NCBI GenBank assembly: GCA_021798115.1
Contig: JAJZYM010000001.1
Coordinates: 44,421 to 108,420 of the forward strand
Reading direction: 5' to 3'
From: Pseudomonadota bacterium
GTDB taxonomy: Bacteria; Pseudomonadota; Gammaproteobacteria; JAKAQQ01
DNA: 64,000 nucleotides
Shown here: in pieces, positions 1 to 64,000 of the stretch
Layout: the number at the start of each line of letters is the position of its first letter
How positions within the stretch are numbered: position 1 is the stretch's first letter
Made by a program: the position numbers and the translations under genes
The notes under the pieces: model-generated
The model's database searches: none
Seen by the model: only the letters and a program-made list of their open reading frames with translations
Told to the model about the DNA's origin: nothing

Positions 1-1080
1 CTCATGGATCCAAATCATATCCAGATCTCGGCGCAGGTTTTCAATCCAACGGACGATTTCCCGGGCCTCCCAACCGGTGTGAAACAGATAGCGCTGACAG
101 ATACCGACTTCCGGTGCGATTGTTGCCAAGCTTTGCAGTTGCAGGAGATCGGAAGCGAAATCGACCGGACAGTCCGGCCAGCGAGACAAAAGCTCCCGTG
201 CACGAATACACGCGTTCCGATAACGGCAAAGATATTGAAAAAAGACTTCAATGATCTTCATGCTCTCGCGATTGATGGCGAAAAAGCTCATATCCTCGAT
301 GCAAAGCAGATCTCGACTGTGCCCCTCCTCTCCGTGCACATGCACGCTCAAGTAATGGTGGAGGCGTTCCAGTTTCAGGTCCATCAGCTGCTGACTACGA
401 CCTTCGGACAGCGCGGCACGGGCCACCGGATCGCCCCCGTCCCACTCCGACACACGTCCCAACGCAGCCAGCTGGCGAGGCCGGGGCTCCTTGGCCTCCC
501 ACGAGAACCAAGCGGCGACTTGGACCCCGACCAACTGATTGAGAAAGTAAAGGATCTTTCTCAACAGCGGTGGGTCCAGCACGCCTTGCCGCCGGCGCAG
601 GTCGTCCCGCAATTCCCGCAAGGCGCTCCGCACCGAAACCGGTTGGTACAAGAGACTCTGCTCCAGACGATCAAGGGAGGTGCGCGTGACATAAAGGTCG
701 TCTGCCAGCTGGCGTAGGCGGGTGGTGGTGATCTCTTCCTGCAAGGCGCGTCGGGTTTCTTGGCGTCTCCAGGCGGAGGCGTACTCGGCACCGATGAGGG
801 TCACCAAGAGGGTGCCGGCAGCGGCGGGAAGGAGGACGTCCGTCGGATAAGGATGCCACCAAGAAGCGGTGGTGAGAACCAATGTAGCCAGAGCTCCCGG
901 CAAGAACTCGTAACGCAGTGCGATGAGCAAAGGAACGAGCACCAGCCAAGGGAAAGGCTGGTGCAGCAGTAGCGGATCCCACGGAACCAGAAAATGGGTG
1001 ATCAGGAGGGCCACGGCCGGAAGCAAGATTGCTTCCAACCAGCCCTCCCTGCGTCGCGGGATCGCCGTCAAGAGACGCAT
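1..1080 (-). CDS. pelD: PelD-like c-di-GMP receptor (4 TM helices then cytoplasmic GAF/GGDEF-like region); partial, continues beyond the window start
   Basis: ATG at 1080 lies 2 nt after the pelC stop. The translation MRLLTAIPRRREGWLEAILLPAVALLITHF... has N-terminal TM helices. Its position after pelA-pelB-pelC matches the pel operon order. The plus-strand ORF 4..717 is its antisense artefact. Confidence 0.55.
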   Translation of the reverse strand, partial: MRLLTAIPRRREGWLEAILLPAVALLITHFLVPWDPLLLHQPFPWLVLVPLLIALRYEFLPGALATLVLTTASWWHPYPTDVLLPAAAGTLLVTLIGAEYASAWRRQETRRALQEEITTTRLRQLADDLYVTRTSLDRLEQSLLYQPVSVRSALRELRDDLRRRQGVLDPPLLRKILYFLNQLVGVQVAAWFSWEAKEPRPRQLAALGRVSEWDGGDPVARAALSEGRSQQLMDLKLERLHHYLSVHVHGEEGHSRDLLCIEDMSFFAINRESMKIIEVFFQYLCRYRNACIRARELLSRWPDCPVDFASDLLQLQSLATIAPEVGICQRYLFHTGWEAREIVRWIENLRRDLDMIWIHE

Positions 1081-1082
1081 GC

Positions 1083-1619
1083 TCAACGCGCCAAGACGTG
1101 ATCCAGGAGCCGCTGAATCAAACGCTGAGCCACACCTCCCGTCCCCCTGGACCCTAGGCTACCGCCGTGGGCGCTACCCACGCCGCTCCACACCACACGA
1201 CCGTTGGCCACATTCACCACCCAGAGGGTTATGGCCACTTCCGGCTCGGCGTTGATGCCGGCACGGTATGTCCATTCATCCACGCTTCCCGTCAAGGCAT
1301 AGCGGGCACCGTGGCGACGGGCAGACGCCAACGCCTTGGCGTACTCCGTTTTCCAGTTCCCGCCAAACAGGACCTGAGTGCGGGTACTGATGGGAAGATT
1401 GCCGACCACGCGCTGATCGTCACTCTGCAGGATTCCGGCAGCCAGAGTGGCGGCCCGGGCATTGGCCATGGGCGTTCCGGTGTTGTTGATGAAGGGAAGT
1501 ACCGCCCAGATCACATCCCGTGTCTTGGGCAGCGGCTTCGCCGTGTGTAGATCCATACCCGCACAACCCGAAAGCAGTGCCGTCAGGCCCAAAGTCACAA
1601 GCACATATCGCCATCTCAT
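1083..1619 (-). CDS. pelC: PelC outer-membrane lipoprotein
   Basis: 178 aa with a lipobox (LLSGC) signal peptide. Size and position between pelB and pelD fit PelC. Confidence 0.6.
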   Translation of the reverse strand: MRWRYVLVTLGLTALLSGCAGMDLHTAKPLPKTRDVIWAVLPFINNTGTPMANARAATLAAGILQSDDQRVVGNLPISTRTQVLFGGNWKTEYAKALASARRHGARYALTGSVDEWTYRAGINAEPEVAITLWVVNVANGRVVWSGVGSAHGGSLGSRGTGGVAQRLIQRLLDHVLAR

Positions 1620-1644
1620 CGTTCACTCCTCACTGTTTAGAAAA

Positions 1645-4600
1645 TCAAAAATAAAAGCGGTATCCCATCTTGAAAATCTGTTGATTGACGGCCAGGCCAC
1701 TGTTTGCCTGACCTTGGGAAAAACCGATGCGTAGACGGTCGGGGCCAAAGACCGGCGTACTGAGGCCGGTATCGAGCTGGTATTGGAGCCCAAAACGGGT
1801 ATTCTCATAGAGGAGAACCGCTACGTAGGGTGTCCAGTTGCTGTGGAGGGCACGCGTCCAACGGCCCCATTGCAGGCGCATGCCGATATCGCTGTTGGTC
1901 CCAGGTAGCACCGTATCAATGTTGCGTGCACCGGGGACCAAACTTTGCGCCACAACGCCCACGAGCCGTCTATTACGTTGCATCCCATAGTAATCGATGA
2001 AAGGACCGACCTGCAGTTTCCAAGGCCCCAGACTGTGGCGCCAAAACAGCGACAACTCACCAACAAGCCCAGAGCCGAGATCAACACCGTCCTGGCCTTG
2101 ATATTGCCGCCAACCGGCTCCCGCATCACCCACCCAGGATCCCACCTGGTCCGTCCACTGTACTTGAAACTTGTTGACCATGCCCGCCACCGTCAGAGCC
2201 GGGCTCTCCAGACTGCTCAAGCTACGATCGTGGTACTGCCAAGTGGCCGTGAGCCCGCTGGTGTCGGACACCTGCCAGTAAGCCTTCACGCCCAAGGTCG
2301 GGTTGTTCCGCACCCCCTGATATTCGCCGAGCAAGACCTGGACCGTCCAGCGTGGGTGTTGCCAGTAGAAGCCCACGGCTTCGCGTCGACTCCAGACCGG
2401 CACGGCCAACAACTGTGAGGAGCTCGTCACCGATTGGTGCAGATCATCGACTCCAAAGAGAAGCCCCCAGTCATTCCCAAAAGCCAAGCGGCCGCGCAGC
2501 CGTGGACCCAACAACGTCAGGCCGTTGAAATGCAACCAGATCCCCGAGAGATCCAAATAGCTGGCACTCCGGCGCACAGCCCGTACATATTCCCGACGCA
2601 GACGCCGATCGTTGGGATTCATGCCCATCTCGGCCAAGGCATCGGTACGCGCCTCGTCATAGTGGCCCAGATCCATCTGGGCCCGCACGCGACCGCGAAT
2701 CTGCAACCGCTCGGGATGCTGCAAAAGCCGTTCCAACTCGGCGTTGTCGGGACGGTGCAGAGCCAGACTCAGCTTGGCCCAGGCCGGGTCGGGTCGGGGG
2801 TTGGTTTCGATGAGGAACTGGGCCAATTCCCAATCCCCCTGCGCCATGGCCCATGAAATGGCGGGCAGGTAGTCGCCGCGCCGGGCTGCGGCCGAAAGCA
2901 CACGAAGAGTGGTATTCCCGACACTCGGTAACGAAGAAAGGCTGACGGCCAGGGCATGCAGGGGATGGCGAGAGACAACCAATGTCTTCCCGGACGCGGC
3001 GTGGGAGCGGGCCACGACACCCGAACCACCGCCGACATCTTCGCCGGAGCTCCGGTTGCGTGACGAGACGGTGTCTTCCGGAGTCGTCGGATCGACGACG
3101 GATCGTGACACCGGATCTTCCGGGACATAGCACTGGGCACCCCCCTCGGTCACCCGTGCACTGACAGATCCGGACGCGCGCCGAACCGTGTAAACCTTCC
3201 GCTTCCCGCCGTGGTTCTCCCACTGTTGGTCCAGCCGACGCAGACTGAGCCACGCCGCCTGCCAACGCTGCGACCAGGCCAGCCCCGGATCTCCATTCGC
3301 CGCCCAAAGACCCGCTTGATTGAGCAGGTCGGACACGGAGGTGTTGTGTCCTCTCGACCCCTCACTGAGGCTCAGGTCAAGCGCCGCACGATTCCGCCCA
3401 ATACGCTCCAAAGCATCGACAACCACATCGTGCAATCCTGGCGGGGGGTGGAGAGCGTCGTCAACCAAGAGAGCACGCAGGGTGCGTCTCTGATAATGGT
3501 CGATCAACATCCACATGAGGTTGCTCTCGGCCACCTCATCTCCGGGATTGAGTTGGAGCACCCGGGCGTACGCCCGAGCGGCCAGACCGTAATCGCCTTG
3601 AGCGTCGGCCCATTGTCCCACGGCCATCCAATAGGCGGGGTAATGACGGATGTTGTCGACATCATGAACGGAAACCTGCCGCAGAAGGTCTCCCAATTGC
3701 CGCCAATTTTGTATAACACCCGCGTAATAGAGCGCTTCGAAATAAAAGAGAGGAAGACGATAGTGCTGCCATCCCTCCTTGGCGATGTACATCGCTGCTC
3801 TTGCATTCCTCTTTCCATTCAGGAGGACCAAGCGCTGCATATCGTACTGACTGGTTGCGCCCAACAAGTACAGAGTCTTTTCCGCCGACAAAGCAGCCGG
3901 GTTGTTGTATATTTTCCAGGCGATCACGGCGTACAGCTTCCAAAAGGGAACATCGTTGAGATTGACCAACGAGCGGACCCTTTCCAAGGCTTCAAAGGCG
4001 AGGCGGTAGTGCCCCTGCATCGACAGAAGCCGCGCTTCCACCAAGGCGATATGAGGCGTCGAGCCGTACAATCGCGCGCGACGCTGCAAGGCGGCCAGAC
4101 TTTGATTGATCCGACCCAGCTCGTAGCTGAGGTAGGTCTTTTGCTCCAAAAGGTAGCGACGTGGTCCACCGCGCCGCAAGGCCTCATCGACATCGGCCAG
4201 GGCTTTGCTCGGTTCCCCCAACGACCCGTAGGCAAAAATCAGGGATTTCCATTCGGCGTCGCTGAGGGTGGCAGTCCGGGCCCCGGGGCTGAGGAGTTGG
4301 ACCACCAAATCCGGGCGAGACAGGCTCAGGGCCAAGGTCACGGCTTTCCGGATGGCGGCCGCGTCGCCGTGTTGGGCGAGCCAGAACCACTGAGTCAGCA
4401 CCTGCTCTCGTTGCCCCAACCAGAGAGAGACCCGGATGAGACGCCGGCGCCAACGTCGATCGTTCGGACGTTGCAAGACCGCGGAGTAGGCCAGCCGATA
4501 CGCGTCTTGCAACCGGTGACTCTGCAGGAAGACGCTGTAAGCAAAATCGTAGAGCTTGGCCGAATACCGGCCGGGAAAGGGCTGCACGACCAAGGGAGCG

Positions 4601-4851
4601 ATATACCAAGAAGGCGAAACACCGCCCTGATTCAGGTAGCTCATGCCCTGGCCGGTCTTCTGGTGTTGCAGCAAGGCGGCCGCGTAGGCGTCGGCGTTCT
4701 CCTTCCGCCGCAGGTATTGGGCTCGCCATTGTGCATCGTCGGAAGCCAGGCTGCCCGGAGCGGTCCACCAATCCCGCGGCACACAGATCGGACGGGCTTG
4801 TGCCGCAAGCGGGATCAGAAGGCAGCAAAACAAAACAACCTTGCGTTTCAC
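1645..4851 (-). CDS. pelB: PelB C-terminal portion: Sec signal peptide, TPR repeats, disordered linker, C-terminal beta-barrel porin ending in Phe
   Basis: GTG at 4851 overlaps the TGA of the upstream TPR gene (GTGA). The start VKRKVVLFCCLLIPLAAQARP is a classic signal peptide. TPR-like repeats fill the middle and the C-terminus ...FKMGYRFYF has the OMP signature. The long ORF 1645..5586 is an in-frame upstream extension that overlaps the TPR gene in another frame. Confidence 0.6.
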   Translation of the reverse strand: MKRKVVLFCCLLIPLAAQARPICVPRDWWTAPGSLASDDAQWRAQYLRRKENADAYAAALLQHQKTGQGMSYLNQGGVSPSWYIAPLVVQPFPGRYSAKLYDFAYSVFLQSHRLQDAYRLAYSAVLQRPNDRRWRRRLIRVSLWLGQREQVLTQWFWLAQHGDAAAIRKAVTLALSLSRPDLVVQLLSPGARTATLSDAEWKSLIFAYGSLGEPSKALADVDEALRRGGPRRYLLEQKTYLSYELGRINQSLAALQRRARLYGSTPHIALVEARLLSMQGHYRLAFEALERVRSLVNLNDVPFWKLYAVIAWKIYNNPAALSAEKTLYLLGATSQYDMQRLVLLNGKRNARAAMYIAKEGWQHYRLPLFYFEALYYAGVIQNWRQLGDLLRQVSVHDVDNIRHYPAYWMAVGQWADAQGDYGLAARAYARVLQLNPGDEVAESNLMWMLIDHYQRRTLRALLVDDALHPPPGLHDVVVDALERIGRNRAALDLSLSEGSRGHNTSVSDLLNQAGLWAANGDPGLAWSQRWQAAWLSLRRLDQQWENHGGKRKVYTVRRASGSVSARVTEGGAQCYVPEDPVSRSVVDPTTPEDTVSSRNRSSGEDVGGGSGVVARSHAASGKTLVVSRHPLHALAVSLSSLPSVGNTTLRVLSAAARRGDYLPAISWAMAQGDWELAQFLIETNPRPDPAWAKLSLALHRPDNAELERLLQHPERLQIRGRVRAQMDLGHYDEARTDALAEMGMNPNDRRLRREYVRAVRRSASYLDLSGIWLHFNGLTLLGPRLRGRLAFGNDWGLLFGVDDLHQSVTSSSQLLAVPVWSRREAVGFYWQHPRWTVQVLLGEYQGVRNNPTLGVKAYWQVSDTSGLTATWQYHDRSLSSLESPALTVAGMVNKFQVQWTDQVGSWVGDAGAGWRQYQGQDGVDLGSGLVGELSLFWRHSLGPWKLQVGPFIDYYGMQRNRRLVGVVAQSLVPGARNIDTVLPGTNSDIGMRLQWGRWTRALHSNWTPYVAVLLYENTRFGLQYQLDTGLSTPVFGPDRLRIGFSQGQANSGLAVNQQIFKMGYRFYF

Positions 4852-5705
4852 GATGGCCTCGGCGTGCCACGCTGCCGTAATTCCCGATAAAGCCATCGCG
4901 CCGCCAGATCGGGTCGATCGGCCGCCAGAGCTAGGCGAGCCATGAACATCACGACTTGACGATCCTGCCAGAGTCTTGGTGCTCGTGCGAGAAGCGCCCG
5001 GCACCGGGCCAACGCGACAACGGAACCGAGCCCACCCTCCAACCACTTCGCTCCCTGGAACAGGAGGGCTTCCTGCCAAGACGGATTCCGTGTCTCCGCC
5101 GCCAGATCCAGGAGAATCTGAGCCGCGGCGGCGGGATCGCCTTTCGCGGCCAAAGCCAAGGCCGCCTCCCGACGATCCTGCCACGACAACGCCGGATCGG
5201 CCAGGGCTGCCTGTTCCCAAAACCTTGCGCTGAGCCCATAGGCCCCTACGGCAGAAGCCCCTTGGGCCAACGCCCGCCACTGCTCCGGCGTCCAGCCGCC
5301 GAGCTTGAGCATGCCGTCCAGTATTGGAAGCGTCCCGGCTTCCGCTCGACGACGCCGGGGCGATTGGGGAGGGATGGCCAGGGTTTGTGCCTGCGCGATC
5401 TGCCACCTTATCCAGCGAGCCGAACGGTAGAGGGGATTCCCCGGGTTCGCCAGGATCGGGGCAATCAGCTTCTGAGCGTCCCTGTATTGCCCCCCCCGCA
5501 TCATCAAGGCGGCACTCTGCAGTTGCGCCCGAGCTTCCCCGAACGAATCGCTGAAAGTTCGGAAGTTTGGCCAACCGTACTGCCAAGTCACGGCCAAGGC
5601 TCCCACGAAGACCAGCAAAGCAAACAAGATCAGGCTCGTGGGGCGGAAGAGACGCGTCCGCGTCTCAGAAGCGCGACGAGACACAGCGGGCTTGAAGTCG
5701 AACAT
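4848..5705 (-). CDS. membrane-anchored TPR protein corresponding to the N-terminal segment of PelB (split pelB)
   Basis: ATG at 5705 (MFDFKPAVSRRASETRTRLFRPTSLILFALLVFVGALAVTWQYGW) gives one TM helix followed by TPR-like repeats. The ORF ends with TGA at 4848-4850 overlapping the GTG of the downstream PelB portion. It overlaps the pelA 3' end by about 40 nt. Confidence 0.5.
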   Translation of the reverse strand: MFDFKPAVSRRASETRTRLFRPTSLILFALLVFVGALAVTWQYGWPNFRTFSDSFGEARAQLQSAALMMRGGQYRDAQKLIAPILANPGNPLYRSARWIRWQIAQAQTLAIPPQSPRRRRAEAGTLPILDGMLKLGGWTPEQWRALAQGASAVGAYGLSARFWEQAALADPALSWQDRREAALALAAKGDPAAAAQILLDLAAETRNPSWQEALLFQGAKWLEGGLGSVVALARCRALLARAPRLWQDRQVVMFMARLALAADRPDLAARWLYRELRQRGTPRPS

Positions 5706-8502
5706 GCAGGGCGGTGCTCCGCAGTTGACCAGTGCGGGCCAGGGAGACGGGCTTGCCGTCGAGGAAGATTCGGCAATCCTGAACGTTGGCCACCCGTGCA
5801 CGGACCGGGACTGTACCGTCCAGCCGTGCCGCGAAGCCCAAGGCATTCTCTCGATAGTCCGCAATCGCCGCGTTGGCACTGACGATGTAGGGACGCTTCG
5901 GAGGTCTTGGCTGCAAAGCAAGGTAGACTGAGTCCTGCCCGTCCGTGTGCACATACCAACGTCCGTTGGGAGAGGCATCGTATCCGGCTATGCCCTCGCT
6001 CTGCCTCAGATCGGGGTAGCCGAGCTCCTTGGGCATGCGCAACTCGCGTAACGCCCGGGCCCCGCCGATCCAAAAGCCGTGTCCCTGTCGTGCAATGCGA
6101 ATCGTGAAGAAATTGTTGGCGATCTTCGCATACTCGGCCACGTAGATCGGGGTGATGGGTCGGGCCACAACCCAGTTGTAGACCTTCTCCAAGGCCGAGA
6201 GGGACGCCAGCTTTGTGGCGCTGTACCAGTGAGTGTAGATGTCGATGGGCTTGAGGCGGTGGGGTTTGTCGGTCATTTTGAGAGTTTGGATGACGTCGAT
6301 GAAACCCCAATAGGGTCCGTGCCATTGATTGGTAAAATAATCCTCGTTGGCATCGGGTGCGAAAACCTGAAGCCATTTGCCCCGGAAAATCCCGATGGGC
6401 GGGACGGCGGTGATACTCGGGTTCTGTTTGCTGATATAGCTGTTACCGCCGTTGATGTTTTCCAGCCCGGCCTTATAGGCCAAGCCCACGACCTGAGCGT
6501 CGGGGGCGCAGTCGCCCGACCACTGATCGATCACCACCCGTTTGCCCGGCGGTGCCAGATGTTTGTCGATCCATCGGGCCGCACCCACAGCTTCCATGTA
6601 AGGGCTGAACTTGTAGCCCGGAACCGGAAGATTGATGCCGGGAAAATCCTCTCCCGCTTCAATAGCCGGCCAGTTGAAGGGATGGGACCACATGTGCGAA
6701 CCGATCTCGACATACGGCAACCGGAAGACCTCGCGGGCCACACGCACACCCAAAGGCGCGATGGCGGGGTAGAGACCCCGATCTCCCGGCAGCAAATCAC
6801 CGACGATAACCGAGCCGGTAAAAGGCAGACGGTACTTCTTGAGGATCCGGTCCATGTAGACCTGGCCGGCAATGTGGTAGGGGGGGAAATCAGCCCGACT
6901 CAAGAAGCCATCGCCATCCGTGTGAGCCATGAACAAGCGACGTCCGCTCTCGGTCGTGGTATCGGGCACCGGCATCTTGGGCAAACGTAAGGCTTGCCGG
7001 TAGAGGGCAAAGGGGTCGACCAACCATCGAGTGTCCCGGTTGGGCAGAGTCGTGAGCACGTACGGGCTCAGCACATAGCCGCCCCAGGGGGTAATGGCCG
7101 CGGCATCCTCTTGGGCACCCCTACGGTTCCGCAATTGCAACCAGATTCGACTCCCGACGGGAGCCCGAGCAACAAGAAAATCTCGGGGATCGGGCGTGAC
7201 AGGCATCTCATAATTCATGCGCGACGACGCATGCCGCAGATGCAGGACCCGCACGCGCAGGGAGTGGAACTTTCGCATCCCCAGCGCCTGAAACGCGCGG
7301 GCATCCAGATCGGCCTGGAATCCTCCCATCAAGAGAACAGGTATCCCCTGCTCTTTGGCAACGCGAATCCATTTCGAGAGGGAGGCCAGGTCCTCCACCG
7401 GGTCGCCGTCACTCCAGACCATGATTCCGGCGTACTCACCGGGCACAGGGGGGGGCGGCATCCCTTGGGAGAAACGCCGAAACTTTGGGACATATCCCAG
7501 ATATTCCAACGGCATGATCCCGTACGCGAAGGGGGTGCTGTACTCTTCCGATTGCGCGCTGTCGTAAAGGATCAGGACCTTTCGTGGCATCGGCTCACGG
7601 AGCCCTGCCCCGACGGCGGTGAGCTCGGGATTGCTGACGTAAGGGATGAACCCTGCGGCACGAATCCGTTGGGCATCCCGCCACCAGCCGGTGCGATTGA
7701 GTGTCGCCGGCATATAGTCGAGGACAATCGCCCGCAACCCGTAGCCCTGGGCTTTGTGTAGGTTCCGCAGCAACACCCTGCGCGCCGCCTCCGAAACATG
7801 AGTGAAACGGCGATCCGCCTGCTTCCAACCGCGATACAGAGACTCGGCAAGAACCGCAACGAGGTCCTGATGAATTTTCGGGAGCACGGCAAAGCCGCGA
7901 TTGGCGATGAGTTTGGCATCTGGGTGCGCGGCCTTGATGGCCTTGATCAGCTCCACCAATCCTTTTTCCTGAGCAATACGAGCCTCTCCTTGGGTGGCAG
8001 CATCGTAAGAGTCCAACGTGTCGAGAAAGAAGCCCCGATACCCTTGGCGCCAAACGGGATCAATCACACGGTGGAGCAAATAGTTCCTGCAACGGTCCTT
8101 GGCCAGGTCAATGATTTGTCCACCCCAACTGCGGTTACGGCCCAAAACACAATCGACCGGCATCCGAGCGTAGCGGGAGTCGCCGGGCACGGTCTGACCG
8201 AGACTGATATAGGCAAAGACTAGTTGCCGACGGAAATCCTGAGGCAACCGTTGCTTGCCCGGATTGACGACGAGCCAATCGAAATCGCGAAAGGCCGCCG
8301 GGACCGGCCCCGACCCATAATAAAGGCCGACACTGGGAGATGATGCCTGGGGCGCAGCCCAGGCAACGGCACACCAAGAAACAGCAACGGCGCACCAGCA
8401 ACTCCAAACAAAAACGCACCACTTACCGCTGGGCCGTCGAGATCGAGAGAGATTTCCTGTTGCGTGGACCTCCCGATCCGAGACAAATTTTTCACTCAAC
8501 AC
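5665..8502 (-). CDS. pelA: PelA (GH114 glycoside hydrolase plus polysaccharide deacetylase, multidomain)
   Basis: About 946 aa. The N-terminal region has a GH114-like TIM-barrel (…IANRGFAVLPKI…) and the rest is long and multidomain. A signal-peptide-like segment WCVFVWSCWCAVAVSWCAVAWAAPQ is present. The first ATG at 8595 sits in AT-rich, atypical codons, so the start is more likely GTG/TTG near 8502. The start is uncertain between 8502 and 8595. Confidence 0.65.
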   Translation of the reverse strand: MLSEKFVSDREVHATGNLSRSRRPSGKWCVFVWSCWCAVAVSWCAVAWAAPQASSPSVGLYYGSGPVPAAFRDFDWLVVNPGKQRLPQDFRRQLVFAYISLGQTVPGDSRYARMPVDCVLGRNRSWGGQIIDLAKDRCRNYLLHRVIDPVWRQGYRGFFLDTLDSYDAATQGEARIAQEKGLVELIKAIKAAHPDAKLIANRGFAVLPKIHQDLVAVLAESLYRGWKQADRRFTHVSEAARRVLLRNLHKAQGYGLRAIVLDYMPATLNRTGWWRDAQRIRAAGFIPYVSNPELTAVGAGLREPMPRKVLILYDSAQSEEYSTPFAYGIMPLEYLGYVPKFRRFSQGMPPPPVPGEYAGIMVWSDGDPVEDLASLSKWIRVAKEQGIPVLLMGGFQADLDARAFQALGMRKFHSLRVRVLHLRHASSRMNYEMPVTPDPRDFLVARAPVGSRIWLQLRNRRGAQEDAAAITPWGGYVLSPYVLTTLPNRDTRWLVDPFALYRQALRLPKMPVPDTTTESGRRLFMAHTDGDGFLSRADFPPYHIAGQVYMDRILKKYRLPFTGSVIVGDLLPGDRGLYPAIAPLGVRVAREVFRLPYVEIGSHMWSHPFNWPAIEAGEDFPGINLPVPGYKFSPYMEAVGAARWIDKHLAPPGKRVVIDQWSGDCAPDAQVVGLAYKAGLENINGGNSYISKQNPSITAVPPIGIFRGKWLQVFAPDANEDYFTNQWHGPYWGFIDVIQTLKMTDKPHRLKPIDIYTHWYSATKLASLSALEKVYNWVVARPITPIYVAEYAKIANNFFTIRIARQGHGFWIGGARALRELRMPKELGYPDLRQSEGIAGYDASPNGRWYVHTDGQDSVYLALQPRPPKRPYIVSANAAIADYRENALGFAARLDGTVPVRARVANVQDCRIFLDGKPVSLARTGQLRSTALHVRLQARCVSSRF

Positions 8503-8840
8503 GGAGTTTGCCTGAGCCGCCTCACGCTCCACATCAGTCTCCGCATCTAGAATAATCCTATATTTGAAATGATACCATACCATACTTTTGTCCAAACCCA
8601 GGGGTGGGCGGACCTTAAGGAATCTCCCAACATTCTTCCCATCACCCTCTCATGATCGATATTTGAAAAAATACACATCCCCGGAGATCATCGACCATCG
8701 AATTTCTATTCAGAGGAATAGACACACCGCCGTTCGATATCCATCGCCTCAATCCCCGAGAGAGGGAGAGGCGATGGCCGCGTTGTTCAGGACCTTCTCT
8801 GCGTTAAGGCCCCCCGATTCATAGAGCTCGAGGGCTTCAT
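8503..8840 (-). promoter_or_regulatory. AT-rich putative pel operon promoter/leader region with two ATATTTGAAA direct repeats exactly 100 bp apart (8560-8569 and 8660-8669)
   Basis: A marked AT-rich island in a ~67% GC genome lies immediately upstream of pelA. It carries a repeated 10-mer. No sigma factor consensus could be assigned confidently. Confidence 0.3.
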
Positions 8841-8842
8841 GC

Positions 8843-9698
8843 GTGGCCCATCCGATTGATTTCGAGGTCCTCCCGCGCGACGTCTCGCGATCCACAGCCG
8901 CCTTGGGTGGGAAAGGGCTCCATCGACTTATTGAGAGATCGGAGTGCCGGACGGCCACCACCGCCACAATCACCGGTGTCGTGGATCATCGCGGTCCCTG
9001 GCTCACGACACACGAAGGGATGCGTCATCTTTCTTGTTGGGGCTGAAGTAGCCAAGGGGCTCACAGGGCTCTATGATGGCTACGATGTATCAAGGTAAAA
9101 GCCGCCTCAGTCCCCGTCAGCAAAGCAAGCTGATCGAGCATGTTGTGGCGGGCAGCACGGCGCCTCCTGCCGCTGAGATCGTCGGCGCTCGGCCCAACAC
9201 CGCGATCCTCTTCTTCATGCACCCGCGCCCGCTGCCCGTCCGCAAGCTCCCGAGCTATCGGCTCTGTGGCGAGGGGGAGGCGGATGAGAGGGGCTTCGGG
9301 GGTGTGCGCAAGGGCAAGCGAAGCCGCGGCGCGGCAGGCAACGTGGTCGTCTTCGGGCTTTGAAGCGGAGCGGGAAGGGTTACACCGCCATCATCGCCAA
9401 CGCCCGAACCGAGACGGTGCGGCCTATCCTTCAGGAGAAGGTCGAGCCTGACAGCATCGTTGATGCCGAGGCGCTCGGCGCCTTCAATGCGCTCGATGCA
9501 TCCGATTTCCATCATCGGCGAACCAATCACCCAAAGCGCTTTACCATGCGGCAGAATCCCCAACAACGGCATCGAGAATTTGCGAACCAGGACAAGCGTC
9601 CGATGCGCAAGTACAGCGGGATCAAACCGGAGTACTTTTACGGGGTTTTGAAAGAGTGCGAGTGGCGTTTCAATGGAGGCAATCACTCACAGCCCTGA
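8843..9698 (+). pseudogene. IS1595-family (ISXO2-like DDE) transposase remnant, disrupted by several frameshifts
   Basis: Fragments spread over three frames reassemble into IS1595 transposase motifs: GFGGVRKGKRSRGAAGNVVVFGL / KRSGKGYTAIIANARTETVRPILQEKVEPDSIV... / ...NGIENL... / ...KRPMRKYSGIKPEYFYGVLKECEWRFN. These correspond to KRGRGAAGK..VFG, TDE..Y, HINGIENFWS and YL.EFEFRYN. No intact ORF or terminal inverted repeats were found. Confidence 0.6.
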
Positions 9699-9825
9699 AG
9701 CAGCTAAAATCCTGGGATAAACAGGCAAAACACGAGCCTTTCGCTTAGCTACCTCGGCTCCAAAAGCAAAGAGTGTTGGAGCACGCTTTGCTTTATACAA
9801 TTTATTATTTTTATCATATTTAGTT

Positions 9826-9899
9826 TGGCTGGGGGACGTGGATTCGAACCACGGTTCGCGGAGTCAGAGTCCGCTGTCCTACCGCTAGACGATCCCCCA
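9826..9899 (-). tRNA. tRNA-Gln (anticodon CUG)
   Basis: The minus-strand sequence TGGGGGATC GTCT AGCGGTA GGAC A GCGGA CTCTGAC TCCGC GAAC CGTGG TTCGAAT CCACG TCCCCCA G CCA folds as a cloverleaf. It has a U1:A72 pair, G73 discriminator, GGTTCGAATCC T-arm, encoded CCA and a CUG anticodon in a 7-nt loop. Confidence 0.85.
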
Positions 9900-9913
9900 G
9901 CGACGGCAACGGA

Positions 9914-10312
9914 TCAGCGCTTCGAGTACTGGCTGGCGCGACGGGCCTTGTGCAACCCCACCTTCTTGCGTTCGACAGCGCGTGGATCACGGGTCAGAAG
10001 GCCCTGCGCGCGCAGTGCCGAGCGCAGATCGGGTTTGTACGCGACAAGCGCCCGGGCAAGTCCGTGACGGACGGCACCGGCCTGTCCGCTGCCGCCTCCA
10101 CCGGTGACGGTGACCACGACATCCACCGTGTCGAGGAGTTCGGCCACACGCAGCGGCTGGCGAACGAGCATCTGCGAGGTCTCCCGCGGGAAATAGGCCT
10201 CGAGGGTGCGTCCGTTGACCGTGATATGTCCGGCGCCGGGCCTAAGAAAAACACGGGCCGCGGCGGTCTTGCGCCTCCCGGTCCCGTAGGTCTGGAACTT
10301 GCGTGTCGCCAT
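9914..10312 (-). CDS. rpsI: 30S ribosomal protein S9
   Basis: [35 protein letters not shown]...[13 protein letters not shown]. The start was chosen at the MATRKF methionine within the longer ORF. Confidence 0.9.
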
Positions 10313-10347
10313 GGGTTTCCTCGTCGCGTCCTCGTGGGAGACGTGTG

Positions 10348-10800
10348 TCAGTCGGTCCCGGCGCGGGGCCCGCACGGCTCCCACGACTCGGGGTTTTGCG
10401 CGGCGTGCGGATGTTCCGCACCGCCATAAATCTTGAGTTTCCGGAGCATGGAACGACCCAGGGGATTCTTGGGCAGCATCCCGGCGACGGCGTCGCGGAC
10501 GATCCCCTCGGGGTCGTGGCCGACGCGGGTGCGGAAGGCCTCACTTTTGAGTCCGCCGATATAGCCCGAGTGGCGGTGGTACATTTTCGCCTCGTCCTTG
10601 CGTCCGGTGACGGCAACCCGCGTGGCGTTCACGACAACGACGAAATCGCCGGTATCGACGTGCGGCGTGTAGACCGGCTTATGCTTGCCGCGCAAGCGAT
10701 GGGCGACGGCACTCGCCAACCGTCCGAGCGGGAGACCGGCGGCGTCGACCAGATACCAGCGGCGCGCAACGTCGTCGCGACGCGCGGAGCGTGTGCTCAT
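10348..10800 (-). CDS. rplM: 50S ribosomal protein L13
   Basis: ...[47 protein letters not shown]...[17 protein letters not shown] matches the L13 signature. It lies directly upstream of rpsI, the conserved rplM-rpsI operon. Confidence 0.9.
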
Positions 10801-10854
10801 TGCATCCTCGGAATCGATCCAGGGCCGATCATTATAGCACCGGGCGGGATCTTC

Positions 10855-11379
10855 TCAGGTCGCCTGGCGGTGCCGGGCGGCGGCCACCACGGCGCGGGCC
10901 TCCTCGACCCCGGCCCAACCGCGTACCTTCACGAACTTGCCCGTTTCGTGCGCCTTGTACTGCTCGAAAAAATGCGCGACAGTCGCCCGCCACCAGTCAG
11001 GGACATCGGGCAGATCCCTCCACCCGTCGTAGGCGGGTGTGAGTTTGGTCGTTGGCACGGCCACGACCTTCTCGTCCTCGCCTTTCTCGTCCTGCATGAG
11101 AAGAACGGCCACGGGCCGCGTGCGTAGAAGACTGGCGGGGAGCAGCGGGTAGGGCGTGGGCACAAGAGCGTCGAGAGGATCGCCGTCGTTGGCGAGCGTC
11201 TCGGGGATGTAACCGTAGTTGCAGGGATAAACCATCGCCGTGCTCAGGAAGCGGTCGACACGAAGGAGGTGCTGTTCTTTGTCGAACTCGTACTTGACCG
11301 GCAGCCCCTGGGCGGGGATTTCGACGAGGACGTCGAATTCACGGTCGGCGTCGTCGGACGGGCGGGAACGATCGGTCAT
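10855..11379 (-). CDS. ppa: inorganic pyrophosphatase
   Basis: [21 protein letters not shown]...[22 protein letters not shown] matches family I PPase motifs. The start was taken at MTDRSRP. Confidence 0.85.
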
Positions 11380-11498
11380 GGGGGCTCCACACGGCAATCA
11401 AGAAACATGAGCGTGTGGAATTCTAGCCCAACCGGCCCCTCTCCAAAAGATCGGGGTTTTTTCTACCATGAGGGCTCTCCTGCCTCGGACCCACGCGG

Positions 11499-12107
11499 AT
11501 GATGACGCTCTATACGGCCGCCACCGGCAACGGCGCCAAGCCCCTCCTCGTTCTTGAAGAGCTCGGCCTGCCCTACCGCCTGCATCTTCTCGATCTTGCC
11601 CGTCGCGAACAGGAGTCGCCCGCCTACCTCGCCTTGCACCCCGGAGGACGGATCCCCCTCTTACACGACGAGAGCAACGGCCTCGTTCTCTTCGAGTCCT
11701 TTGCGATCGCTCTCTACCTCTGCGAGAAGGCGGCGCGTCTTTTGCCGCTCGAACCGCGCACCCGCGCCCTGACCTTTCAGTGGACGGCCTACGTCGCCAC
11801 CAACCTCGAACCGCGCGGGCTCGTCCTCCACCGCGCGCAGCGCGAGGGCTGGATCGCGACGATCCCCCGCTCGTTCACCGAGGAGTACGACCGCTTTCTC
11901 GCCGTCCTGGACGAACATCTTGGAGACAGCCCTTTCCTCGCTGGGGAATTCACCGTCGCGGACCTTTTCGCGTACCCCTTCGCGCGCAATCTCGCCGCAC
12001 GCGACCCTGAGCGTTACGCCCGACTGCTTCGCCTCCAGAATTGGGCGACGGGCATCGGCGCGCGCGTCGCTGTTCGCGCCGCTTACGCGCGGCTCGAGCG
12101 CGCATGA
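11499..12107 (+). CDS. glutathione S-transferase family protein
   Basis: 202 aa with a GST N-terminal thioredoxin-like fold (LVLEELGLPYRLHLLDLARREQESPAYLALHPGGRIPLL, ESFAIALYL) and a C-terminal helical domain. Confidence 0.65.
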   Translation: MMTLYTAATGNGAKPLLVLEELGLPYRLHLLDLARREQESPAYLALHPGGRIPLLHDESNGLVLFESFAIALYLCEKAARLLPLEPRTRALTFQWTAYVATNLEPRGLVLHRAQREGWIATIPRSFTEEYDRFLAVLDEHLGDSPFLAGEFTVADLFAYPFARNLAARDPERYARLLRLQNWATGIGARVAVRAAYARLERA

Positions 12108-12958
12108 ACGGAACCACGCGCGAGCGACCCATCGGGGTCTTCGATTCAGGAGCGGGAGGCCTGACAGTCCTGCGCGCGCTCCGTGGCCGATTGCCGGGCG
12201 AACGTTTCCTCTATTTCGGGGATACGGCCCATCTCCCTTACGGGGACAAGAGCCCGTGGGCGGTGCGCCGACACGCACGGGCGGCCTGCGCACGGCTCGT
12301 CGCGGCCGAGATCAAGATGCTCGTGGTGGCCTGCAACACGGCCTCGGCCATCGCCCTCGACGATCTCACGCGTCGTTTCGCCCCGCTTCCGGTCTTGGGC
12401 GTCGTCGCCCCCGGTGCGGCGCGGGCGGCGGACACGGCCCGCGCGCGCATCGGTCTTCTGGCGACCGAGGCCACTCTCAGGACCGGCGCCTACACGCGCG
12501 CCATTCTCGAGCGGCGTCCAGGGCTCAGCGTGATCGGGGAAGCCGCACCCGTCCTGGTGGCCCTGGCCGAGCAGGGTTGGCACGAGGGTCCCGCCGCCGA
12601 AGCCTGCCTCGAACGCTATCTTGGCGCCTTACGGGCCCGCGCGCCCGACGCCGACGTTCTTCTTCTCGGGTGCACCCATTTCCCGCCGTTCCGCCCGACG
12701 CTTTTGCGGCTGCTCGGGCCAGGGATCACGGTGGTCGATTCGGCCGATGCCACGGCCGAGGCAGCCGCCGCGCTTCTTAAGGAAAAGAACCTTCTTCGTC
12801 CGGGGTCGGACGGGGGGCTCGTCGGGTGCACGGTCAGCGACAACGCCGAGAGATTCCGCCGCCTCGCCCCGTTATTTCTCGGCGAGGAGATCACCGAGAT
12901 CGGCGTAGAAGGGGGCGGCAAGGAAGGAGCACCGAACGCGGCGGGCGGCGGGTGCTGA
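12104..12958 (+). CDS. murI: glutamate racemase
   Basis: IGVFDSGAGGLTVL...LVVACNTAS...LLGCTHFP matches the two-cysteine racemase motifs. The ATG at 12104 overlaps the GST stop (ATGA). Confidence 0.85.
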   Translation: MNGTTRERPIGVFDSGAGGLTVLRALRGRLPGERFLYFGDTAHLPYGDKSPWAVRRHARAACARLVAAEIKMLVVACNTASAIALDDLTRRFAPLPVLGVVAPGAARAADTARARIGLLATEATLRTGAYTRAILERRPGLSVIGEAAPVLVALAEQGWHEGPAAEACLERYLGALRARAPDADVLLLGCTHFPPFRPTLLRLLGPGITVVDSADATAEAAAALLKEKNLLRPGSDGGLVGCTVSDNAERFRRLAPLFLGEEITEIGVEGGGKEGAPNAAGGGC

Positions 12959-12994
12959 GGCCTGCGCTCGCCGCCCGCTCAGCACGGCGGATCT

Positions 12995-13360
12995 TCAGGG
13001 CTTGGGCGGAGCGATGGGTTTGCGCGCCAGAACCCAGCGGGCCATGGCCTCGGCCTGGGCCAGGGTCAGATTGGGATGCGGAGGCATCGGAATTCCCCCC
13101 GTCCACGGATTCCAAACGCCGACACCGCCGTGGATGATCTTGTCGGCGAGATGCAGAACCGCCGTCTTGTCGCCACGGTAGTGGTACGCCACCCAGGCGT
13201 AGGCGGGGCCGACGATCTTGGCGTCGACGGCGTGGCAGACGAAGCAGCCCTGTTGCTTCATGAGGGCATGAACCGCGGATGTCGCCCGTGCCGAAGGAAA
13301 GGACAAGAACGCGACGACCAACAAAGAAGCCAGCGTGCCGAAGGAAAGGGGAATGCGCAT
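12995..13360 (-). CDS. monoheme class I cytochrome c (c551/c552-like) with signal peptide
   Basis: Signal peptide MRIPLSFGTLASLLVVAFLSFPSARA, then the heme-binding CFVCH motif and a distal Met region. Confidence 0.7.
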   Translation of the reverse strand: MRIPLSFGTLASLLVVAFLSFPSARATSAVHALMKQQGCFVCHAVDAKIVGPAYAWVAYHYRGDKTAVLHLADKIIHGGVGVWNPWTGGIPMPPHPNLTLAQAEAMARWVLARKPIAPPKP

Positions 13361-13415
13361 GAGCCCTCCGCTCGATGACAGGATTCCTGTCAATTATACC
13401 GTTAAGCCCGCACGC

Positions 13416-14849
13416 TCAGCCGCGGCTCGCCTCGACGCGAAGAATCCTGAGGGCGTTCGTCCCGCCCGCGACCCCCTCACGATCCCCGCGGGTCACGACC
13501 ACAAGGTCGCCCACCTTCACGGCTCCGATCTCGAGAAGACGTCGAACCGCTTCCCGAGGAACGTCGGATCCCGCCGCCAAGGGGTCGAAATCCACGGGGA
13601 CGACCCCCCGCATCAGGGTCACACGGGCGCGTGTGCGGGCGTTGCGGGTCAACGCGTAGATCGGCACCGCGGTGCGCACCCGCGAACAGAGCAGCGCCGT
13701 CGTCCCCGACTCGGTCAGCGCGGCGATCGCCTGCGCCCCGAGTCCGGAGGCGGCGTGGACGGCGGTCATGGCGATCGCCTCGTTGACCGTCTCCCACCGT
13801 TCGTCCCCGCGCAGCCGCGAACGGGTCGTGACACGTTCCTGTTCCGCACCCACACACACACGGGCCATGGCTTCGACGGCCTTGACAGGATGGCGACCGA
13901 CCGCCGACTCGGCCGAGAGCATGACCGCGTCCGTTCCGTCGAAGACGGCGTTGGCCACGTCGAGAACCTCGGCCCGGGTCGGCACGGGCGAGTGGACCAT
14001 CGATTCCATCATCTGGGTGGCGGTGATCACGAGCGCCTTCGTCTCGTGGGCCGTGCGCAGAATGCGCTTTTGGGCGCCGGCGAGTTCCCAGTCGCCGATC
14101 TCGACCGCAAGATCACCACGCGCCACCATCACCCCCGCGGCAATGTCGCACAGTGGGCGCACGTTGGCAAGAGCCTCGGCGCGTTCGATCTTGGCGATCA
14201 CCCCGGCGTCGGAGCCGGCCGCGTCGAGAAGACGATGGGCCTCGCGGACGTCGTCGGCGTCGCGGGCAAACGAGAGCGCCACGTAGTCGGCGCCAATGTC
14301 GGCCGCGGTGTGGATATCGGCGCGGTCTTTGTCGGTGAGGCAGAGAGCGCTCAAGCCCCCGCCCTGACGGTTGAGCCCCTTGTGGTCGCTCAAAACCCCC
14401 CCCGTCACGACCCGACAATCGACGGTGGTGGCGGTCGTGGCGGTCACACTCAGGACGAGTTGCCCGTCGTCGAGTAGGAGCCGATCGCCCGGGTGGACGT
14501 CGGAGGGAAGCGCCGGGTAGTTCACCCCGACCCGCCCGCCGTCCGCGGGCGCGTCCCCGAGTTCGGTATCGAGCACCAGACGATCGCCTTCAGCCAACGT
14601 GAGCGCGCCGCCGCGGAAACGGCCGATGCGGATCTTGGGCCCGGCCAGGTCGAGCAGGACCCCAACGTCACGGCCCACGCGGGACGCGGCCGCCCGCGCC
14701 TCGCGCGCCAGCCGCTCGATCAGGTCGCGGTCTCCGTGGGCGGCGTTGATGCGCACGAGATCGACCCCGGCGCGGACCATGGCCTCGAGAACGGCCCCGT
14801 CTTGGCTCGCGGGCCCAAGAGTGGCGATGATTTTGGTGCGCCGCATCAC
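13416..14849 (-). CDS. pyk: pyruvate kinase
   Basis: [15 protein letters not shown]... and the ...[12 protein letters not shown]... motif, with a full-length alignment-like match at 477 aa. Confidence 0.9.
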
Positions 14850-16036
14850 CCGCTCCGCCCGCGGGCGGCCAGCGCCTCGAGAGCGGGCATCCGCCCGCCC
14901 TCGAGGAGAGTGAGGAAGGCCCCCCCTCCGGTCGAAACGTAGGACATCGCCCCCAGAAGGCCGAAGCGCTCGAGCGCGGCGAGCGTATCCCCTCCCCCGA
15001 CGAGGGTGTAGCCGCGCGATTGCGCCACCGCCTGGGCCAGGCCGCGTGTGCCGTCGGCGAACTGAGGATGCTCAAAGACGCCGAGAGGTCCGTTCCAAAG
15101 AACCGTGCCAGCTTCGCGGCAGAGAGGCCCCCACGCGGCCACCGTCTCGGGACCGATGTCGAGGATCATGTCGTCCGCGCCCACGGCACCGAGCGGGCGG
15201 ACGTCGGCTTCGGCCGTCGGGTCCGGCGCGCGGGCGACGACCACATCGATCGGGAGCGGCACCTCGACCTTCCGCGCGCGGGCACGCGCAAGAAGAGCGG
15301 CCGTCGCGTCCACTTCCCCCGGTTCGTGGAGCGAGCGACCGACCCCGACGCCGCGGGCGGCGAGCACGGTGTTGAGGATGCCGCCTCCCAGAAGAAGGGC
15401 GTCCACCCTCTCGAGAAGCGCTCCAAGAAGGGAAAACTTCGTCGACACCTTCGCCCCCCCGACGATGGCAACCACCGGCCGCTCGGGGGCGTCGCGGGCC
15501 CGGGTGATGGCTTCGACTTCGGCGACGAGAAGAGGTCCGGCGCAAGCGCGGGGGGCGGCGAGGACAGCGCTGTGGGTCGAGGCCTCGGCACGGTGTGCGG
15601 TCGCAAAGGCGTCCATGACGTAGACGTCACCGAGCGTGCCGAGAACGCGCCCCCAGTCCTCGTCGTCGCGGACCTCGCCCGGAAAGAAGCGGAGATTCTC
15701 GAGGAGGAGGATCCTCTCCGGCCCTCCCCATCCCGAGATCAGGGCGTCGGGGGTTGCGCAGAGACGGACACGTTCGCCCAAGATCTCGTCGAGAGCGGCG
15801 GCCACCGGAGCGAGAGACAGCGACGGATCCCACGTCCCCCGTGGGCGGCCGAGATGGGAGAGGCAGGCCACGCGAGCGCCACCCTCGAGCAGGAGGCGCA
15901 ACGTGGGGAGAGCGGCGCGCAGCCGGGCGTCGCTCGCGACCCGCCCGCCCTCGAGCGGGACGTTGAAATCCTCGCGCACGACGACCCGTCGCCCGCGCCA
16001 GTCGACGTCGTGAAGCGTCGGGAACACAACGGCCAC
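14846..16036 (-). CDS. pgk: phosphoglycerate kinase
   Basis: FPTLHDVDWRGRRVVVREDFNVP...VVAIVGGAKVSTKF...VSTGGGAFL. GTG at 16036 sits 2 nt downstream of the gap stop, so the in-frame N-terminal extension of the ORF was rejected. Confidence 0.9.
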   Translation of the reverse strand: MAVVFPTLHDVDWRGRRVVVREDFNVPLEGGRVASDARLRAALPTLRLLLEGGARVACLSHLGRPRGTWDPSLSLAPVAAALDEILGERVRLCATPDALISGWGGPERILLLENLRFFPGEVRDDEDWGRVLGTLGDVYVMDAFATAHRAEASTHSAVLAAPRACAGPLLVAEVEAITRARDAPERPVVAIVGGAKVSTKFSLLGALLERVDALLLGGGILNTVLAARGVGVGRSLHEPGEVDATAALLARARARKVEVPLPIDVVVARAPDPTAEADVRPLGAVGADDMILDIGPETVAAWGPLCREAGTVLWNGPLGVFEHPQFADGTRGLAQAVAQSRGYTLVGGGDTLAALERFGLLGAMSYVSTGGGAFLTLLEGGRMPALEALAARGRSG

Positions 16037-16038
16037 GG

Positions 16039-17049
16039 TCAACGGGCCGCGAGCCACGCGTGCGCGGTATCGAGCATGCGGTTCGAGAACCCCCACTCGT
16101 TGTCGTACCAGGCACAGACCTTGACGAGACGGCCCCCATTGACGCGCGTCAGTGTCGCGTCGTAGATCGACGAGGCCGGTTGATGGTTGAAGTCGATCGA
16201 GACCAAGGGTTCCTCATTGACGACCAGAATCCCGTGGAGCCCCCCCTCGGCGGCCCGCCGGAGAACGGCGTCCACCTCTTCACGGCTCGTCTCGCGGGCG
16301 GCCACAAACGTCAGATCGAGGAAGGAGACGTTGGCGGTCGGCACCCGCACGCTGTAGCCGTCGAGACGGCCCGCCAGCTCGGGCAGGACGAGACCCACGG
16401 CCACCGCCGCACCGGTCTTGGTCGGGATCATCGACAGCAGTGAAGAGCGGGCGCGTCGGGGATCCTTGTGGTAGACGTCCAAAACCACCTGGTCGTTGGT
16501 GGCGGCGTGCACCGTCACCATGAGACCGCGCTCGATCCCGATCTCGCGCGCCAAAGGGTGCACGAGCGGCGCGAGACAGTTGGTGGTGCACGAGGCGTTC
16601 GAGACAATCGTTTCCGCGGCCGTGAGTCGCTCGTGGTTGACCCCGTAGACGATCGTGGTCACATCGTCGCCGGCCGGAGCCGAGATGAGGACTTTGCGCG
16701 CCCCCGCGGCGAGATGCTGGCTGGCCTTGGCACGGCTGGCGAACGCTCCCGTGCACTCGAGAACGAGATCGATCCCGAGCTCTTTCCAGGGAAGCCGGCT
16801 CGGGTCGCGTTCGCTCAGCACACGAATCTTGGTCTCACCCACCACCAGAGACTCCCCCTCGCTCCGGACCGGGACGGGGAACGCCCCGTGGACCGAGTCG
16901 TGGCGGGTCAGGCGCACGTTGCTCTCGAGATCGGCGAGATCGTTGATGGCGACGATCTCGAAATCCCGAGACCGGCGGGTTTCGACGAACGCGCGCAGCA
17001 CGTTGCGTCCGATGCGGCCGTAGCCGTTGAGGGCAAGTCGCGGACTCAT
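16039..17049 (-). CDS. gap: glyceraldehyde-3-phosphate dehydrogenase
   Basis: [14 protein letters not shown]...[13 protein letters not shown]. The ATG overlaps the tkt stop (ATGA). Confidence 0.9.
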
Positions 17050-19082
17050 GCTTGATCTCCGGATGAAGAAGCCAAAAGCGTACGGGCGCGCGCGCAGACG
17101 GTCTCGACATCGAAGCCGAGGGCACGCGCAACCTCGGGTCCGGGCGCCGAGAGCCCGAAGCGGTCAAGGCCCAGAACGGCGCCGCGGGGGCCGGCGAGGC
17201 CGGCCCAGGCGGCGGTGGCCCCAGCCTCGATGACGAGGCGGCGTTCGAGAGCGGAGGGCAGAATCCGCTCCCGGTAGGCAGGATCTTGCCGTTCGAAGAC
17301 CTCACGCGAGGGCATCGAAACCACACGGACGGCGCGCCCCTCGGCTGCCAGGCGGGCGGCCGCCTCGGTGGCCAGCGCGACCTCGGAGCCGGTGGCCAGA
17401 AGCAGGAGCTCGGGCGGCTTCGACGGTTCGCTCACGATGTAGGCCCCACGCGCGACGTCCTCCTCCACCGGATGCGGAAGCGGGGGGAGACCCTGGCGGC
17501 TGAGCACGATGAGGGTCGGCCCGTCGCGTCGCGTGAGGGCATCGCGCCAGGCGACGACCGTCTCGAACGCGTCCGCGGGTCGCCAGAGGGTGATCCCGGG
17601 AATGAGGCGCAACGAAGCGAGCTGCTCGATCGGCTGGTGGGTCGGACCGTCCTCCCCGAGCCAGATCGAGTCGTGGCTGAGGAGGTAGATCGCCGGAAGA
17701 CGCATGAGGGCCGCGAGACGCAGGGCGTTGCGAGCGTAGTCGGTGAAGACCAGGAAGGTGGCCCCGAACGGGATCAGCCCGCCGTGGAGAGCGAGCCCGT
17801 TGACGGCCGCGACCATGGCAAACTCGCGCACGCCGTAGTGAAGATAACGGCCCTCGAAGGCCCCCGGTCGGATCGCCTCCGCCCCCTCCCAAAGCGTCGC
17901 GTTCGACTCGGAGAGATCGGCCGAGCCGCCGACGAGCTCCGGAAGAGCCGGCGCGATCGCTCCGAGCACCGCATGCGAGGAGCGCCGGGTGGCCTCGGGC
18001 TTCGTAAGCGTGCGGGTGCGCTCGAATGCGTTCCGCCAGCAGGCCTCGAGATCTTCGGGGAGATCCCGCCTCAAGCGCCGCTCGAACTCCTCGGCCAGCG
18101 CGGGGAACGCACGGCGGTAGGACGCCAAACGATGCTCCCACTCGGCCACCAGCGCGGCTCCGGCCTCCCGGCGATCGAAGGCGGCGTAGATTTCGGGAGG
18201 AATCTCAAACGGCGGATAGGGCCAACCGAGTTCCGCGCGCGCGCGCGCCACCTCTTCCGCCCCGAGGGGGGAGCCGTGGGCTTCGGCCGTTCCCTGCTTG
18301 TCGGGAGCTCCGTACCCGATCACCGTACGGCAGAGAATGAGGGTCGGCCGATCCTCGCCGCTGCGGGCCTCGAGGATTGCACGGTTCACCGCCTCACCAT
18401 CCAGGCCGTCGACGGGGCCGAGCACGCGCCAGCCGTAGGCACGGAAACGGCCGGCCGTATCATCACGGAACCAGCCGTCGACGGCTCCGTCGATGGAGAT
18501 GCCGTTGTCGTCGTAAAGAACCACAAGGCGGCCGAGTCCCAGGCTTCCGGCAAGTGAGGCGGCCTCGTGCGAGACGCCTTCCATCAGGCAGCCGTCGCCC
18601 ACGAACACGTAGGTGCGATGATCGACGAGGGTGTGGCCCGGACGGTTGAAGGTTTGGGCCAGAAGACGCTCGGCCAACGCCATGCCCACGGCGTGGGCGA
18701 AGCCCTGACCGAGAGGACCGGTGGTGGTCTCCACGCCCGGCGTGAGTCCGTGCTCCGGGTGCCCCGGTGTCCGGGAGTGAAGCTGGCGAAAAGCCTTGAG
18801 ATCCTCGATCCCGAGCTCGTAGCCGGTCAGGTGCAGGACCGCGTAGAGCAGCATCGACCCGTGTCCGTTCGAAAGCACGAAACGGTCGCGATCCGGCCAG
18901 TCCGGATGACGGGGAGAGAAACGGAGATGGTCGAGAAACAGGGTTTCGGCGATATCGGCCATGCCCATGGGCATGCCGGGATGACCCGAGCGCGCTTTCT
19001 CGACGGCGTCCATGGCGAGAGCGCGGATGGCGTTGGCCCTGAACCGGCGTCCTGTCGGGGAAGGGCGAGGATGGGACGGCAC
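17046..19082 (-). CDS. tkt: transketolase
   Basis: [31 protein letters not shown]...[13 protein letters not shown]... at 678 aa. The N-terminal start may lie a few codons inside the ORF. Confidence 0.9.
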
Positions 19083-19226
19083 GGCCAGGGGCTCCGGAAA
19101 GCGCTCACGCGTCGGACCCGACCAATTGTCACCGATCCTTCGCTCACGGGCAAGCCCTCTCGCCCGCGGTCACGAGGAGCGCTCGCCGTCACGGCAGGCG
19201 CGAGCGCACCGCTCGGGTTCACAAAA

Positions 19227-19244
19227 CTGTCATAAATCTGCCAT
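19227..19244. promoter_or_regulatory. putative Pho box (PhoB binding site) upstream of pstS
   Basis: CTGTCATAAATCTGCCAT is two 7-bp CTGTCAT-type direct repeats with an 11-bp period. It lies 45-62 bp upstream of the pstS start codon and may also serve the divergent tkt promoter. Confidence 0.45.
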
Positions 19245-19288
19245 ATGCTTCCGCTGTCCTCCCTCCGACGTCGCTCCGAAGTCCCGTT

Positions 19289-20359
19289 ATGAACCACCGC
19301 CGCTCATTCTTGCTCGTCTCTCTCGTCCTGCTACTCGCGCCGAGCCTCGCGCCCTCGCCCGCCCTCGCCACCCGCCGCCCGGCGGTTCTCAGCGAGACCG
19401 GCTCGACCCTGCTCTACCCACTCTTCAACCTGTGGGCCGCCCGCTACACGCGGCTTGACCACGACGTACGGATCACCACTGAGGCGACGGGCAGCGGAAC
19501 GGGCATCGCCCAGGCGCTCGCGGGGCTGGTCAGCCTTGGGGCTTCCGACGCCTACCTGAGCAATTTTCTCGCCCAAAAAAATCCGGGACTACTCAACATC
19601 CCGCTCGCCATCTCCAGCCAGACGATCAACTACCATCTTCCGCATCTCGACGGCCGATCCCTGCGCCTCTCCGGCCCGGTGCTGGCCGCCATCTACGACG
19701 GGCAAATCCGCCGCTGGGACGCCCCCGCGATCGCCGCACTCAATCCCGGCGTACCGCTTCCCAATCACCGCATCGTGGTCGTGCACCGCAGCGACGGCAG
19801 CGGCGACACCTTCATCTTCACCCAGTATCTGAGTTTCACCACCCCGGGTTGGGAGCAGAGCGTGGGCTACGGCACGACGGTCAACTGGCCGGCGGTGGCG
19901 GGCGAAATCGGCGCGACGGGCAACCCCGGTATGGTCCAGGCGCTCGACACCACCCCTTACGCCATCGCTTACGTCGGCGTGAGCTACGCGCGGGCGATCC
20001 GCCGTGAGCACCTCGGAACGGCCCGTCTCGAGAACCGTGACGGGCGTTTCGTCTCCCTCACCCCGGCGACGGTCGAAGCGGCCGCACGTGCACGCCGTGC
20101 GAAGACTCCGGCCAGCGAACGGCTGAGCCTCGTCGATGCCCCCGGGGCCAACGCCTACCCGATCGTCAACTACGAGTACGTCATGGTCCGTGTCCACCAG
20201 CCCTCAGCCCGAATCGCCCAGGCGCTGCGCCGGTTCCTCACCTGGTGCCTGAACCCGCGAGGCGGGAGCGCCCGCACGTTTCTTGACGCGGTCGGCTTCG
20301 TCGGTCTGCCAAAAAGCGTGCGCCAACTCAGCCGCCGTCAAATCGCCCGCATCCGCTGA
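19289..20359 (+). CDS. pstS: phosphate ABC transporter substrate-binding protein
   Basis: A signal peptide plus the PstS/PBP superfamily features (SGSGT, TFIFTQY, NPGMVQA...YAIAYVGVSYA). Confidence 0.85.
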   Translation: MNHRRSFLLVSLVLLLAPSLAPSPALATRRPAVLSETGSTLLYPLFNLWAARYTRLDHDVRITTEATGSGTGIAQALAGLVSLGASDAYLSNFLAQKNPGLLNIPLAISSQTINYHLPHLDGRSLRLSGPVLAAIYDGQIRRWDAPAIAALNPGVPLPNHRIVVVHRSDGSGDTFIFTQYLSFTTPGWEQSVGYGTTVNWPAVAGEIGATGNPGMVQALDTTPYAIAYVGVSYARAIRREHLGTARLENRDGRFVSLTPATVEAAARARRAKTPASERLSLVDAPGANAYPIVNYEYVMVRVHQPSARIAQALRRFLTWCLNPRGGSARTFLDAVGFVGLPKSVRQLSRRQIARIR

Positions 20360-20373
20360 CCGCCCCTCCCACG

Positions 20374-21321
20374 ATGCGCCGCCTGACCGCCACGGCCGCC
20401 GCCACCGTACCGCTCATCCTCGCGGTCATCACCGGCTTCCTGGTTTTCTACGCGGCGCGGGCCATCCGATTCAACGGTCTCGCCTTCTTCACCACAAACG
20501 GCTGGAGCATCGGCAACCAGTACGCCAACCCGATTCACGTGCACGGCATCCTGGCCATGCCGGGCATGCATTTCGGCATCGTGTTTCTGCTCGTGGGCAC
20601 GCTGGCCAGCGCGTTCCTCGCCCTTCTCTTCGCCTTCGCCCTCGGCATCGGCGCGACCCTCTTCCTCACCGAAATCGTCCCGACCCGCTTGACGCGCCCG
20701 CTGTCGACATTCGTCGAACTTCTCGCCGCCATCCCAAGTGTGGTCTACGGACTCTGGGGGATCGTCTTCCTCGCCCCCTTCCTCGCCCGGCACGTCTACC
20801 CGCTCGTGGCCCGTCTCGGAGAGGCGGTGCCGTTTCTCGCCCGACCGATCGGGGCCGGCTACGGTTTGCTCACCTCGGCGCTCATCCTCACCCTCATGAT
20901 CGTTCCCTTCATCACGGCGATCCTGCGTGACGCGCTTCTCGCCGTCGGGCCCGAACTCCGCGAGGCGGCCATCAGCCTCGGGGCGACCCGCTTCGAAGTC
21001 GCCACACGGGTGCTGCTCCGCGGGCAGGGCCGCACGCTGATCGGCGCGGGCATCCTGGCCCTGGGACGTGCGCTCGGAGAGACGATGGCGGTCCTCATGG
21101 TGAGCGGCAATGCCCTCAACACGCTGCCCGAGAGGATTTACAGTCCGATCTCGACCATGGCCGCGTTCATCGCCGCCCAGCTCGACAGCGCTCTCGGCGA
21201 TCAGACGGGGCTCGCCGTCCGCTCGTTGGCCGAGATCGCACTCGTGCTCCTGGCGATCTCGATCCTCACCAACATTCTCTCGCGGCTCCTCCTGCGCACG
21301 AGCCCGCCGCTCCGTGTCTGA
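20374..21321 (+). CDS. pstC: phosphate ABC transporter permease PstC
   Basis: Multi-TM permease with the ABC transmembrane signature (...AISLGATRFEVATRVLL...). Confidence 0.85.
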   Translation: MRRLTATAAATVPLILAVITGFLVFYAARAIRFNGLAFFTTNGWSIGNQYANPIHVHGILAMPGMHFGIVFLLVGTLASAFLALLFAFALGIGATLFLTEIVPTRLTRPLSTFVELLAAIPSVVYGLWGIVFLAPFLARHVYPLVARLGEAVPFLARPIGAGYGLLTSALILTLMIVPFITAILRDALLAVGPELREAAISLGATRFEVATRVLLRGQGRTLIGAGILALGRALGETMAVLMVSGNALNTLPERIYSPISTMAAFIAAQLDSALGDQTGLAVRSLAEIALVLLAISILTNILSRLLLRTSPPLRV

Positions 21322-22189
21322 CCCCTCACGCCGCACCCTCCCCCGCGCGCAGATTGCCCGCCGCCGTCTGACCGCGGCCGCCGGCTGGAGCCTGGCGGCC
21401 GCGGCCTTCGGGATCCTCGCCCTCGCGATGATCCACATCCTTGGGCTCACGTTCGTGCGCGGCCTCGCCGCCCTCGGGCCGCGGATTCTGACACGCAACA
21501 CCGAGGGCACGGGGGGCGGGCTGCACAACGCCATCGTCGGCACCTTCGCCCTCAGCCTCGGGGCGCTCCTTCTCGTCGCCCCCCTCGGCGTGACGGTCGG
21601 AATCTATCTCAGTGAGTTCGGACACGGCCGCTTCGCGGCGCTCGTCCGTTTCCTGAGCGATGTCCTCGTGGGCGTCCCCTCGATCGTCCTCGGCTATTTC
21701 GGCTACATCACCCTTGTGCTCAAATTTGGTTGGCGGTTCAGCCTCGCGGCGGGAGCCGTCACGCTCGCGATCCTGATGCTGCCGTACGTCGTGCGCACCA
21801 CCGAGCAGGCGCTGCGTCGCGTTCCGGTCGCCCTGCGGGAAGCCGCCTACGCCCTCGGCGGAAACGACCGTCAGGTGGTCCTCCGCATTCTCCTACGCGC
21901 CGCCGCCCCCGGGGTCCTCACCGGGCTCCTCCTCGCGCTCACCCTGGCCACGGGGGAGACCGCCCCGCTCCTCTACACCGCCGGCTGGTCGAACTACGTC
22001 TGGAGCGGACGACTCATCCATCAGCCGGTGGCGTACCTCACCTACGTCATCTGGTCGTTCATCGGAGAACCCTTCCGTTCGGCGCACCGTCTCGCCTACG
22101 CCGCGGCCTTTCTCATCGTGATCTTCATTCTTCTCATCAACGGCGTGACCCGCTTCGCTCTGGCCCGATTCTTCGGCGAGAGCCGCTGA
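21314..22189 (+). CDS. pstA: phosphate ABC transporter permease PstA
   Basis: ...[29 protein letters not shown]... resembles the E. coli PstA N-terminus, and ...[21 protein letters not shown] is the ABC TM signature. GTG at 21314 overlaps the pstC end, so the long upstream in-frame extension was rejected. Confidence 0.8.
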
Positions 22190-22190
22190 T

Positions 22191-22225
22191 CCCGGCCGGG
22201 CCTATAATTGGCCCTGTTTCCCCCC
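22191..22225 (+). terminator. GC hairpin CCCGGCCGGGCC-TATAATT-GGCCC followed by a U-rich run; likely pstA terminator (loop coincidentally TATAAT)
   Basis: A perfect GGGCC/GGCCC stem immediately follows the pstA stop codon and is followed by TGTTTCCCCCC. It may also overlap the metK promoter. Confidence 0.3.
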
Positions 22226-22245
22226 ACTTCTCCGGAGGCGCCGCC

Positions 22246-23424
22246 GTGGGCGAGAACTTCATCTTCACGTCCGAATCGGTCTCTGAAGGGCACCCGGACA
22301 AGGTCGCCGACCAGATTTCGGACGCCATTCTCGACGCCATCCTCAAAGACGACCCGCGCGCGCGCGTCGCCTGCGAGACCCTGGTCAAGACCGGCGTCGC
22401 CATCGTGGCCGGCGAGGTCAGCACCCAGGCGTGGGTCGATCTCGACGATCTCGTCCGCGACGTGATCCGGGACATCGGCTACACGAGCTCCGACGTCGGC
22501 TTCGACGCCCAGACCTGCGGCGTCATCTCCCTGATCGGCAAACAGTCGGTCGACATCAGCCGCGGGGTCGACCGGGAGGCCCCCGAGAAGCAGGGGGCCG
22601 GCGACCAGGGACTCATGTTCGGCTACGCCAGCGACGAGACCGAGGTCCTCATGCCGGCGCCGATCACCTACGCGCACCGCCTCATGCAGCGCCAGTCCAC
22701 CGTCCGCCGTCAGGGGCTTCTCCCCTGGCTGCGCCCCGACGCCAAGAGCCAGGTCACCCTGCGTTACGAAAACGGCCGGCCCGTCGCCTGCACCGCGGTC
22801 GTTCTCTCGACCCAACACGATCCGGACGTGAGCACGGGCGACCTGGTGGAAGCGGTTCACGAACTCATCATCAAGCCCGTGCTTCCCGCCTCATGGATGA
22901 CCCGCGAGACGGCGGTCCACATCAATCCCACCGGACGCTTCGTCACCGGGGGCCCGGCCGGCGACTGCGGCCTCACCGGCCGCAAGATCATCGTCGACAC
23001 CTATGGGGGGATGGCGCGCCACGGCGGCGGAGCCTTTTCCGGCAAAGATCCCTCGAAAGTCGACCGCTCGGCGGCCTACGCCGCGCGTCACATCGCCAAG
23101 AACATCGTCGCCGCTTCGCTCGCCCGCCGCTGCGAAGTGCAACTCGCCTACGTGATCGGCCAGGCCGAGCCGGCGGCGGTCCAGATCGAAACCTTTGGAA
23201 CGTCGTCCCTGGACAACACCGCCCTCACCCGTCTCGTACGTGAACACTTCGATCTCACCCCGCACGGCATCATCCGGTCCTTGGACCTCATACGGCCCAT
23301 CTACCGCAAAACTGCAGCGTACGGACACTTCGGACGCCCCGATCCCGATTTCCTCTGGGAACAGACCGACAAGGCCGAGATCCTCCGGGATGCGGTCCCG
23401 ACCCGCGCCCTTCTCCAACACTGA
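22246..23424 (+). CDS. metK: S-adenosylmethionine synthetase
   Basis: GTG at 22246 is preceded by GGAGG. The translation [31 protein letters not shown]...[22 protein letters not shown] is near-identical in motif content to E. coli MetK. Confidence 0.9.
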
Positions 23425-23436
23425 GCCGAGGTCCCC

Positions 23437-24855
23437 ATGGCCGCCTTTCCCGCCCCCGCTTCCGAGGCCGTTGTCCGCGACCTGTCCCTCGCTCCCTGGG
23501 GACGCCGTGAAATCGAACAGGCCGAGAGCGAGATGCCGGGGCTTGCGGCACTGCGCACCCGGCTGGCCCCGGCCCAACCACTCGCCGGCGCGCGCATCGC
23601 CGGCTGCCTTCACGCCACGGTCGAGACCGCCGTCCTCGTTGAGACCCTTCTTGCCCTGGGCGCCCGGGTGCGCTGGTCGTCCTGCAACATTTTCTCGACC
23701 GAAGATCACGCCGCCGCGGCTCTTGCGGCACGGGGGGTCGCCATTTTCGCCAAGAAAGGCGAAACACTCGAGGAATACTGGACGTACGTCCACCGCACGC
23801 TCGAGTGGACGGCCGCGGGAGCGCCCGGACCCACGCTTCTCCTCGACGACGGGGGCGATCTCACGTCTGTTCTCCTGCTCGGAGCGGACGCCGAGAACAA
23901 TCCCGCGCTCCTGCGCCACGCGGCGAACGACGAGGAACGGGCACTCAACACCGTCGTCCAGCGCACCCTGGCCGCGGACCCGCACTTTTATTCCCGTCGC
24001 CTCGCCGACGTTCGCGGCGTGAGCGAAGAGACAACCACGGGCGTTCGGCGCCTTTACGAGCGCGCTCGCCAAGGGCGCCTTCCCTTCCCGGCCATCAACG
24101 TCAACGACGCGGTCACCAAATCGAAGTTCGACAATCTCTACGGCTGCCGTGAATCCCTCCTCGACGGGATCAAGCGGGCCTGCGACGTCATGATCGCGGG
24201 CAAACTCGCCGTGATTCTCGGCTACGGTGACGTCGGCAAAGGCTGTGCCCAGGCGCTGCGCGCGCTCGGCGCCCGGGTGGCCGTCACCGAGATCGATCCG
24301 ATCTGCGCCCTCCAGGCGGCAATGGAAGGCTACGCCGTCGTCCGGCTCGAGGACGTGGTGGCTCAAGCCGACATTTTCGTCACCGCCACGGGCAACGTTG
24401 GCGTGATCCGCCACGAACACCTCCTCGCCATGAAAGACCGGGCCCTCGTTGCCAACATCGGTCACTTCGACGCGGAAATCGACATTGCTTCTCTCCGCCC
24501 CTACCCCTGGACGAACATCAAACCCCAGGTTGACGAAGTCACGCTCCCGAACGGCCGCCGCCTCATCGTGCTGGCCGAGGGACGGCTCGTCAATCTCGGC
24601 TGCGCCAGCGGGCATCCCAGCTTCGTCATGTCCGCTTCCTTCAGCAACCAGGTCCTCGCGCAGATCGAGCTCCACACGCGCGCCGCTTCCTACACACCCG
24701 GGGTTCACGTTCTCCCGAAAAAACTCGACGAGGAGGTCGCGCGTCTGCATCTCGACAAACTCGGGGCCCGACTCACCACCCTGAGCCCCGAGCAGTCCGC
24801 GTACCTCGGCATCGACCCCGAAGGGCCGTTCAAACCGGACCATTACCGATACTGA
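23437..24855 (+). CDS. ahcY: adenosylhomocysteinase
   Basis: ...LLDDGGDLT..., a [14 protein letters not shown]-binding motif and C-terminal ...PDHYRY at 472 aa. It sits 12 nt after metK (the operon). Confidence 0.9.
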
Positions 24856-24899
24856 GCCGCACGGTGCCCACGGGGTCTCCTCGCGGGCGTGCCCGACCG

Positions 24900-25840
24900 T
24901 CACGTCACCCCGCGAGTCAGCTCCTCGAGTCCTTCCTCCAACCCGATCCCGGGAAGCCATGGCTCTTCGCGCAGACGGCCAATACCGGCCCGCGAGAAGC
25001 GAATCGCGCCCGTGGGCTCGGGGACGAAACGGTCGCAAGAGGACGTCGGGCGGCCCGTTCGAGCCGGCAAACGAGTTCCCGCACGCTCACCGACTCCCCG
25101 CGCGCGACATTCACCACCCCGTGGATCTCTCCGAAAAGCGCACGGGCGTTGACGCGCGCAACGTCCCGCACGTGGACAAAATCCCGCTCCTGCAGTCCGT
25201 CGCCGTGCACTTCCAGGGGATCTCCCCGGGCCAGGCGGGTGAGGAATTTCGCGATCACCCCACTGTACGGCGACGCGGGATCCTGGCGGGTGCCGTAGAC
25301 GCTGAAGTCGCGCAACCCCAGCGTCGGATACCCGTGCGGCCGCGCGTAGAGATCCGCGTACGCCTCGTCGACGGCTTTCTCGAGTCCGTAGGGCGACAGC
25401 GGGACGCCCGGAGCCGTTCGGCCACGGGCACCGGGCCGGGATCCCCGTAAACCGCTGCCGAAGAGACGTAGACCAGCGTGCCCCCGCCCGCCGGGCGGCA
25501 TCGAGAACGGCGACGTACCCGAGCACGTTCTCGGAACAGGACGACACCGGGTCCTGGACGCTCCGCTCCACAGAGACCTGGGCGGCCCGATGCAGGACAT
25601 GGGTGACCCCCTGCATGACCCGTTCAAGAAGCGCCGTATCGCGAATGTCGCCGCGGACGAACTCGAGCACCGGATGCACGGGCAGATTCGCCATCCGCCC
25701 GGTTCTGAGGTCGTCGACCACACGGACCCGCTCTCCTTCCGCAAGAAGGAAATCGACGGTAGGCGATCCGATGACCCCCGCCCCACCGGTGACAAGGACG
25801 AGGGGAGGACGGGACGGCGATGCCGTCACGAGACAACCCC
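24900..25840 (-). pseudogene. NAD-dependent epimerase/dehydratase, apparently frameshifted (frame A-B-A)
   Basis: The Rossmann N-terminus VLVTGGAGVIGSPTVDFLL and the C-terminus IGLEEGLEELTRG are in one frame (ORF 24900..26261). The central catalytic part PYGLEKAVDEAYADLYARPHGYPTLGLRDFSVYG (YxxxK region) is in another (ORF 24917..25795). Confidence 0.5.
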
Positions 25841-25965
25841 ACGCGGAAGCGCAGGCAGGCGCCGCCCGCCCCCCGACCCCGCCGCACGGGTTCCGGGAGC
25901 GACGAGAGGCCGCAAACCCGGGGGGGTTCCTGTCCCTCGCCTGGGCGCCGACAGGCGGCAGCGCC

Positions 25966-26649
25966 CTAGCGATCCTTCCTCTCACCGCGTTGACGAAGCC
26001 GGACGAGGGTCGTCCCATCACCCACCGGGAGGAGGACGGCCTCGACGCGAGGATCGCGGTGGACCTTGTCGTTGAACGTCCGCAAAGCCTCGGTCTCGGC
26101 GTCGCGGACAGCCGGATCCGCGACCGCCCCACCCCAGAGGGTGTTGTCCACCAAAAGAAGTCCTCCCGGCCGCAAAAGGGCGAGGATGCGCTCGTAGTAA
26201 GCGGCGTACGATTCCTTGTCGGCGTCGAGGAGGGCGAGATCGAAAGGCGGCACACCCTCACCGCTCAGCGCCTCGAGGCTCGCCATCGCCGGAGCCAAGC
26301 GGAGTTCGATCTTCTCGTCGACCCCGTAGGAGCGCCACCACGTGCGCGCCAGAGCGGTCACGTCCGGGTCGCGATCCAGCACCACACAGCGGCCTTCGGG
26401 CGGCATCGCCAGCGCCACAGCGAGAGCGCTGTAGCCGGTGAAGACACCGAGTTCGAGATAACGGCGGACCCCGAGAAGACGCACGAGCAAGGCCAGAAAG
26501 GCCCCCTGCTCAGGCGAAAGCTGCATGTCGGCGTCAGCCCGCTCGGCCGTTCTCTGCCTCAACGTGGCCAAGGCTTCGGGCTCGTGCCAACCGACGCGCT
26601 GCATATAATCATAGAGCTGCGTCCCAAGAGTGAACGAGCGTCGCGACAT
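25966..26649 (-). CDS. class I SAM-dependent O-methyltransferase (caffeoyl-CoA OMT family)
   Basis: ...YLELGVFTGYSALAVALAMP...VVLDRDP...LLRPGGLLLVDNTLWGG matches the SAM-binding motifs. The start was taken at MSRRSFTLG. Confidence 0.7.
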   Translation of the reverse strand: MSRRSFTLGTQLYDYMQRVGWHEPEALATLRQRTAERADADMQLSPEQGAFLALLVRLLGVRRYLELGVFTGYSALAVALAMPPEGRCVVLDRDPDVTALARTWWRSYGVDEKIELRLAPAMASLEALSGEGVPPFDLALLDADKESYAAYYERILALLRPGGLLLVDNTLWGGAVADPAVRDAETEALRTFNDKVHRDPRVEAVLLPVGDGTTLVRLRQRGERKDR

Positions 26650-27454
26650 GAATCGTCCTCTTCCGGACACCAATCAAACGACCGATTGTAGCAATCCTCA
26701 CCGGTCGAGAGCTCTGGAGGTGGCCGTTCTCTCGGACCTTCATCTGACGGCGCGCCCCGCGGTCCGCTTCCGCGGCGTGGACACGCACACGAGCCTTGAA
26801 CGCGTCCTCGAGGCCGTCGCGGCCGTCCCTCCCGATGTGGTCCTTCTCACCGGCGACCTCAGCCACGACGGCAGTGAACAAAGTTACCGGGCGCTCGCCT
26901 CTTTGCTCGCCCCCCTGGGCCGTCCGTGGTACGCCCTCGCCGGCAACCACGACGAGCCCGCGGAGCTGATGCGGATCTTCGGGCCCGAGCGACTCCTCGA
27001 CGATCTCGTCGCGGGTCGCTGGCGACTCCGCGGGCTCACGAGCGCCGTCCCCGGCCGCCTCGAGGGTCGGCTGGGCACACGCGATCGTCAGCGCCTCCTC
27101 GAAGATCTCACCCACTCCGACCAGGACTGGATCGTGGCCCTCCACCACCACCCGGTCGCGACCGGGAGCGGGTGGATCGATGGCTCGATGCTTGAGGGTG
27201 CCGAGGGGTTCCTCGAACTCTGCGCCGCCTCGGGTCGCGTGCGGGCCGTTCTCTACGGTCACATCCACGACGCCCGGGACGTGCGACGCGGACCGCTCGC
27301 TCTCTACGCCACCCCCTCGACGTGCCTGGCGTTTCCCCACCCCTCGCCGGGGCTCGACGACCTGCACCCCCCTACGCCCGTCGGCTGGCGGAGGATCCTG
27401 CTCCATCCCGACGGACATCACGAAACGGAGGTCCATTGGCTCCCCCCCGCCTGA
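26648..27454 (+). CDS. metallophosphoesterase (CpdA/calcineurin-like phosphodiesterase family)
   Basis: VLSDLHL...LLTGDLSHDG...LAGNHD...ALHHHP...YGHIHD matches the metallophosphoesterase signature motifs. The start is uncertain because it would abut the divergent OMT start. Confidence 0.6.
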   Translation: MNRPLPDTNQTTDCSNPHRSRALEVAVLSDLHLTARPAVRFRGVDTHTSLERVLEAVAAVPPDVVLLTGDLSHDGSEQSYRALASLLAPLGRPWYALAGNHDEPAELMRIFGPERLLDDLVAGRWRLRGLTSAVPGRLEGRLGTRDRQRLLEDLTHSDQDWIVALHHHPVATGSGWIDGSMLEGAEGFLELCAASGRVRAVLYGHIHDARDVRRGPLALYATPSTCLAFPHPSPGLDDLHPPTPVGWRRILLHPDGHHETEVHWLPPA

Positions 27455-28032
27455 AGCACGCCACGCCCGAGGAAACACTCGTCGCCTACTACCGCCTGCT
27501 GCGCACGCACGGGCTCAACGACGCCCACAGCGGGAACGTCTCACTCTGTGACGGGGCGCGCGTCTGGATCACGCCCACCGGAGCCTGCGCCGATCTCCTC
27601 GAACCCGGGGAGATCCTGTCCTTCCCGCTGGCCGAGGCTCCTCCTCAGGGGTCGTCTCTCGACGCCCCGCTCCATCGGGAGACCTACCGGCGCAACCCCG
27701 AGGCCCGCGCGGTCTTCCACGCCCACGGCGTCTACGCCCTCGCGCTCAGTCTTGTCTCGGAGCGCATCCACCCGATCGACTTCGAGGGGGCCTACTATTT
27801 CAGCGACGTACCGATCCTCGACGTGCCCTACGCTGATTACCTCCGTCTTGCGCCCGGACGCGTGGCGGAAACCCTTCGTGATCATCCGCTCTGTCTCGTC
27901 CGCGGCCACGGACTCTACGCGTGGGGGCGCACCCCCGACCAAGCCTACAAATGGATCTCGTCCTTCGAGAGCTCGGCGCACCTGGTCGCGCTGGCCCGGC
28001 TGCTCGGCGCAGCGGAGCCAAAGTCGCCCTGA
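27436..28032 (+). CDS. class II aldolase/adducin-domain protein
   Basis: ...HSGNVSL... and ...VFHAHGVYALALS... with metal-binding His residues. The proposed TTG start at 27436 overlaps the upstream gene's end, but no ATG is available and the start is uncertain. Confidence 0.55.
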   Translation: MAPPRLKHATPEETLVAYYRLLRTHGLNDAHSGNVSLCDGARVWITPTGACADLLEPGEILSFPLAEAPPQGSSLDAPLHRETYRRNPEARAVFHAHGVYALALSLVSERIHPIDFEGAYYFSDVPILDVPYADYLRLAPGRVAETLRDHPLCLVRGHGLYAWGRTPDQAYKWISSFESSAHLVALARLLGAAEPKSP

Positions 28033-28105
28033 TCGGCCCGCCCTCCCCGGCGACGGGGGACATCTTCTCCCTTAGGCTCACGGCGTCCCCCCGTGGAGCC
28101 TTCCC

Positions 28106-29596
28106 GTGCGCACGACCGTCCACGCTCAGGAGCTCCTACGCGCGATCGACCGCTCGCTCACCGCTCTCGAGGCGTCTCTGCGCCGAGGCCACAGCGAAGA
28201 ATTTCGTGCGTATCTCCGTGTCATGGCGCGCTTTCACCGCTACTCGAGCCGCAACGTCTGGCTCATTCTGCGCCAGCGTCCCGGGGCCCGGCTCGTCGCC
28301 GGCCACGTGCGTTGGCGAAGCCTCGGCCGCCACGTCCGTCAGGGCGAGCGGGGCATCGCTATCCTGGCACCCACGACGAGGCGTCGGCTCGACGCATCCA
28401 GCGGCCGTGAGGAACGCCACATCGAAGGCTTTCACGTCGCCCGCGTCTGGGACCTCGAACAGACGGACGGACGACCGTTGCCGGATTACATTGGCGCCGG
28501 GATCGACGGACAGCTTGATCCCGACACCCTCAGGCGGGCGCTTGAGACCCCCCCCGTCCCGGTCCGCTTCGCCGCGATCCGCGGCGACGGGGAGACCGAC
28601 GGACGGGAAATCCGTCTCGCCCCGGATCTCTCACCGGCCCGTACGCTTGTCGCCCTCGCTCACGAATGGGCCCACGTTCTCCTCCACTTCCGACCCGAGA
28701 GCGACGGGGCGGATCTTCCTGCCGAGGCACGCGAGCTCGAGGCGGAAGGGACCGCCTACGTGGTCGCCGCCCATTTTGGGATTGCGGACCGTTCGGGTTG
28801 CGATTACATCCTCTCCTACGGAGGAAGCGCCGAGAGCCTCGAGCGGCGGATCGAACGGATCCGCTGGGCCTCCGGGACGATTCTCGAGCATCTACGGGTC
28901 CCTGTGGGCGCAGAGGATTCAGGATTGCGCGACCACCTCACCGAGAATGCGTTTCCACTCCTCCCCGAGTCCGGCCCGCTCGGCGAAGGCACGTGCGAAG
29001 CGGGGGCGTCCGCAGGCGGTCTCGAGGAGCACCTGGACATCGCTCCACCAGGTGGCCCGTTCGGCGTAACGCCACGAGAGGCGGGCCTTGGCGGGGAAGA
29101 GGACCTCACGGTACCAGCGCTCGGGATCGGTCTGCCGGGCGAGAAGCGCTTCCTCGCAACGGCAGAGGATCGAGCTCGGATCGGTGATGCCCGGACGCAG
29201 CTCGAGGAGCGAGCGTGCCTCCCCGTGGTCGAAGAGCGCAGCGTAGGTCGGGACTTCGGGGCGCGCGCCGACGAACGTCATGCGCCCCGCGAGGACATCG
29301 ATGAGCTGCGGCCATTCGTCGATCTTGGTGCGCCGAAGCCGGGATCCGATCCGGGTGACTCGGGGGTCCCCCCCGACCGTGAGGGCGGCCCCTCCCATCC
29401 CCGCTCGCATGGTGCGGAATTTGTGAAGCGTGAAGCGACGGCCGCCGCGTCCGAGCCGCTCTTGGCGGTAGAGAACCGGGCGTCCGTCCGCACAGAGGAT
29501 GACGAAAGCGACGACGAGGGCCGGCAACGCCAGGGCGACCAGCAGGACGAACGCCAGGACGATGTCACGTCCCCGGGTACGCCTCACCGGCGGTGA
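28106..29596 (+). CDS. ArdC-like protein: N-terminal ssDNA-binding ArdC-N (DUF1738-like) domain plus HExxH metallopeptidase-like domain
   Basis: ...FHRYSSRNVWLILRQRPGARLVAGHVRWRSLGRHVRQGERGIAILAPTT...VARVWDLEQTDGRPLPDY matches the ArdC-N motif pattern, followed by LAHEWAHVLLH. The ORF stays open to 29596 in GC-rich sequence. The functional protein probably ends near 29000, since the 3' part overlaps the convergent pglC-like gene. Confidence 0.5.
   Translation: MRTTVHAQELLRAIDRSLTALEASLRRGHSEEFRAYLRVMARFHRYSSRNVWLILRQRPGARLVAGHVRWRSLGRHVRQGERGIAILAPTTRRRLDASSGREERHIEGFHVARVWDLEQTDGRPLPDYIGAGIDGQLDPDTLRRALETPPVPVRFAAIRGDGETDGREIRLAPDLSPARTLVALAHEWAHVLLHFRPESDGADLPAEARELEAEGTAYVVAAHFGIADRSGCDYILSYGGSAESLERRIERIRWASGTILEHLRVPVGAEDSGLRDHLTENAFPLLPESGPLGEGTCEAGASAGGLEEHLDIAPPGGPFGVTPREAGLGGEEDLTVPALGIGLPGEKRFLATAEDRARIGDARTQLEERACLPVVEERSVGRDFGARADERHAPREDIDELRPFVDLGAPKPGSDPGDSGVPPDREGGPSHPRSHGAEFVKREATAAASEPLLAVENRASVRTEDDESDDEGRQRQGDQQDERQDDVTSPGTPHRR
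28919..29587 (-). CDS. undecaprenyl-phosphate sugar phosphotransferase (small PglC/WbaP-C-terminal-type bacterial sugar transferase)
   Basis: GTG at 29587 overlaps the TGA of the upstream aminotransferase (GTGA). The sequence LVVAFVILCADGRPVLYRQERLGRGGRRFTLHKFRTM...DEWPQLIDVLAGRMTFVGARPE matches PglC-like motifs. Confidence 0.7.
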   Translation of the reverse strand: MRRTRGRDIVLAFVLLVALALPALVVAFVILCADGRPVLYRQERLGRGGRRFTLHKFRTMRAGMGGAALTVGGDPRVTRIGSRLRRTKIDEWPQLIDVLAGRMTFVGARPEVPTYAALFDHGEARSLLELRPGITDPSSILCRCEEALLARQTDPERWYREVLFPAKARLSWRYAERATWWSDVQVLLETACGRPRFARAFAERAGLGEEWKRILGEVVAQS

Positions 29597-30777
29597 CGCC
29601 CCAGCACGTCCCAGACGACCGCCACCACATCCTCGGCGTCCTCGTCCGCGAGCCCGGGATGAAACGGGAGACTCAGGAGCCTCCGGCCTGCCTCGTGGGT
29701 CCTCGGCAGATCGCCGGGCTGGTAACCGTAACGCTCTCGGTAGTACGGCTGCTCGTGAAGCGGGAGGAAATGCACCGAAGCGCCGATCCCCCGCTCCTGG
29801 AGCTCCTCGAGAATCGTTCCCCGCTCGGCGTCGAGCGCCTCGAGAACGAGACGGACCGGGTAGAGATGGTGGGCGCTCTCCACCCCCGGGCGTGTCACGG
29901 GCCGACGCAGCCAAGGGCAGTCGGCAAACCGAGCGTGGTAGAGAGCGGCGAGTTGCCGCCGCCGTTCCTGGAAGCCGGCAAAGCGCTTGAGTTGCACGAG
30001 GCCGAGTGCCGCCGCCACATCGGTCATGTTGTACTTGTAGCCCGGGGCCAGCACGGCGTACGACCACGGACCCCCGCGTTCGTAGCGACGGTAGGCGTCG
30101 CGGCTGAGACCGTGCAGGGCCAGCGGACGAGCTTTCTCGAGGAAAGCCGGATCGGCAACGAGAAGACCCCCCTCGCCGGTGGTGAGGTTCTTGGTCGCGT
30201 AGAAGCTGAACGCCACCGGATGACCTCCGACCCCCACCGGTCGCCCGCCGCTCGAAGCGCCCAGGGAATGGGCGGCATCCTCGACAAAAAGGAGATCGCG
30301 GGCGGCGCAGAGGGCACGCAGTGCGTCGAGCTCGGCCGGATGCCCGGCGTAGTCGACCGCGATCACGGCCCGCGTGCGCGGACCGATGCGACGGGCGACA
30401 TCGTCGGGATCGAGCGTGAGGACATCGTCGAGCACATCGGCAAACACCGGCCGCGCCCCAAGATGTTCCACGACGTTGGCGGTCGCCGCAAACGTGAGCG
30501 AAGGCACGATCACCTCGTCGCCGGGGCCGATCGCGGCGACGGCGAGGGAGAGATGCAGGGCGGCCGTGCACGAGCTCAGGGCCAGCGCCTCGGTCACGCC
30601 GATCGTCTCGGCCATCGCCCGTTCGAAGGCGGCCACACGCGGACCCGTGGTCAGCCAGCCGGAACGCAAAACCTCGACGACAGCGTTGACCTCATCCTCC
30701 CCGAGACACGGAGGAGCGAGGGGAAGATAGCCGCGGCGTGGACGCGGCGGAGACGAAACGGGCGTGTTCACGACGAA
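29584..30777 (-). CDS. DegT/DnrJ/EryC1/StrS family PLP-dependent sugar aminotransferase
   Basis: ...LSSCTAALHLSL...EVIVPSLTFAATAN...FSFYATKNLTTGEGG.... The start is approximate, with no clear ATG near the expected N-terminus. Confidence 0.75.
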   Translation of the reverse strand, partial: FVVNTPVSSPPRPRRGYLPLAPPCLGEDEVNAVVEVLRSGWLTTGPRVAAFERAMAETIGVTEALALSSCTAALHLSLAVAAIGPGDEVIVPSLTFAATANVVEHLGARPVFADVLDDVLTLDPDDVARRIGPRTRAVIAVDYAGHPAELDALRALCAARDLLFVEDAAHSLGASSGGRPVGVGGHPVAFSFYATKNLTTGEGGLLVADPAFLEKARPLALHGLSRDAYRRYERGGPWSYAVLAPGYKYNMTDVAAALGLVQLKRFAGFQERRRQLAALYHARFADCPWLRRPVTRPGVESAHHLYPVRLVLEALDAERGTILEELQERGIGASVHFLPLHEQPYYRERYGYQPGDLPRTHEAGRRLLSLPFHPGLADEDAEDVVAVVWDVLGRHRR

Positions 30778-31994
30778 GATTCGAAACGGGGATCGACAGC
30801 GCGCGCGAAGAGGGCTCGCGTTGCGCGGTAACCGATCGATCGAGCATACCAGCAACGGGCCGCTTCCGCCAGGGGGCGGAGTCGTTCAGGCTCATCCACG
30901 AGAAGCAGGCGAAGAGCGCCCACGAACGCCGCGCGATCCCCGGCCGGAACACTCACGCCCGCCCCGCTCCGTGCGAGAAGATCGGCGGTGTCGCCCGTCC
31001 CCGCAAAGAGCACGGGGCAGCCTTGCGCCAGATAATCGTAGACCTTGCTTGGCAGAGCCTCCGCAAAGAAAGGAACGGGGACATAAGCGTGCAAGCCCAG
31101 GGCGCAGCGCGCAAGCACCGCCCGGCAGATCCGTCTCGGGAGCGCCCCGAGCGCGTGGACGTTCGCCCCGCAGGCTCGGGCCCGCGCGACGAGCGGCGCT
31201 TTTTCCCCCGCCCCGATCATGAGCAGCCCCACCTCGGGGCAATCGGCAAGCGCCGCAAAGGCGTCCAGAAGAAACGCAACGTCGTTGGCGCGACCGTAAC
31301 CTCCGGCGTACACCGCCCAGCGACGGACTCCTTCGGGCAGGGGCGGCAGAGGGACCTCCCCCGCAGGCATGGACGGTGGAGCATCCGGAGCCAGATAGAC
31401 GTCGGCGTTCGGGAGCAGCGTGAGCTTCTCCTCGGGCACGCCCTCGGCACGCAAGCGGCGTCGTTGTCCCGGCGTCGCGACGAGAAGGTGATCGGCACGC
31501 CGGCGCAGACGTCGGGCCAGCGCGCCGAGAAGACGGGTCACGGCTCCCGGGCGCAGCACTCCCAGGGCCAGGGCCGTCTCGGGGTAAAGATCGCGTTCGT
31601 CGAGCACGAGCCGAGCGCGCTTGAGACGCGCCAGACCGGAAGCCAGAGGCACAAGGGGGAAGGGATCGGTGCCGACGAAGACCACCGAACAGGAGCCCGT
31701 CGCGACGCCGGCGAGCACGAAGGCACCCACAGCAAAAAGCCCGTAATGGAGGACGCGTCGGAGCAGGCTCCGACGGTGGTCGACGAGCCCCGGGGCTCTG
31801 AGGATCCGCAGATCCGGGTCCGCCGGCCGCCGGGCCAGCGCACGGCCCGTCATGTAATTCGTGCGGGCGGTGACGACGGTGACCCGCCAGCCCAGATCAC
31901 GAAGGAGACGAACCTCCATCCACGGCCGAAAGGCGCCCACGTCCTCATCGTCCGGAAGGTGATAGCTCAAAACCAGGACGTGCGGTCGACTCAC
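30768..31994 (-). CDS. glycosyltransferase family 4 (GT-B)
   Basis: 408 aa whose C-terminal half has GT4 features (...VYAGGYGRANDV...PSKVYDYLAQGCPVLF...). The GTG start overlaps the TGA of the upstream gene. Confidence 0.7.
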   Translation of the reverse strand: MSRPHVLVLSYHLPDDEDVGAFRPWMEVRLLRDLGWRVTVVTARTNYMTGRALARRPADPDLRILRAPGLVDHRRSLLRRVLHYGLFAVGAFVLAGVATGSCSVVFVGTDPFPLVPLASGLARLKRARLVLDERDLYPETALALGVLRPGAVTRLLGALARRLRRRADHLLVATPGQRRRLRAEGVPEEKLTLLPNADVYLAPDAPPSMPAGEVPLPPLPEGVRRWAVYAGGYGRANDVAFLLDAFAALADCPEVGLLMIGAGEKAPLVARARACGANVHALGALPRRICRAVLARCALGLHAYVPVPFFAEALPSKVYDYLAQGCPVLFAGTGDTADLLARSGAGVSVPAGDRAAFVGALRLLLVDEPERLRPLAEAARCWYARSIGYRATRALFARAVDPRFESSS

Positions 31995-33109
31995 CGTCCG
32001 GCCAAGGCCTCGCGGACAGCGGCCACAATGCGGGCCACGTCTTCGTCCGTCAGTCCGTGGTGAACGGGAAGCGACAGGACACGGGCGGCCAGGGTCTCGG
32101 TCACCGGGCAGGGGGGTGCGGCGGAACCCAGCGCGGCAAACACGGGCTGCTGGTGCACGCCACGCGGGTAATGAACAGCGCTTGGAACACCCCGTGCCGC
32201 GAGACGACGGGCGAGTTCGTCGCGGTCCATCCCCGCGGCGTCGGGGTCGACGACGATCGTGTACTGGTGCCAGGCGTGCACCCCCCCCGTGGTCACCGTC
32301 GGCAACCGCAGTCCCGCAAGGTCCGCCAGACCTTCCCCAAGCAGTCGGGCGTTCCGCGCCCGCCGCTCAAGCATCGCCGGGAGACGGCGAAGCTGACTGC
32401 GGCCGATCGCCGCTTCGACGTCGGTCATGCGGTAGTTGTAGCCGAGAACGGTGTGGAGATATTTGCCGGACTGACCGTGGCTGCGCAGAAGGCGCAGACG
32501 CTGGGCCAGTTCGCCGTCCCCGGTAGTGATCATCCCGCCTTCACCGACGAACAGGTTTTTCGACGGGTAGAAGGAATAGCAGACGGCGTCACCGAGGGCG
32601 CCCACGTCGCGCCCGTGGCATCGGGCCCCGTGCGCCTGAGCGGCGTCGTAGATCAAGAAAAGACCGTGCTCGCGGGCGAAGGCGGCGTAGTCCTCATGCA
32701 CACAGGGGTTGCCGTAAAGATGAACGGGAGCGATCGCCCGTGTGCGGGGACCGAGACGGCGGCGGGCATCGTCAAGATCAAGATGGAACGTGACCGGATC
32801 GACATCGCAGGCGACGACTTTTGCGCCGACAAGCGCCGCCATGGAGGCCGTGGCGACGAACGTAAACGAGGGAACGAGGATCTCGTCGCCCGGCCGGAGG
32901 AGAGCGTGGTAAACGAGGTGGAGCGCGGCCGACCCGTTCGCGCAGCTCACGGCGTGCGCGGCGCCGGTGGCGGCGGCGAATTCCTTCTCGAAGGCGGCAC
33001 ACTCGGGTCCTTCGCGCAACGCACCGGAACGCAGCACAGCGACGGCCGCCGCAATGTCCTCTTCGGAGAGGACGATCTGGGCCATGGACAGGGGACGGGT
33101 CTGATTCAC
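31991..33109 (-). CDS. DegT-family sugar aminotransferase (WbpE/WlbC-like, UDP-3-keto-sugar transaminase)
   Basis: ...VSCANGSAALHLVY...EILVPSFTFVATAS...YSFYPSKNLFVGEGG... at 372 aa. The ATG overlaps the stop of the upstream oxidoreductase. Confidence 0.75.
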   Translation of the reverse strand: MNQTRPLSMAQIVLSEEDIAAAVAVLRSGALREGPECAAFEKEFAAATGAAHAVSCANGSAALHLVYHALLRPGDEILVPSFTFVATASMAALVGAKVVACDVDPVTFHLDLDDARRRLGPRTRAIAPVHLYGNPCVHEDYAAFAREHGLFLIYDAAQAHGARCHGRDVGALGDAVCYSFYPSKNLFVGEGGMITTGDGELAQRLRLLRSHGQSGKYLHTVLGYNYRMTDVEAAIGRSQLRRLPAMLERRARNARLLGEGLADLAGLRLPTVTTGGVHAWHQYTIVVDPDAAGMDRDELARRLAARGVPSAVHYPRGVHQQPVFAALGSAAPPCPVTETLAARVLSLPVHHGLTDEDVARIVAAVREALAGR

Positions 33110-34104
33110 GAAAGAGCCTCAAGTTGATCGAGCAGGGTATGAAGGGGAACCGATTCATCGAAACCCGCGACGGGCGGAGGCGTTTGGGCCCGCGCCGCGT
33201 CGAGAAACACGCGGGCCTGGCGGAGATAGAGGTCGTCGCCGGGCGGGGGGAGTACCGTGCGGCCGGCGCTGTAGTCCCCGCCCCCACCCAGACTGTGGAC
33301 ATACGAAGGACGGTCGGCTTCGATCGACCCCCAGAACGTACCACGCTCGCCCTCGAGCTCGACGAACTGGACGAACCCGGGGCTCAGGAGGTCGCACGCC
33401 ACATGGAACGGGCGTCCCTCCCGGTCCACGTAGAGGAGAAGCACGGCATCTTCGGCGTCGGCCGCCACGTCTTCGCCATCGATTCGGCGCCGTCCTCGGA
33501 GCAGACGGCGATCCAGCAGGCGGACTTCGCGCGGAGGGCCAACGTACCAGAGCAGAAGATCGAGCATGTGGACCGCCATCTCGCGCAGCGCCCCACCTCC
33601 CTCATCCCGCCGGTGCTTCCACGCGCGGTGCGAGCCCCGCCCGCCGAGACGGAACCAGCCGTGGACGAGTCCGCCAAGAGGGCCCGCTCCGGGATCATCC
33701 TGCGCCAGCCGGCAAAGGCGCCGTCCTTCGGCGAACACAGCGGCGTGACGGTAGAGATAGCCCACCATCCCCACGAGACGGCGCTTTCGTGCGTCGTCAG
33801 CCAAAGACGCGGCTTCGGCAGCGTTGCCCGCAAGAGGCTTTTCACACAAGCAGTGTTTGCCGGCGGCCAGAGCCTGGGCCACAAGATCGGCGTGGCTCGG
33901 CGTTGGCGTGGCCACAACCACAGCTTGGGCGCGATCGCTCCACACCGCCGCGACGTCCAGGGGGTCGAGACCGAGACGCTGGGCCAGATCCCGCGCCCGT
34001 CCCGGGTCGGCGTCGGCGACGGCGATGCGCTCGACACCGGCGGCCCGGAACGCCCGGGCGTGCTTTTCTGCCTGTTTTCCCGCTCCGAGGATTGCGATGT
34101 CCAT
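33106..34104 (-). CDS. Gfo/Idh/MocA-family NAD-dependent oxidoreductase (WbpB/WlbA-like UDP-sugar 3-dehydrogenase)
   Basis: [19 protein letters not shown]...AVVVATPTPSHADLVAQALAAGKHCLCEKP matches the Rossmann and EKP motif. Confidence 0.7.
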   Translation of the reverse strand: MDIAILGAGKQAEKHARAFRAAGVERIAVADADPGRARDLAQRLGLDPLDVAAVWSDRAQAVVVATPTPSHADLVAQALAAGKHCLCEKPLAGNAAEAASLADDARKRRLVGMVGYLYRHAAVFAEGRRLCRLAQDDPGAGPLGGLVHGWFRLGGRGSHRAWKHRRDEGGGALREMAVHMLDLLLWYVGPPREVRLLDRRLLRGRRRIDGEDVAADAEDAVLLLYVDREGRPFHVACDLLSPGFVQFVELEGERGTFWGSIEADRPSYVHSLGGGGDYSAGRTVLPPPGDDLYLRQARVFLDAARAQTPPPVAGFDESVPLHTLLDQLEALS

Positions 34105-34739
34105 CAGGTCTCAGCCTCGTCCTCGAGCCAGCGGTCCCAGGAGCGTGCGCGGTTGCGCTCGCGCAGGGACGCGGGCAGCGGGACCCAGCGGGCCGGCACA
34201 CCGCGAACGAGCATCCCGGGCGGTACGTCCTTGGTCACGACGGCTCCGGCCGCGACAAAGCTTCCCGCACCGATGCGGACGCCCGGGCAGATCACCACAC
34301 CGGCGCCCAGCGTGACGTCGTCCTCGAGAATGGGCCCTTCGGGCCGGTAGGTCGCCCGCTGCCGCAGCGGGTAGCGATCGTTGGTGAGCGTCGCGTGAGG
34401 GCCGAGAAACACCCGACTCCCGATCGTGGTGTCGGTGGGAATGTAGCAGCCCGTCTCGATCTTGACGAAATCGCCGATGCGGGTGCGCCCGTCGAGGACA
34501 CTTGCCGTTCCCACCATGACGTGGGCCCCAAGGACCGTTTCCTCACGGATGAGCACGTTGTGGCCGGTGGCAAAATCCTCCCCCGCACGGACATCACCGT
34601 AGATGATTGTCCCGGAACGGATGCGGGCACCGCCCTCAAGAACGAAGGGGCCGCACTCAGGACGGTAACGCACGCCGAGTCGGCAACCCGGATCCACCTC
34701 GGGGGGGATGGCCGCCTGAAGATAATGCTCGTCACCCAC
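34104..34739 (-). CDS. left-handed beta-helix (hexapeptide-repeat) N-acetyltransferase (WbpD/WlbB-like)
   Basis: Hexapeptide repeats run throughout (…[61 protein letters not shown]…). Confidence 0.7.
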
Positions 34740-34791
34740 CGCTCAGATCCTCGAAACACCACGCCGAGAGACGGCGGAGACGGGTGCAATT

Positions 34792-35427
34792 TTACACGCC
34801 CGACGCGAGTCCCTCACAGGGAAGTTCGGCACGGAGCGCGGCGAGGACCTCGCGCGCACGGGCCCCCGGCAGTCGTGTGGGATCGTCGAGCACGGCTTCA
34901 AGATCCTCGACGGCGCGCCCGAGCTCGTCGTTCACCACGAGGTGGTCGTACTCCGGGGCGTGCTCAAGGACGGTCCGTGCGTCCATGAAACGGCGCGCGA
35001 GTGCCTGGGGGTCATCGGTCCCGCGCGCACGTAGGCGTCGCTCAAGCTCGGCGCAGGAAGGGGGAAGAACGAGGATCGGGATGGCCTCCGGAAGCACCGT
35101 CCGCACCTGTCGGGCGCCTTGCCAATCGATATCGAGCAGGACGTCATCGCCCCGCGCCCGAGCCAAGGCGACAGGCCGAGCCGGGGTTCCGTAGCCGTTG
35201 CCAAACACCCAGGCGTACTCGAGAAGATCCCCAGCCTTGGCGAGGCGCCGGAATTCCTCTTCCGACACGAAATGGTAATCCCGTCCCTCCACCTCGCCCG
35301 AGCGCGGCGGCCGCGTGGTGCATGAGACCGAGAAACGCAGAGACGGACGCCGGGCCAGAAGGGCACGGACAAGCGTGGTTTTCCCAGCTCCCGAAGGGGC
35401 GCTCAGGATGAAGACCCGCCCACTCAC
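34792..35427 (-). CDS. gmk: guanylate kinase
   Basis: VFILSAPSGAGKTTLVRALL...SVSCTTRPPRSGEVEGRDYHFVS. Confidence 0.9.
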   Translation of the reverse strand: MSGRVFILSAPSGAGKTTLVRALLARRPSLRFSVSCTTRPPRSGEVEGRDYHFVSEEEFRRLAKAGDLLEYAWVFGNGYGTPARPVALARARGDDVLLDIDWQGARQVRTVLPEAIPILVLPPSCAELERRLRARGTDDPQALARRFMDARTVLEHAPEYDHLVVNDELGRAVEDLEAVLDDPTRLPGARAREVLAALRAELPCEGLASGV

Positions 35428-36506
35428 GACCGGCCGCCTTCCCGAATCCGTGACGAGACCGTGCGCACCGTCTCCACGAGGACCGCCACGCGCGCCGGAT
35501 CGACGTCCGGAAGAATGCCCTGTGCCAGATTGAAAACATGCCCCGTGCGCGGGCCGTAGGCTTCGAGCAGCCGTGACGCCTCACGACGAACGTGCTCGTC
35601 TCCGCCGTAGAGAACGTAGGGATCGAGATTCCCCTGGAGGGCGCAGCACCCTCCGAGAGCATCGTGGATGTCCTCGAGATTGTGACTTCCGTCGACCCCC
35701 AATGCGTCGAATCCACGATCGGCGAGGGCGCGGAAGCGGTTAAGCGCACCCCCTCGGGTATAAAACACGAGAGGAACCCCCTGCGCCTCGGGATGCGCGC
35801 GGAATTCCTCGATGAGAAGGTCCAGAACAGGGACGATGAGGCACTCGTGCGTGGCGTGGTCAAGGAGCCCGCCCCAGGTGTCAAAGATCATCGCCACACG
35901 GGCTCCCGCCTCCACCTGAAGCGCGGTGTGATGCGCAATGTCCCGGGCGAAGCGTTCGAGAAGCCTCCTCATGAAGTCCGGCTCGCGGTGAACAAGTGTC
36001 CGGGCCAGGGCGAATTCCCTATCCCCGCCCCCCCCGAGGGCGTAACACGCCAGCGTCCAGGGTGAGGCAGCAAACCCGACGAGAGGCACGGACGGCGGCA
36101 ATTCCCGCACCACAAGGCGGACGGTCTCGTACACGTAGGAGAGCGAGGCGTCAAGGCTCTCGCGGGCCGGGAGAGCCTGGAGGTCACGTTCCGCCGCGAT
36201 CGGCCGTTCGAGTCGCGGCCCCTCTCCCTCCCGAAAGTGGAACCCGAGTCCCCAGGCGTCGGCAAGAGCCAAAATGTCGGAGAAAACCACCGCCGCATCA
36301 AGAGCAAACCGCCGCAGCGGCTGGAGCGTGACTTCGACCGCCCGTTCGGGCGTACGGAGCAAGGTCAGGAAACTCCCGGCCGCGCGCCGCGCCTCGCGGT
36401 ATTCGGGAAGGTAGCGCCCGGCCTGACGCATGATCCAAAGCGGAGTGCGCGGAACGGGTTCACGCCGCAAAGCGCGCAACAGAAGCGGCTCGTCGGCTTC
36501 CGTCAC
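35424..36506 (-). CDS. hemE: uroporphyrinogen decarboxylase
   Basis: ...TPLWIMRQAGRYLPEYRE... with the URO-D signature. GTG at 36506 overlaps the pyrF TGA (GTGA), which is preferred over the ATG at 36533. Confidence 0.85.
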   Translation of the reverse strand: MTEADEPLLLRALRREPVPRTPLWIMRQAGRYLPEYREARRAAGSFLTLLRTPERAVEVTLQPLRRFALDAAVVFSDILALADAWGLGFHFREGEGPRLERPIAAERDLQALPARESLDASLSYVYETVRLVVRELPPSVPLVGFAASPWTLACYALGGGGDREFALARTLVHREPDFMRRLLERFARDIAHHTALQVEAGARVAMIFDTWGGLLDHATHECLIVPVLDLLIEEFRAHPEAQGVPLVFYTRGGALNRFRALADRGFDALGVDGSHNLEDIHDALGGCCALQGNLDPYVLYGGDEHVRREASRLLEAYGPRTGHVFNLAQGILPDVDPARVAVLVETVRTVSSRIREGGRS

Positions 36507-37222
36507 GACGTCTCCCGCCGCGCCGCGCGCCAAACACTGTTGATGGCGGCCAGCGCGCTCCTCGGATCAGCCGCGTCGCGCACCGGCCGCCCCACCACGA
36601 TGTGATCCGCTCCGGCGCGGGCCGCATCCTCCACACTCGCGGTCCTTTTCTGGTCGTCGATCGGCTCCTCGCGGTTGAGCACGGGGCGCACGCCCGGCGT
36701 CACCACGAGAAGACGAGGGCCAAGGGTGGCACGGAGCTGCGCGGCTTCCCGAACCGAAGCCACGACACCGTCGGCACCCGCCTCAAGCGCGCGTCGCGCC
36801 CGAGAGAGAACGAGACTCGGAATATCGCAACCAAACCCAAGGTCACGCACGTCCCCTTCGTCAAGGCAGGTGAGCACGGTCACCGCCAGCACCCGGCTCC
36901 GCCCGCGGGCGGCGGCGACGGCGGCCTCAAGAATAGCCTGATTCCCGTGCACGGTTAGAAAGTCAACACCGCGAGCCACCAAACTGGTGACGGCCCGCGC
37001 AACGGTCGCCGGGATGTCGAAAAGCTTGACGTCGGCGAAGATCGCCTTGCCTCTTGCCCGCAACGCGTCGGCCACAACCCAGAAGTCGCCTCCGACCAGG
37101 AGTTCCAGTCCAAGCTTATAGATTTGGGCCTCGTCGCCCAAGCGATCCGCCAAATCGAGTGCCCGTGCCGCGTCGGGGACGTCGAGCGCCACAATCACGG
37201 ATCCCTGCGCCGCGCCGCTCAC
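36503..37222 (-). CDS. pyrF: orotidine 5'-phosphate decarboxylase
   Basis: VIVALDVPDAARALDLADRLGDEAQIYKLGLEL...ADVKLFDIPATVARA...LTVHG. Confidence 0.85.
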   Translation of the reverse strand: MSGAAQGSVIVALDVPDAARALDLADRLGDEAQIYKLGLELLVGGDFWVVADALRARGKAIFADVKLFDIPATVARAVTSLVARGVDFLTVHGNQAILEAAVAAARGRSRVLAVTVLTCLDEGDVRDLGFGCDIPSLVLSRARRALEAGADGVVASVREAAQLRATLGPRLLVVTPGVRPVLNREEPIDDQKRTASVEDAARAGADHIVVGRPVRDAADPRSALAAINSVWRAARRETS

Positions 37223-38313
37223 ACTTCACTCTCCGTGTGCCGCACGCCGAAAGTCTCGGCCAGAACAGCACTGAGAAGAAGCTCGTCGTACTCTGCAGTC
37301 ATCACCGCACGTCCCAGCGCTTCGAGAAGGATGAGCCGTAGTTTACCCGCCCGGACTTTCTTGTCCCTCGCCATGAGGGCGCGAATCTCTCTCGGGTCGG
37401 CCGGAGGCGGTACGGTCGGAAGCCCCAAAACCTCAAGAAGGGCTGACACCCGCGCCCGTTCCGCCGCCCCGAGCCAACCCACACGTTGCGAGCACTCGGC
37501 CGCGAGATCGAGCCCCACGGCGACCGCTTCTCCGTGGAGCCAGCGGGCATAGCCGTCGTGCGTTTCGATAGCGTGCGCGAACGTGTGCCCAAGGTTGAGA
37601 AGAGCCCGACGGTTCTCCTCGTAGGGATCTTGGGTGACGACCGTCACCTTGTGGTGAATCGAACGGGTCACGGCCTCGTTCACCTCCTCGGGTCGGCGTT
37701 GCACAAGAAACACCGCGTGATCCTCGAGCCAGGAGAAAAAGTCGGCGTCGAAGGCCAGAGCGTACTTGAGAACCTCCGCGAGCCCGGCGCGGTAGTGCCG
37801 ATCCAAAAGCGTGCTGAGAAGACCAACGTCGACGACGACGAGCGTCGGAAAGAAGAAGGTTCCAAGGGCGTTCTTGGCCAACGGATGATCGACGCCGGTT
37901 TTGCCGCCCAGCGCGGCGTCGACCTGCGCCAAAAGTGTCGTCGGCACAAGGGCGTATTCGACCCCCCTCAGGTAGATCGAGGCGACGAAACCGGTGAGAT
38001 CGCCCACCATGCCGCCCCCCAACCCGATGAGCAGGACGTCGCGCCCGAAACCTTCGCGCAATAATCGTCCGGCCACCGCGTGAGCGGTGCGGGCGGTCTT
38101 GGTGCGCTCTCCGTCCGGCAGAACGATCGATAGCCGCCGCCGCGGGCGCAACACCATCTCGAGCCTCGAAAGATGATGTTTCGCCACCTCCCGGTCGCTC
38201 ACGATGACGACGTCACGCCCTTCCGCCAGCGCGCTCAAGGGACCACCCACGGCAAAGGCGTCCGCCGCGAGCACGATCTCCGAGCGGGCACGCGGAGGGG
38301 GCGGAGCGATCAC
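37219..38313 (-). CDS. aroB: 3-dehydroquinate synthase
   Basis: ...LIGLGGGMVGDLTGFVASIYLRGVEYALVPTTLLAQVDAALGGKTGVDHPLAKN...NLGHTFAHAIE.... GTG at 38313 overlaps the aroK TGA. Confidence 0.85.
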   Translation of the reverse strand: MIAPPPPRARSEIVLAADAFAVGGPLSALAEGRDVVIVSDREVAKHHLSRLEMVLRPRRRLSIVLPDGERTKTARTAHAVAGRLLREGFGRDVLLIGLGGGMVGDLTGFVASIYLRGVEYALVPTTLLAQVDAALGGKTGVDHPLAKNALGTFFFPTLVVVDVGLLSTLLDRHYRAGLAEVLKYALAFDADFFSWLEDHAVFLVQRRPEEVNEAVTRSIHHKVTVVTQDPYEENRRALLNLGHTFAHAIETHDGYARWLHGEAVAVGLDLAAECSQRVGWLGAAERARVSALLEVLGLPTVPPPADPREIRALMARDKKVRAGKLRLILLEALGRAVMTAEYDELLLSAVLAETFGVRHTESEV

Positions 38314-38870
38314 CCAGTTTGTGTGCACGGCACCTTCCATCCCCGCTCGGCCAGATCCGCAAGAATCCGCATCGTCACTTCCTCGGGAGTGCGCCCGGTG
38401 GTGTCCACAACCAAGTGAGCCAGTGCTTCGTAATGAGGAACGCGGGCGGCGTTAATCGGGGCCAGCACATCCAGCCCACGGGAAAGCAAAGGGCGTACGG
38501 TGTCTCTGGCCAGTCTCTTCCGTTGTTCCTCCTCCGTGACCGCGCAATAAACCACGGTTGTCTTCCGGGCGAGAAGAAGGCGGTTTCGGGCGAGGAGCAC
38601 AACCCCCCCTCCGGGCGTCAGAACACAGGGTGAGGCCTCAAGAACGCTTCTCAAAAGCTGGCTTTCCCAGCGACGAAATTCTCGCTCCCTGCCCGTGGCA
38701 AAGAGCGACGTGATGGGCATCCCGAGGCGCTCCTCGAGAAGACGATCGAGATCCACATGTGAGCGCCCCAGGCGACGGGCCAGAAGTTCGCCTACGGTGG
38801 TCTTCCCGGCCCCCATCGGGCCGATCAAACAGAGCGTCGTGTCCCGGACGGAACGCCGCGACTCCGTCAC
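38310..38870 (-). CDS. aroK: shikimate kinase
   Basis: LCLIGPMGAGKTTVGELLARRL is a Walker A motif. The protein is 186 aa and its ATG overlaps the upstream stop. Confidence 0.85.
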   Translation of the reverse strand: MTESRRSVRDTTLCLIGPMGAGKTTVGELLARRLGRSHVDLDRLLEERLGMPITSLFATGREREFRRWESQLLRSVLEASPCVLTPGGGVVLLARNRLLLARKTTVVYCAVTEEEQRKRLARDTVRPLLSRGLDVLAPINAARVPHYEALAHLVVDTTGRTPEEVTMRILADLAERGWKVPCTQTG

Positions 38871-40300
38871 GGACGCGGGTTGGGCGTCCCGTCCGTCACC
38901 CGTTCGCTCAGAATCCCCCCGGGGGTATGGCTCAGAACCTCAAGACGGGCGTCCCGACCATAGACCTGGACGGTGTAGCACCCTCGCTCGGCATCGGCGC
39001 CGAAAAGGCAGGATCCGCTAGGCGCCAGAACATTCGGAACGACAGCGACCCGAGGGGCCACAACACGCCCTCCAATAGCCCGGAACTCGAGACGGGTCCC
39101 GGCCGGGAGAGAACGCCCGCCAGCGGAGGTGACCGAAACAAGAGCGCTATAGCCACCGACCAACGGACGGCGTGAGACGAGGCGAATATGAACTCTGTCC
39201 CCGACGACGGCGAAAACGGCACGGCCCCTCAGAGGAGACCCAGCCTCTTCGGTCCGTGCACGAACCCAAACCTTCCCGTACCCCTCCGAAGCCAGCGTCG
39301 AGGCGTTTTCCTTCCAGAGGACACGGCATTGCCCATCACGGAGGACACAGCTCCGGAGAAGAGTCCCGCGGCTGGCTCTCAGGACGATTTTTGTCCCGTC
39401 GGCAAGAGGTATGCCCTGGCTCCCGTTGGCAACGATGAGGAGGGATTCGGACGCACGACCGTCCAGCGTTCCAAGGTTCAGAACGGTCGGGACCACGGAG
39501 AGAGAGGCCGTCTGGATAGAGGCAGCAGCATGAAAGGCTTCCGACACACTTCCGACGCCAGGCCCGTTTCTACCGACCAACCGGGCCAGGACCCGAACCG
39601 ACCCGCCGACGGCGGGGACGGTCAGCATCCCAAAAACTGTTCCTCCCGGACCGCTGCGTACAAAGTGGGTGCTCAACAGGCTCTGTGACCCACCGAGTAC
39701 GGAGAGTGCAACGGAGCGCCCGGGTTCGGGCGTGCCTTGCGGATTGCGGACAATGAAACCGACACGGACGGCCGTCCCTGGACTTATGAAACGCGGCGGA
39801 GCATCGACCCGTGGCACAACCGCATCGACCACGGCGGGCGACGAGGAGGAGATCGTGATGGTTCCGACCGCGATGAGATTGGAGCCGTTCACCTGGGCCG
39901 TGGCTTGAATGGTGTCGGTCCCGCTGCATCCGGTTCCCGCATTGTACGTGGCCACCGCTTCGCCCGAGGCATTGGTCGTCACGCTGGAGGTGATCGTCGC
40001 CTCCTTGTTAAGCACACAGTTCGAGCTGAAGTTCACCGTTGTGGGGACCGTGTACGCCGCTCCGGTGCTGTACTGGAGCACGGCGGTCACGGTGGCCGTT
40101 CCTCCGGGGGCAATCGTCGACGGACTCACGGCAAGGGCGCCGCTGGTGAAGGCTCCGTTTACCACGCTGCCCATCTCGAGCTGACCCGCGGCTTGGGAGG
40201 TCGAAGTAAAGCCCTGGCTCCCGCCGCAGGCGGCCAACAAAAGGAGAAGTCCTGAGGCAAGGAAGAGACGGAGAGCGGGACGGGACGTTGTGGCGTTCAT
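38867..40300 (-). CDS. lipoprotein with repeated Ig-like (Big-type) beta domains, function unknown
   Basis: Signal peptide with lipobox LLLLAACGG. The Ser/Thr/Gly/Val-rich beta-strand repeats contain Cys pairs. It sits between pilQ and aroK, co-directional and abutting both. Confidence 0.5.
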   Translation of the reverse strand: MNATTSRPALRLFLASGLLLLLAACGGSQGFTSTSQAAGQLEMGSVVNGAFTSGALAVSPSTIAPGGTATVTAVLQYSTGAAYTVPTTVNFSSNCVLNKEATITSSVTTNASGEAVATYNAGTGCSGTDTIQATAQVNGSNLIAVGTITISSSSPAVVDAVVPRVDAPPRFISPGTAVRVGFIVRNPQGTPEPGRSVALSVLGGSQSLLSTHFVRSGPGGTVFGMLTVPAVGGSVRVLARLVGRNGPGVGSVSEAFHAAASIQTASLSVVPTVLNLGTLDGRASESLLIVANGSQGIPLADGTKIVLRASRGTLLRSCVLRDGQCRVLWKENASTLASEGYGKVWVRARTEEAGSPLRGRAVFAVVGDRVHIRLVSRRPLVGGYSALVSVTSAGGRSLPAGTRLEFRAIGGRVVAPRVAVVPNVLAPSGSCLFGADAERGCYTVQVYGRDARLEVLSHTPGGILSERVTDGTPNPRP

Positions 40301-40337
40301 GGGGGCTTCTCCGGAACGGAAACGGCGCGGGACGAAA

Positions 40338-42485
40338 TCAGTGGACGGCGTGCAGGCTGGAGCTCAGAATTTTCGGGGTTACGAAAACGAGCAGCTCCGC
40401 CTTGTCGTTTTGCACTTGGACACTGCGGAACAACCAGCCAAGGAGGGGAATATCACCCAGCAGCGGAACCTTGTCGACCGTGCGGTTGCGGGTGGTCTCG
40501 TAAATGCCGCCAAGGACAACCGTGTCACCGTTGTCAACAAGCACTTGGGTGTGAACCGAACGCGTGTCGATGGCGGGGACTTCACCTCCTGTCCCAGTCG
40601 GAACCTCCTGCCCGACCGTGTCGTTGCGGACCTCAATGGCCATAACGATACGGTTGTCCGGTGTGATTTGCGGAGTCACCTCGAGTCGGAGAACAGCTTT
40701 TTTGAACGCCACAGCGGTCGCTCCGCTTGACGCGGCTTCCTGATAAGGAATCTCGACACCTTGCTCAATCAGCGCCTTTTGCTGATCCGCGGTGATCACT
40801 CTCGGGCTCGAAACGACTTCCCCAAGCCCTTGCGACTGCAGGGCCGAAAGTTCCAGATTGACGAGGTAATCGGAGTTCAAAATGCCCACAGCGAGCGTTC
40901 CCACAGGATTGGTGGCCGGAACGTTGACGCTCAGTTGATCGTTGAGCGCCGGAGGCGTAAGAGGGAAAAACGATCCCGTGCTGTTGTAGTTGGTCAGCGC
41001 GGACTGCTGGATCGTATTGTTGCCGTTGAGATCACCGGACGTGGTGAGCAGGCTCTGTGACCCAAGCTGGTGCACACCGGCGAGACCAATCTGGGCACCA
41101 AGCGCCCGGGTAAAGGTGTCGTTCGCCACGACGATCCGGGAAGAGATGAGAACCTGTTTCACAGGAATGTCGAGCGCACGCACCATGCGACGGACCGCGT
41201 GCAAACGCGCGCGCGTGTCGCGCACGATCAGCATGTTGGTCCGAGGATCAACGGAGACGCTGCCGCGGTGACCCAGCAGATTTTTCTCGCCCTGAATGAG
41301 CGAGGCCAGAGCCCCCGCCTTGGCATAGTTGATCGGGATGAAGGTGGTGTGCAACGGACTCAACGCAGCCAGAGTGCTCGCCGACTGGGCTTCGAGTCGG
41401 GCTCGCTGGGCCAACACCGCTGCCGGGCCGACCATAACCACGTTGCCCTGGCGGATCATCGTGAGTCCTTCGGTCTCCAGAATGATGTGAAGCGCTTGAT
41501 CCCACGGAACATCGTGCAGGCGCAGCGTGATGTGGCCGTGCACATCGTCCGCAACCACCATATTCAGCTTGCTGACATCGGCCAAAATCTGCAGCACCGC
41601 ACGGACGGGAATGCTCTGGAAGTCGAGGCTGATGCGCCGCCCGGTAAACACGCTCTGGCGGAGACGGGCCAAAGCCGCCGCCGTGAGCGGCTTCAGTTCC
41701 ACCGCAAAAACACGGTTGGTTTGGAAGGCCAGCTGCTGAAAATGACCGACACCCCGGATTCGGATCTCGGCCGCTCCGTCTGGCAGCTGTCGGGCGCTGA
41801 AGGAGCGAACAGGCGTGGCAAAATCCGTCACGAGGTAGCGCCGGCGCAGATTGCGCCTGAGATGCGTGTGCGGAAAGAGGACGGTCAGCCGGTTCCCGAC
41901 TTGGTGGACGAGACCGGTCACGGACGACGAGCTGAGACGAACATAGATCCGCCCCGCACCGTAGGCCGTGCGGCGGAACCGGAGACTCAGGATGCGGGTG
42001 ATCAAGGACGGAGCCGTTGGTGATACGGCGGAGGGTTGAGACGCGGCGAGAGCGGCAACCTGGACGCGGGACGCGCGTCCGAGCGTGAGATCGATGTCTT
42101 GTCCGTGCACGGACAAACGGTAGGGCACCATCCGCCTGAGATTCACCACAACACGTGTCCGCACCCCCTGCGCGGCCAGCATGACGTTCCGCACCACCCC
42201 AATGTGGATCGGTTCAATTTCGTGGTGAACCGCAAGGCGCATGGCCGATAGGTCCAGCGCTACGTACGGAGGATTGATCACCGAGAAGGCAAAGGGACGA
42301 GACAGCCTGCCTTGCACGTGGAGCACAATGCGCACCCGGTTGCCGCTCAGACCGAAAGCGTGGACCGCGGTCAAGGTCCCAGCGACGGGAGCCGCCCACA
42401 CAGGCGCGGTCACGAGAGCCGAGGAAAGAAGCAGCGAACCGCCGATCGTCCACCACCCTCGTGCCGAAGAAATGCGAAGCGCCAT
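40338..42485 (-). CDS. pilQ: type IVa pilus secretin PilQ
   Basis: 715 aa with N-terminal AMIN/N0-N1 domains and a secretin C-domain (...TNMLIVRDTRARLHAVRRMVRALDIPVKQVLISSRIV... ...VPLLGDIPLLGWLFRS...VFVTPKIL). Confidence 0.9.
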   Translation of the reverse strand: MALRISSARGWWTIGGSLLLSSALVTAPVWAAPVAGTLTAVHAFGLSGNRVRIVLHVQGRLSRPFAFSVINPPYVALDLSAMRLAVHHEIEPIHIGVVRNVMLAAQGVRTRVVVNLRRMVPYRLSVHGQDIDLTLGRASRVQVAALAASQPSAVSPTAPSLITRILSLRFRRTAYGAGRIYVRLSSSSVTGLVHQVGNRLTVLFPHTHLRRNLRRRYLVTDFATPVRSFSARQLPDGAAEIRIRGVGHFQQLAFQTNRVFAVELKPLTAAALARLRQSVFTGRRISLDFQSIPVRAVLQILADVSKLNMVVADDVHGHITLRLHDVPWDQALHIILETEGLTMIRQGNVVMVGPAAVLAQRARLEAQSASTLAALSPLHTTFIPINYAKAGALASLIQGEKNLLGHRGSVSVDPRTNMLIVRDTRARLHAVRRMVRALDIPVKQVLISSRIVVANDTFTRALGAQIGLAGVHQLGSQSLLTTSGDLNGNNTIQQSALTNYNSTGSFFPLTPPALNDQLSVNVPATNPVGTLAVGILNSDYLVNLELSALQSQGLGEVVSSPRVITADQQKALIEQGVEIPYQEAASSGATAVAFKKAVLRLEVTPQITPDNRIVMAIEVRNDTVGQEVPTGTGGEVPAIDTRSVHTQVLVDNGDTVVLGGIYETTRNRTVDKVPLLGDIPLLGWLFRSVQVQNDKAELLVFVTPKILSSSLHAVH

Positions 42486-42491
42486 GGCCGG

Positions 42492-43022
42492 TTATCCTCC
42501 TGACGTTGTCGATAAGGGCATAAAGACGCGTGTCACGACCCATCCTCCCGTGCCGTTGGCGAGAATCTCTCTCAGCACAAGGCCGTTGGGATGGATGGCG
42601 ACAATCTTGCCGTCGTTCTGCCCGAGGTAATTGCCGTAGGTCACACGATGGACGATCCCGTGCGGATCCTGCACAAGCGCGTAGATGTCTTTCCCCACAT
42701 GAAGCGTTCCGACGAGCTTGAGACTGTCTAGCGGGAAGCGCTCGAGATACTGACGGGGCCGGTTCGGGTTGGGGCGCACCGCCGAGGGCAACGCGCGGAT
42801 GCTGGGGACAAACGGCGAGCGCAAGAGCTCGGCGGAGAACGCCGGTGGGTGATACGGCGCCGGCTGTGGCACGGGCGCGAGAGGGGCGGGCGGAGCGTTT
42901 TCGACACGATGCACCCAGGCGCGCAAACTTTCCCCACCGCCTCCGCAGGCAGCCAAAGGCAGTACCAAGGCGAGAACCATCGCCGCCCGAGTGCCGAGTG
43001 CACGGAAACGCCTTACGCTCAC
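42492..43022 (-). CDS. pilP: type IV pilus assembly lipoprotein PilP
   Basis: 176 aa with the lipobox LPLAACGG. Its position between pilO and pilQ fits PilP. Confidence 0.75.
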   Translation of the reverse strand: MSVRRFRALGTRAAMVLALVLPLAACGGGGESLRAWVHRVENAPPAPLAPVPQPAPYHPPAFSAELLRSPFVPSIRALPSAVRPNPNRPRQYLERFPLDSLKLVGTLHVGKDIYALVQDPHGIVHRVTYGNYLGQNDGKIVAIHPNGLVLREILANGTGGWVVTRVFMPLSTTSGG

Positions 43023-43663
43023 GGCCGTCTCCCGGGAAGGGGGCGACGCAAGGACGCGTGATGGAGATAACGGTACGTCAAAGCAAGAACGCGCATGTGT
43101 AGGAGGGCAGCATCGCCGTGAACGGGAGCGAGGTGAAGATCCGCGAGCGTGACTACGCGCGGCAGTGCCGCCACGTCGGACACGAACTTGCCAATCTCCT
43201 GGTAAGTTCCGGTGTACTCCATGGCGATCGGTTGCTCCGCATAAAACGCTTTGCGTACCTGATGCTCCGGCTTGAAGAGTTTCTGATTGAGACCGTCGAG
43301 CTGGGCCGTCGTCGAAATATCGCGCAACAGCGTCGGGATCTGATCCCGGCTGGGCAACTGGGCCAAAAGCACGCCGTAGGTCCGACGCATCGCCTTGAGC
43401 TGCCTGCGGTACGCGGGCAATTCACGAGCGAGCTGTGCTTTGGATACGAAGGCCTGCCGCAGCACCAGCTCTTCACGCCGCGCGGCATGCAGGCGGGTGA
43501 GTTCCCCGTGGACAATGAGGAAATATCCGAGGAGCAAAACCCCCACAAACATCAGAACGAGTGAAACCAGGCGGACCGCCGGCGGCCAGGACGCCAGATC
43601 CCGTGGATTGAGTTCACGAAGGTCAAGCGCTTTGAGTTCATCCCAAAACTCACGCATGTTCAT
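43019..43663 (-). CDS. pilO: type IV pilus assembly protein PilO
   Basis: 214 aa with a single N-terminal TM segment and a coiled coil. Position and ATGA coupling are consistent with PilO. Confidence 0.8.
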   Translation of the reverse strand: MNMREFWDELKALDLRELNPRDLASWPPAVRLVSLVLMFVGVLLLGYFLIVHGELTRLHAARREELVLRQAFVSKAQLARELPAYRRQLKAMRRTYGVLLAQLPSRDQIPTLLRDISTTAQLDGLNQKLFKPEHQVRKAFYAEQPIAMEYTGTYQEIGKFVSDVAALPRVVTLADLHLAPVHGDAALLHMRVLALTYRYLHHASLRRPLPGRRP

Positions 43664-44271
43664 GGTTCGCGTCCTCCCGGCCCGTGTCCCCCATTTCGGG
43701 AGGTTTTTTGCAGGAACGCCTTGTTGATCAGTTTGGTGCTGACCACGAAACGGCTACGGCGAAGCCCCGAAGCGCCGTAGGTGGCCACAATGCTCAGTCG
43801 CGGACGGCCAAACCATGTCGATCGGGCAATGCGGCGCATGTAGGTGGAAACCCGCGCCGGAGACTGGGCGACACCGTGGATAACCACCACACCTGCCGGA
43901 GTTTCATCCACTTTCTCGATGAAGACGCCGGAAGGCAGTGTCTTCACAAGCTGATTCATCAGATGAACCATGAGCGGTCGATCCGCCTGAAGTCGCTCAA
44001 TGACGCGGATACGATTGACGAGCCGCTCCCGCTCCTGGCGAAGATGGTTGACCGCGCCGATCTTCTGCACCAGAAGCCCCGTCTGCCTTCTGAGATAACG
44101 ATTCCGCGCATTCTGGCTCGACACCATGCCGGCGACTTCAAGGCGCAGGAGGAAAGCCAGTCCCACGGCCACCACCGCTACGCCGACGAGGATGCGTTGG
44201 AAGCGTCGCGCTTCTTCCAAGCGCTTTTTTTCACGGTACGGGAGAAGATTGATCCGCGGCACGAGGGTCAC
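43660..44271 (-). CDS. pilN: type IV pilus assembly protein PilN
   Basis: MTLVPRINLLPYREKKR... is the PilN N-terminal motif, followed by a single TM segment. Confidence 0.8.
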   Translation of the reverse strand: MTLVPRINLLPYREKKRLEEARRFQRILVGVAVVAVGLAFLLRLEVAGMVSSQNARNRYLRRQTGLLVQKIGAVNHLRQERERLVNRIRVIERLQADRPLMVHLMNQLVKTLPSGVFIEKVDETPAGVVVIHGVAQSPARVSTYMRRIARSTWFGRPRLSIVATYGASGLRRSRFVVSTKLINKAFLQKTSRNGGHGPGGREP

Positions 44272-45329
44272 TCGAAGGGTCGGAGCGAAAGGCCACAGGC
44301 AACGACCAGCGTCGACGCCTCCCGCTCCACGAGGTTGTTCCGAGCCTGAGCCGAGACGTTCAGGCCGCTCAGGAGGTCAACGATGGAAACCGGCAGTTCC
44401 AGTCTCGCGGTAAGCAGGCGATCGATGCCCTCAATCTGAGCCGAACCACCGCAGAGAAGCAGCTGATCGAGCGCGGGAAGATCGGCAACCGCGCTGCGCG
44501 CGAACTGGTAGGCCTGCTGAATCTGATGCGCAAGCTCGTCCACGAACGGGCCCACGAGTTCGTTGAGGTGACGTCCGTCCCCTCCCCCCTGGCGTTTCAG
44601 GCGTCCTGCCTCTTCATAACTCAGGTTGTAGCGCCTCATGATTTCTTCGGTCAAGAATTTGCCACCAAAGTTCTGGTCGCGCGTATAGGTGATGCGTCCG
44701 TTTTGCAGAATGTTGAACGTGGTGCTCGTCGCACCGCAATCGACCACAGCAAGCGTCCGACCACGGCCCTCGTCCCGCATCTGTCGGCGAAAGAGGACCG
44801 ACGCCCGATCGAGCGCGTAGGGCTCGATCTCGACCGCCACAGGTTCGAGCCCCGCCACTTCAAAGACGGCCTCCCTCTTCTCCACGTACACACGTCGTGT
44901 CGCCACAACGAGAATATCGTGGTGCGCCGGATCGCCCGGGCGCGGGCCGAGAATCTCGTAATCAAAACTCGTCTCGTTGGTGGGGGCTGAAACAAAATCA
45001 CCGACCTGTAACTCGATCTGATCGTGCCTCTGCTCATCGGTCAGATCGGCCGGCAGTACAATGGTGCGGACGATGGCGTGCGCCCCCGAGATGGCCGTGG
45101 CGCCCTTGCGCAGGCGTGCGCCCGAACGTCGGACGGCCCGCCGGACGATCTCCCCGACCTGCTCGGCGTCCTCGATCACTTTATCGTTGATAAGCTGGGG
45201 GGGCATGGGTTCGGCGGCGTAGTGTTCGAGACGGTAGCTCCGACCATCACGGACCACGACCGCAACCTTGACGGAGGATGTGCTGATGTCGATCCCGAGG
45301 ATGGGTGAGTTTGATTTTCTGTGGAACAC
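44268..45329 (-). CDS. pilM: type IV pilus assembly ATPase-like protein PilM
   Basis: ILGIDISTSSVKVAVV... shows an actin-like fold at 353 aa. It is the first gene of pilMNOPQ. Confidence 0.9.
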   Translation of the reverse strand: MFHRKSNSPILGIDISTSSVKVAVVVRDGRSYRLEHYAAEPMPPQLINDKVIEDAEQVGEIVRRAVRRSGARLRKGATAISGAHAIVRTIVLPADLTDEQRHDQIELQVGDFVSAPTNETSFDYEILGPRPGDPAHHDILVVATRRVYVEKREAVFEVAGLEPVAVEIEPYALDRASVLFRRQMRDEGRGRTLAVVDCGATSTTFNILQNGRITYTRDQNFGGKFLTEEIMRRYNLSYEEAGRLKRQGGGDGRHLNELVGPFVDELAHQIQQAYQFARSAVADLPALDQLLLCGGSAQIEGIDRLLTARLELPVSIVDLLSGLNVSAQARNNLVEREASTLVVACGLSLRPFE

Positions 45330-45428
45330 GGTCGTGGGCTCTTGGTCCTATCTCTATGAATACCCTAAGGTTGGACGAACGAGTTTTCTCTTTCCCTTAA
45401 CATCTCGGCCTTAACTATAGCGCATTCC

Positions 45429-47918
45429 ATGGCTTTGTCAAACCGCCGCCCACCCGACCCGCCCCGGAGAGGACTGGGACCCCGGCTCCGCCGGGGACTC
45501 CTCGCCGGCTCCCTGGCATTCCTGTTGCTCGCTTTCGTCGGCGTCGCCGCCACCGCTTCGGTTTATTTCTGGGTGGCCCCCAGTCTGCCCTCCCTGGCGC
45601 TCCTCCGCCACATCGAGCTTCAGGCTCCGCTACGAATCTACTCACGACACGGAGGACTCATCGCCGAGTTCGGCAACGAGCGTCGCCGTCCGCTCGCTTA
45701 CCACCAGTTGCCACCACTGCTGATCGACGCTTTTTTGGCGGCTGAAGACGCCCGATTTTTCGCACACCCCGGGATCAGCGTGCTCGGCCTCACACGGGCA
45801 GCCATCCATCTTGTGCTCACCGGACACAAGACTCAAGGGGGGGGAACCATCAGCATGCAGGTGGCCCGCAACTATTTTCTCGGCCACCAGAAAACCTACA
45901 TCCGCAAGATCCGTGAGGTGTTCCTCTCGCTGCGCCTGGCCCACGATTTCAGCAAAGAGGAAGTGCTCCGACTCTACCTCAACAAAATCTATTTCGGCAA
46001 TCACGCCTACGGCATCGGCGCGGCGGCGGACGTGTACTACGGAACTCGCGTGAGCCGTCTCACCCTGCCCGAAATGGCTTTGCTCGCCGGATTGCCGCAG
46101 GCCCCTTCGCTGGACAACCCTGCGGCCAGCCCCCGGCGGGCCCGGGCCCGCCGGGCCTACGTCCTTGGACGTATGCTCAAGCTCGGCTACATCAACCGCA
46201 CGATGTACCGAGCCGCCATGAACGCTCCGATCCGGGTGCATCTGCACGGCCCGCACAGCGTTGTCCATGCCCCCTATGTCGCCGCCATGGTTCTTCAGTA
46301 CATGGATCACCGGTTCGGTAAGGCGGCCACCACCCTCGGCTACGATGTCGTGACCACACTGTCCGCGCGCCTTCAGCACGAAGCCAACGTGGCCTACAGA
46401 CGCGACCTCGAGGCTTACGGGCGGGTCTACGGTTACCGGGGGCCATCGGGGAGGGTGGGCGATCCGCGCACACTCTCTGCCCGCGCACGCCGACAAGCGC
46501 TACGACGCCTGACCCGCATTCACGGCTTACACCGGGCTTTGGTTGTCAACGTCTCCCCCCACTCCGCATCGGCAGTAACACGCCGTGGTCTTGTCCATCT
46601 CAACTGGGCTGCCCTGTCCTGGGCCCGTCCGTTCCACGGGGTCTCACACGTTTCCCCCCCACTCACGAGCGCGCGCCAGGCCCTCACCCCGGGCGATCTG
46701 ATTTATGTCATGCGCAACGGGGCCGGCCACTGGATCCTGGCCCAAATTCCCTGGGCTGAAGGGGGGCTCGTCTCCCTCGATCCGAAAGACGGAGCTGTGA
46801 GGGCTCTGGTTGGAGGGTTCTCCTATCGCCTCAGCAACTTCAACCGTGTCACCGAAGCCTATCGCCAGCCGGGATCTTCGTTCAAACCGTTCGTCTACTC
46901 GGCGGCGCTGCATTGGGGCATGACCCCGGCCACAGTCATCAATGACGCACCCATCGTCGTCGCGAACGCGCGCCGTGAGAACATCTGGAAGCCGGGCAAC
47001 TACACCGGACGCTTCTTCGGGCCGACCCGCCTGCGCGTCGCTTTGGCCCGTTCGCGCAATCTCGTGTCCGTACGCCTGCTGGACGACATCGGCGTGGACT
47101 ACGCCCTGAACTACATACGCCGCTTCGGCTTCAACCCCGATCGTCTCCCACACGATCTCACACTCGTCCTCGGAAGCGCCGATGTCACCCCGTGGACCAT
47201 GGCTCGGGGATACGCCGTATTTGCCAACGGTGGCTTCCTTGTGGCTCCTTACTTCATCAGCGCCGTAAGAACCGCAACCGGGGTTCCGGTCCTCCTTGCC
47301 GACCCGCAGCAGGCCTGTCCACGTTGCGCTCTCCAGGCTCCGGGAGCCACCAAAAAACAGAAGGGCTCCATCAAAATCGACGCCATTAATCCCGATCCTC
47401 CACGGCATCCCCACGTCCTCGTGCTCCCGTCCGAGCTCCACCCCCGTATCGCTCCGCGCGTGATCACGCCTCAGAATGCTTATCTAATTACCAGCATGAT
47501 GCAGTCGGTGATCCAGTTCGGTACCGGCGTCGGGGCTCAATCCCTCCATCGTGTCGACCTGGCGGGCAAGACCGGGACGACCAACAACTACGTGGATGCC
47601 TGGTTCGGAGGGTTCGATCCTTATTTGGTCACCCTGGTCTATGTCGGCCGAGACGATAACAAAACCTTGGGCTACGGTCAGGTCGGGGCTTTCGCCGCCC
47701 TCCCGATGTGGATTGATTTCATGGGACCGGCCCTGGCGGACCGACCCGACCTGCCCTACGCGCCCCCACCGGGAATCGTCGTTGCGCGCATCGACACACG
47801 GACGGGTCTCCGCTGCGGCCCGAGCGACCCGCACACGATGTTCGAGGTCTTTGAAGCCGGAAAACTCCCTGCACTTTGTTCCAGCCCTCACCGTCACCGA
47901 CACCACCATATTTTTTGA
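45429..47918 (+). CDS. mrcA: penicillin-binding protein 1A (bifunctional transglycosylase/transpeptidase)
   Basis: Transglycosylase motifs (EDARFFAHPGISVLGL, GGTISMQVARNYFL, RKIREVF) and a transpeptidase domain (SSFKPF, KTGTTN). It is divergent from pilM, as in Pseudomonas and Neisseria. Confidence 0.9.
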   Translation: MALSNRRPPDPPRRGLGPRLRRGLLAGSLAFLLLAFVGVAATASVYFWVAPSLPSLALLRHIELQAPLRIYSRHGGLIAEFGNERRRPLAYHQLPPLLIDAFLAAEDARFFAHPGISVLGLTRAAIHLVLTGHKTQGGGTISMQVARNYFLGHQKTYIRKIREVFLSLRLAHDFSKEEVLRLYLNKIYFGNHAYGIGAAADVYYGTRVSRLTLPEMALLAGLPQAPSLDNPAASPRRARARRAYVLGRMLKLGYINRTMYRAAMNAPIRVHLHGPHSVVHAPYVAAMVLQYMDHRFGKAATTLGYDVVTTLSARLQHEANVAYRRDLEAYGRVYGYRGPSGRVGDPRTLSARARRQALRRLTRIHGLHRALVVNVSPHSASAVTRRGLVHLNWAALSWARPFHGVSHVSPPLTSARQALTPGDLIYVMRNGAGHWILAQIPWAEGGLVSLDPKDGAVRALVGGFSYRLSNFNRVTEAYRQPGSSFKPFVYSAALHWGMTPATVINDAPIVVANARRENIWKPGNYTGRFFGPTRLRVALARSRNLVSVRLLDDIGVDYALNYIRRFGFNPDRLPHDLTLVLGSADVTPWTMARGYAVFANGGFLVAPYFISAVRTATGVPVLLADPQQACPRCALQAPGATKKQKGSIKIDAINPDPPRHPHVLVLPSELHPRIAPRVITPQNAYLITSMMQSVIQFGTGVGAQSLHRVDLAGKTGTTNNYVDAWFGGFDPYLVTLVYVGRDDNKTLGYGQVGAFAALPMWIDFMGPALADRPDLPYAPPPGIVVARIDTRTGLRCGPSDPHTMFEVFEAGKLPALCSSPHRHRHHHIF

Positions 47919-47988
47919 CTTTCGTCTCGCCCTCGTTCATCACGAGTACAATGCAGGAATCGTGAGACGCGGGAGTTTTCCCATTCCA

Positions 47989-48600
47989 ATGAGTCGTCGG
48001 CGCTTGCAGCGCGCCACGAGCGCCCGTCGTCAGGCCATCGCCGACGAGGCGGCGCGCCTCATGCTCGACCACGGGATCGCCGACTACGGATTGGCAAAAC
48101 GTAAGGCCGCGGTGGCGTTTGGCGAACCTCCTCACGGGATTCACCTCCCCACAAACGAAGAAATCGAATCCGCCCGCCATCTGCGCCAGAGTCTCTACAC
48201 TCCGGACGCTCCCGTCAGGGTCGAACAGCTGCGTCGCCTTGCTCTCCGGGTAATGAATTTTTTGCACCCTCTCAGGAGTGCCCTCACAGGGGACGCGCTG
48301 CGGGGCATCGTGACAGCTCAAAGCAGACTCGAACTGCACGTCTTTTGCCAAACTCCCGAAGAAGTGGCCTTGCACCTGCTCGACAAAGGTCTTCCGTACG
48401 AGCTTCAGAACCGTCGCTACCGCTTCCCTCGTTACGAGACATCGCTCACCACGTTCGTTTTTGCTTACGACGGCTGTCCTGTTGTGCTCACACCGTTCAC
48501 GGAAGAAGAGCGTCAATCGCCGCTCTCCCCTCTCGACGGACAGCCCTACCCGCGTGCGGACCGACGGGCCCTCCTTCTGCTCCTCGAGCGCGGGGCTTAA
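47989..48600 (+). CDS. hypothetical protein
   Basis: ATG at 47989 with a TAA stop, 203 aa of mixed charged and hydrophobic composition and reasonable GC3. The overlapping minus-strand ORF 47719..48723 looks like an antisense artefact. Confidence 0.4.
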   Translation: MSRRRLQRATSARRQAIADEAARLMLDHGIADYGLAKRKAAVAFGEPPHGIHLPTNEEIESARHLRQSLYTPDAPVRVEQLRRLALRVMNFLHPLRSALTGDALRGIVTAQSRLELHVFCQTPEEVALHLLDKGLPYELQNRRYRFPRYETSLTTFVFAYDGCPVVLTPFTEEERQSPLSPLDGQPYPRADRRALLLLLERGA

Positions 48601-48643
48601 CTTTATCGAACCCGCCTCATCCGGAACAAAGCCACGCTGCGAA

Positions 48644-49960
48644 TCAGTTCTTCGCCTCCCGCGCTTCGAGCGGACGATAGCTGCGCGGGCCTGACCCGAT
48701 GTAAATCTGTCGTGGGCGACCAATGCGTTGTTCCGGGTCCCGGATCATCTCTTGCCAATGAGCCACCCAGCCGACAGTCCTTGCGACGGCGAACATGGCG
48801 GTGAACATGCTGGTCGGGATGCCAAGTGCACGGTAGATAATTCCAGAATAGAAATCGACGTTCGGATAGAGTTTGCGCTCAATGAAGTAATCGTCCTTGA
48901 GAGCGATCTCCTCAAGCCTCTGGGCCAGCTCGAGCAGAGGATCGTGATCGTCACCCAGTCGGGTCAAGACGCGATGAGCGGCCTCGCGAATAATCCGTGC
49001 GCGTGGGTCGTAGTTCTTATAGACACGATGACCAAAGCCCATCAACCGGAAGGGATCGTTCTTGTCTTTGGCCCGTCCCAAAAACTTGGGGATATTCGCC
49101 ACGGTACCGATGTCCTGAAGCATGTTGATCACAGCCTCGTTGGCACCTCCGTGCGCAGGTCCCCACAGGCAAGCGATCCCGGCGGCAATGGCGGCGTAAG
49201 GATTGGTCCCTGAGCTTCCGGCCAGGCGGACCGTCGAAGTGCTGGCATTCTGTTCGTGGTCGGCATGGAGGACGAACAGGAGATCGAGAGCCTGAGCCGC
49301 AACCGGATCGACGGTGTAGGACTCACTGGGGACCGCGAAGAACATGTGCAGCAGATTTTCGGCGTACCCAAGATCGTTCCGCGGATAGACAAAAGGCTGC
49401 CCGACCATATGTTTGTAGGCGGCCGCGGCGATGGTGGGTATCTTGGCCAAGATGCGGGCAGCAAAAAGGTGCTGCTTGGCCGGATCACGATAGTCGCCAT
49501 CACCGGGGTAGAACGCCGATAGCGAACCCACCGCCCCTGTCAACATCGCCATGGGATGAGCATCGTGATGAAAGCCGTTGAAGAAACGAAGAAGGCTCTC
49601 ATTGATCAGCGTATGGTGAACAATTTCGTGCTCGAACTCCCGAAGCTGCGAAGCCGTTGGCAGATCCCCGTTGAGGATGAGGTAGGCCACTTCCAGGAAG
49701 TGGCTTCGTTCGGCCAGCTCCTCCACCGGGTATCCACGGTACAGAAGAACCCCCTGGTCACCATCGATATAGGTGATGGCGCTCGTGCACGAGGCCGTGG
49801 ATCCAAAGCCAGGGTCGTAAGTGAATAGCCCATGATCGGCGTAAAGCCTGCCGATTTCAAGCGCGGAGGGACCGAGTGTGCCGTGACGCAGAGGGAGATC
49901 GATTACCCCACTTCCACCCGTGGGCTTGAGGGATTGTGTCTCGGATTTTCTGTCGACCAT
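48644..49960 (-). CDS. gltA: citrate synthase (type II)
   Basis: ...GYPVEELAE...[15 protein letters not shown]...[14 protein letters not shown]... at 438 aa. Confidence 0.9.
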
Positions 49961-50063
49961 CTCACGATCCTCCGGTATGTCACAACCGTCTCAACCGTCC
50001 CGCGTCACTCTCCCAAGGGCGATGCCCCAGTGGACATCGCAAGCCGACTGCGCAGCGATGGGC

Positions 50064-50276
50064 TCAGCCAGCACCGCGAGCGTACTTGCGACGGAACTTG
50101 TCAACGCGTCCGGCAGTGTCGACAAGTTTCTGTTTCCCGGTATAAAAAGGATGGCAATTGGCACAGACTTCGATATGGAGATCGTCTTTCTCGACGGTCG
50201 AGCGTGTCGAGAAGCGTGCGCCGCAACTGCAGGTGACGTTGATGTCGTGATAAGTGGGATGAATACCGTCTTTCAT
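50064..50276 (-). CDS. rpmE: 50S ribosomal protein L31
   Basis: [50 protein letters not shown] with CxxC...CxxC zinc-ribbon form. Confidence 0.85.
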
Positions 50277-50497
50277 GAATGGAGCCTCAAGCCTTTTGTG
50301 CGCCAGAGTGTCCTCTGGCGTCCGACGCAAACAGGAAGATCTTCAAGGATCGCTGTGGATTATTCTACCATGACCATGCGGGGAATTGAAACGGGTTGGG
50401 GCATCCAATAATGCCCGGTTTCAAAAGGAAGGCCGAGCAGCAACCATATAAAATGGGGGCTTCATAGCTTCCCCTCCCACAGCCCCCCAATTCCATC

Positions 50498-50887
50498 ATG
50501 ACCAAGGCATTACTGCATTCTTCCTCTCCCGTCGGGCTTGAAGCCACTGATCCCGATCAACTACGAACCCTCGTAATCGAGGAGTCTCTTACCGCCGTTG
50601 AGCGGATCAACCGCTATCTTCTGCAGCTCCTCCATGAGGATCATGCCCGCAAAGGGTTGCTGACCTCATTGACTGGCCTCAGTGACGCATCGCGTCAAGC
50701 TCTCCAGACTCTTCTCGACCGTCCCTGGGCCGAAGTGGAAGCGCGGGTCGCCCGCCTGTCTTCACCCTTGTGGCGCCTGACGGATCATCCCGGATGTTGG
50801 CAAACACTAGCCACGGGGTGTGGCAACCCCCAAGAAATGGCTTGTGTGGACGGAGGCCTCTGGCCACACCCGGCTTCGGCACCGTAA
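50498..50887 (+). CDS. hypothetical small protein (lower-GC codon usage)
   Basis: 129 aa with ATG start and TAA stop and helical-looking composition. It has no recognisable motif, and its codon usage (tta, cta, gta) is atypical for this genome. Confidence 0.3.
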   Translation: MTKALLHSSSPVGLEATDPDQLRTLVIEESLTAVERINRYLLQLLHEDHARKGLLTSLTGLSDASRQALQTLLDRPWAEVEARVARLSSPLWRLTDHPGCWQTLATGCGNPQEMACVDGGLWPHPASAP

Positions 50888-51106
50888 GAACTGGAAGTCT
50901 CCCCAGGGCTCAAGCCAAGGGCCTGCGCGGCTTGTTTGCTCAAATACGTCAGATACGAGCGACGACCGCCGACGGAACCGTGAACCGTAGACGTCTGAGT
51001 GCCTCTTGGCTTGAAGGGACCTGACACCGGATCGAAGCCCGTCCCCCCACAGCACAGCGGAGAGGACGGGCTCGATGAACCGGCGGGAAGACCCCCCACC
51101 GACGAT

Positions 51107-51445
51107 TCAGACGGCGTCTTTGAGCTTTTTCAGGGCCTGAATTTTCACGACACGGCGCGCCGGCTTGGCCTTGAACACCGTGGGCTCGCCGGTGAAGGGG
51201 TTGACCCCACGACGGGCCTTGGTGGCCGGTTTGTGCTGAATCTTGATTTTGAGAACTCCAGGGAGCACAAAAAGACCGCTGCCACGCCGTCCGAGACTCT
51301 TGTGGATCAGAACCTCAAGGCCATCGAAGACAGAGGCAACTTGTTTGCGGCTGAGCCCTGTATCTTCCGCGAGAACACGCAAAATCTCGCTCTTGCTCAT
51401 GGCCTTAGGCTTCTCGTTGGTATTTTTGCGATCGGTAGGTGTCAT
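51107..51445 (-). CDS. HU/IHF-family nucleoid-associated DNA-binding protein with Lys-rich N-terminal extension
   Basis: ...MSKSEILRVLAEDTGLSRKQVASVFDGLEVLIHKSLGRRGSGLFVLPGVLKIKIQHKPATKARRGVNPFTGEPTVFKAKPARRV... is an HU fold with the arm motif R-N-P-T-G. The start could be 51445 or 51400. Confidence 0.7.
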   Translation of the reverse strand: MTPTDRKNTNEKPKAMSKSEILRVLAEDTGLSRKQVASVFDGLEVLIHKSLGRRGSGLFVLPGVLKIKIQHKPATKARRGVNPFTGEPTVFKAKPARRVVKIQALKKLKDAV

Positions 51446-51610
51446 GAAGGATCCTCGATTGAATTGAATGAAATGAACAAACGGGCGACCGGCAAGTTCT
51501 GTCACGACCGGGCGTCTTGCACGACGCCAAACGGCGCTCCGGGAACGCGGACGTGCATGAATCTAGCACAAAAACTTTGGCCGTGTTCGCCCTCTGATCC
51601 CTCCCCCGCC

Positions 51611-52153
51611 TCAGAAAGCGGGCAGAAAGATGAGAAGGGCGCCGATGATGAGGAGCGCCACAAGGGGAGTGAAGTCGACGTTCCCTCGGGGAGGGAGGAG
51701 CCGACGTAACGGCCCCAGAAGCGGCGCCACCAGAGCGGCCACGGAACCCGACAGACCCGGCGGGAGAGCTACGAATCCCGCCAGAATGTAGATGATGAGG
51801 GTAAAGGCATAGAGGACGAGAGTCAGATCAATCGTTCCCAAGACGGCTTCCAGGGCAAGGACGGGCATTCCCGGCTCCGCAGAACCCAAGACAAGCGGTC
51901 GCAGAAGCGCTTGGAGAAAGATGATCCCCAAAGCCGCAACCCAAGCTTGCAGGTTGACCGCCCGACGTCGCCCCCCGAATCTCAGGCGGGTGTCACGTCG
52001 CGGCGGTGTCCAACGCAGCAGCAACTGCATCAGGGGCTGGGCGTAGGAAAGGCGAGCGGCGTCCGCGGCGGCACGGAGGAGAGCCAAAAGCGCACAAAAG
52101 GTCAACGCGGTCGATACGAGGAACCAGAGCGCCTGCGCGGGATGGAACGTCAC
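51611..52153 (-). CDS. yggT: YggT-family membrane protein
   Basis: Two hydrophobic halves typical of YggT. GTG at 52153 overlaps the proC TGA (GTGA). It is in the conserved proC-yggT neighbourhood. Confidence 0.65.
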   Translation of the reverse strand: MTFHPAQALWFLVSTALTFCALLALLRAAADAARLSYAQPLMQLLLRWTPPRRDTRLRFGGRRRAVNLQAWVAALGIIFLQALLRPLVLGSAEPGMPVLALEAVLGTIDLTLVLYAFTLIIYILAGFVALPPGLSGSVAALVAPLLGPLRRLLPPRGNVDFTPLVALLIIGALLIFLPAF

Positions 52154-52992
52154 GACACCACCTCGTCGCCTCTGAGCGAGCGCGCGCGGGTCCACGCGGC
52201 ACGAACCGCTGAACGCACCAGGGGGGAGAAGTCTCCCTCAGCAAGGACCCGCAGAGCCGCCTCGGTGGTTCCGCCCGGAGACGCCACCCGCGCGGACAGC
52301 GCCGCAGCATCCCCCCCCGTGGCAGCGAGCAGTGCAGGGGTTGCCTCCACCGTCCCGGCCACCAACCGCTCGGCCAAGGGCTGTGATAAGCCGAGCGCCA
52401 TGCCTTCTTCGATCATCGACTCCATCAGAGCAAGGACGTAGGCAATACCGCTTCCTGAGAGGGCTGTGACCGCATCGAGATCCTCTTCACGGGCACACCA
52501 GTGCACCTCCCCGACGGCCGCGAGGAGGCTCGCGGCCCAAGACCGGGCCTTCTCGTCGCTTGCCGGTGTAGCGTAAAGCGCGCTGACTGCACGTCCGATC
52601 GTTGCGGCGAGGTTGGGCATGGCCCGGGCGAGCGGTCGCGTTCCCCAGTGGACGGCCAGACGTTTGGTAGAAACACCTGCCGCCAGGCTAAGCAGAAGAC
52701 TTCCATCCGGCCATTGGAAGGGGCTCAGCGCATCGAGCGCCGCGTCGGTATCCTTGGGCTTGACGGCAAGCACCACAACATCGGTCCGCGCGGTTGCCGT
52801 CGGGGACGCAAGAACCTCAATAATCCGGAGTGTCTCCCGGGCATGCTCACGGGCGTGCGGATCGGTCTCGACGGCCCGCAAACACGACCGCGACCAGCCG
52901 GCCTTAAGCAGCCCGTGAACAAGCGCCGTGCCCATCCGCCCGAGACCAAGAACCGTGACCGAGGGCCTAGAAAATCTTTCCGTCATGAGCAC
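52150..52992 (-). CDS. proC: pyrroline-5-carboxylate reductase
   Basis: VTVLGLGRMGTALVHGL is the NADP-binding motif and ...SPGGTTEAALRVLAEG... the C-terminal ProC motif. Confidence 0.85.
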   Translation of the reverse strand: MLMTERFSRPSVTVLGLGRMGTALVHGLLKAGWSRSCLRAVETDPHAREHARETLRIIEVLASPTATARTDVVVLAVKPKDTDAALDALSPFQWPDGSLLLSLAAGVSTKRLAVHWGTRPLARAMPNLAATIGRAVSALYATPASDEKARSWAASLLAAVGEVHWCAREEDLDAVTALSGSGIAYVLALMESMIEEGMALGLSQPLAERLVAGTVEATPALLAATGGDAAALSARVASPGGTTEAALRVLAEGDFSPLVRSAVRAAWTRARSLRGDEVVS

Positions 52993-53061
52993 CCCACGCG
53001 CAGGCTTGCTAGTCTATAGACAGGTAACCCTTAACAAGTATAGGGAACCAGGCGAGGCCCC

Positions 53062-54126
53062 ATGAGCTCAGATTCACCCAAAACCTTTGACATCGGACAG
53101 CTTCTGGCGTTCAGCGTCCGACAAAAAGCGTCCGATCTGCACCTTTCGGCCGGCGAGCCTCCCATGATCCGGGTTGACGGCGACATCCGCCGCATCAATC
53201 TCCCGGCTCTCGCCCACAAGGAAGTGCGCGACATGGTCTATGACATCATGAACGACAAGCAGAGAAAGCAATACGAGGAGTTTCTCGAATGTGACTTCTC
53301 TTTTGAAGTCGAGTCTCTCGCCCGGTTCCGGGTCAACGCGTTCAACCAGAGGCGCGGTGCGGGGGTGGTGTTCCGCACTATTCCTTCCGTCGTTCAGAGT
53401 CTCGAAGAACTCGGCTCTCCCAAAACCTTTTCACAGCTGACCAGCGCCCCTCGCGGCCTCGTGCTTGTCACGGGACCGACCGGTTCGGGGAAATCGACGA
53501 CGCTCGCGGCGATGATCGATCACGTTAACGAAACACGCATGTCGCACATCCTCACGGTCGAGGATCCGATCGAGTTCGTACACGGTTCCAAAAAATGTCT
53601 GATCAACCAGCGCGAAGTCCACAGCCACACGCTCGGCTTCGCCGAGGCCCTCCGCTCGGCCCTGCGCGAAGATCCAGACATCATCCTCGTCGGCGAGATG
53701 CGCGATCTCGAAACCATACGGCTGGCTTTGACCGCCGCCGAAACCGGGCACCTCGTCTTTGCCACACTCCACACCAGTTCAGCCGCCAAAACCATCGACC
53801 GTATCGTTGATGTCTTCCCGGCTGCTGAGAAAGACATGGTTCGCACCATGCTGTCGGAATCCCTCAACGCCGTCATTGCCCAACGCCTCCTCAAGCGTCC
53901 GGGTGGTGGGCGGGTCGCCGCATACGAGGTGATGATCGCCACCCCCGCCATACGAAACCTGATTCGCGAAAACAAGGTGGCCCAGATGTATTCCATGATC
54001 CAGACCGGACAGTCCGTCGGCATGATGACTCTCGACCAGTGTCTCGCCGACTATCTTCGCCGCGGCTTGATCACACGCGACCAAGCCCTTGAAGCGGCAA
54101 CCAGCAAAGACCTCGTGGCACGCTGA
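53062..54126 (+). CDS. pilT: type IV pilus retraction ATPase PilT
   Basis: ...ASDLHLSAGEPPMIRVDGD..., Walker A GPTGSGKSTT, and ...VGEMRDLETIRLALTAAETGHLVFATLHT... at 354 aa. Confidence 0.9.
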   Translation: MSSDSPKTFDIGQLLAFSVRQKASDLHLSAGEPPMIRVDGDIRRINLPALAHKEVRDMVYDIMNDKQRKQYEEFLECDFSFEVESLARFRVNAFNQRRGAGVVFRTIPSVVQSLEELGSPKTFSQLTSAPRGLVLVTGPTGSGKSTTLAAMIDHVNETRMSHILTVEDPIEFVHGSKKCLINQREVHSHTLGFAEALRSALREDPDIILVGEMRDLETIRLALTAAETGHLVFATLHTSSAAKTIDRIVDVFPAAEKDMVRTMLSESLNAVIAQRLLKRPGGGRVAAYEVMIATPAIRNLIRENKVAQMYSMIQTGQSVGMMTLDQCLADYLRRGLITRDQALEAATSKDLVAR

Positions 54127-54137
54127 GGAAGCCAACC

Positions 54138-55295
54138 ATGGAACGCGAACAAGCCGTCAAATTCATGCAGGATCTCCTGCGTATCATGGTCCAGCGCCAA
54201 GCCTCCGATCTCTTCATTACCGCCCAGTTCCCGCCGGCACTCAAGATCGACGGTGAGATCCAAGCCGTTACCGACCGACCCTTCAACGAAGAACAGACCG
54301 CGGTTCTCGTGCGCGCCATCATGAACGACCGTCAGAGCCGCGAGTTCGACGCCACCAAGGAACTCAGTTTTGCCATCAGCCCTCGGGGCATCGGCCGTTT
54401 TCGTGTCAGTGCCTATCTTGAGCAAGGCCGAGTCGGCGCGGTCCTGCGCGTGATCAACACCGACGTGCCGACACTCGAAAAGCTTGGTTTGCCCCTGATC
54501 ACCCACGACATTGCCATGTCCAAGCGCGGGCTCGTGCTCGTCGTCGGTGCCACCGGTTCGGGCAAGTCCACAACCCTCGCGGCCATGGTCCGCCACCGCA
54601 ACGAAAACAGCCGCGGGCATATTGTGACGATCGAAGACCCGATCGAGTATGTGCACCGCCACATGGGATGCATCGTCACTCAGCGCGAGCTCGGAGTCGA
54701 CACGGAGTCGTGGGAGAACGCCCTCAAAAACACGCTCCGTCAAGCTCCCGATGTCATTCTCATCGGCGAAATCCGCGAACAAACGACGATGCAGTACGCG
54801 GTCGAATTTGCCGAAACCGGCCACCTCTGCCTGAGCACGCTCCACGCGAACAGTGCCAATCAGGCGCTCGATCGCATCATCAATCTCTATCCCAAAGAGA
54901 AACGGCAACAACTGCTCATGGATCTCTCCCTCAACCTCCGAGGCATGATCTCACAACGGCTTCTGCGCAAGGCAAGCGGCGAGGGACGCATCGCCGCGAT
55001 GGAGATTCTCATCAACACACCCTACGTCGCCGATCTGATTTTCAAAGGGGAAGTGGCTCAGCTCAAGGAGGTCATGGCCCGCTCCCGCCAAGCCGGCATG
55101 CAGACCTTTGACCAACATCTCTTTGATCTTTACGAGGAGAAAGCCATCACCTACGAAGAGGCGCTGCGGAACGCCGATTCGCAAAACGAGCTCCGTCTTC
55201 GCATCAAACTCGAAAGCAAACGTAGCCCGCAATCGTTCGACCAGGAAATCGAGACCCTGCATCTGCAGGACGTCGATTCCGGTCGCCCGCTGTGA
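54138..55295 (+). CDS. pilU: PilT-family ATPase PilU
   Basis: ...ASDLFITAQFPPALKIDGE..., GATGSGKSTT, IGEIREQTTMQYAVEFAETGHLCLSTLHA and a C-terminal extension at 385 aa. It is immediately downstream of pilT. Confidence 0.85.
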   Translation: MEREQAVKFMQDLLRIMVQRQASDLFITAQFPPALKIDGEIQAVTDRPFNEEQTAVLVRAIMNDRQSREFDATKELSFAISPRGIGRFRVSAYLEQGRVGAVLRVINTDVPTLEKLGLPLITHDIAMSKRGLVLVVGATGSGKSTTLAAMVRHRNENSRGHIVTIEDPIEYVHRHMGCIVTQRELGVDTESWENALKNTLRQAPDVILIGEIREQTTMQYAVEFAETGHLCLSTLHANSANQALDRIINLYPKEKRQQLLMDLSLNLRGMISQRLLRKASGEGRIAAMEILINTPYVADLIFKGEVAQLKEVMARSRQAGMQTFDQHLFDLYEEKAITYEEALRNADSQNELRLRIKLESKRSPQSFDQEIETLHLQDVDSGRPL

Positions 55296-55305
55296 GACGA
55301 CGGCC

Positions 55306-56361
55306 TTGAACCTCGAACCTTATCTGCGCCTCATGGCGGAACACAAAGCCTCGGATCTTTATCTCTCGGTCGGCGCCACCATCAAGATCCGGGTCGAGGG
55401 CCGTCTGGGATCGATCGGGAAAACGGCTCTCGACGCCACCTTGCTCACAAACGTTCTGGAATACCATCTGGGCGAGGAGCAGAGAACATCCTTCGCCAAG
55501 CACGGGCAAGTGGACATGGCCCTGCAGATCGAAGGGCTTGGGCGCTACCGCCTGAACGTCTTCCGCCAACGTGGTCAACCCGCCATGGCCGTGCGCTTCA
55601 TCCCGGAGTCAATCCCGGATCTCGACACACTGGGTCTCCCGGGAATCATCAGCGACCTGGCTCAACTTCGGCGGGGGCTGATTCTGGTGGTCGGGTCGAC
55701 CGGCGCCGGGAAATCCACCACTCTCGCCTCCCTACTCGACTGGCGCAATGCACACCACGCCGAGCACATTCTCACGGTTGAGGATCCGATTGAGTACACC
55801 TTCATCAACAAGAAATCGGTCGTTAACCAGAGGGAAGTCGGAACGGACGTCGTCTCTTACGAGAAGGCCCTACTGAGCGCGCTTCGCGCCAGCCCCGACG
55901 TGGTGATGATCGGCGAGATCCGCGACCGGGCAACCATGAGTTCCGTGCTTGAGCTTGCCACGACGGGGCACGTGGTGTTTGCCACCCTGCACACGGGCAA
56001 CGCCTACCAAGCTCTGGAGCGGATCCTCAATCTCTACCCCGTCGACGCGCACCGTCAAATTGTGACTGATCTCGGAGAAGTCTTGCGGGCCGTCATCGCG
56101 CAGCGCCTCGTGCCCAACAAGGAGGAACGGCTTGTGGCGGCTGTCGAGGTCATGCTCAATACGCCTCATATTGCCGATCTCATCCGCAAGGGGGAGATCG
56201 GCCAACTTCACGAGGCGATGGAAAGCAGCCGCGAGCAGGGGATGCAAACCTTCGACCGCGCCCTTGCCCGCCTTTACGAGCAGGGGACCATCAGCCTCGA
56301 AACCGCACTCACCCACGCCGACTCGCGGACCAATCTCGAATCCATCCTGCGTTTTGGCTGA
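55306..56361 (+). CDS. third PilT/PilU-family retraction-type ATPase paralog
   Basis: ...ASDLYLSVGATIKIRVEGR..., GSTGAGKSTT, IGEIRDRATMSSVLELATTGHVVFATLHT. The start is either TTG at 55306 or ATG at 55333, and the ORF overlaps the pilU end. Confidence 0.75.
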   Translation: MNLEPYLRLMAEHKASDLYLSVGATIKIRVEGRLGSIGKTALDATLLTNVLEYHLGEEQRTSFAKHGQVDMALQIEGLGRYRLNVFRQRGQPAMAVRFIPESIPDLDTLGLPGIISDLAQLRRGLILVVGSTGAGKSTTLASLLDWRNAHHAEHILTVEDPIEYTFINKKSVVNQREVGTDVVSYEKALLSALRASPDVVMIGEIRDRATMSSVLELATTGHVVFATLHTGNAYQALERILNLYPVDAHRQIVTDLGEVLRAVIAQRLVPNKEERLVAAVEVMLNTPHIADLIRKGEIGQLHEAMESSREQGMQTFDRALARLYEQGTISLETALTHADSRTNLESILRFG

Positions 56362-56376
56362 CAAGACCGAGGGCAC

Positions 56377-58455
56377 GTGCCGCCGGACCCTTTGTCTCCG
56401 CCCCGACGTGCGCGCCGTCCCGGCGCAACGGACGTGTCTGCCGCCCGCACCGACGTTCTCTTCCAACTCCCGTTGCGCTATGAGGACTGGACCGCCCCGC
56501 TCTCGGACGCCGCCCGACAGCCCGGCGCCAGCGGGCTTGTCGAAGGAACGGTCGCGCGGGTTTTCGAGACAGCCCGACCGCGCCGGGCCTTCGTGGCCGT
56601 CCTGACCGACGGGACCGGTCGGGAAATCCTGTCCCTGCGCTTTCTGCATGTTTTCCCGGGACTCCGCAGCCAGTTCGCACCAGGCCAACGAATCGCCGCT
56701 TACGGGCGACTGCGTCAAGGCCCACACGGGCTCGAGATGGTCCACCCCCGATGCCGTCGCGCGCCCGCAGCGGGCGCTCCCCGGCCACGAAGCCTCGAGC
56801 CGGTCTATTCCGCACGGGGGCCAATACCACCTCGGGCTCGAGCGCGCCTCGTTCGGGACGGACTCGCGCACCTCGCGCACGACCCGTCATGGACCGACAC
56901 GCTCACACCGATTTTTCACCGCTCAGGGCTCGATGTCCCTTCCTTGACCGAGTCTCTCAGTATCCTCCACGCTCCACCCGCCGAAGACAACGTCGAGCAC
57001 GTTCTGGAACAGGCCCGACGACGACTCGCCGCAGAGGAGCTGACCGCTCACATCCTGCGGACACGTCTTTGGCGCCGCGGCCTCAACGATCGACCGGCCC
57101 CAGCTCTCGTTTGCTCCAGCCATCTCGTCGACCGCTACCTGGCACAGCTGCCGTGGCGCCCAACCGAGGGGCAGCAGCGGGCGTTTGAGGAAATCCGCGC
57201 CGATCTGCGGCGGGCACAACCCATGATCCGGGTCCTCCAGGGCGATGTCGGCTGCGGGAAGACACTCGTCGCCGTCCTGGCTGCCCTTCACACCCTGGAA
57301 GCCGGAGAACAAGTGGCCCTGCTCGCCCCCACCGAGATTCTGGCCCGTCAGCACCACGATCGTCTTGCGGCTGAGCTGACCCCTCTCGGCATCACCGTGC
57401 TTGGACTCTGGGGCACCATCCCTGCCGGACAACGGCGTGTGCACGAAGCCAAGATCGCCACCCGCGACCCCTGTCTCACTGTCGGCACTCATGCTCTCCT
57501 TCACAGCAGACTCCATTTCGGCTCGCTCGGACTTGTGATCGTGGACGAGCAACACCGCTTTGGCGTCGTGCAACGCCAAACCCTCAACAGCGGACGCAGC
57601 GACGCTCTCCAGCCGCACCAACTCATCATGACCGCAACCCCGATCCCGCGGACGCTGGCACTCGCGCTTTACGGCGGCATCGATCTCACGACCATTCACG
57701 AACGCCCTCCGGGACGGACCCCGGTCCGGACGACGGTGCTCCCCGACACCCGCCGGAGAGAACTCATGGCACGGCTTCGTCACCGCTGCCTCGAGGGGTC
57801 CGAGCAGGCCTACTGGATCTGCCCGTGGATCGGAGACGAAGACGACACCGCCGAAGACGAGGGCCCGGGCGTCGCGCGCACTTACCATGAGCTCCTGACC
57901 CACTTCCCCCCCGACTCTCTTGCCCTGGTCCACGGACGGATGTCGGCGCGTGCGCGCGAGGAAGCCATGCGATTATTCCACGAGGGTCGGGCACGCATCC
58001 TCGTCGCTACCACCGTCGTCGAAGTTGGTGTCGATGTTCCAGCGGCGACCATCATGGTGATTGAAGAAGCCGACCGTCTGGGCCTGCTGCAGCTCCATCA
58101 GCTGCGCGGACGTGTCGGGCGCGGCACTCACCCCTCGCACTGCGTTCTGCTCCATAAGAGCTTGCGGCCCGAAGCGGGGGCAAGGCTCGAATCCCTCACA
58201 CGACTGAGCGACGGCCTCGACGTGGCGCGCCAGGATCTCGAGACACGTGGTCCCGGTGATGCCACAGGCACACGCCAGTCCGGCCTTCCCGGCTTTCGCT
58301 TTGTGGATCTCGCGCGCGATCTCGCTCTCGTTCCTTTCGCCCGTCGGGTCGCCGACGCCATCATGCCCGAAGGAGCGCTGGCGCCCCACGGCGAGGCTGA
58401 GAGGCTTCTGGCCCGCTGGCCGGGCCCAGGGGAAACTCTCTCGCGAACAGTTTGA
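56377..58455 (+). CDS. recG: ATP-dependent DNA helicase RecG
   Basis: ...LPLRYEDWT... wedge region, helicase motifs (GDVGCGKTLVA, DEQHRFGV, ...QLRGRVGRG...) at 692 aa with a GTG start. Confidence 0.9.
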   Translation: MPPDPLSPPRRARRPGATDVSAARTDVLFQLPLRYEDWTAPLSDAARQPGASGLVEGTVARVFETARPRRAFVAVLTDGTGREILSLRFLHVFPGLRSQFAPGQRIAAYGRLRQGPHGLEMVHPRCRRAPAAGAPRPRSLEPVYSARGPIPPRARARLVRDGLAHLAHDPSWTDTLTPIFHRSGLDVPSLTESLSILHAPPAEDNVEHVLEQARRRLAAEELTAHILRTRLWRRGLNDRPAPALVCSSHLVDRYLAQLPWRPTEGQQRAFEEIRADLRRAQPMIRVLQGDVGCGKTLVAVLAALHTLEAGEQVALLAPTEILARQHHDRLAAELTPLGITVLGLWGTIPAGQRRVHEAKIATRDPCLTVGTHALLHSRLHFGSLGLVIVDEQHRFGVVQRQTLNSGRSDALQPHQLIMTATPIPRTLALALYGGIDLTTIHERPPGRTPVRTTVLPDTRRRELMARLRHRCLEGSEQAYWICPWIGDEDDTAEDEGPGVARTYHELLTHFPPDSLALVHGRMSARAREEAMRLFHEGRARILVATTVVEVGVDVPAATIMVIEEADRLGLLQLHQLRGRVGRGTHPSHCVLLHKSLRPEAGARLESLTRLSDGLDVARQDLETRGPGDATGTRQSGLPGFRFVDLARDLALVPFARRVADAIMPEGALAPHGEAERLLARWPGPGETLSRTV

Positions 58456-59075
58456 GGGGACGGGGCTACAATGGTTCCCGTTCCTCCGACCGTTCGCGTC
58501 GGACCCTTACTCTCGTGCCCGCAAAGTCCGCCTGCTGGTTTCCGCCGTCCGATGTGCCTGCCCCAGAACGCCCCGATGGGTACTGGGCATGGCTCATTGA
58601 CCCGGCGCCTCTTACGCCCAAACTGCGCGCCCACGCCGGCGAGGACCTTGATCTGACACTGCTTCAGTCCGGTCCGGCACATCCCTGGCCCGATGAGTGG
58701 CCCGTCCTTGACCTGACACCGCGCCAACGCATCCTGCGCCGCGAAATCCTCTTTACCGTGTGCGATGATCCTTGGGTGTACGCCACAACGACGGTCAGCG
58801 AAACGGACGTCAGTTCGCTTCCCTGGTTGACCCAGCTCGGAAACGAAGCGCTCGGAGACCGGGTTTTTGCCCGCCATGGAGGGAAGCGACTGTGGCTTGA
58901 GGTTGGCCGCCTCGGGTACGGCGCTCCTCTCGCCCGCCAAGCCCGAGTGCTTCTGCACCCCAACCGTTTGCCCGATCCCTTATGGGCCCGCCGATCGCTT
59001 CTCCAGTGCGGTCGGGCCCGTTTGCTCGTGCACGAAATCTTCCTGCGCGGGGCAACCCCGTGGCGACGCAGTTGA
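58452..59075 (+). CDS. ubiC: chorismate pyruvate-lyase
   Basis: ...RREILFTVCDDPWVYATTTV...LGNEALGDRVFARHGGKRL...LLVHEIFL is the UbiC fold signature. The start is uncertain (TTG at 58452 or internal), and it sits upstream of ubiA as in E. coli. Confidence 0.65.
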   Translation: MRGRGYNGSRSSDRSRRTLTLVPAKSACWFPPSDVPAPERPDGYWAWLIDPAPLTPKLRAHAGEDLDLTLLQSGPAHPWPDEWPVLDLTPRQRILRREILFTVCDDPWVYATTTVSETDVSSLPWLTQLGNEALGDRVFARHGGKRLWLEVGRLGYGAPLARQARVLLHPNRLPDPLWARRSLLQCGRARLLVHEIFLRGATPWRRS

Positions 59076-59986
59076 ACGCCCAGGCCTTCCGTGTCCGCAC
59101 AGCCCTCGAGGCCACGCGTAAACGCCTGGGACTCTACGCTCGGCTCGTCCGTCTGGACCGGCCGATCGGGGCTCTTCTGCTGCTCTGGCCAACGCTCTGG
59201 GCTCTTTGGCTGGCGGGGCATGGGCATCCCGACCCCTGGATCCTTTTCGTTTTTGTCGCGGGTGTCTGGCTGATGCGCGGTGCGGGGTGTGCGGTCAACG
59301 ATTTTGCAGACCGCAATTTTGATCCGTACGTGGCACGGACCCGCCACCGTCCGCTCGCGCAACGCGACCTCAAGGGAAGGGAGGCCTGGGCGATCGCCTT
59401 GGTCTTGGTGGGCATCGCCTCTCTCCTCGTCTTCACACTCAATCGGCTCACCGTCCTGCTCGCGGCCGTGGCTCTCCTGCTTACGGTCAGTTATCCCTTC
59501 CTCAAACGATTCACCCACCTTCCCCAGCCGTACCTCGGTGTTGCCTTCGGTTGGGGGATCCCTATGGCCTGGGCGGCCGAAACCGGGCGGATCCCCACCG
59601 TGGCCTGGTTGCTTCTCCTCGCCAACGTTCTTTGGACCACCGTTTACGACACGTTCTACGCTATGGCCGATCGGCCCTGGGACAGGCAGCTCGGCATCAA
59701 ATCGACAGCACTCCTTTTTGGAGACTACGACCTCATCGTCATCGCGGGCCTTCAAGCACTCACGCTGCTGGCTTTCCTCCTCGTCGGTCACCGCCTGCAC
59801 CTCAACGGGTTTTACGAAGCGGGGGTCGCAACCGCCGGGGTGCTCTTTTTGGTCCAGCTCAACCGTGCCCGCGAGCGGAATCCCGAACAATGCTTCCGCT
59901 CGTTCTTGAACAACAATTGGGTTGGGCTCAGCATTTTCCTCGGCATTGCCCTCAACTACATCCTTCGCCTCACCCCTGTACGCTAG
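59060..59986 (+). CDS. ubiA: 4-hydroxybenzoate polyprenyltransferase
   Basis: ...LVRLDRPIGALLLLWPTLWALWLA...NDFADRNFD...FYAMADRPWDRQLGIKSTALLFGD. The start is GTG at 59060 or TTG at 59072, overlapping the ubiC end. Confidence 0.85.
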   Translation: MATQLNAQAFRVRTALEATRKRLGLYARLVRLDRPIGALLLLWPTLWALWLAGHGHPDPWILFVFVAGVWLMRGAGCAVNDFADRNFDPYVARTRHRPLAQRDLKGREAWAIALVLVGIASLLVFTLNRLTVLLAAVALLLTVSYPFLKRFTHLPQPYLGVAFGWGIPMAWAAETGRIPTVAWLLLLANVLWTTVYDTFYAMADRPWDRQLGIKSTALLFGDYDLIVIAGLQALTLLAFLLVGHRLHLNGFYEAGVATAGVLFLVQLNRARERNPEQCFRSFLNNNWVGLSIFLGIALNYILRLTPVR

Positions 59987-59993
59987 ACCCCGA

Positions 59994-61421
59994 TTACAGG
60001 GCCGGGGGATCGCGGCCAACGGCGTTGGTTTGACCGGCACGTGCCACGACCTCGCGCGGCGTCCGGGCGAGCCACCACCAGACGTAGAGACACGGAACGA
60101 GGATCAGAGCAGGAGCCAGCCACAACGGAAATGTCAGCGGCAGAAGTGTAGCGACGAGCACGATAAGCACAAGCAGGTTGGCCACCTGAGGGATGAGGAC
60201 GTGGCGCGCCCGCCCGCGCAAACGCCGGTCGCGGGCGTAGAAAGCCAAGGCCGTATTCGCCAGAATATGGCCGAGGAATAGCGCGATGCTGCTCGCGGTG
60301 ATCAGGATGAGATAGCCCTGGAACGGCCCAAGGATGAGGCCCGTCAGAAGCGAGAGACCCAAAGCGACGAGCATCACCCAACGCACCGCACGCTTTGGGT
60401 TACGCGTAGCGTCGAGTTCGGACCATGAAGAGGGGAAGACCACACCATCACGGGCCATGGCGTAGACGAGGCGCGCGCAGCTCAGAACCGGAGACAAACT
60501 CCCCGCATACATCGAATTCAGGATGAGGATGACCAGAATCACCGCCGCCCAGAGACCCACGCCTGATCGGGCCAGCACGACACCGGGGACAAGGGCGTGA
60601 GCAAAACTTCCCATCCGCTCCGGCCCCCAAGCGACGGTCAGCGCATAGGCAAGAAAGACAAAGAGGAAAGAGGACAGGAGATAGGCCAGCAAAACCGCCC
60701 AGCGAATGCGCCTCTCGGGAGTTGCCGTCTCTTCGCCCAGCGATGTGGCGGCCGACGAACCAGAGACCGTGAACATGCCAAGGAGGACCCCAAGGGCGAA
60801 GACCGACAGAGGCACGTGGGCGTCGTGCAGCGTGAACACCGCGGACGTGTTGACGGGGCCCGCAGCAACCACAAGATCAATGGCAAAGATGAAAAGTGCC
60901 ACGATCTCGAAAGTTCCCGTCCACACCGCGTAACGCAGGGAAGGGCGTACCCCACGCACCGCAAGAAGATAGAGCAATCCCGTGAGCAACATCAGGACGG
61001 GGATCCAGAGCCAAAGCGGTGCCGTCACACCAAAGAGGGTGGTCAACACACCGGGCACGAAGACGCCGGCGACGAACAGAAGAGCGTTGGTAATGATGTT
61101 GAAGTAAGACAAGAGGAAAAGCAGCCCTCCGATTGTCCCCCAACGCCCGCCCATGCCGTGCGCGATGAACCCGTAAAAACCACCGGCCGAGGCCACGTGC
61201 TTGGAGAATTGCACCGTTGTGTTCACCATGAGCGCGGCGGCGACAACAGCGACAAGAAGGGCCAGAGGCATGGCCCCCTGCGCATAGGCCGCCACCCCCG
61301 TAAGCGTGGCAGCCATCGCTCCAGCCGGTGCGATCAGGGAAATCGACTGGTAGGTGAGTTGCCAGAACCCGACAGCATGAGGGTCCAGCGTGGCGGTAGC
61401 CGGGTCGACGGACTCGCGCAT
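59994..61421 (-). CDS. APC-superfamily amino acid/polyamine permease
   Basis: About 12 TM segments with APC-like motifs (…FWQLTYQSISLIAPAGAMAAT…, …GFYGF…). The start was taken at MRESVDP (ATG at 61421). Confidence 0.7.
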   Translation of the reverse strand: MRESVDPATATLDPHAVGFWQLTYQSISLIAPAGAMAATLTGVAAYAQGAMPLALLVAVVAAALMVNTTVQFSKHVASAGGFYGFIAHGMGGRWGTIGGLLFLLSYFNIITNALLFVAGVFVPGVLTTLFGVTAPLWLWIPVLMLLTGLLYLLAVRGVRPSLRYAVWTGTFEIVALFIFAIDLVVAAGPVNTSAVFTLHDAHVPLSVFALGVLLGMFTVSGSSAATSLGEETATPERRIRWAVLLAYLLSSFLFVFLAYALTVAWGPERMGSFAHALVPGVVLARSGVGLWAAVILVILILNSMYAGSLSPVLSCARLVYAMARDGVVFPSSWSELDATRNPKRAVRWVMLVALGLSLLTGLILGPFQGYLILITASSIALFLGHILANTALAFYARDRRLRGRARHVLIPQVANLLVLIVLVATLLPLTFPLWLAPALILVPCLYVWWWLARTPREVVARAGQTNAVGRDPPAL

Positions 61422-61541
61422 AAATGAAGCTCCCGAGGGACACCTCATCATAAGCGGAGTCCATGACTCACGGACGAAAACGCGCCATAGTGGCCGCGGT
61501 TGACGCTCGCGCAACGAGGCAGGGAGGCGGAAGATGCCTCC

Positions 61542-62690
61542 ATGCTCCGCGGTCTTCCCGTCCTCGCAACACTCGTCGCTCTCGTGCTGCTTGCCGGTTG
61601 TGTTCGTCCGTCCCATGTGGGCTCCCCGTCGCTCCACCCGTACGATTTTTCCTACCGTGTTCGTTGGCACGGAGCGGGGCGCGACCCGCGGGTCGTGGTT
61701 TTTTCCGATGCCGACCAGACGTACTTCATCGTTCCGTCATCCGGGGAAAGGCGGGCACGCGTCTTCGCGGAGATCGGCAACAGCTTGAGGCCGGTGGATC
61801 TCCAACAGGGGTCCCCCCCGTATCTCATCGCCGGATGTGTCGCCCGACGTTGGCTTCTCACCGACGGACGAGCGGGGTACGGCGCGGCGGTGGCCCTCCG
61901 TTCACTGCACGGACACCTCTGCGGCGGCGATACGACTCAAGGATTTTTCGGTCGTTTTGCCACTCGCGCTGGAGCGGCGGAACTGACGCCAAAACCCCAC
62001 GCCCGTGGGTCAAACGCGCGCAATCGGCCTTCGTCCAACCGCAGGCGTTTTGCCGTTTTTCTCCACCCCATCCCAGAGAGCCTCTCCGGATGCCACCGTT
62101 GCGCGCAGCCGGAGCGCGTCGCGCAGTCGCGCAGCGCCACTCTCCGCGCTCTGGGGCGGAACTGCCGTCCGGTGTCGGTGTTCGGACGTGGGACAACCAT
62201 CTTGCTCAGAGCGCCCGTCGGCTGCCATCTGCGTGCGGCCTACGCGCTCCAGGGGTATCACCTCCTCCGCCTCGATGGGCAGAGGATCGGGAACAGAGTG
62301 ACCCGGATCGCTCGCGCCCATCCCCCGTTACTCCTCGACTTCAATCGGGGGCTCGTCGCCCTCGTGGCCCGCCCATCCGGCGACGGGGACATCGGACGCC
62401 TCTTCCTCGGTCCTCTCAGGCCGGTCGGACGGCATTCCGCGCCGGCCTGGCCCCTCCGGCGAAGTCTCCGTCGGACCCTGCTCGCTTGGTGCCAACGGGC
62501 GGGGTGTCACACGAACGGACGCATTCCTCGTTTTCGGCTCGCGGCGGGGAGATTCCGGGGTTCGTTCCGGACGGCGCTCCGCAAGCTCTTGAGGCATCTG
62601 GCACGGCAGGGGCTTGTGCTCGATCTTTATCTCGACCCCGCGCACCACAGGCTTCGCGTTCGCACGCTTCGGTTTCCTCACCGCTCATGA
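61542..62690 (+). CDS. lipoprotein, candidate PilL-like component (R64 thin-pilus/ICE type IVb pilus style)
   Basis: Lipobox signal peptide MLRGLPVLATLVALVLLAGC. The N-terminal beta-rich region (...VVVFSDADQTYFIVP...YLIAGCVARRWLLTDGRAGYGAAVALRS) is followed by an Arg-rich C-terminal half. It is the first of three co-directional, overlapping genes that end in a liposecretin. Confidence 0.4.
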   Translation: MLRGLPVLATLVALVLLAGCVRPSHVGSPSLHPYDFSYRVRWHGAGRDPRVVVFSDADQTYFIVPSSGERRARVFAEIGNSLRPVDLQQGSPPYLIAGCVARRWLLTDGRAGYGAAVALRSLHGHLCGGDTTQGFFGRFATRAGAAELTPKPHARGSNARNRPSSNRRRFAVFLHPIPESLSGCHRCAQPERVAQSRSATLRALGRNCRPVSVFGRGTTILLRAPVGCHLRAAYALQGYHLLRLDGQRIGNRVTRIARAHPPLLLDFNRGLVALVARPSGDGDIGRLFLGPLRPVGRHSAPAWPLRRSLRRTLLAWCQRAGCHTNGRIPRFRLAAGRFRGSFRTALRKLLRHLARQGLVLDLYLDPAHHRLRVRTLRFPHRS

Positions 62691-63058
62691 CGATCCTGAA
62701 CCATCGGCTTGTCGCCGCCTTCGTTCTGTTGCTCGCGGCCGGACTCGTTTCGTCGGCTGTCCGGGCCCGTCCCCGTCCTCGGCTCATTATCGTCAACAGC
62801 ACGCTCCTTTCTGACCACGGATGGAGGACACAGCGCAGTCTCGAGGACACGCTGCAACGGTGGTGTCGCCGGACGCACAGCCGCCTTGTCTGGCGCCCTC
62901 GCCACGACTACCGGCTTGAGGCACAGGCGACCTTTCACGGTTCTTTTGTCCACGCTCTCGATGTCCTCGCCCGTGCTCTCGCTCTCGCTCACGTCCCGCT
63001 CGCCCTTCGCTACTACCGTGGCAATCGCGTCTTGGTGGTCAAGAGATGGACGCCGTGA
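62687..63058 (+). CDS. small secreted protein (signal peptide), candidate PilM(R64)/TcpQ/BfpG-type secretin-associated protein
   Basis: This ORF is not in the supplied ORF track and was read directly from the sequence. ATG at 62687 overlaps the upstream TGA. The 123-aa product (MTILNHRLVAAFVLLLAAGLVSSAVRA...LEDTLQRWCRRTHSRLVWRPRHDYRLEAQATFHGSFVHALDVLARALALAHVPLALRYYRGNRVLVVKRWTP) ends with TGA at 63056-63058. Confidence 0.4.
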   Translation: MTILNHRLVAAFVLLLAAGLVSSAVRARPRPRLIIVNSTLLSDHGWRTQRSLEDTLQRWCRRTHSRLVWRPRHDYRLEAQATFHGSFVHALDVLARALALAHVPLALRYYRGNRVLVVKRWTP

Positions 63059-64000
63059 ATCTCCGGCGGCGGCGCACGCTCGCCATCCTCCTCCTCGTGC
63101 CGGGATTGGCTTCCTGTGTCGCTCCCCCCAGCCACATCGGTTCGTTCCTGCGTGCCACGGGGACGCACGCCCGCGCACTCCTTCATCACACAGAACCCAC
63201 CGCACCCACCGTGCTCTTGGCCGTCCGACGGGGCGTCTGGCTTGGGGCGCAGCCGACACACCGCCGCTCCGTCCGTCCGCCATGGCTCGACACACGCATT
63301 ACCCTCGTCGCCCGGGGGTCGGCCTCGACCCTGCTTTCCGAAGCCGCCCATCTTGCCGGACGACGGCTGCGTTTCGAGGATCTTGGCGCCTCCTCCAACC
63401 CGAAGTCGTCCGCTCGTTCCTTCTGCCCCGAAGTCGACACCACCGCTTACACAGGCAGTTTGAAACGCTTTCTTGATCGCCTGACTGCACGTTGCCGGAT
63501 CTGGTGGCGTGTGCGTGGAAGCACCCTTGTGGTCTTCCGCCTGCGAACCCGGACGTTCGTTGTCGACGTCCCTCCCGGGGTCACACGCAGCAACGAGGTC
63601 CTCGGCAGCGAGGGCGGACTTGGCGACAACGCGGGGACGGCCTCAACCTACGGGGCAGGATCAGGGTCCGTCACGGAACAGCAGGAAGAAGGGCGCACAC
63701 AGTTCGCCGACGCACTCGATCCCTGGCCCTCGCTTCGCCGTCACCTGGCGGCTCTCCTCACACGGTCCGGCCGTGTCATTCTCGACGAAACAGCCGGTAC
63801 AGTCACCGTCACCGACACGCCGCCCGCTCTTCACCGGATCGCCCGCTATCTGCGGACGATGGATCACATCCTGGCCCGCCAAGTGGCCGTGGTCGTTCGC
63901 GTGTACAGCGTGCGCCTCAAGCGGCGCAGTCGTTTTGCCGCGGCCGCCGACATCGTCTACAAGAGTCTCGGCGCCGGTGTTTCGGGCGCACTCACCACGA
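63046..64000 (+). CDS. secretin-family lipoprotein (liposecretin; BfpB/TcpC/PilN-R64-like), 5' partial, continues beyond window end
   Basis: ATG at 63046 gives the lipobox signal peptide MDAVNLRRRRTLAILLLVPGLASC. Downstream, ...GRVILDETAGTVTVTDTPPALHRIARYLRTMDHILARQVAVVVRVYSV matches the secretin N3-domain/secretin-domain junction motif seen in pilQ of this same window. It is not in the ORF track because no stop falls inside the window. Confidence 0.55.
   Translation, partial: MDAVNLRRRRTLAILLLVPGLASCVAPPSHIGSFLRATGTHARALLHHTEPTAPTVLLAVRRGVWLGAQPTHRRSVRPPWLDTRITLVARGSASTLLSEAAHLAGRRLRFEDLGASSNPKSSARSFCPEVDTTAYTGSLKRFLDRLTARCRIWWRVRGSTLVVFRLRTRTFVVDVPPGVTRSNEVLGSEGGLGDNAGTASTYGAGSGSVTEQQEEGRTQFADALDPWPSLRRHLAALLTRSGRVILDETAGTVTVTDTPPALHRIARYLRTMDHILARQVAVVVRVYSVRLKRRSRFAAAADIVYKSLGAGVSGALTT

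Follow-up and report, generated by a model that had tools for sequence, protein, structure and literature searches.

The pilQ-aroK junction

The window, a stretch of 64,000 nucleotides from a gammaproteobacterial contig, contains a type IVa pilus (T4aP) locus in which pilM, pilN, pilO, pilP, and pilQ lie upstream of a lipoprotein gene, with aroK and aroB downstream of it (Table 1). All pil and aro genes were recognized by Pfam and NCBIfam, in agreement with the pilMNOPQ-aroK-aroB arrangement described in a first-pass annotation of this DNA, and the lipoprotein gene, pilQ, and aroK are all on the same strand. The ORF and its coordinates also agree with the earlier description of a 477-aa lipoprotein, co-oriented between pilQ and aroK and separated from pilQ by a spacer of 37 nt (40301..40337). 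An overlap with aroK by ATGA had been reported as well; its length of 4 nt stands, but the sequence reads GTGA, because the start codon of aroK is GTG. This overlap recurs in the orthologous loci L004-L007.

Table 1. Features of the locus, in positions of the window
Feature	Position	Strand	Remarks
Lipoprotein gene (477 aa, Big_1/invasin-like; stop included)	38867..40300	minus	ATG start; ORF and orthologues
pilQ, T4aP secretin (AMIN, STN/N0, Secretin_N, Secretin)	40338..42485	minus	TIGR02515 at 495 bits; Pfam
aroK	38310..38870	minus	GTG start at 38870
Shine-Dalgarno GGAG	40309..40312	minus	Inside the pilQ-lipoprotein gene spacer, 8 nt before ATG; read from sequence
GTGA overlap (lipoprotein gene stop TGA and aroK start GTG)	38867..38870	minus	4 nt; putative translational coupling
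Sigma-70-like promoter match TTGACA-16-TATAGT (11/12)	45414..45441	minus	Upstream of pilM; consensus match only
Signal peptide, residues 1-24	40229..40300	minus	R7 and R11 in n-region, hydrophobic core, lipobox L-A-A; model helix 9-23
Cys25 codon, predicted lipidated N-terminal residue	40226..40228	minus	Next residues G-G-S; +2 position not Asp
Flexible Gly/Ser/Thr-rich tether, residues 26-39	40184..40225	minus	pLDDT <50 for residues 25-37
Domain 1 (D1), residues 40-152	39845..40183	minus	Beta-sandwich, invariant Cys95-Cys125 pair; model and alignment
Domain 2 (D2), residues ~165-260	39521..39808	minus	Aligns to region scoring Pfam Big_1/Invasin_D3 in relatives; model
Domain 3 (D3), residues 262-366	39203..39517	minus	Beta-sandwich; signature P-x-DGT...G...C318...G-x-C325-x-V-x-W
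Domain 4 (D4), residues 367-460	38921..39202	minus	C-terminal beta-sandwich; LPAGT motif; clade-specific Cys431-Cys441

Read directly from the sequence, the lipoprotein gene appears to continue the transcription unit of pilQ and to be coupled to aroK in translation. No terminator-like sites were seen on the minus strand between pilQ, the lipoprotein gene, and aroK; given this, the short spacer with its Shine-Dalgarno sequence, and the stop/start overlap with aroK, it is likely that the lipoprotein is co-expressed with PilQ, as the first-pass annotation had suggested. The sigma-70-like match upstream of pilM is a candidate operon promoter for pilMNOPQ, the lipoprotein gene, and aroKB. Another promoter-like match, within the 3' end of pilQ (40477..40449), was weak and at chance level, and it was rejected.

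The ORF is a real gene under purifying selection, rather than an open frame that high GC produced by chance. Seven orthologues were identified, with dN/dS values of 0.21-0.25 (0.085 for pilQ and 0.21-0.34 for aroK), and its composition matches that of its neighbors (GC3 of 0.695, compared with 0.68-0.75). The lipoprotein evolves approximately 2.5-3 times as fast as PilQ.

Architecture and family of the lipoprotein

The N terminus of the protein, MNATTSRPALRLFLASGLLLLLAAC(25)GG, combines a positive n-region with a hydrophobic core, and its lipobox, L-A-A-C, conforms to the pattern [LVI][ASTVI][GAS]C and ends at Cys25, the residue predicted to be lipidated. This lipobox is directly readable as signal peptidase II-type, with Gly at +2 and +3, and its Cys is invariant across 78 aligned sequences. 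The tether that follows corresponds in the relatives to a low-complexity linker of variable length. AlphaFold2 modeled the protein as four consecutive beta-sandwich domains, with a pLDDT of 68 when 7 sequences were used and a pLDDT of 84.4 and a pTM of 0.63 with 78 sequences. The repeated beta-sandwich-like segments of the Ig-like multidomain lipoprotein predicted earlier were thus recovered, as a repeat in fold and not in sequence, since comparison of the four domains with each other revealed no detectable sequence similarity. The signal peptide, tether, and four beta-sandwiches fill the whole protein. Neither a beta-barrel nor LysM was matched by Pfam or NCBIfam, and no lectin-like head was recognized in the protein, D4 being another beta-sandwich. 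In fold searches, the closest structures were the Big_1 domains of intimin and invasin, which form extracellular adhesin rods.

The lipoprotein itself had no Pfam match even at an E value of 0.1, remaining below the gathering thresholds for Big_1 (PF02369) and Invasin_D3 (PF09134), and no NCBIfam match. Its relatives pass Pfam for both families, with weak MG4 matches in addition, and NCBIfam returned only sub-threshold intimin matches for seven of them. Since these relatives pass Pfam and the protein resembles the Big_1 domains of intimin/invasin in fold, it is a remote Big_1/Invasin_D3 homologue below threshold. A PDB sequence search with the lipoprotein gave peptidase E and an endoglucanase at E values of ~0.07-0.1, which were dismissed as chance-level noise. 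The first-pass annotation had named unrelated domain annotations, such as a peptidase, as a finding that would speak against its proposal; no unrelated catalytic domain was found in the protein.

A profile search retrieved 751 family representatives at E ≤ 1e-3, and the family comprises more than 1,185 clusters at E ≤ 1e-10, none of which is named. In hhalign comparisons, residues 10-337 aligned with lipoproteins of 540-590 aa at 99.9% (E value of 6.7e-36). The protein is collinear with the family over the lipobox, D1, D2, and D3, and it possesses the invariant residues C95/C125 and C318/C325/W329; within D3, C318, G323, C325, and W329 are invariant in 78 sequences. D4 probably corresponds to the C-terminal domain of the family, which is characterized by PAGT...VPN...TTP-G motifs (hhalign, 82-84%, E value of ~1e-5), and MAFFT also aligns D4 there. 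An acidic module of approximately 100 residues (GEESF...DxNGNG...DDxxDG...), which precedes the C-terminal domain in long relatives, is absent from the lipoprotein and its clade in the alignment. As judged from these alignments, the protein is a deletion variant without the acidic middle module, shortened and fast-diverging within a large uncharacterized family of Big_1 lipoproteins.

D1 is the domain that was tandemly multiplied in the giant relatives (L013 and P0010-P0033). Within the family, this multiplication reaches 2,569 aa, the lipobox always being present, and in L013, a homologue linked to pilQ, D1 occurs in 12 or more tandem copies. The giant proteins that were among the top matches (P0010 and others) were rejected as nearest relatives, their per-stretch identity over three domains being the same 28-30%; their high profile scores are due to the many D1 repeats.

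Linkage to pilQ across lineages

The gene for pilQ is a recurrent genomic partner of this family. Synteny had been set beforehand by the first-pass annotation as a possible refutation, and the order pilQ-lipoprotein gene-aroK was found to be kept in 7/7 members of the clade. In all of these, as well as in many distant family members from many lineages, the gene is located directly 3' of pilQ on the same strand. Linkage to pilQ was observed in ~33 of 80 family-anchored metagenome loci (~40%), 19 of which contain both pilQ and aroK, and a family gene was present in 8 of ~37 PilQ-anchored gammaproteobacterial species loci. The pair of pilQ and lipoprotein gene also occurs without aroK (L149 and L153), and in L170 the minor pilin genes pilW and pilX lie downstream of it. 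Cultured hosts of a pilQ-linked member are Thiohalomonas denitrificans and Gallaecimonas sp. GXIMD1310. The pairing persists with PilQ identity as low as ~32-45% and spans most of the family tree, a rough neighbor-joining tree (BLOSUM distances, midpoint root) that serves only to establish that the members linked to pilQ do not form one small subclade. These comparisons indicate that the 3' end of the T4aP pilMNOPQ operon is the commonest genomic home of the family and that the pairing is old and widespread, with no local novelty.

The pilQ-linked members have 468-796 aa and are shorter and more uniform than the unlinked paralogues. More than half of the sampled family members are not adjacent to pilQ and lie among housekeeping genes; no other recurrent, functionally coherent neighbor was found for family members away from pilQ. 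Shewanella P0008 and a marine group were set aside as paralogues that lie near SDF/topA and are not linked to pilQ. In delta-proteobacterial, Nitrospirota, and unclassified MAG loci, the inserts that separate pilQ from aroK were found to be aroC, unrelated to the lipoprotein gene.

In the nearest outgroups, with PilQ ~60% identical, the gene is absent and the gap between pilQ and aroK measures 115-201 nt. The first-pass annotation's description of the gene as inserted therefore holds relative to these outgroups but not for the pairing as a whole, given its age and spread. In L020 and L034, decayed remnants of the gene were identified next to an intact pilQ. The loci compared thus portray a patchy gene that is repeatedly lost while pilQ is kept.

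Few pilus loci have been studied as thoroughly as the pilMNOPQ operon. At its 3' end, many environmental Gammaproteobacteria carry a conserved extra gene that has no name and no Pfam or NCBIfam family, and literature searches found no paper on a pilQ-adjacent Ig-like lipoprotein.

Possible roles of the lipoprotein

The closest functional precedent, likened here by its published description and not by sequence, is InvL of Acinetobacter baumannii (D1G37_RS04395), a 492-aa invasin-like lipoprotein adhesin and T2SS substrate, the surface display of which needs the secretin GspD (PMC9245377) and a Gly-rich "GGG" motif at P2'-P4' (PMC12802150). Both proteins have a lipoprotein signal followed by Gly-rich P2'-P4' positions, a length of ~480-490 aa, and an invasin-like Ig rod without a beta-barrel anchor. 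InvL has three Ig domains and a lectin-like cap, whereas the lipoprotein has four beta-sandwiches and no recognized lectin cap; the tie to a secretin is functional for InvL and genetic here, and the adhesin role is experimental for InvL and putative here. In comparison with the intimin/invasin inverse autotransporters (type Ve/T5eSS), the lipoprotein is without LysM, the IAT beta-barrel, and the C-type lectin domain and has an N-terminal lipid anchor instead. LigA and LigB of Leptospira are lipobox-anchored strings of tandem bacterial Ig-like domains that act as surface adhesins and vary in repeat number. They share with the lipoprotein the lipobox-anchored Ig string, but their domains are Big_2 and not Big_1, they belong to spirochetes, and they are not known to be linked to pilus genes. 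Some T2SS-exported surface lipoproteins are encoded beside secretion genes. PulA, SslE, and MtrC/OmcA, surface lipoproteins whose export requires a secretin machine (cited in PMC9245377), are enzymes or cytochromes that use the T2SS, whereas the protein studied here is an Ig rod linked to the T4aP.

The reading that we favor, at a probability of roughly 0.45, is that the lipoprotein would be an accessory adhesin-like Ig rod, anchored in the outer membrane and made with the pilus machine, that is not needed for pilus building and is not a pilotin. Following export by Sec, lipidation, and presumed disulfide formation of the DsbA type, it would form a rod with an estimated length of ~15 nm, attached to the outer membrane and made in step with the PilQ secretin. 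The conserved C-terminal domains D3-D4 would be its working end and D1 a spacer. By analogy with InvL and the Leptospira Lig proteins, it would most likely serve as an accessory surface or adhesive factor that complements pilus-mediated attachment. Adhesin-like behavior is suggested by the multiplication of D1, by a rate of evolution faster than that of PilQ, and by repeated loss, and relatives of up to 2,569 aa are too long for the periplasm. Because its family repeatedly sits right after pilQ, the protein is a candidate for a surface or adhesion factor associated with the pilus, although adjacency to pilQ is weak evidence of function, since aroK and aroB are conserved beside pilQ without a known functional tie. 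Speaking against an adhesin are the missing lectin-like head and the location of more than half of the sampled family away from pilQ. The fairly narrow length range of the pilQ-linked members would also be compatible with a component of the periplasm whose geometry is fixed.

The motif after the lipobox, C-G-G-S-Q-G (GGS), falls within the InvL-type class of Gly/Ser-rich P2'-P4' sequences (GGG-type or ND(N/D), PMC12802150). Among 235 family lipoboxes, 131 have GGG or GGS at these positions and 197 have at least two Gly/Ser residues. This motif does not discriminate surface lipoproteins, because PilP of the same organism, not a surface protein, is also Gly-rich after its Cys (CGGGGE). That the T4aP machine, via PilQ, would export the operon-encoded lipoprotein to the cell surface, in a T2SS-like manner for a dedicated lipidated adhesin, is put forward as an unlikely extension; if true, the pilQ-linked family members of environmental Gammaproteobacteria would be cognate cargo, in parallel with the GspD/GspN-dependent display of InvL and that of PulA. 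Should the protein act together with the pilus, whether it is an adhesin, a partner of the secretin, or exported cargo, T4aP systems would gain an accessory component, and the invasin-like adhesins anchored by a lipid instead of a barrel, a class discovered recently (InvL), would reach well beyond Acinetobacter. The existence of cultured hosts makes the family a genetically tractable test of a T4aP secretin handling a lipoprotein.

Among the roles listed in the first-pass annotation, an adhesin and another secretin-associated factor are both still live, and unrelated cargo retains some probability, whereas a pilotin is not supported. A secretin accessory facing the periplasm is rather improbable; here, the Ig rod would run along the AMIN/N0/N1 domains of PilQ or towards PilP/PilNO and stabilize, space, or gate the secretin, so that it would resemble the secretin interactors TsaP, PilP, or Slk and not a pilotin. 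PilP, a small inner-membrane-anchored lipoprotein of the same operon that is conserved throughout T4aP systems (176 aa here), contacts PilQ through a beta-sandwich domain and is a precedent for such a partner. TsaP, which carries LysM, decorates the secretin as an accessory protein. Neither architecture is found in the lipoprotein, which has no LysM match and is patchily distributed. [quoted passage not shown] It is at odds with repeated loss and pseudogenization while pilQ is retained, with the closest outgroups devoid of the gene, with the 2.5- to 3-fold rate relative to PilQ, with extracellular adhesin rods as nearest structural relatives, and with the pilQ-linked L013, far too long for the periplasm. 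The decay in L020 and L034, where pilQ is intact, and the absence from the nearest relatives, with very similar PilQ, make it very unlikely that the lipoprotein replaces PilF/PilW/Tgl in guiding PilQ monomers to the outer membrane and aiding their multimerization. These T4P pilotins are small all-helical TPR proteins of ~250 aa; PilQ multimers depend on them, and their genes usually lie apart from pilMNOPQ (for the PilF role, see also bioRxiv 10.1101/2021.09.13.460190). They share with the protein studied here the nature of outer-membrane lipoproteins and the tie to PilQ. In favor of a pilotin are the prediction of an outer-membrane lipoprotein encoded beside the secretin gene and the structural diversity of pilotins among secretin systems. 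The fold is wrong for this role, namely, a 477-aa all-beta rod of four domains with no TPR match in Pfam and no small helical or cracked-barrel fold; in addition, the protein is dispensable in evolution and has paralogues unlinked to any secretin.

A somewhat unlikely alternative is that the gene is an unrelated passenger, encoding a generic Big_1 envelope lipoprotein without a pilus role that is kept, like aroK-aroB, in a constitutively transcribed operon slot. The pilQ-aroK-aroB synteny does hold unrelated genes together, aroC fills the same slot in other lineages, and the gene is dispensable in many lineages, with more than half of the family among housekeeping genes elsewhere. If so, it would be another case of the pilQ-aroK junction collecting unrelated genes. 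Against a passenger stand the persistence of the pairing at low PilQ identity over most of the family tree, its survival without a downstream aroK, once with pilW and pilX next, and the lack of another recurrent, functionally coherent neighbor. Least probable of all is an alpha-2-macroglobulin-like periplasmic protease trap or another MG-domain defense protein. The fold searches also matched MG domains of complement and of bacterial alpha-2-macroglobulins, which are lipoproteins (description of 4u48), and there are the weak MG4 matches in relatives. Yet the lipoprotein has four domains in 477 aa, compared with ~1,500-1,650 aa (target lengths of 4u48 and 5a42), its translation contains no visible CxEQ thioester motif, it has no bait region or TED/CUB domains, and the fold matches to intimin and invasin were stronger.

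Gene X and the pilus operon

The ORF between pilQ and aroK (X) is a real gene, with a dN/dS of 0.21-0.25 against two orthologues (0.085 for pilQ and 0.21-0.34 for aroK) and a rate of evolution about 2.5-3 times that of PilQ. Pfam and NCBIfam identified pilM, pilN, pilO, pilP and pilQ upstream of it on the same strand, and aroK, aroB and then pyrF, hemE and gmk downstream. As stated in the first-pass annotation, X is co-oriented with pilQ and lies 37 nt downstream of it; a GGAG is found 8 nt before its ATG. The 4-nt overlap with aroK was also recovered, but reads GTGA and not ATGA, because aroK starts with GTG. This overlap, which includes the TGA stop of X, directly supports a predicted translational coupling from X to aroK. 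The sole strong match to a sigma-70-like promoter (11/12) is located upstream of pilM. The suggested co-expression with pilQ is supported by the short spacer, the GGAG and the absence of a terminator-like site on the minus strand between pilQ, X and aroK, and X is likely to be co-transcribed with the pilus operon. The GC3 of X (0.695) is in line with that of neighbouring genes and thus gives no compositional sign of a recent foreign origin. Within the window, X is the only member of the wider family of Big_1-type lipoproteins.

Coordinates of features in the window and in three further loci
Feature	Sequence	Position	Strand	Remarks
X	window	38867-40300	minus	477 codons, ATG start
pilQ	window	40338-42485	minus	upstream of X; Pfam and NCBIfam, TIGR02515 at 495 bits
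aroK	window	38310-38870	minus	downstream of X; Pfam and NCBIfam
pilP	window	42492-43022	minus	Gly run after lipobox Cys, LAAC-GGGGE
ponA	window	45429-47918	plus	PBP1A-type, annotated in orthologous loci; divergent from pilM
Sigma-70-like promoter	window	45414-45441	minus	near-consensus, TTGACA-16-TATAGT; ponA-pilM intergenic region, facing pilM
Sugar-modification/glycan cluster	window	~28900-34740	minus	after the aroKB-pyrF-hemE-gmk block, downstream of gmk
tRNA-Gln(CTG)	window	9826-9899	minus	sole RNA gene found in the window (ARAGORN and Rfam)
Giant lipoprotein gene	L013 (contig CAZKOE010000020.1, uncultured Gammaproteobacteria MAG)	8092-12609		directly after pilQ
pilQ-aroK gap, 1.1 kb	L020	6817-7954		frameshifted or C-terminal lipoprotein-gene fragments
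pilQ-aroK gap, 0.6 kb	L034	8028-8658		frameshifted or C-terminal lipoprotein-gene fragments

Domain architecture and the wider family

The N-terminus of X (MNATTSRPALRLFLASGLLLLLAAC-GGSQG) is a textbook lipoprotein signal and directly supports its prediction as a Sec/SPII lipoprotein with Gly at +2 and +3, so that by the E. coli rule no inner-membrane retention signal is present. Sequence searches of Pfam, NCBIfam and the PDB with X gave nothing usable. An AlphaFold2 model based on a deep alignment (pLDDT 84.4, pTM 0.63) contains a signal helix (residues 9-23), a disordered tether (residues 25-37) and four beta-sandwich domains, D1 to D4 (residues ~40-152, 157-259, 262-366 and 367-460); the repeated beta-sandwich-like segments noticed initially are repeated in fold only. 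Cys25 of the lipobox, Cys95/Cys125, Cys318/Cys325 and Trp329 are invariant across 78 sequences. There is direct support for a predicted rod in which four Ig-like domains, stabilised by disulfides, follow a flexible tether, and the domain layout together with the family comparison predicts that X forms a rod of intimin/invasin-type Ig domains that is anchored by lipid and has no barrel. The Ig-like lipoprotein gene annotated between pilQ and aroK is therefore borne out by its ORF, dN/dS, lipobox and model.

Close relatives returned by a word-indexed search numbered only six (47-94% identity) and came exclusively from MAGs or metagenomes of uncultured Gammaproteobacteria; three weak matches to Big_1/Invasin_D3 proteins were also obtained. 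An exhaustive profile search with the alignment of X and its close orthologues (the X clade) retrieved 751 proteins at E<=1e-3, many of which are 540-700 aa long and collinear with the X clade from their own N-terminus; a lipobox was present in all 20 inspected. An alignment of these 540-700-aa proteins in turn matched more than 1,185 clusters at E<=1e-10, named only "hypothetical", "Big-1 domain-containing" or "Ig-like domain-containing", and neither NCBIfam nor Pfam holds a model of the family. Profile-profile comparison joined the X clade to the family over X residues 10-337 (99.9% probability, E 7e-36), and the C-terminal domains matched at 82-84% probability. Tandem multiplication of D1, always behind the lipobox, makes the length of members vary from 468 to 2,569 aa. 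Long members carry a strongly acidic module of ~100 residues (GEESF...DxNGNG...DDxEDG...) between D3 and the C-terminal domain that is absent from X; its repeated DxNGNG, DDxEDG and DFNxNG loops, as in protein P0071 (residues ~345-425), resemble calcium sites of the EF-hand or dockerin type. Some members have additional Calx-beta (PF03160) or Big_5 domains.

Genomic association with pilQ

Loci were scanned with the PilQ of the window as query (one genome per species), and PilQ, X, AroK and AroB were mapped by tblastn. Every X-clade genome (PilQ identity of 85% or more) has the order pilQ-X-aroK, and the most divergent X-clade member, P0006, shows pilQ-X-aroK-aroB. In the next relatives (L010, L011, L012 and L046; PilQ ~60%) the gap measures only 115-201 nt and contains no gene. 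More distant lineages again have a Big_1 lipoprotein with a CGG(G) lipobox in exactly this slot, namely, L037 (PilQ 60%), L023, L030 and L036 (PilQ 47-48%, near Steroidobacteraceae) and L038, a complete Gallaecimonas sp. GXIMD1310 genome (lipoprotein of 710 aa). In L013, the giant protein has the N-terminus of the family and then at least 12 tandem D1 copies of ~120 aa; its gene extends past the end of the sequence analysed. The fragments in L020 and L034, which lie between intact pilQ and aroK and of which one example matches the 39 C-terminal residues of the L030 protein with 85% identity, are clear pseudogene remnants of recent loss. The 814-nt gap of L016 showed no detectable similarity. 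Altogether, the gene was present in about 8 of 37 gammaproteobacterial species loci and remnants in 2. In L047, L049, L050, L058 and L066 (delta-proteobacterial, Nitrospirota and unclassified MAGs), aroC (chorismate synthase) lies between pilQ and aroK, indicating that the genes gathered at the pilQ-aro junction differ between phyla.

When metagenomes were scanned with the family alignment, at least 480 matches were confirmed, and 80 loci were retained. The family member was flanked by pilQ upstream and aroK downstream in 19 of these; in 8 further loci one of the two was present and the other side was off the contig, and in about 45 the member was located elsewhere. Three loci have pilQ upstream and another gene downstream: pilP-pilQ-lipoprotein-DMT transporter (L149), pilO-pilQ-lipoprotein and then, on the opposite strand, hemN-like and RNase E/G genes (L153), and pilQ-lipoprotein-(153 aa)-pilW-pilX (L170). 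These arrangements argue that the partner of the lipoprotein is pilQ with the pilus genes and not aroK. Both pilQ and aroK also flank the profile-search proteins P0039, P0058 and P0067, and cultured Thiohalomonas denitrificans carries ponA, pilMNOPQ, a 543-aa lipoprotein gene and aroK. The synteny comparison thus extends the pilQ linkage well beyond the X clade; the association is solid, widespread and unstudied, and cultured hosts exist. Members away from pilQ had unrelated housekeeping neighbours in which no common theme was seen. In a sample biased towards the query type, the lengths of pilQ-linked members (468-796 aa, median 615, n=39) were lower and less variable than those of unlinked members (560-1,508 aa, median 801, n=35). 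In a rough NJ tree the X clade forms a long branch, and pilQ-linked members are spread over most of the family. A marine subgroup of longer paralogues, ~690-870 aa (L123, L126, L129, L131, L133, L144, L145, L158, L162 and L093, the last from Shewanella sp. HL-SH2) shows another conserved context, with an opposite-strand SDF transporter gene upstream and an arginase-family gene or astB downstream, followed by a large ORF that is topA in Shewanella.

Candidate function of X

X is an invasin-like lipoprotein lacking a barrel, and its gene is part of a type IVa pilus (T4aP) operon. Its structure is similar to the intimin and invasin passenger rods. X is not an inverse autotransporter, as it has neither barrel nor LysM. 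Nor is it a member of TsaP or alpha-2-macroglobulin. Searches of the literature yielded no account of a gene for an Ig-like lipoprotein after pilQ. In working, X may be closest to InvL and Lig-type lipoprotein adhesins, InvL being compared by description. The A. baumannii protein InvL, a lipoprotein of 492 aa, has an invasin-like Ig rod and lacks a beta-barrel; it reaches the surface only with the type II secretion (T2SS) secretin GspD and acts as an adhesin (PMC9245377).

Our tentative reading (probability about 0.45) is that X forms an accessory rod of adhesin-like character, which would be anchored in the outer membrane and made in step with the T4aP secretin; D1, being the unit that multiplies, would serve as a spacer, and the conserved D3-D4 end as the working part. 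Domain-number polymorphism, including the pilQ-linked giant, dispensability in evolution and extracellular proteins as the closest structural relatives are traits to be expected in an adhesin-like accessory at the surface and not in a core part of the machine. A periplasm-facing partner of the secretin, which would share the link to pilQ, is less likely. Much the same holds for an unrelated passenger: the pilQ-aro junction has gathered other genes, and an ordinary explanation keeps some probability, but the lipoprotein stays with pilQ where aroK is missing. Adhesin and other accessory roles, among those first proposed, are plausible. The pilotin also proposed is very improbable despite the position behind pilQ, because X has an all-beta fold and not TPRs, close relatives with very similar PilQ do not have the gene, and it decays while pilQ remains intact. 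A macroglobulin-like trap is hardly credible. Export of X by the T4aP machine with PilQ would be of high interest, but is distinctly unlikely.

Export of InvL also depends on GspN and on the Gly-rich motif GGG that follows the lipid Cys at P2'-P4', and the same kind of motif was reported as a surface-sorting signal of T2SS-dependent Acinetobacter lipoproteins (PMC12802150). X reads C-G-G-S from its lipobox Cys onward; among 235 family lipoboxes, GGG follows in 98, GGS in 33, and at least two G/S occupy P2'-P4' in 197. PilP reads CGGGGE, so the motif is non-specific in this lineage and alone no proof of surface sorting.

The glycan cluster of the window encodes a hexapeptide acyltransferase, a GFO/IDH/MocA oxidoreductase, DegT-type aminotransferases, a GT4 glycosyltransferase and a bacterial sugar-transferase-like ORF. 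By Pfam labels, orthologous contigs also keep this cluster, and we read it as the enzyme set expected of a diacetamido-sugar pathway.

Follow-up and report, generated by a model that had tools for sequence, protein, structure and literature searches.

Does the gene trio at the right-hand end of the 64,000-nucleotide stretch analysed here (the window) mark the entry into a conjugative or genomic island, or does it belong to the resident chromosome? The sequence-only reading had recognized a lipoprotein, a small secreted protein, and a liposecretin at this site, had likened them to the pilus modules of R64, PAPI-1, and pKLC102, and had considered an island beyond the window edge possible. According to our analysis, positions 61542 to 64000 very probably represent the 5′ end of a self-contained chromosomal type IVb pilus operon of the R64 thin-pilus (PilN/PilO2) family, not of a conjugative element.

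The coordinates confirmed that the trio is co-directional and overlapping. G1 (61542..62690, + strand) encodes a lipoprotein of 382 residues, not 380 as first counted; G2 (62687..63058, + strand) encodes a secreted protein with the expected 123 residues, a Sec-type signal peptide, and no cysteine; and G3 (63046..64000, + strand) encodes a PilN-family lipoprotein secretin, of which the first 318 of 513 codons are located in the window, its 3′ end lying approximately 587 nt past the window end (L001 10360..11901). G1 and G2 overlap by 4 nt (ATGA). The overlap of G2 and G3 comprises 13 nt if G3 starts with the ATG at 63046 and 4 nt if it starts with the GTG at 63055; both starts were chosen by gene callers, resulting in 513 or 510 residues, respectively. 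The trio had been described as lying downstream of an APC permease gene (59994..61421, − strand), which does adjoin it, but is divergent from G1 rather than a co-directional upstream neighbor. The 120-nt divergent intergenic region between the permease start and G1 (61422..61541, as placed by the gene calls) is presumed to be the operon promoter region. No sigma-70-like or terminator-like site was found within it; a GGGAGG sequence is present at 61522-61527, 14 nt 5′ of the G1 ATG. When compared with their orthologues (46 to 84% amino acid identity), all 11 genes of the operon displayed an excess of substitutions at the third codon position, with values per codon position of 0.36/0.34/0.60 for G1 and 0.21/0.22/0.57 for G2.

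The small protein G2 is a predicted secreted secretin partner of the TcpQ/BfpG type and not a lipoprotein. It matched Pfam TcpQ (PF10671) with an E value of 7e-16 (58.5 bits, above the cut-off of 27), chain R of PDB entry 9u5s, i.e., the 114-residue partner in the BfpB-BfpG complex, with an E value of 0.0034, and the small TcpQ protein of Polaromonas with BLASTP E values of 5e-9 (pairwise) and 3e-7 (25-protein reference set); its orthologues are 74 to 77% identical. G3 features the lipobox L-A-S-C (LAS↓C, the arrow marking cleavage), and its visible part matched NCBIfam TIGR02520 (PilN family type IVB secretin; E = 4e-25) and Secretin_N (E = 6e-4). Extension of the terminal open reading frame revealed the secretin C-domain, in agreement with its initial description as a liposecretin: the full-length protein gave E values of 1.3e-11 with PF00263 and 7e-59 with TIGR02520 (199.7 bits, below the curated cut-off of 287.65), the next-best NCBIfam model being MshL with 45.8 bits. 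BLASTP matches were obtained with R64 PilN (27% identity, E = 8e-36) and Polaromonas PilN (35%, E = 2e-55), and the E value with BfpB (9u5s_A) was 5e-30. On sequence grounds, G3 is clearly homologous to PilN-family secretins, with formal equivalog membership in TIGR02520 not being reached. The position of a TcpQ-type gene directly upstream of a liposecretin gene also bears out the suggested likeness to tcpQ-tcpC and bfpG-bfpB.

Whereas HMM searches on the trio matched G2 to TcpQ and G3 to TIGR02520, G1 had no direct Pfam or NCBIfam match, with TcpQ and PilL absent even at E ≤ 1. The N-terminus of G1 reads MLRGLPVLATLVALVLLAG↓C and includes the lipobox L-A-G-C (LLAG↓C). Residues 298 to 374 aligned to the TcpQ domain of G2 (hhalign E = 6.6e-6, probability 85%), the C-terminal region matched the C-terminal TcpQ region of R64 PilL as located by a Pfam scan (BLASTP E = 0.001), and the N-terminus matched the large TcpQ protein of Polaromonas (BLASTP E = 2e-4); in addition, CagX+TcpQ proteins were reached from G1 by exhaustive HMM search. 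The AF2 model of G1 was poor, with a mean pLDDT of 44 and values of about 75 in the C-terminal domain, for which the best, but weak, fold matches were Xanthomonas VirB7, the VirB9 C-domain, and GspD N0. We classify G1 as a PilL-like outer-membrane lipoprotein predicted to consist of two beta domains, the N-terminal one being VirB9/CagX-like, followed by a domain of the TcpQ/N0 type at the C-terminus. The correspondence originally drawn with pilL-pilM-pilN does not extend to the small protein, which is of the TcpQ/BfpG type and not a PilM (PF07419); a large PilL-like protein, a small TcpQ protein, and PilN follow one another, as on plasmid 1 of Polaromonas sp. JS666.

The genes further downstream were read from contig JAMDBE010000089.1, which shares 2.6 kb with the window at 99.9% identity (2 mismatches). 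The operon consists of 11 genes and spans roughly 10.2 kb, G1 to G3 forming its 5′ end. Extension yielded PilO2-like, PilP-like, ATPase, platform protein, PilS-type pilin, and PilV-like genes, as had been anticipated. Specifically, G4 is a PilO2-like protein encoded at the PilO2 position; its match to Pfam PAP_PilO (PilO2, PF06864) was below the cut-off (E = 0.024, 13.9 bits versus 26.7), while a four-sequence PilO2 profile aligned over 252 columns (hhalign probability 97%, E = 8.9e-11). The PilP-like G5, likewise at the PilP position, matched TIGR03021 (PilP) below the cut-off (E = 1.9e-6, 28.9 bits versus 34.65) and R64 PilP with a BLASTP E value of 0.001. G6 is a GspE/PilB-type assembly ATPase (T2SSE E = 1.5e-57, above the cut-off; R64 PilQ, BLASTP E = 5e-40), and G7 is a GspF/PilC-type platform protein (T2SSF E = 9e-25, above the cut-off; R64 PilR, BLASTP E = 2e-21). 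The PilS-type major prepilin G8 exceeded the cut-offs of both PF08805 (40.3 bits versus 22) and N_methyl (22.4 bits versus 21.2), and its cleavage site NQGG↓WTLLELL resembles that of R64 PilS, DKG↓WAILE. G9, encoded after the pilin gene, is a probable PilM-like protein: it had no match to Pfam PilM (PF07419), but matched a four-sequence PilM profile (probability 78%, E = 1.8e-5; the alignments are shallow, and a two-sequence PilM profile gave nothing), and its position is that of PilM in the Polaromonas plasmid, two metagenomic loci (L021 and L022), and Tfp7. The PilV-like minor pilin G10 matched Shufflon_N below the cut-off (E = 7e-4, 19.6 bits versus 27.5) and R64 PilV over 165 residues (BLASTP E = 5e-4), its site RPHG↓WSLLD resembling DRG↓WASLE of R64 PilV. 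The last gene, G11, encodes a lineage-specific secreted protein with a signal peptide and eight cysteines; no match was obtained in any family library used. The operon contains no genes for a prepilin peptidase, a retraction ATPase, or a lytic transglycosylase, and tblastn with the R64 proteins detected neither PilU (prepilin peptidase) nor PilT (lytic transglycosylase) in the window and four related loci. The expectation that the rest of the system would follow was borne out for the ATPase and the pilin as well as for the platform protein and a PilV-like gene, but not, within the examined loci, for a prepilin peptidase, relaxase, or type IV secretion system (T4SS).

The BLASTP matches are colinear with R64 pilL, N, P, Q, R, S, and V and with the Polaromonas plasmid pil genes. 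Together with the TIGR02520 and PilS matches, this gene order supports the reading of an R64-type (PilN-family) type IVb module. The module is distinct from the chromosomal type IVa pilMNOPQ cluster, which is located at 40338-45329. The operon shares with the R64 (IncI1) thin pilus genes pilI-pilV the order L-(x)-N-O-P-Q-R-S-...-V, a PilN-type lipoprotein secretin, PilO2-like and PilP-like proteins, a PilQ-type ATPase and a PilR-type platform protein, and a PilS-type pilin and a PilV-like minor pilin that both carry a G↓W site; R64 PilL, the counterpart of the PilL-like G1, is a lipoprotein ending in a TcpQ domain. It differs in that identities to the R64 proteins are only 24 to 29%, that pilI, pilJ, pilK, pilT, and pilU as well as a shufflon, Rci, and an adjacent tra/trb T4SS are lacking, that the extra small TcpQ protein G2 occupies the R64 pilM position while the PilM-like G9 follows the pilin gene, and that G11 is additional. 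Shufflon and Rci are missing in many non-IncI members of the R64 type. PAPI-1 and Tfp7, both accepted as R64 variants, have operons that lack PilU as well (PMC3984277). By its published description, Burkholderia pseudomallei Tfp7 is a chromosomal R64 variant with TcpQ2 and without PilL2 or PilU2; it comprises about 9.6 kb, occurs genus-wide, and shows the order TcpQ2-N2-O2-P2-Q2-R2-S2-M2-V2, similar to the operon described here, with no operon-borne prepilin peptidase and no linked conjugation genes (PMC3984277). In contrast to Tfp7, our operon has a PilL-type gene (G1) besides the TcpQ protein, and no pilT2 is located downstream.

The best secretin matches outside the clade (32 to 35% identity) were found in the pil modules of Polaromonas sp. 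JS666 plasmid 1, L021, and L022. The Polaromonas module has both a large CagX+TcpQ protein and a small TcpQ protein, followed by PilN-PilO2-PilP-ATPase-T2SSF-pilin-...-PilM-PilV; the small protein is missing in L021 and the large one in L022, the pil order being otherwise Polaromonas-like. In these modules, CagX, OmpA, and TcpQ are clearly recognized by Pfam in the PilL-type protein, while G1 has diverged too far to match any of them directly. Extra PilT-like ATPases are encoded in the Polaromonas plasmid and L021, but not in L022. EPEC BfpB-BfpG (PDB 9u5s) and Vibrio cholerae TcpC-TcpQ share with our operon a small non-lipoprotein partner of N0 fold encoded directly upstream of a lipoprotein secretin; their operons, however, begin with the pilin gene, which is the eighth gene here, and encode inner-membrane components of their own (BfpC/D/E and TcpR/D/S/T/E). 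This pilin-first layout was not encountered: the genes are ordered as in R64, and the homologues of PilO2, PilP, and PilV belong to the R64 type (the BFP/TCP proteins compared being BfpB and BfpG).

The suggestion that the trio is the edge of an integrative conjugative element (ICE) or conjugative genomic island, with the pilus stabilizing mating pairs as in R64, PAPI-1, and pKLC102, draws on the relatives just described, whose pil modules follow VirB8/9/10 genes on conjugative elements and whose secretin genes are located directly beside VirB8, CagX/VirB9, TrbI/VirB10, TrbL, TrbH, and ArdC genes. Moreover, 2338 of the 2571 records with a secretin match in a plasmid collection were typed as conjugative, and a tRNA gene abuts the operon. 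This tRNA-Arg(CCG) gene follows G11 and has its 3′ end toward the operon, an orientation that would fit an old insertion targeted to the tRNA gene; the direct repeat of the tRNA 3′ end that an att site would leave was not present at the other operon boundary. Past the tRNA gene, 10 kb of housekeeping genes encode cytochrome c, BMFP, RNase PH, Ham1, PepN, a HemN-like protein, and an aminotransferase, and the upstream flank contains three pilT-type genes, recG, ubiC, ubiA, and the APC permease gene. In the 10 kb to each side, the called genes with their precomputed Pfam families included no relaxase, T4SS, or integrase, and six T4SS/ArdC proteins and Rci had no tblastn match in the window or its flanks. 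An atypical composition from position 61500 onward, which might have been expected of an island, was not observed: the operon has a GC content of 63 to 70% and a GC3 of 0.66 to 0.79, like neighboring genes, and its RSCU correlated with that of the other window genes with r = 0.952, compared with 0.967 ± 0.012 for size-matched control subsets. Every related contig examined has this operon at the corresponding site; among them are diverged relatives, in which the flanking genes are 71 to 84% and the operon genes 46 to 84% identical; no empty site was found among the few existing genomes of the clade. An island is contradicted for the 20 kb examined, and the notion that the module leads into a mobile one, which we consider extremely improbable, was rejected because of the housekeeping genes on both sides, the synteny, and the absence of transfer genes within 10 kb. 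Adjacent PilL, TcpQ, and PilN genes at the end of a contig do not by themselves constitute evidence for an ICE. Judging from these comparisons, the operon is an apparently ancestral, vertically inherited part of the chromosome in a small clade of uncultured Gammaproteobacteria. Since its nearest outside relatives adjoin VirB8/9/10 genes, the module looks like a conjugation-type pilus kept in the chromosome, as in the case of Tfp7; its probable origin is a mating-pair pilus encoded by a conjugative element.

By homology, the ATPase G6 and the platform protein G7, together with G4 and G5, would polymerize G8, with G10 as a minor pilin or tip adhesin. G8 and G10, both having the R64-type G↓W site, would depend for cleavage on a prepilin peptidase whose gene lies outside the operon; as for PAPI-1 and Tfp7, this is probably the enzyme of the type IVa system. 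The filament would exit through the acylated secretin G3. BfpG binds BfpB in a 17:17 stoichiometry and serves its assembly (PMC12531336); modelled on this pair and on TcpQ and TcpC, G2 would bind the N-terminal lipoprotein linker of G3 at a ratio of about 1:1 and be needed for G3 assembly, and G1 may be a second secretin-associated outer-membrane lipoprotein. Such a pilus would most likely serve adhesion, aggregation, or biofilm formation. Alternatively, the chromosomal operon might act in trans for a conjugative or mobilizable element elsewhere in the genome, with the PilV-like adhesin recognizing recipients. R64-family pili are typically accessories of conjugation, and G10 retains the PilV constant region; however, no shufflon repeats, Rci, or transfer genes were found, G10 is 70 to 71% conserved from end to end within the clade, which is what a fixed adhesin would show, and all Burkholderia strains possess a chromosomal R64 variant without linked transfer genes (PMC3984277), so we regard a role in trans as unlikely. 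We would also give little credence to the view that the machine is mainly devoted to protein export, with adhesion a lesser role and G11 as a secreted substrate or pilus-associated factor. TCP exports TcpF, and CFA/III exports CofJ; G11 overlaps the end of G10, is 63 to 69% conserved, and was found only together with this operon, which, like its signal peptide and cysteines, would suit such a function. G11 nevertheless shows no similarity to TcpF or CofJ, the argument is one of analogy, and export would be compatible with a pilus function.

The operon is a divergent addition to the type IVb pili of the R64 family, branching deeply and fixed in the chromosome; outside its small clade, nothing exceeds 35% identity to its secretin G3. 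Beside Burkholderia Tfp7, it provides a natural instance in which a conjugation-type pilus has been retained in the absence of transfer genes. A more far-reaching and rather doubtful interpretation is that a conjugation-type thin-pilus module lost its T4SS, was fixed as a core-genome organelle in this uncultured, apparently acidophile-like gammaproteobacterial clade, and subsequently underwent three kinds of remodelling. Its two TcpQ/N0-fold proteins, G2 and the VirB9-like/TcpQ-like lipoprotein G1, could build a collar of two layers around the secretin; the clade-specific secreted G11 could represent a novel substrate dependent on the pilus or a partner at its tip; and all envelope parts would have been recoded to a pI of 10.6 to 12. 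If this were true, G1-type proteins, combining a VirB9-like and a VirB7/N0-like domain, would directly connect T4SS outer-membrane core proteins with type IVb pilus secretin accessories in evolution. Owing to the extreme arginine-rich recoding, half of the components go undetected at standard HMM cut-offs, an effect worth considering when such genomes are annotated. The same uncultured lineage also carries type IVa pilus and Pel polysaccharide genes, and the operon therefore bears on how such organisms attach and aggregate.

The operon that begins at the right edge of the window is a divergent addition to the type IVb pili of the R64 family, noteworthy for its isolation in sequence space, its two TcpQ-fold proteins, the clade-specific G11, and the extremely basic, arginine-rich composition of its envelope parts. 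Its first three genes are overlapping plus-strand ORFs in high-GC DNA (63 to 67% from 61.4 kb of the window onward). G1 (61542..62690, 382 aa) is a lipoprotein with the N-terminus MLRGLPVLATLVALVLLAG/C, a standard lipobox; G2 (62687..63058, 123 aa) has a Sec signal peptide with no cysteine in the vicinity of the cleavage site; and G3 (318 codons from 63046 up to where the window stops) carries the lipobox LAS/C, with cleavage before the C. An ATGA overlap of 4 nt joins G1 to G2. Public gene calls place the start of G3 either at ATG 63046, which gives a 13-nt overlap with G2, or at GTG 63055, which shortens the overlap to 4 nt. The three genes noticed in the sequence-only reading are real: G2 matches TcpQ (PF10671, E 7e-16, above cut-off), and the part of G3 inside the window matches both Secretin_N (E 6e-4) and, at E 4e-25, the type IVB secretin model of the PilN family, TIGR02520. 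They had been placed downstream of an APC permease, but the permease gene (59994..61421; E 4.5e-26 with Pfam AA_permease) is read from the minus strand, so that G1 is divergent from it across a 120-nt spacer.

Scans for promoters and terminators gave nothing upstream of G1, and one weak minus-strand terminator-like site after tRNA-Arg(CCG). The sole Shine-Dalgarno-like element before G1, GGGAGG (within 61522-61544), lies 14 nt upstream of the G1 ATG (61542) and 6 nt upstream of an out-of-frame ATG at 61534, which opens an 84-aa ORF (61534..61788). All 11 operon genes show an excess of substitutions at third codon positions, as expected for coding sequence under purifying selection. This matters because gene finders are unstable in the G1-G2 stretch: on one contig that is 99.94% identical over both genes (L017, 900-1900, compared with L018), the public call has three antisense ORFs in place of G1 and G2. 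The absence of G2 from the supplied ORF track, pointed out previously, fits this pattern.

An exact look-up of G2 returned five public contigs. The remainder of the operon is described here from contig JAMDBE010000089.1 (GCA_023487365.1, "MAG: Gammaproteobacteria bacterium"), which differs from the window at 2 of 2601 positions and whose coordinates equal those of the window minus 52686. On this contig, G3 (10360..11901) is a complete secretin of 513 aa (PF00263, E 1.3e-11; TIGR02520, E 7e-59 with 199.7 bits, below the cut-off of 287.65) with 27% identity to PilN of R64 (NC_005014, used throughout) and 35% to PilN of Polaromonas JS666 plasmid 1. It is followed by G4 (11898..13094, 398 aa), a PilO2-like protein that reaches only E 0.024 with Pfam PAP_PilO but aligns with four PilO2 sequences in hhalign (prob 97%, E 9e-11), and by the PilP-like G5 (13075..13635, 186 aa; TIGR03021, E 2e-6, just below cut-off; BLASTP to R64 PilP, E 0.001). 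G6 (13632..15095, 487 aa) is the assembly ATPase (T2SSE, E 1.5e-57; R64 PilQ, E 5e-40) and G7 (15092..16144, 350 aa) the platform protein (T2SSF, E 9e-25; R64 PilR, E 2e-21). The major prepilin is G8 (16176..16685, 169 aa), with a PilS match above cut-off (PF08805) and an N-methylation motif. G9 (16682..17134, 150 aa) has a signal peptide and no family match; a comparison with two PilM sequences failed, and a four-sequence PilM profile gave a moderate hhalign match (prob 78%, E 1.8e-5). G10 (17131..18414, 427 aa) is PilV-like (Shufflon_N, E 7e-4; R64 PilV, E 5e-4). G8 and G10 carry processing sites of the R64 style, cut between G and W (NQGG/WTLLELL and RPHG/WSLLDAL, compared with DKG/WAILE in PilS and DRG/WASLE in PilV of R64). 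The last gene, G11 (18411..19016, 201 aa), encodes a protein with a signal peptide, eight cysteines and no family match, whose homologues form only four clusters among 5.8 billion sequences, all within the clade. The proposal of an R64-type pilus module was right, and on extension G3 does show a secretin C-domain. The gene-by-gene naming after pilL-pilM-pilN was partly right: it fits G3 as a PilN-family secretin and does not fit the small protein G2, which has a TcpQ domain.

The extracytoplasmic proteins of both pilus systems (window 61542-64000 and 40338-44271; JAMDBE010000089.1 8856-19016) are extremely basic, rich in arginine and poor in lysine. G1, G2, G4, G5 and G9 have pI values of 11.6 to 12.0 with 11 to 16% Arg and less than 4% Lys, and the type IVa PilN, PilO, PilP and PilQ proteins have pI values of 10.1 to 11.9; the cytoplasmic proteins G6, type IVa PilM and citrate synthase are near 6. 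The R64 and Polaromonas homologues, by contrast, have pI 6 to 10 and 1 to 6% Arg. This composition resembles an acidophile-type envelope proteome, and it is probably the reason for the sub-threshold HMM scores.

G1 gave no match in direct Pfam or NCBIfam scans. A word-based search found homologues in 6 clusters, and 1.8 billion representatives searched exhaustively by HMM yielded six matches; neither search led to a named family, the sole link running via remote proteins with CagX and TcpQ domains. These comprise three proteins of about 290 aa with a CagX/VirB9-like domain where the G1 N-terminus aligns, and one 379-aa protein with CagX plus TcpQ, for which the alignment covers almost the full length. 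The C-terminus of G1 (298-374) aligns with the TcpQ domain of G2 (hhalign E 6.6e-6, prob 85%) and with the TcpQ-domain region of R64 PilL (BLASTP E 0.001), likewise a lipoprotein that ends in a TcpQ domain. Polaromonas JS666 plasmid 1 encodes a large "TcpQ domain-containing protein" with CagX, OmpA and TcpQ domains, and it is this protein that the N-terminus of G1 matches (BLASTP E 2e-4; hhalign E 0.002). The AF2 model of G1, computed from 6 sequences, was poor (pLDDT 44), with a C-terminal beta-alpha-beta-beta-alpha-beta-beta domain at about 75. Foldseek of this model against the PDB gave nothing at E <= 0.001; the best matches, all weak and thematically consistent, were Xanthomonas VirB7, the VirB9 C-domain and the N0 domains of GspD and LspD, the same structural neighbours as reported for BfpG (PMC12531336). 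With moderate confidence, we take G1 to be a much-diverged PilL-type lipoprotein. The PilL-type proteins of plasmid-borne R64-like pili (L013, 6744-8057; L021, 8607-10004; protein P0011) combine CagX/VirB9-like and TcpQ domains, sometimes with an OmpA-like domain, and therefore look like fusions of outer-membrane core folds of type IV secretion systems (T4SS), used as a secretin accessory.

Among other families, MSHA was rejected on the secretin score (MshL 45.8 bits versus PilN 199.7), T2SS for want of a pseudopilin set and, as judged from the gene list, Tad/Flp, there being neither a Flp-type pilin nor an RcpA-type secretin and the ATPase scoring far better as GspE/PilB than as TadA. Secretins within the clade are at least 61% identical, and outside it there is a sharp fall to at most 35%. 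The two nearest outside loci, both metagenomic (L021 and L022), read [CagX+TcpQ or TcpQ]-PilN-PilO-PilP-ATPase-T2SSF-PilS-(PilT-like)-PilM-PilV, directly after VirB8, VirB9 and either VirB10 or TrbL/TrbH/ArdC, an arrangement shared by the Polaromonas plasmid; moreover, tblastn with the secretin matched 2571 plasmid records, 2338 of which are typed conjugative. The kin of the module are thus conjugation pili, and the earlier suggestion that the window edge might lead into a conjugative or genomic island was reasonable, but an island is not what stands at this site. Upstream of the operon lie yggT, proC, three PilT-type ATPase genes, recG, ubiC, ubiA and the permease gene. Directly 3′ of G11 a minus-strand tRNA-Arg(CCG) gene points its 3′ end at the operon, and beyond it lie genes for cytochrome c, BMFP, RNase PH, Ham1/RdgB, aminopeptidase N, a HemN-like radical-SAM protein, an aminotransferase and a second cytochrome c. 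No repeat of the tRNA end was found at the other operon border; searches for att-like and shufflon-like repeats gave chance matches only, and tblastn of the window and flanks found no VirB4-, VirB8-, VirB9- or VirB10-like proteins, TrbL, ArdC or Rci. In composition the operon is like its neighbours (GC 63 to 70%, GC3 0.66 to 0.79), and its codon usage gives r = 0.952 against 25 other genes of the window, compared with 0.967 +/- 0.012 (minimum 0.90) for subsets of these 25 matched in size.

Decisive on the island question is synteny: the diverged relative JGI 3300051397 (L006, L019) has the same operon, with gene identities of 46 to 84%, between the same flanks (permease 84%, ubiA 81%, recG 71%, cytochrome c 77%). 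The operon therefore already stood here in their common ancestor and has since passed down vertically. When metagenomes were scanned with the APC permease for empty sites, the one homologue returned (54%) was non-syntenic and uninformative. A published precedent for a chromosomal R64 variant without transfer genes is Tfp7 of B. pseudomallei, ordered TcpQ2-N2-O2-P2-Q2-R2-S2-M2-V2 and lacking PilL2 and PilU2 (PMC3984277). In another relative, ENA k141_415663 (L008, 12258-13384), what comes after the operon is not tRNA-Arg and cytochrome c but two ORFs on the minus strand and a gene for a TacA1-type antitoxin. The locus yielded no tRNA, and the difference may stem from a local insertion or rearrangement.

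From the gene content and homologies we infer how the pilus may work. G6 and G7, acting with G4 and G5, would drive assembly of a filament formed by G8, with G10 as a putative minor pilin or adhesin. The prepilins would be cut by a peptidase encoded elsewhere, none being present in the operon or the window; PilS2 of PAPI-1 is processed by the type IVa PilD (PMC3984277). The filament would exit via the acylated secretin G3, whose N-terminal lipoprotein linker may be bound by G2 as modelled on BfpB-BfpG, a 17:17 complex in which BfpG is essential for secretin assembly and has an N0-like fold but is not a pilotin (PMC12531336). In PDB 9u5s, chain A is matched by G3 and chain R by G2. G1 could be a second N0-fold accessory protein. 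The type IVb operon contains no retraction ATPase, and adhesion or aggregation would be the default function.

The window also holds a canonical, Pfam-confirmed type IVa pilM-pilN-pilO-pilP-pilQ operon (40338-45329, minus strand; PilM_2, E 4e-93), with AMIN and STN domains in the PilQ secretin; tblastn of G3 against the window (E <= 1e-3) matched only G3 itself and not PilQ. For the 477-aa ORF directly downstream of pilQ (38867-40300, minus strand), Pfam gives nothing at E <= 1e-5 and the coding signature is weak (GC2 0.58 versus GC3 0.69); as drawn, it may be no true gene. Three tandem PilT/PilU-type ATPase genes (53062-56361, plus strand; 354, 385 and about 351 aa) stand beside proC/yggT, before recG. 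At the lower-GC left end of the window (56 to 64%, versus 66 to 71% at 10-37 kb), two large minus-strand genes (1645-8595), one pelB-like (TPR and PelB C-terminal beta-barrel, E 4e-39) and one pelA-like (GH114, E 2e-13), point to a Pel-type exopolysaccharide locus, which adjoins the only tRNA gene of the window, tRNA-Gln (9826-9899, minus strand).
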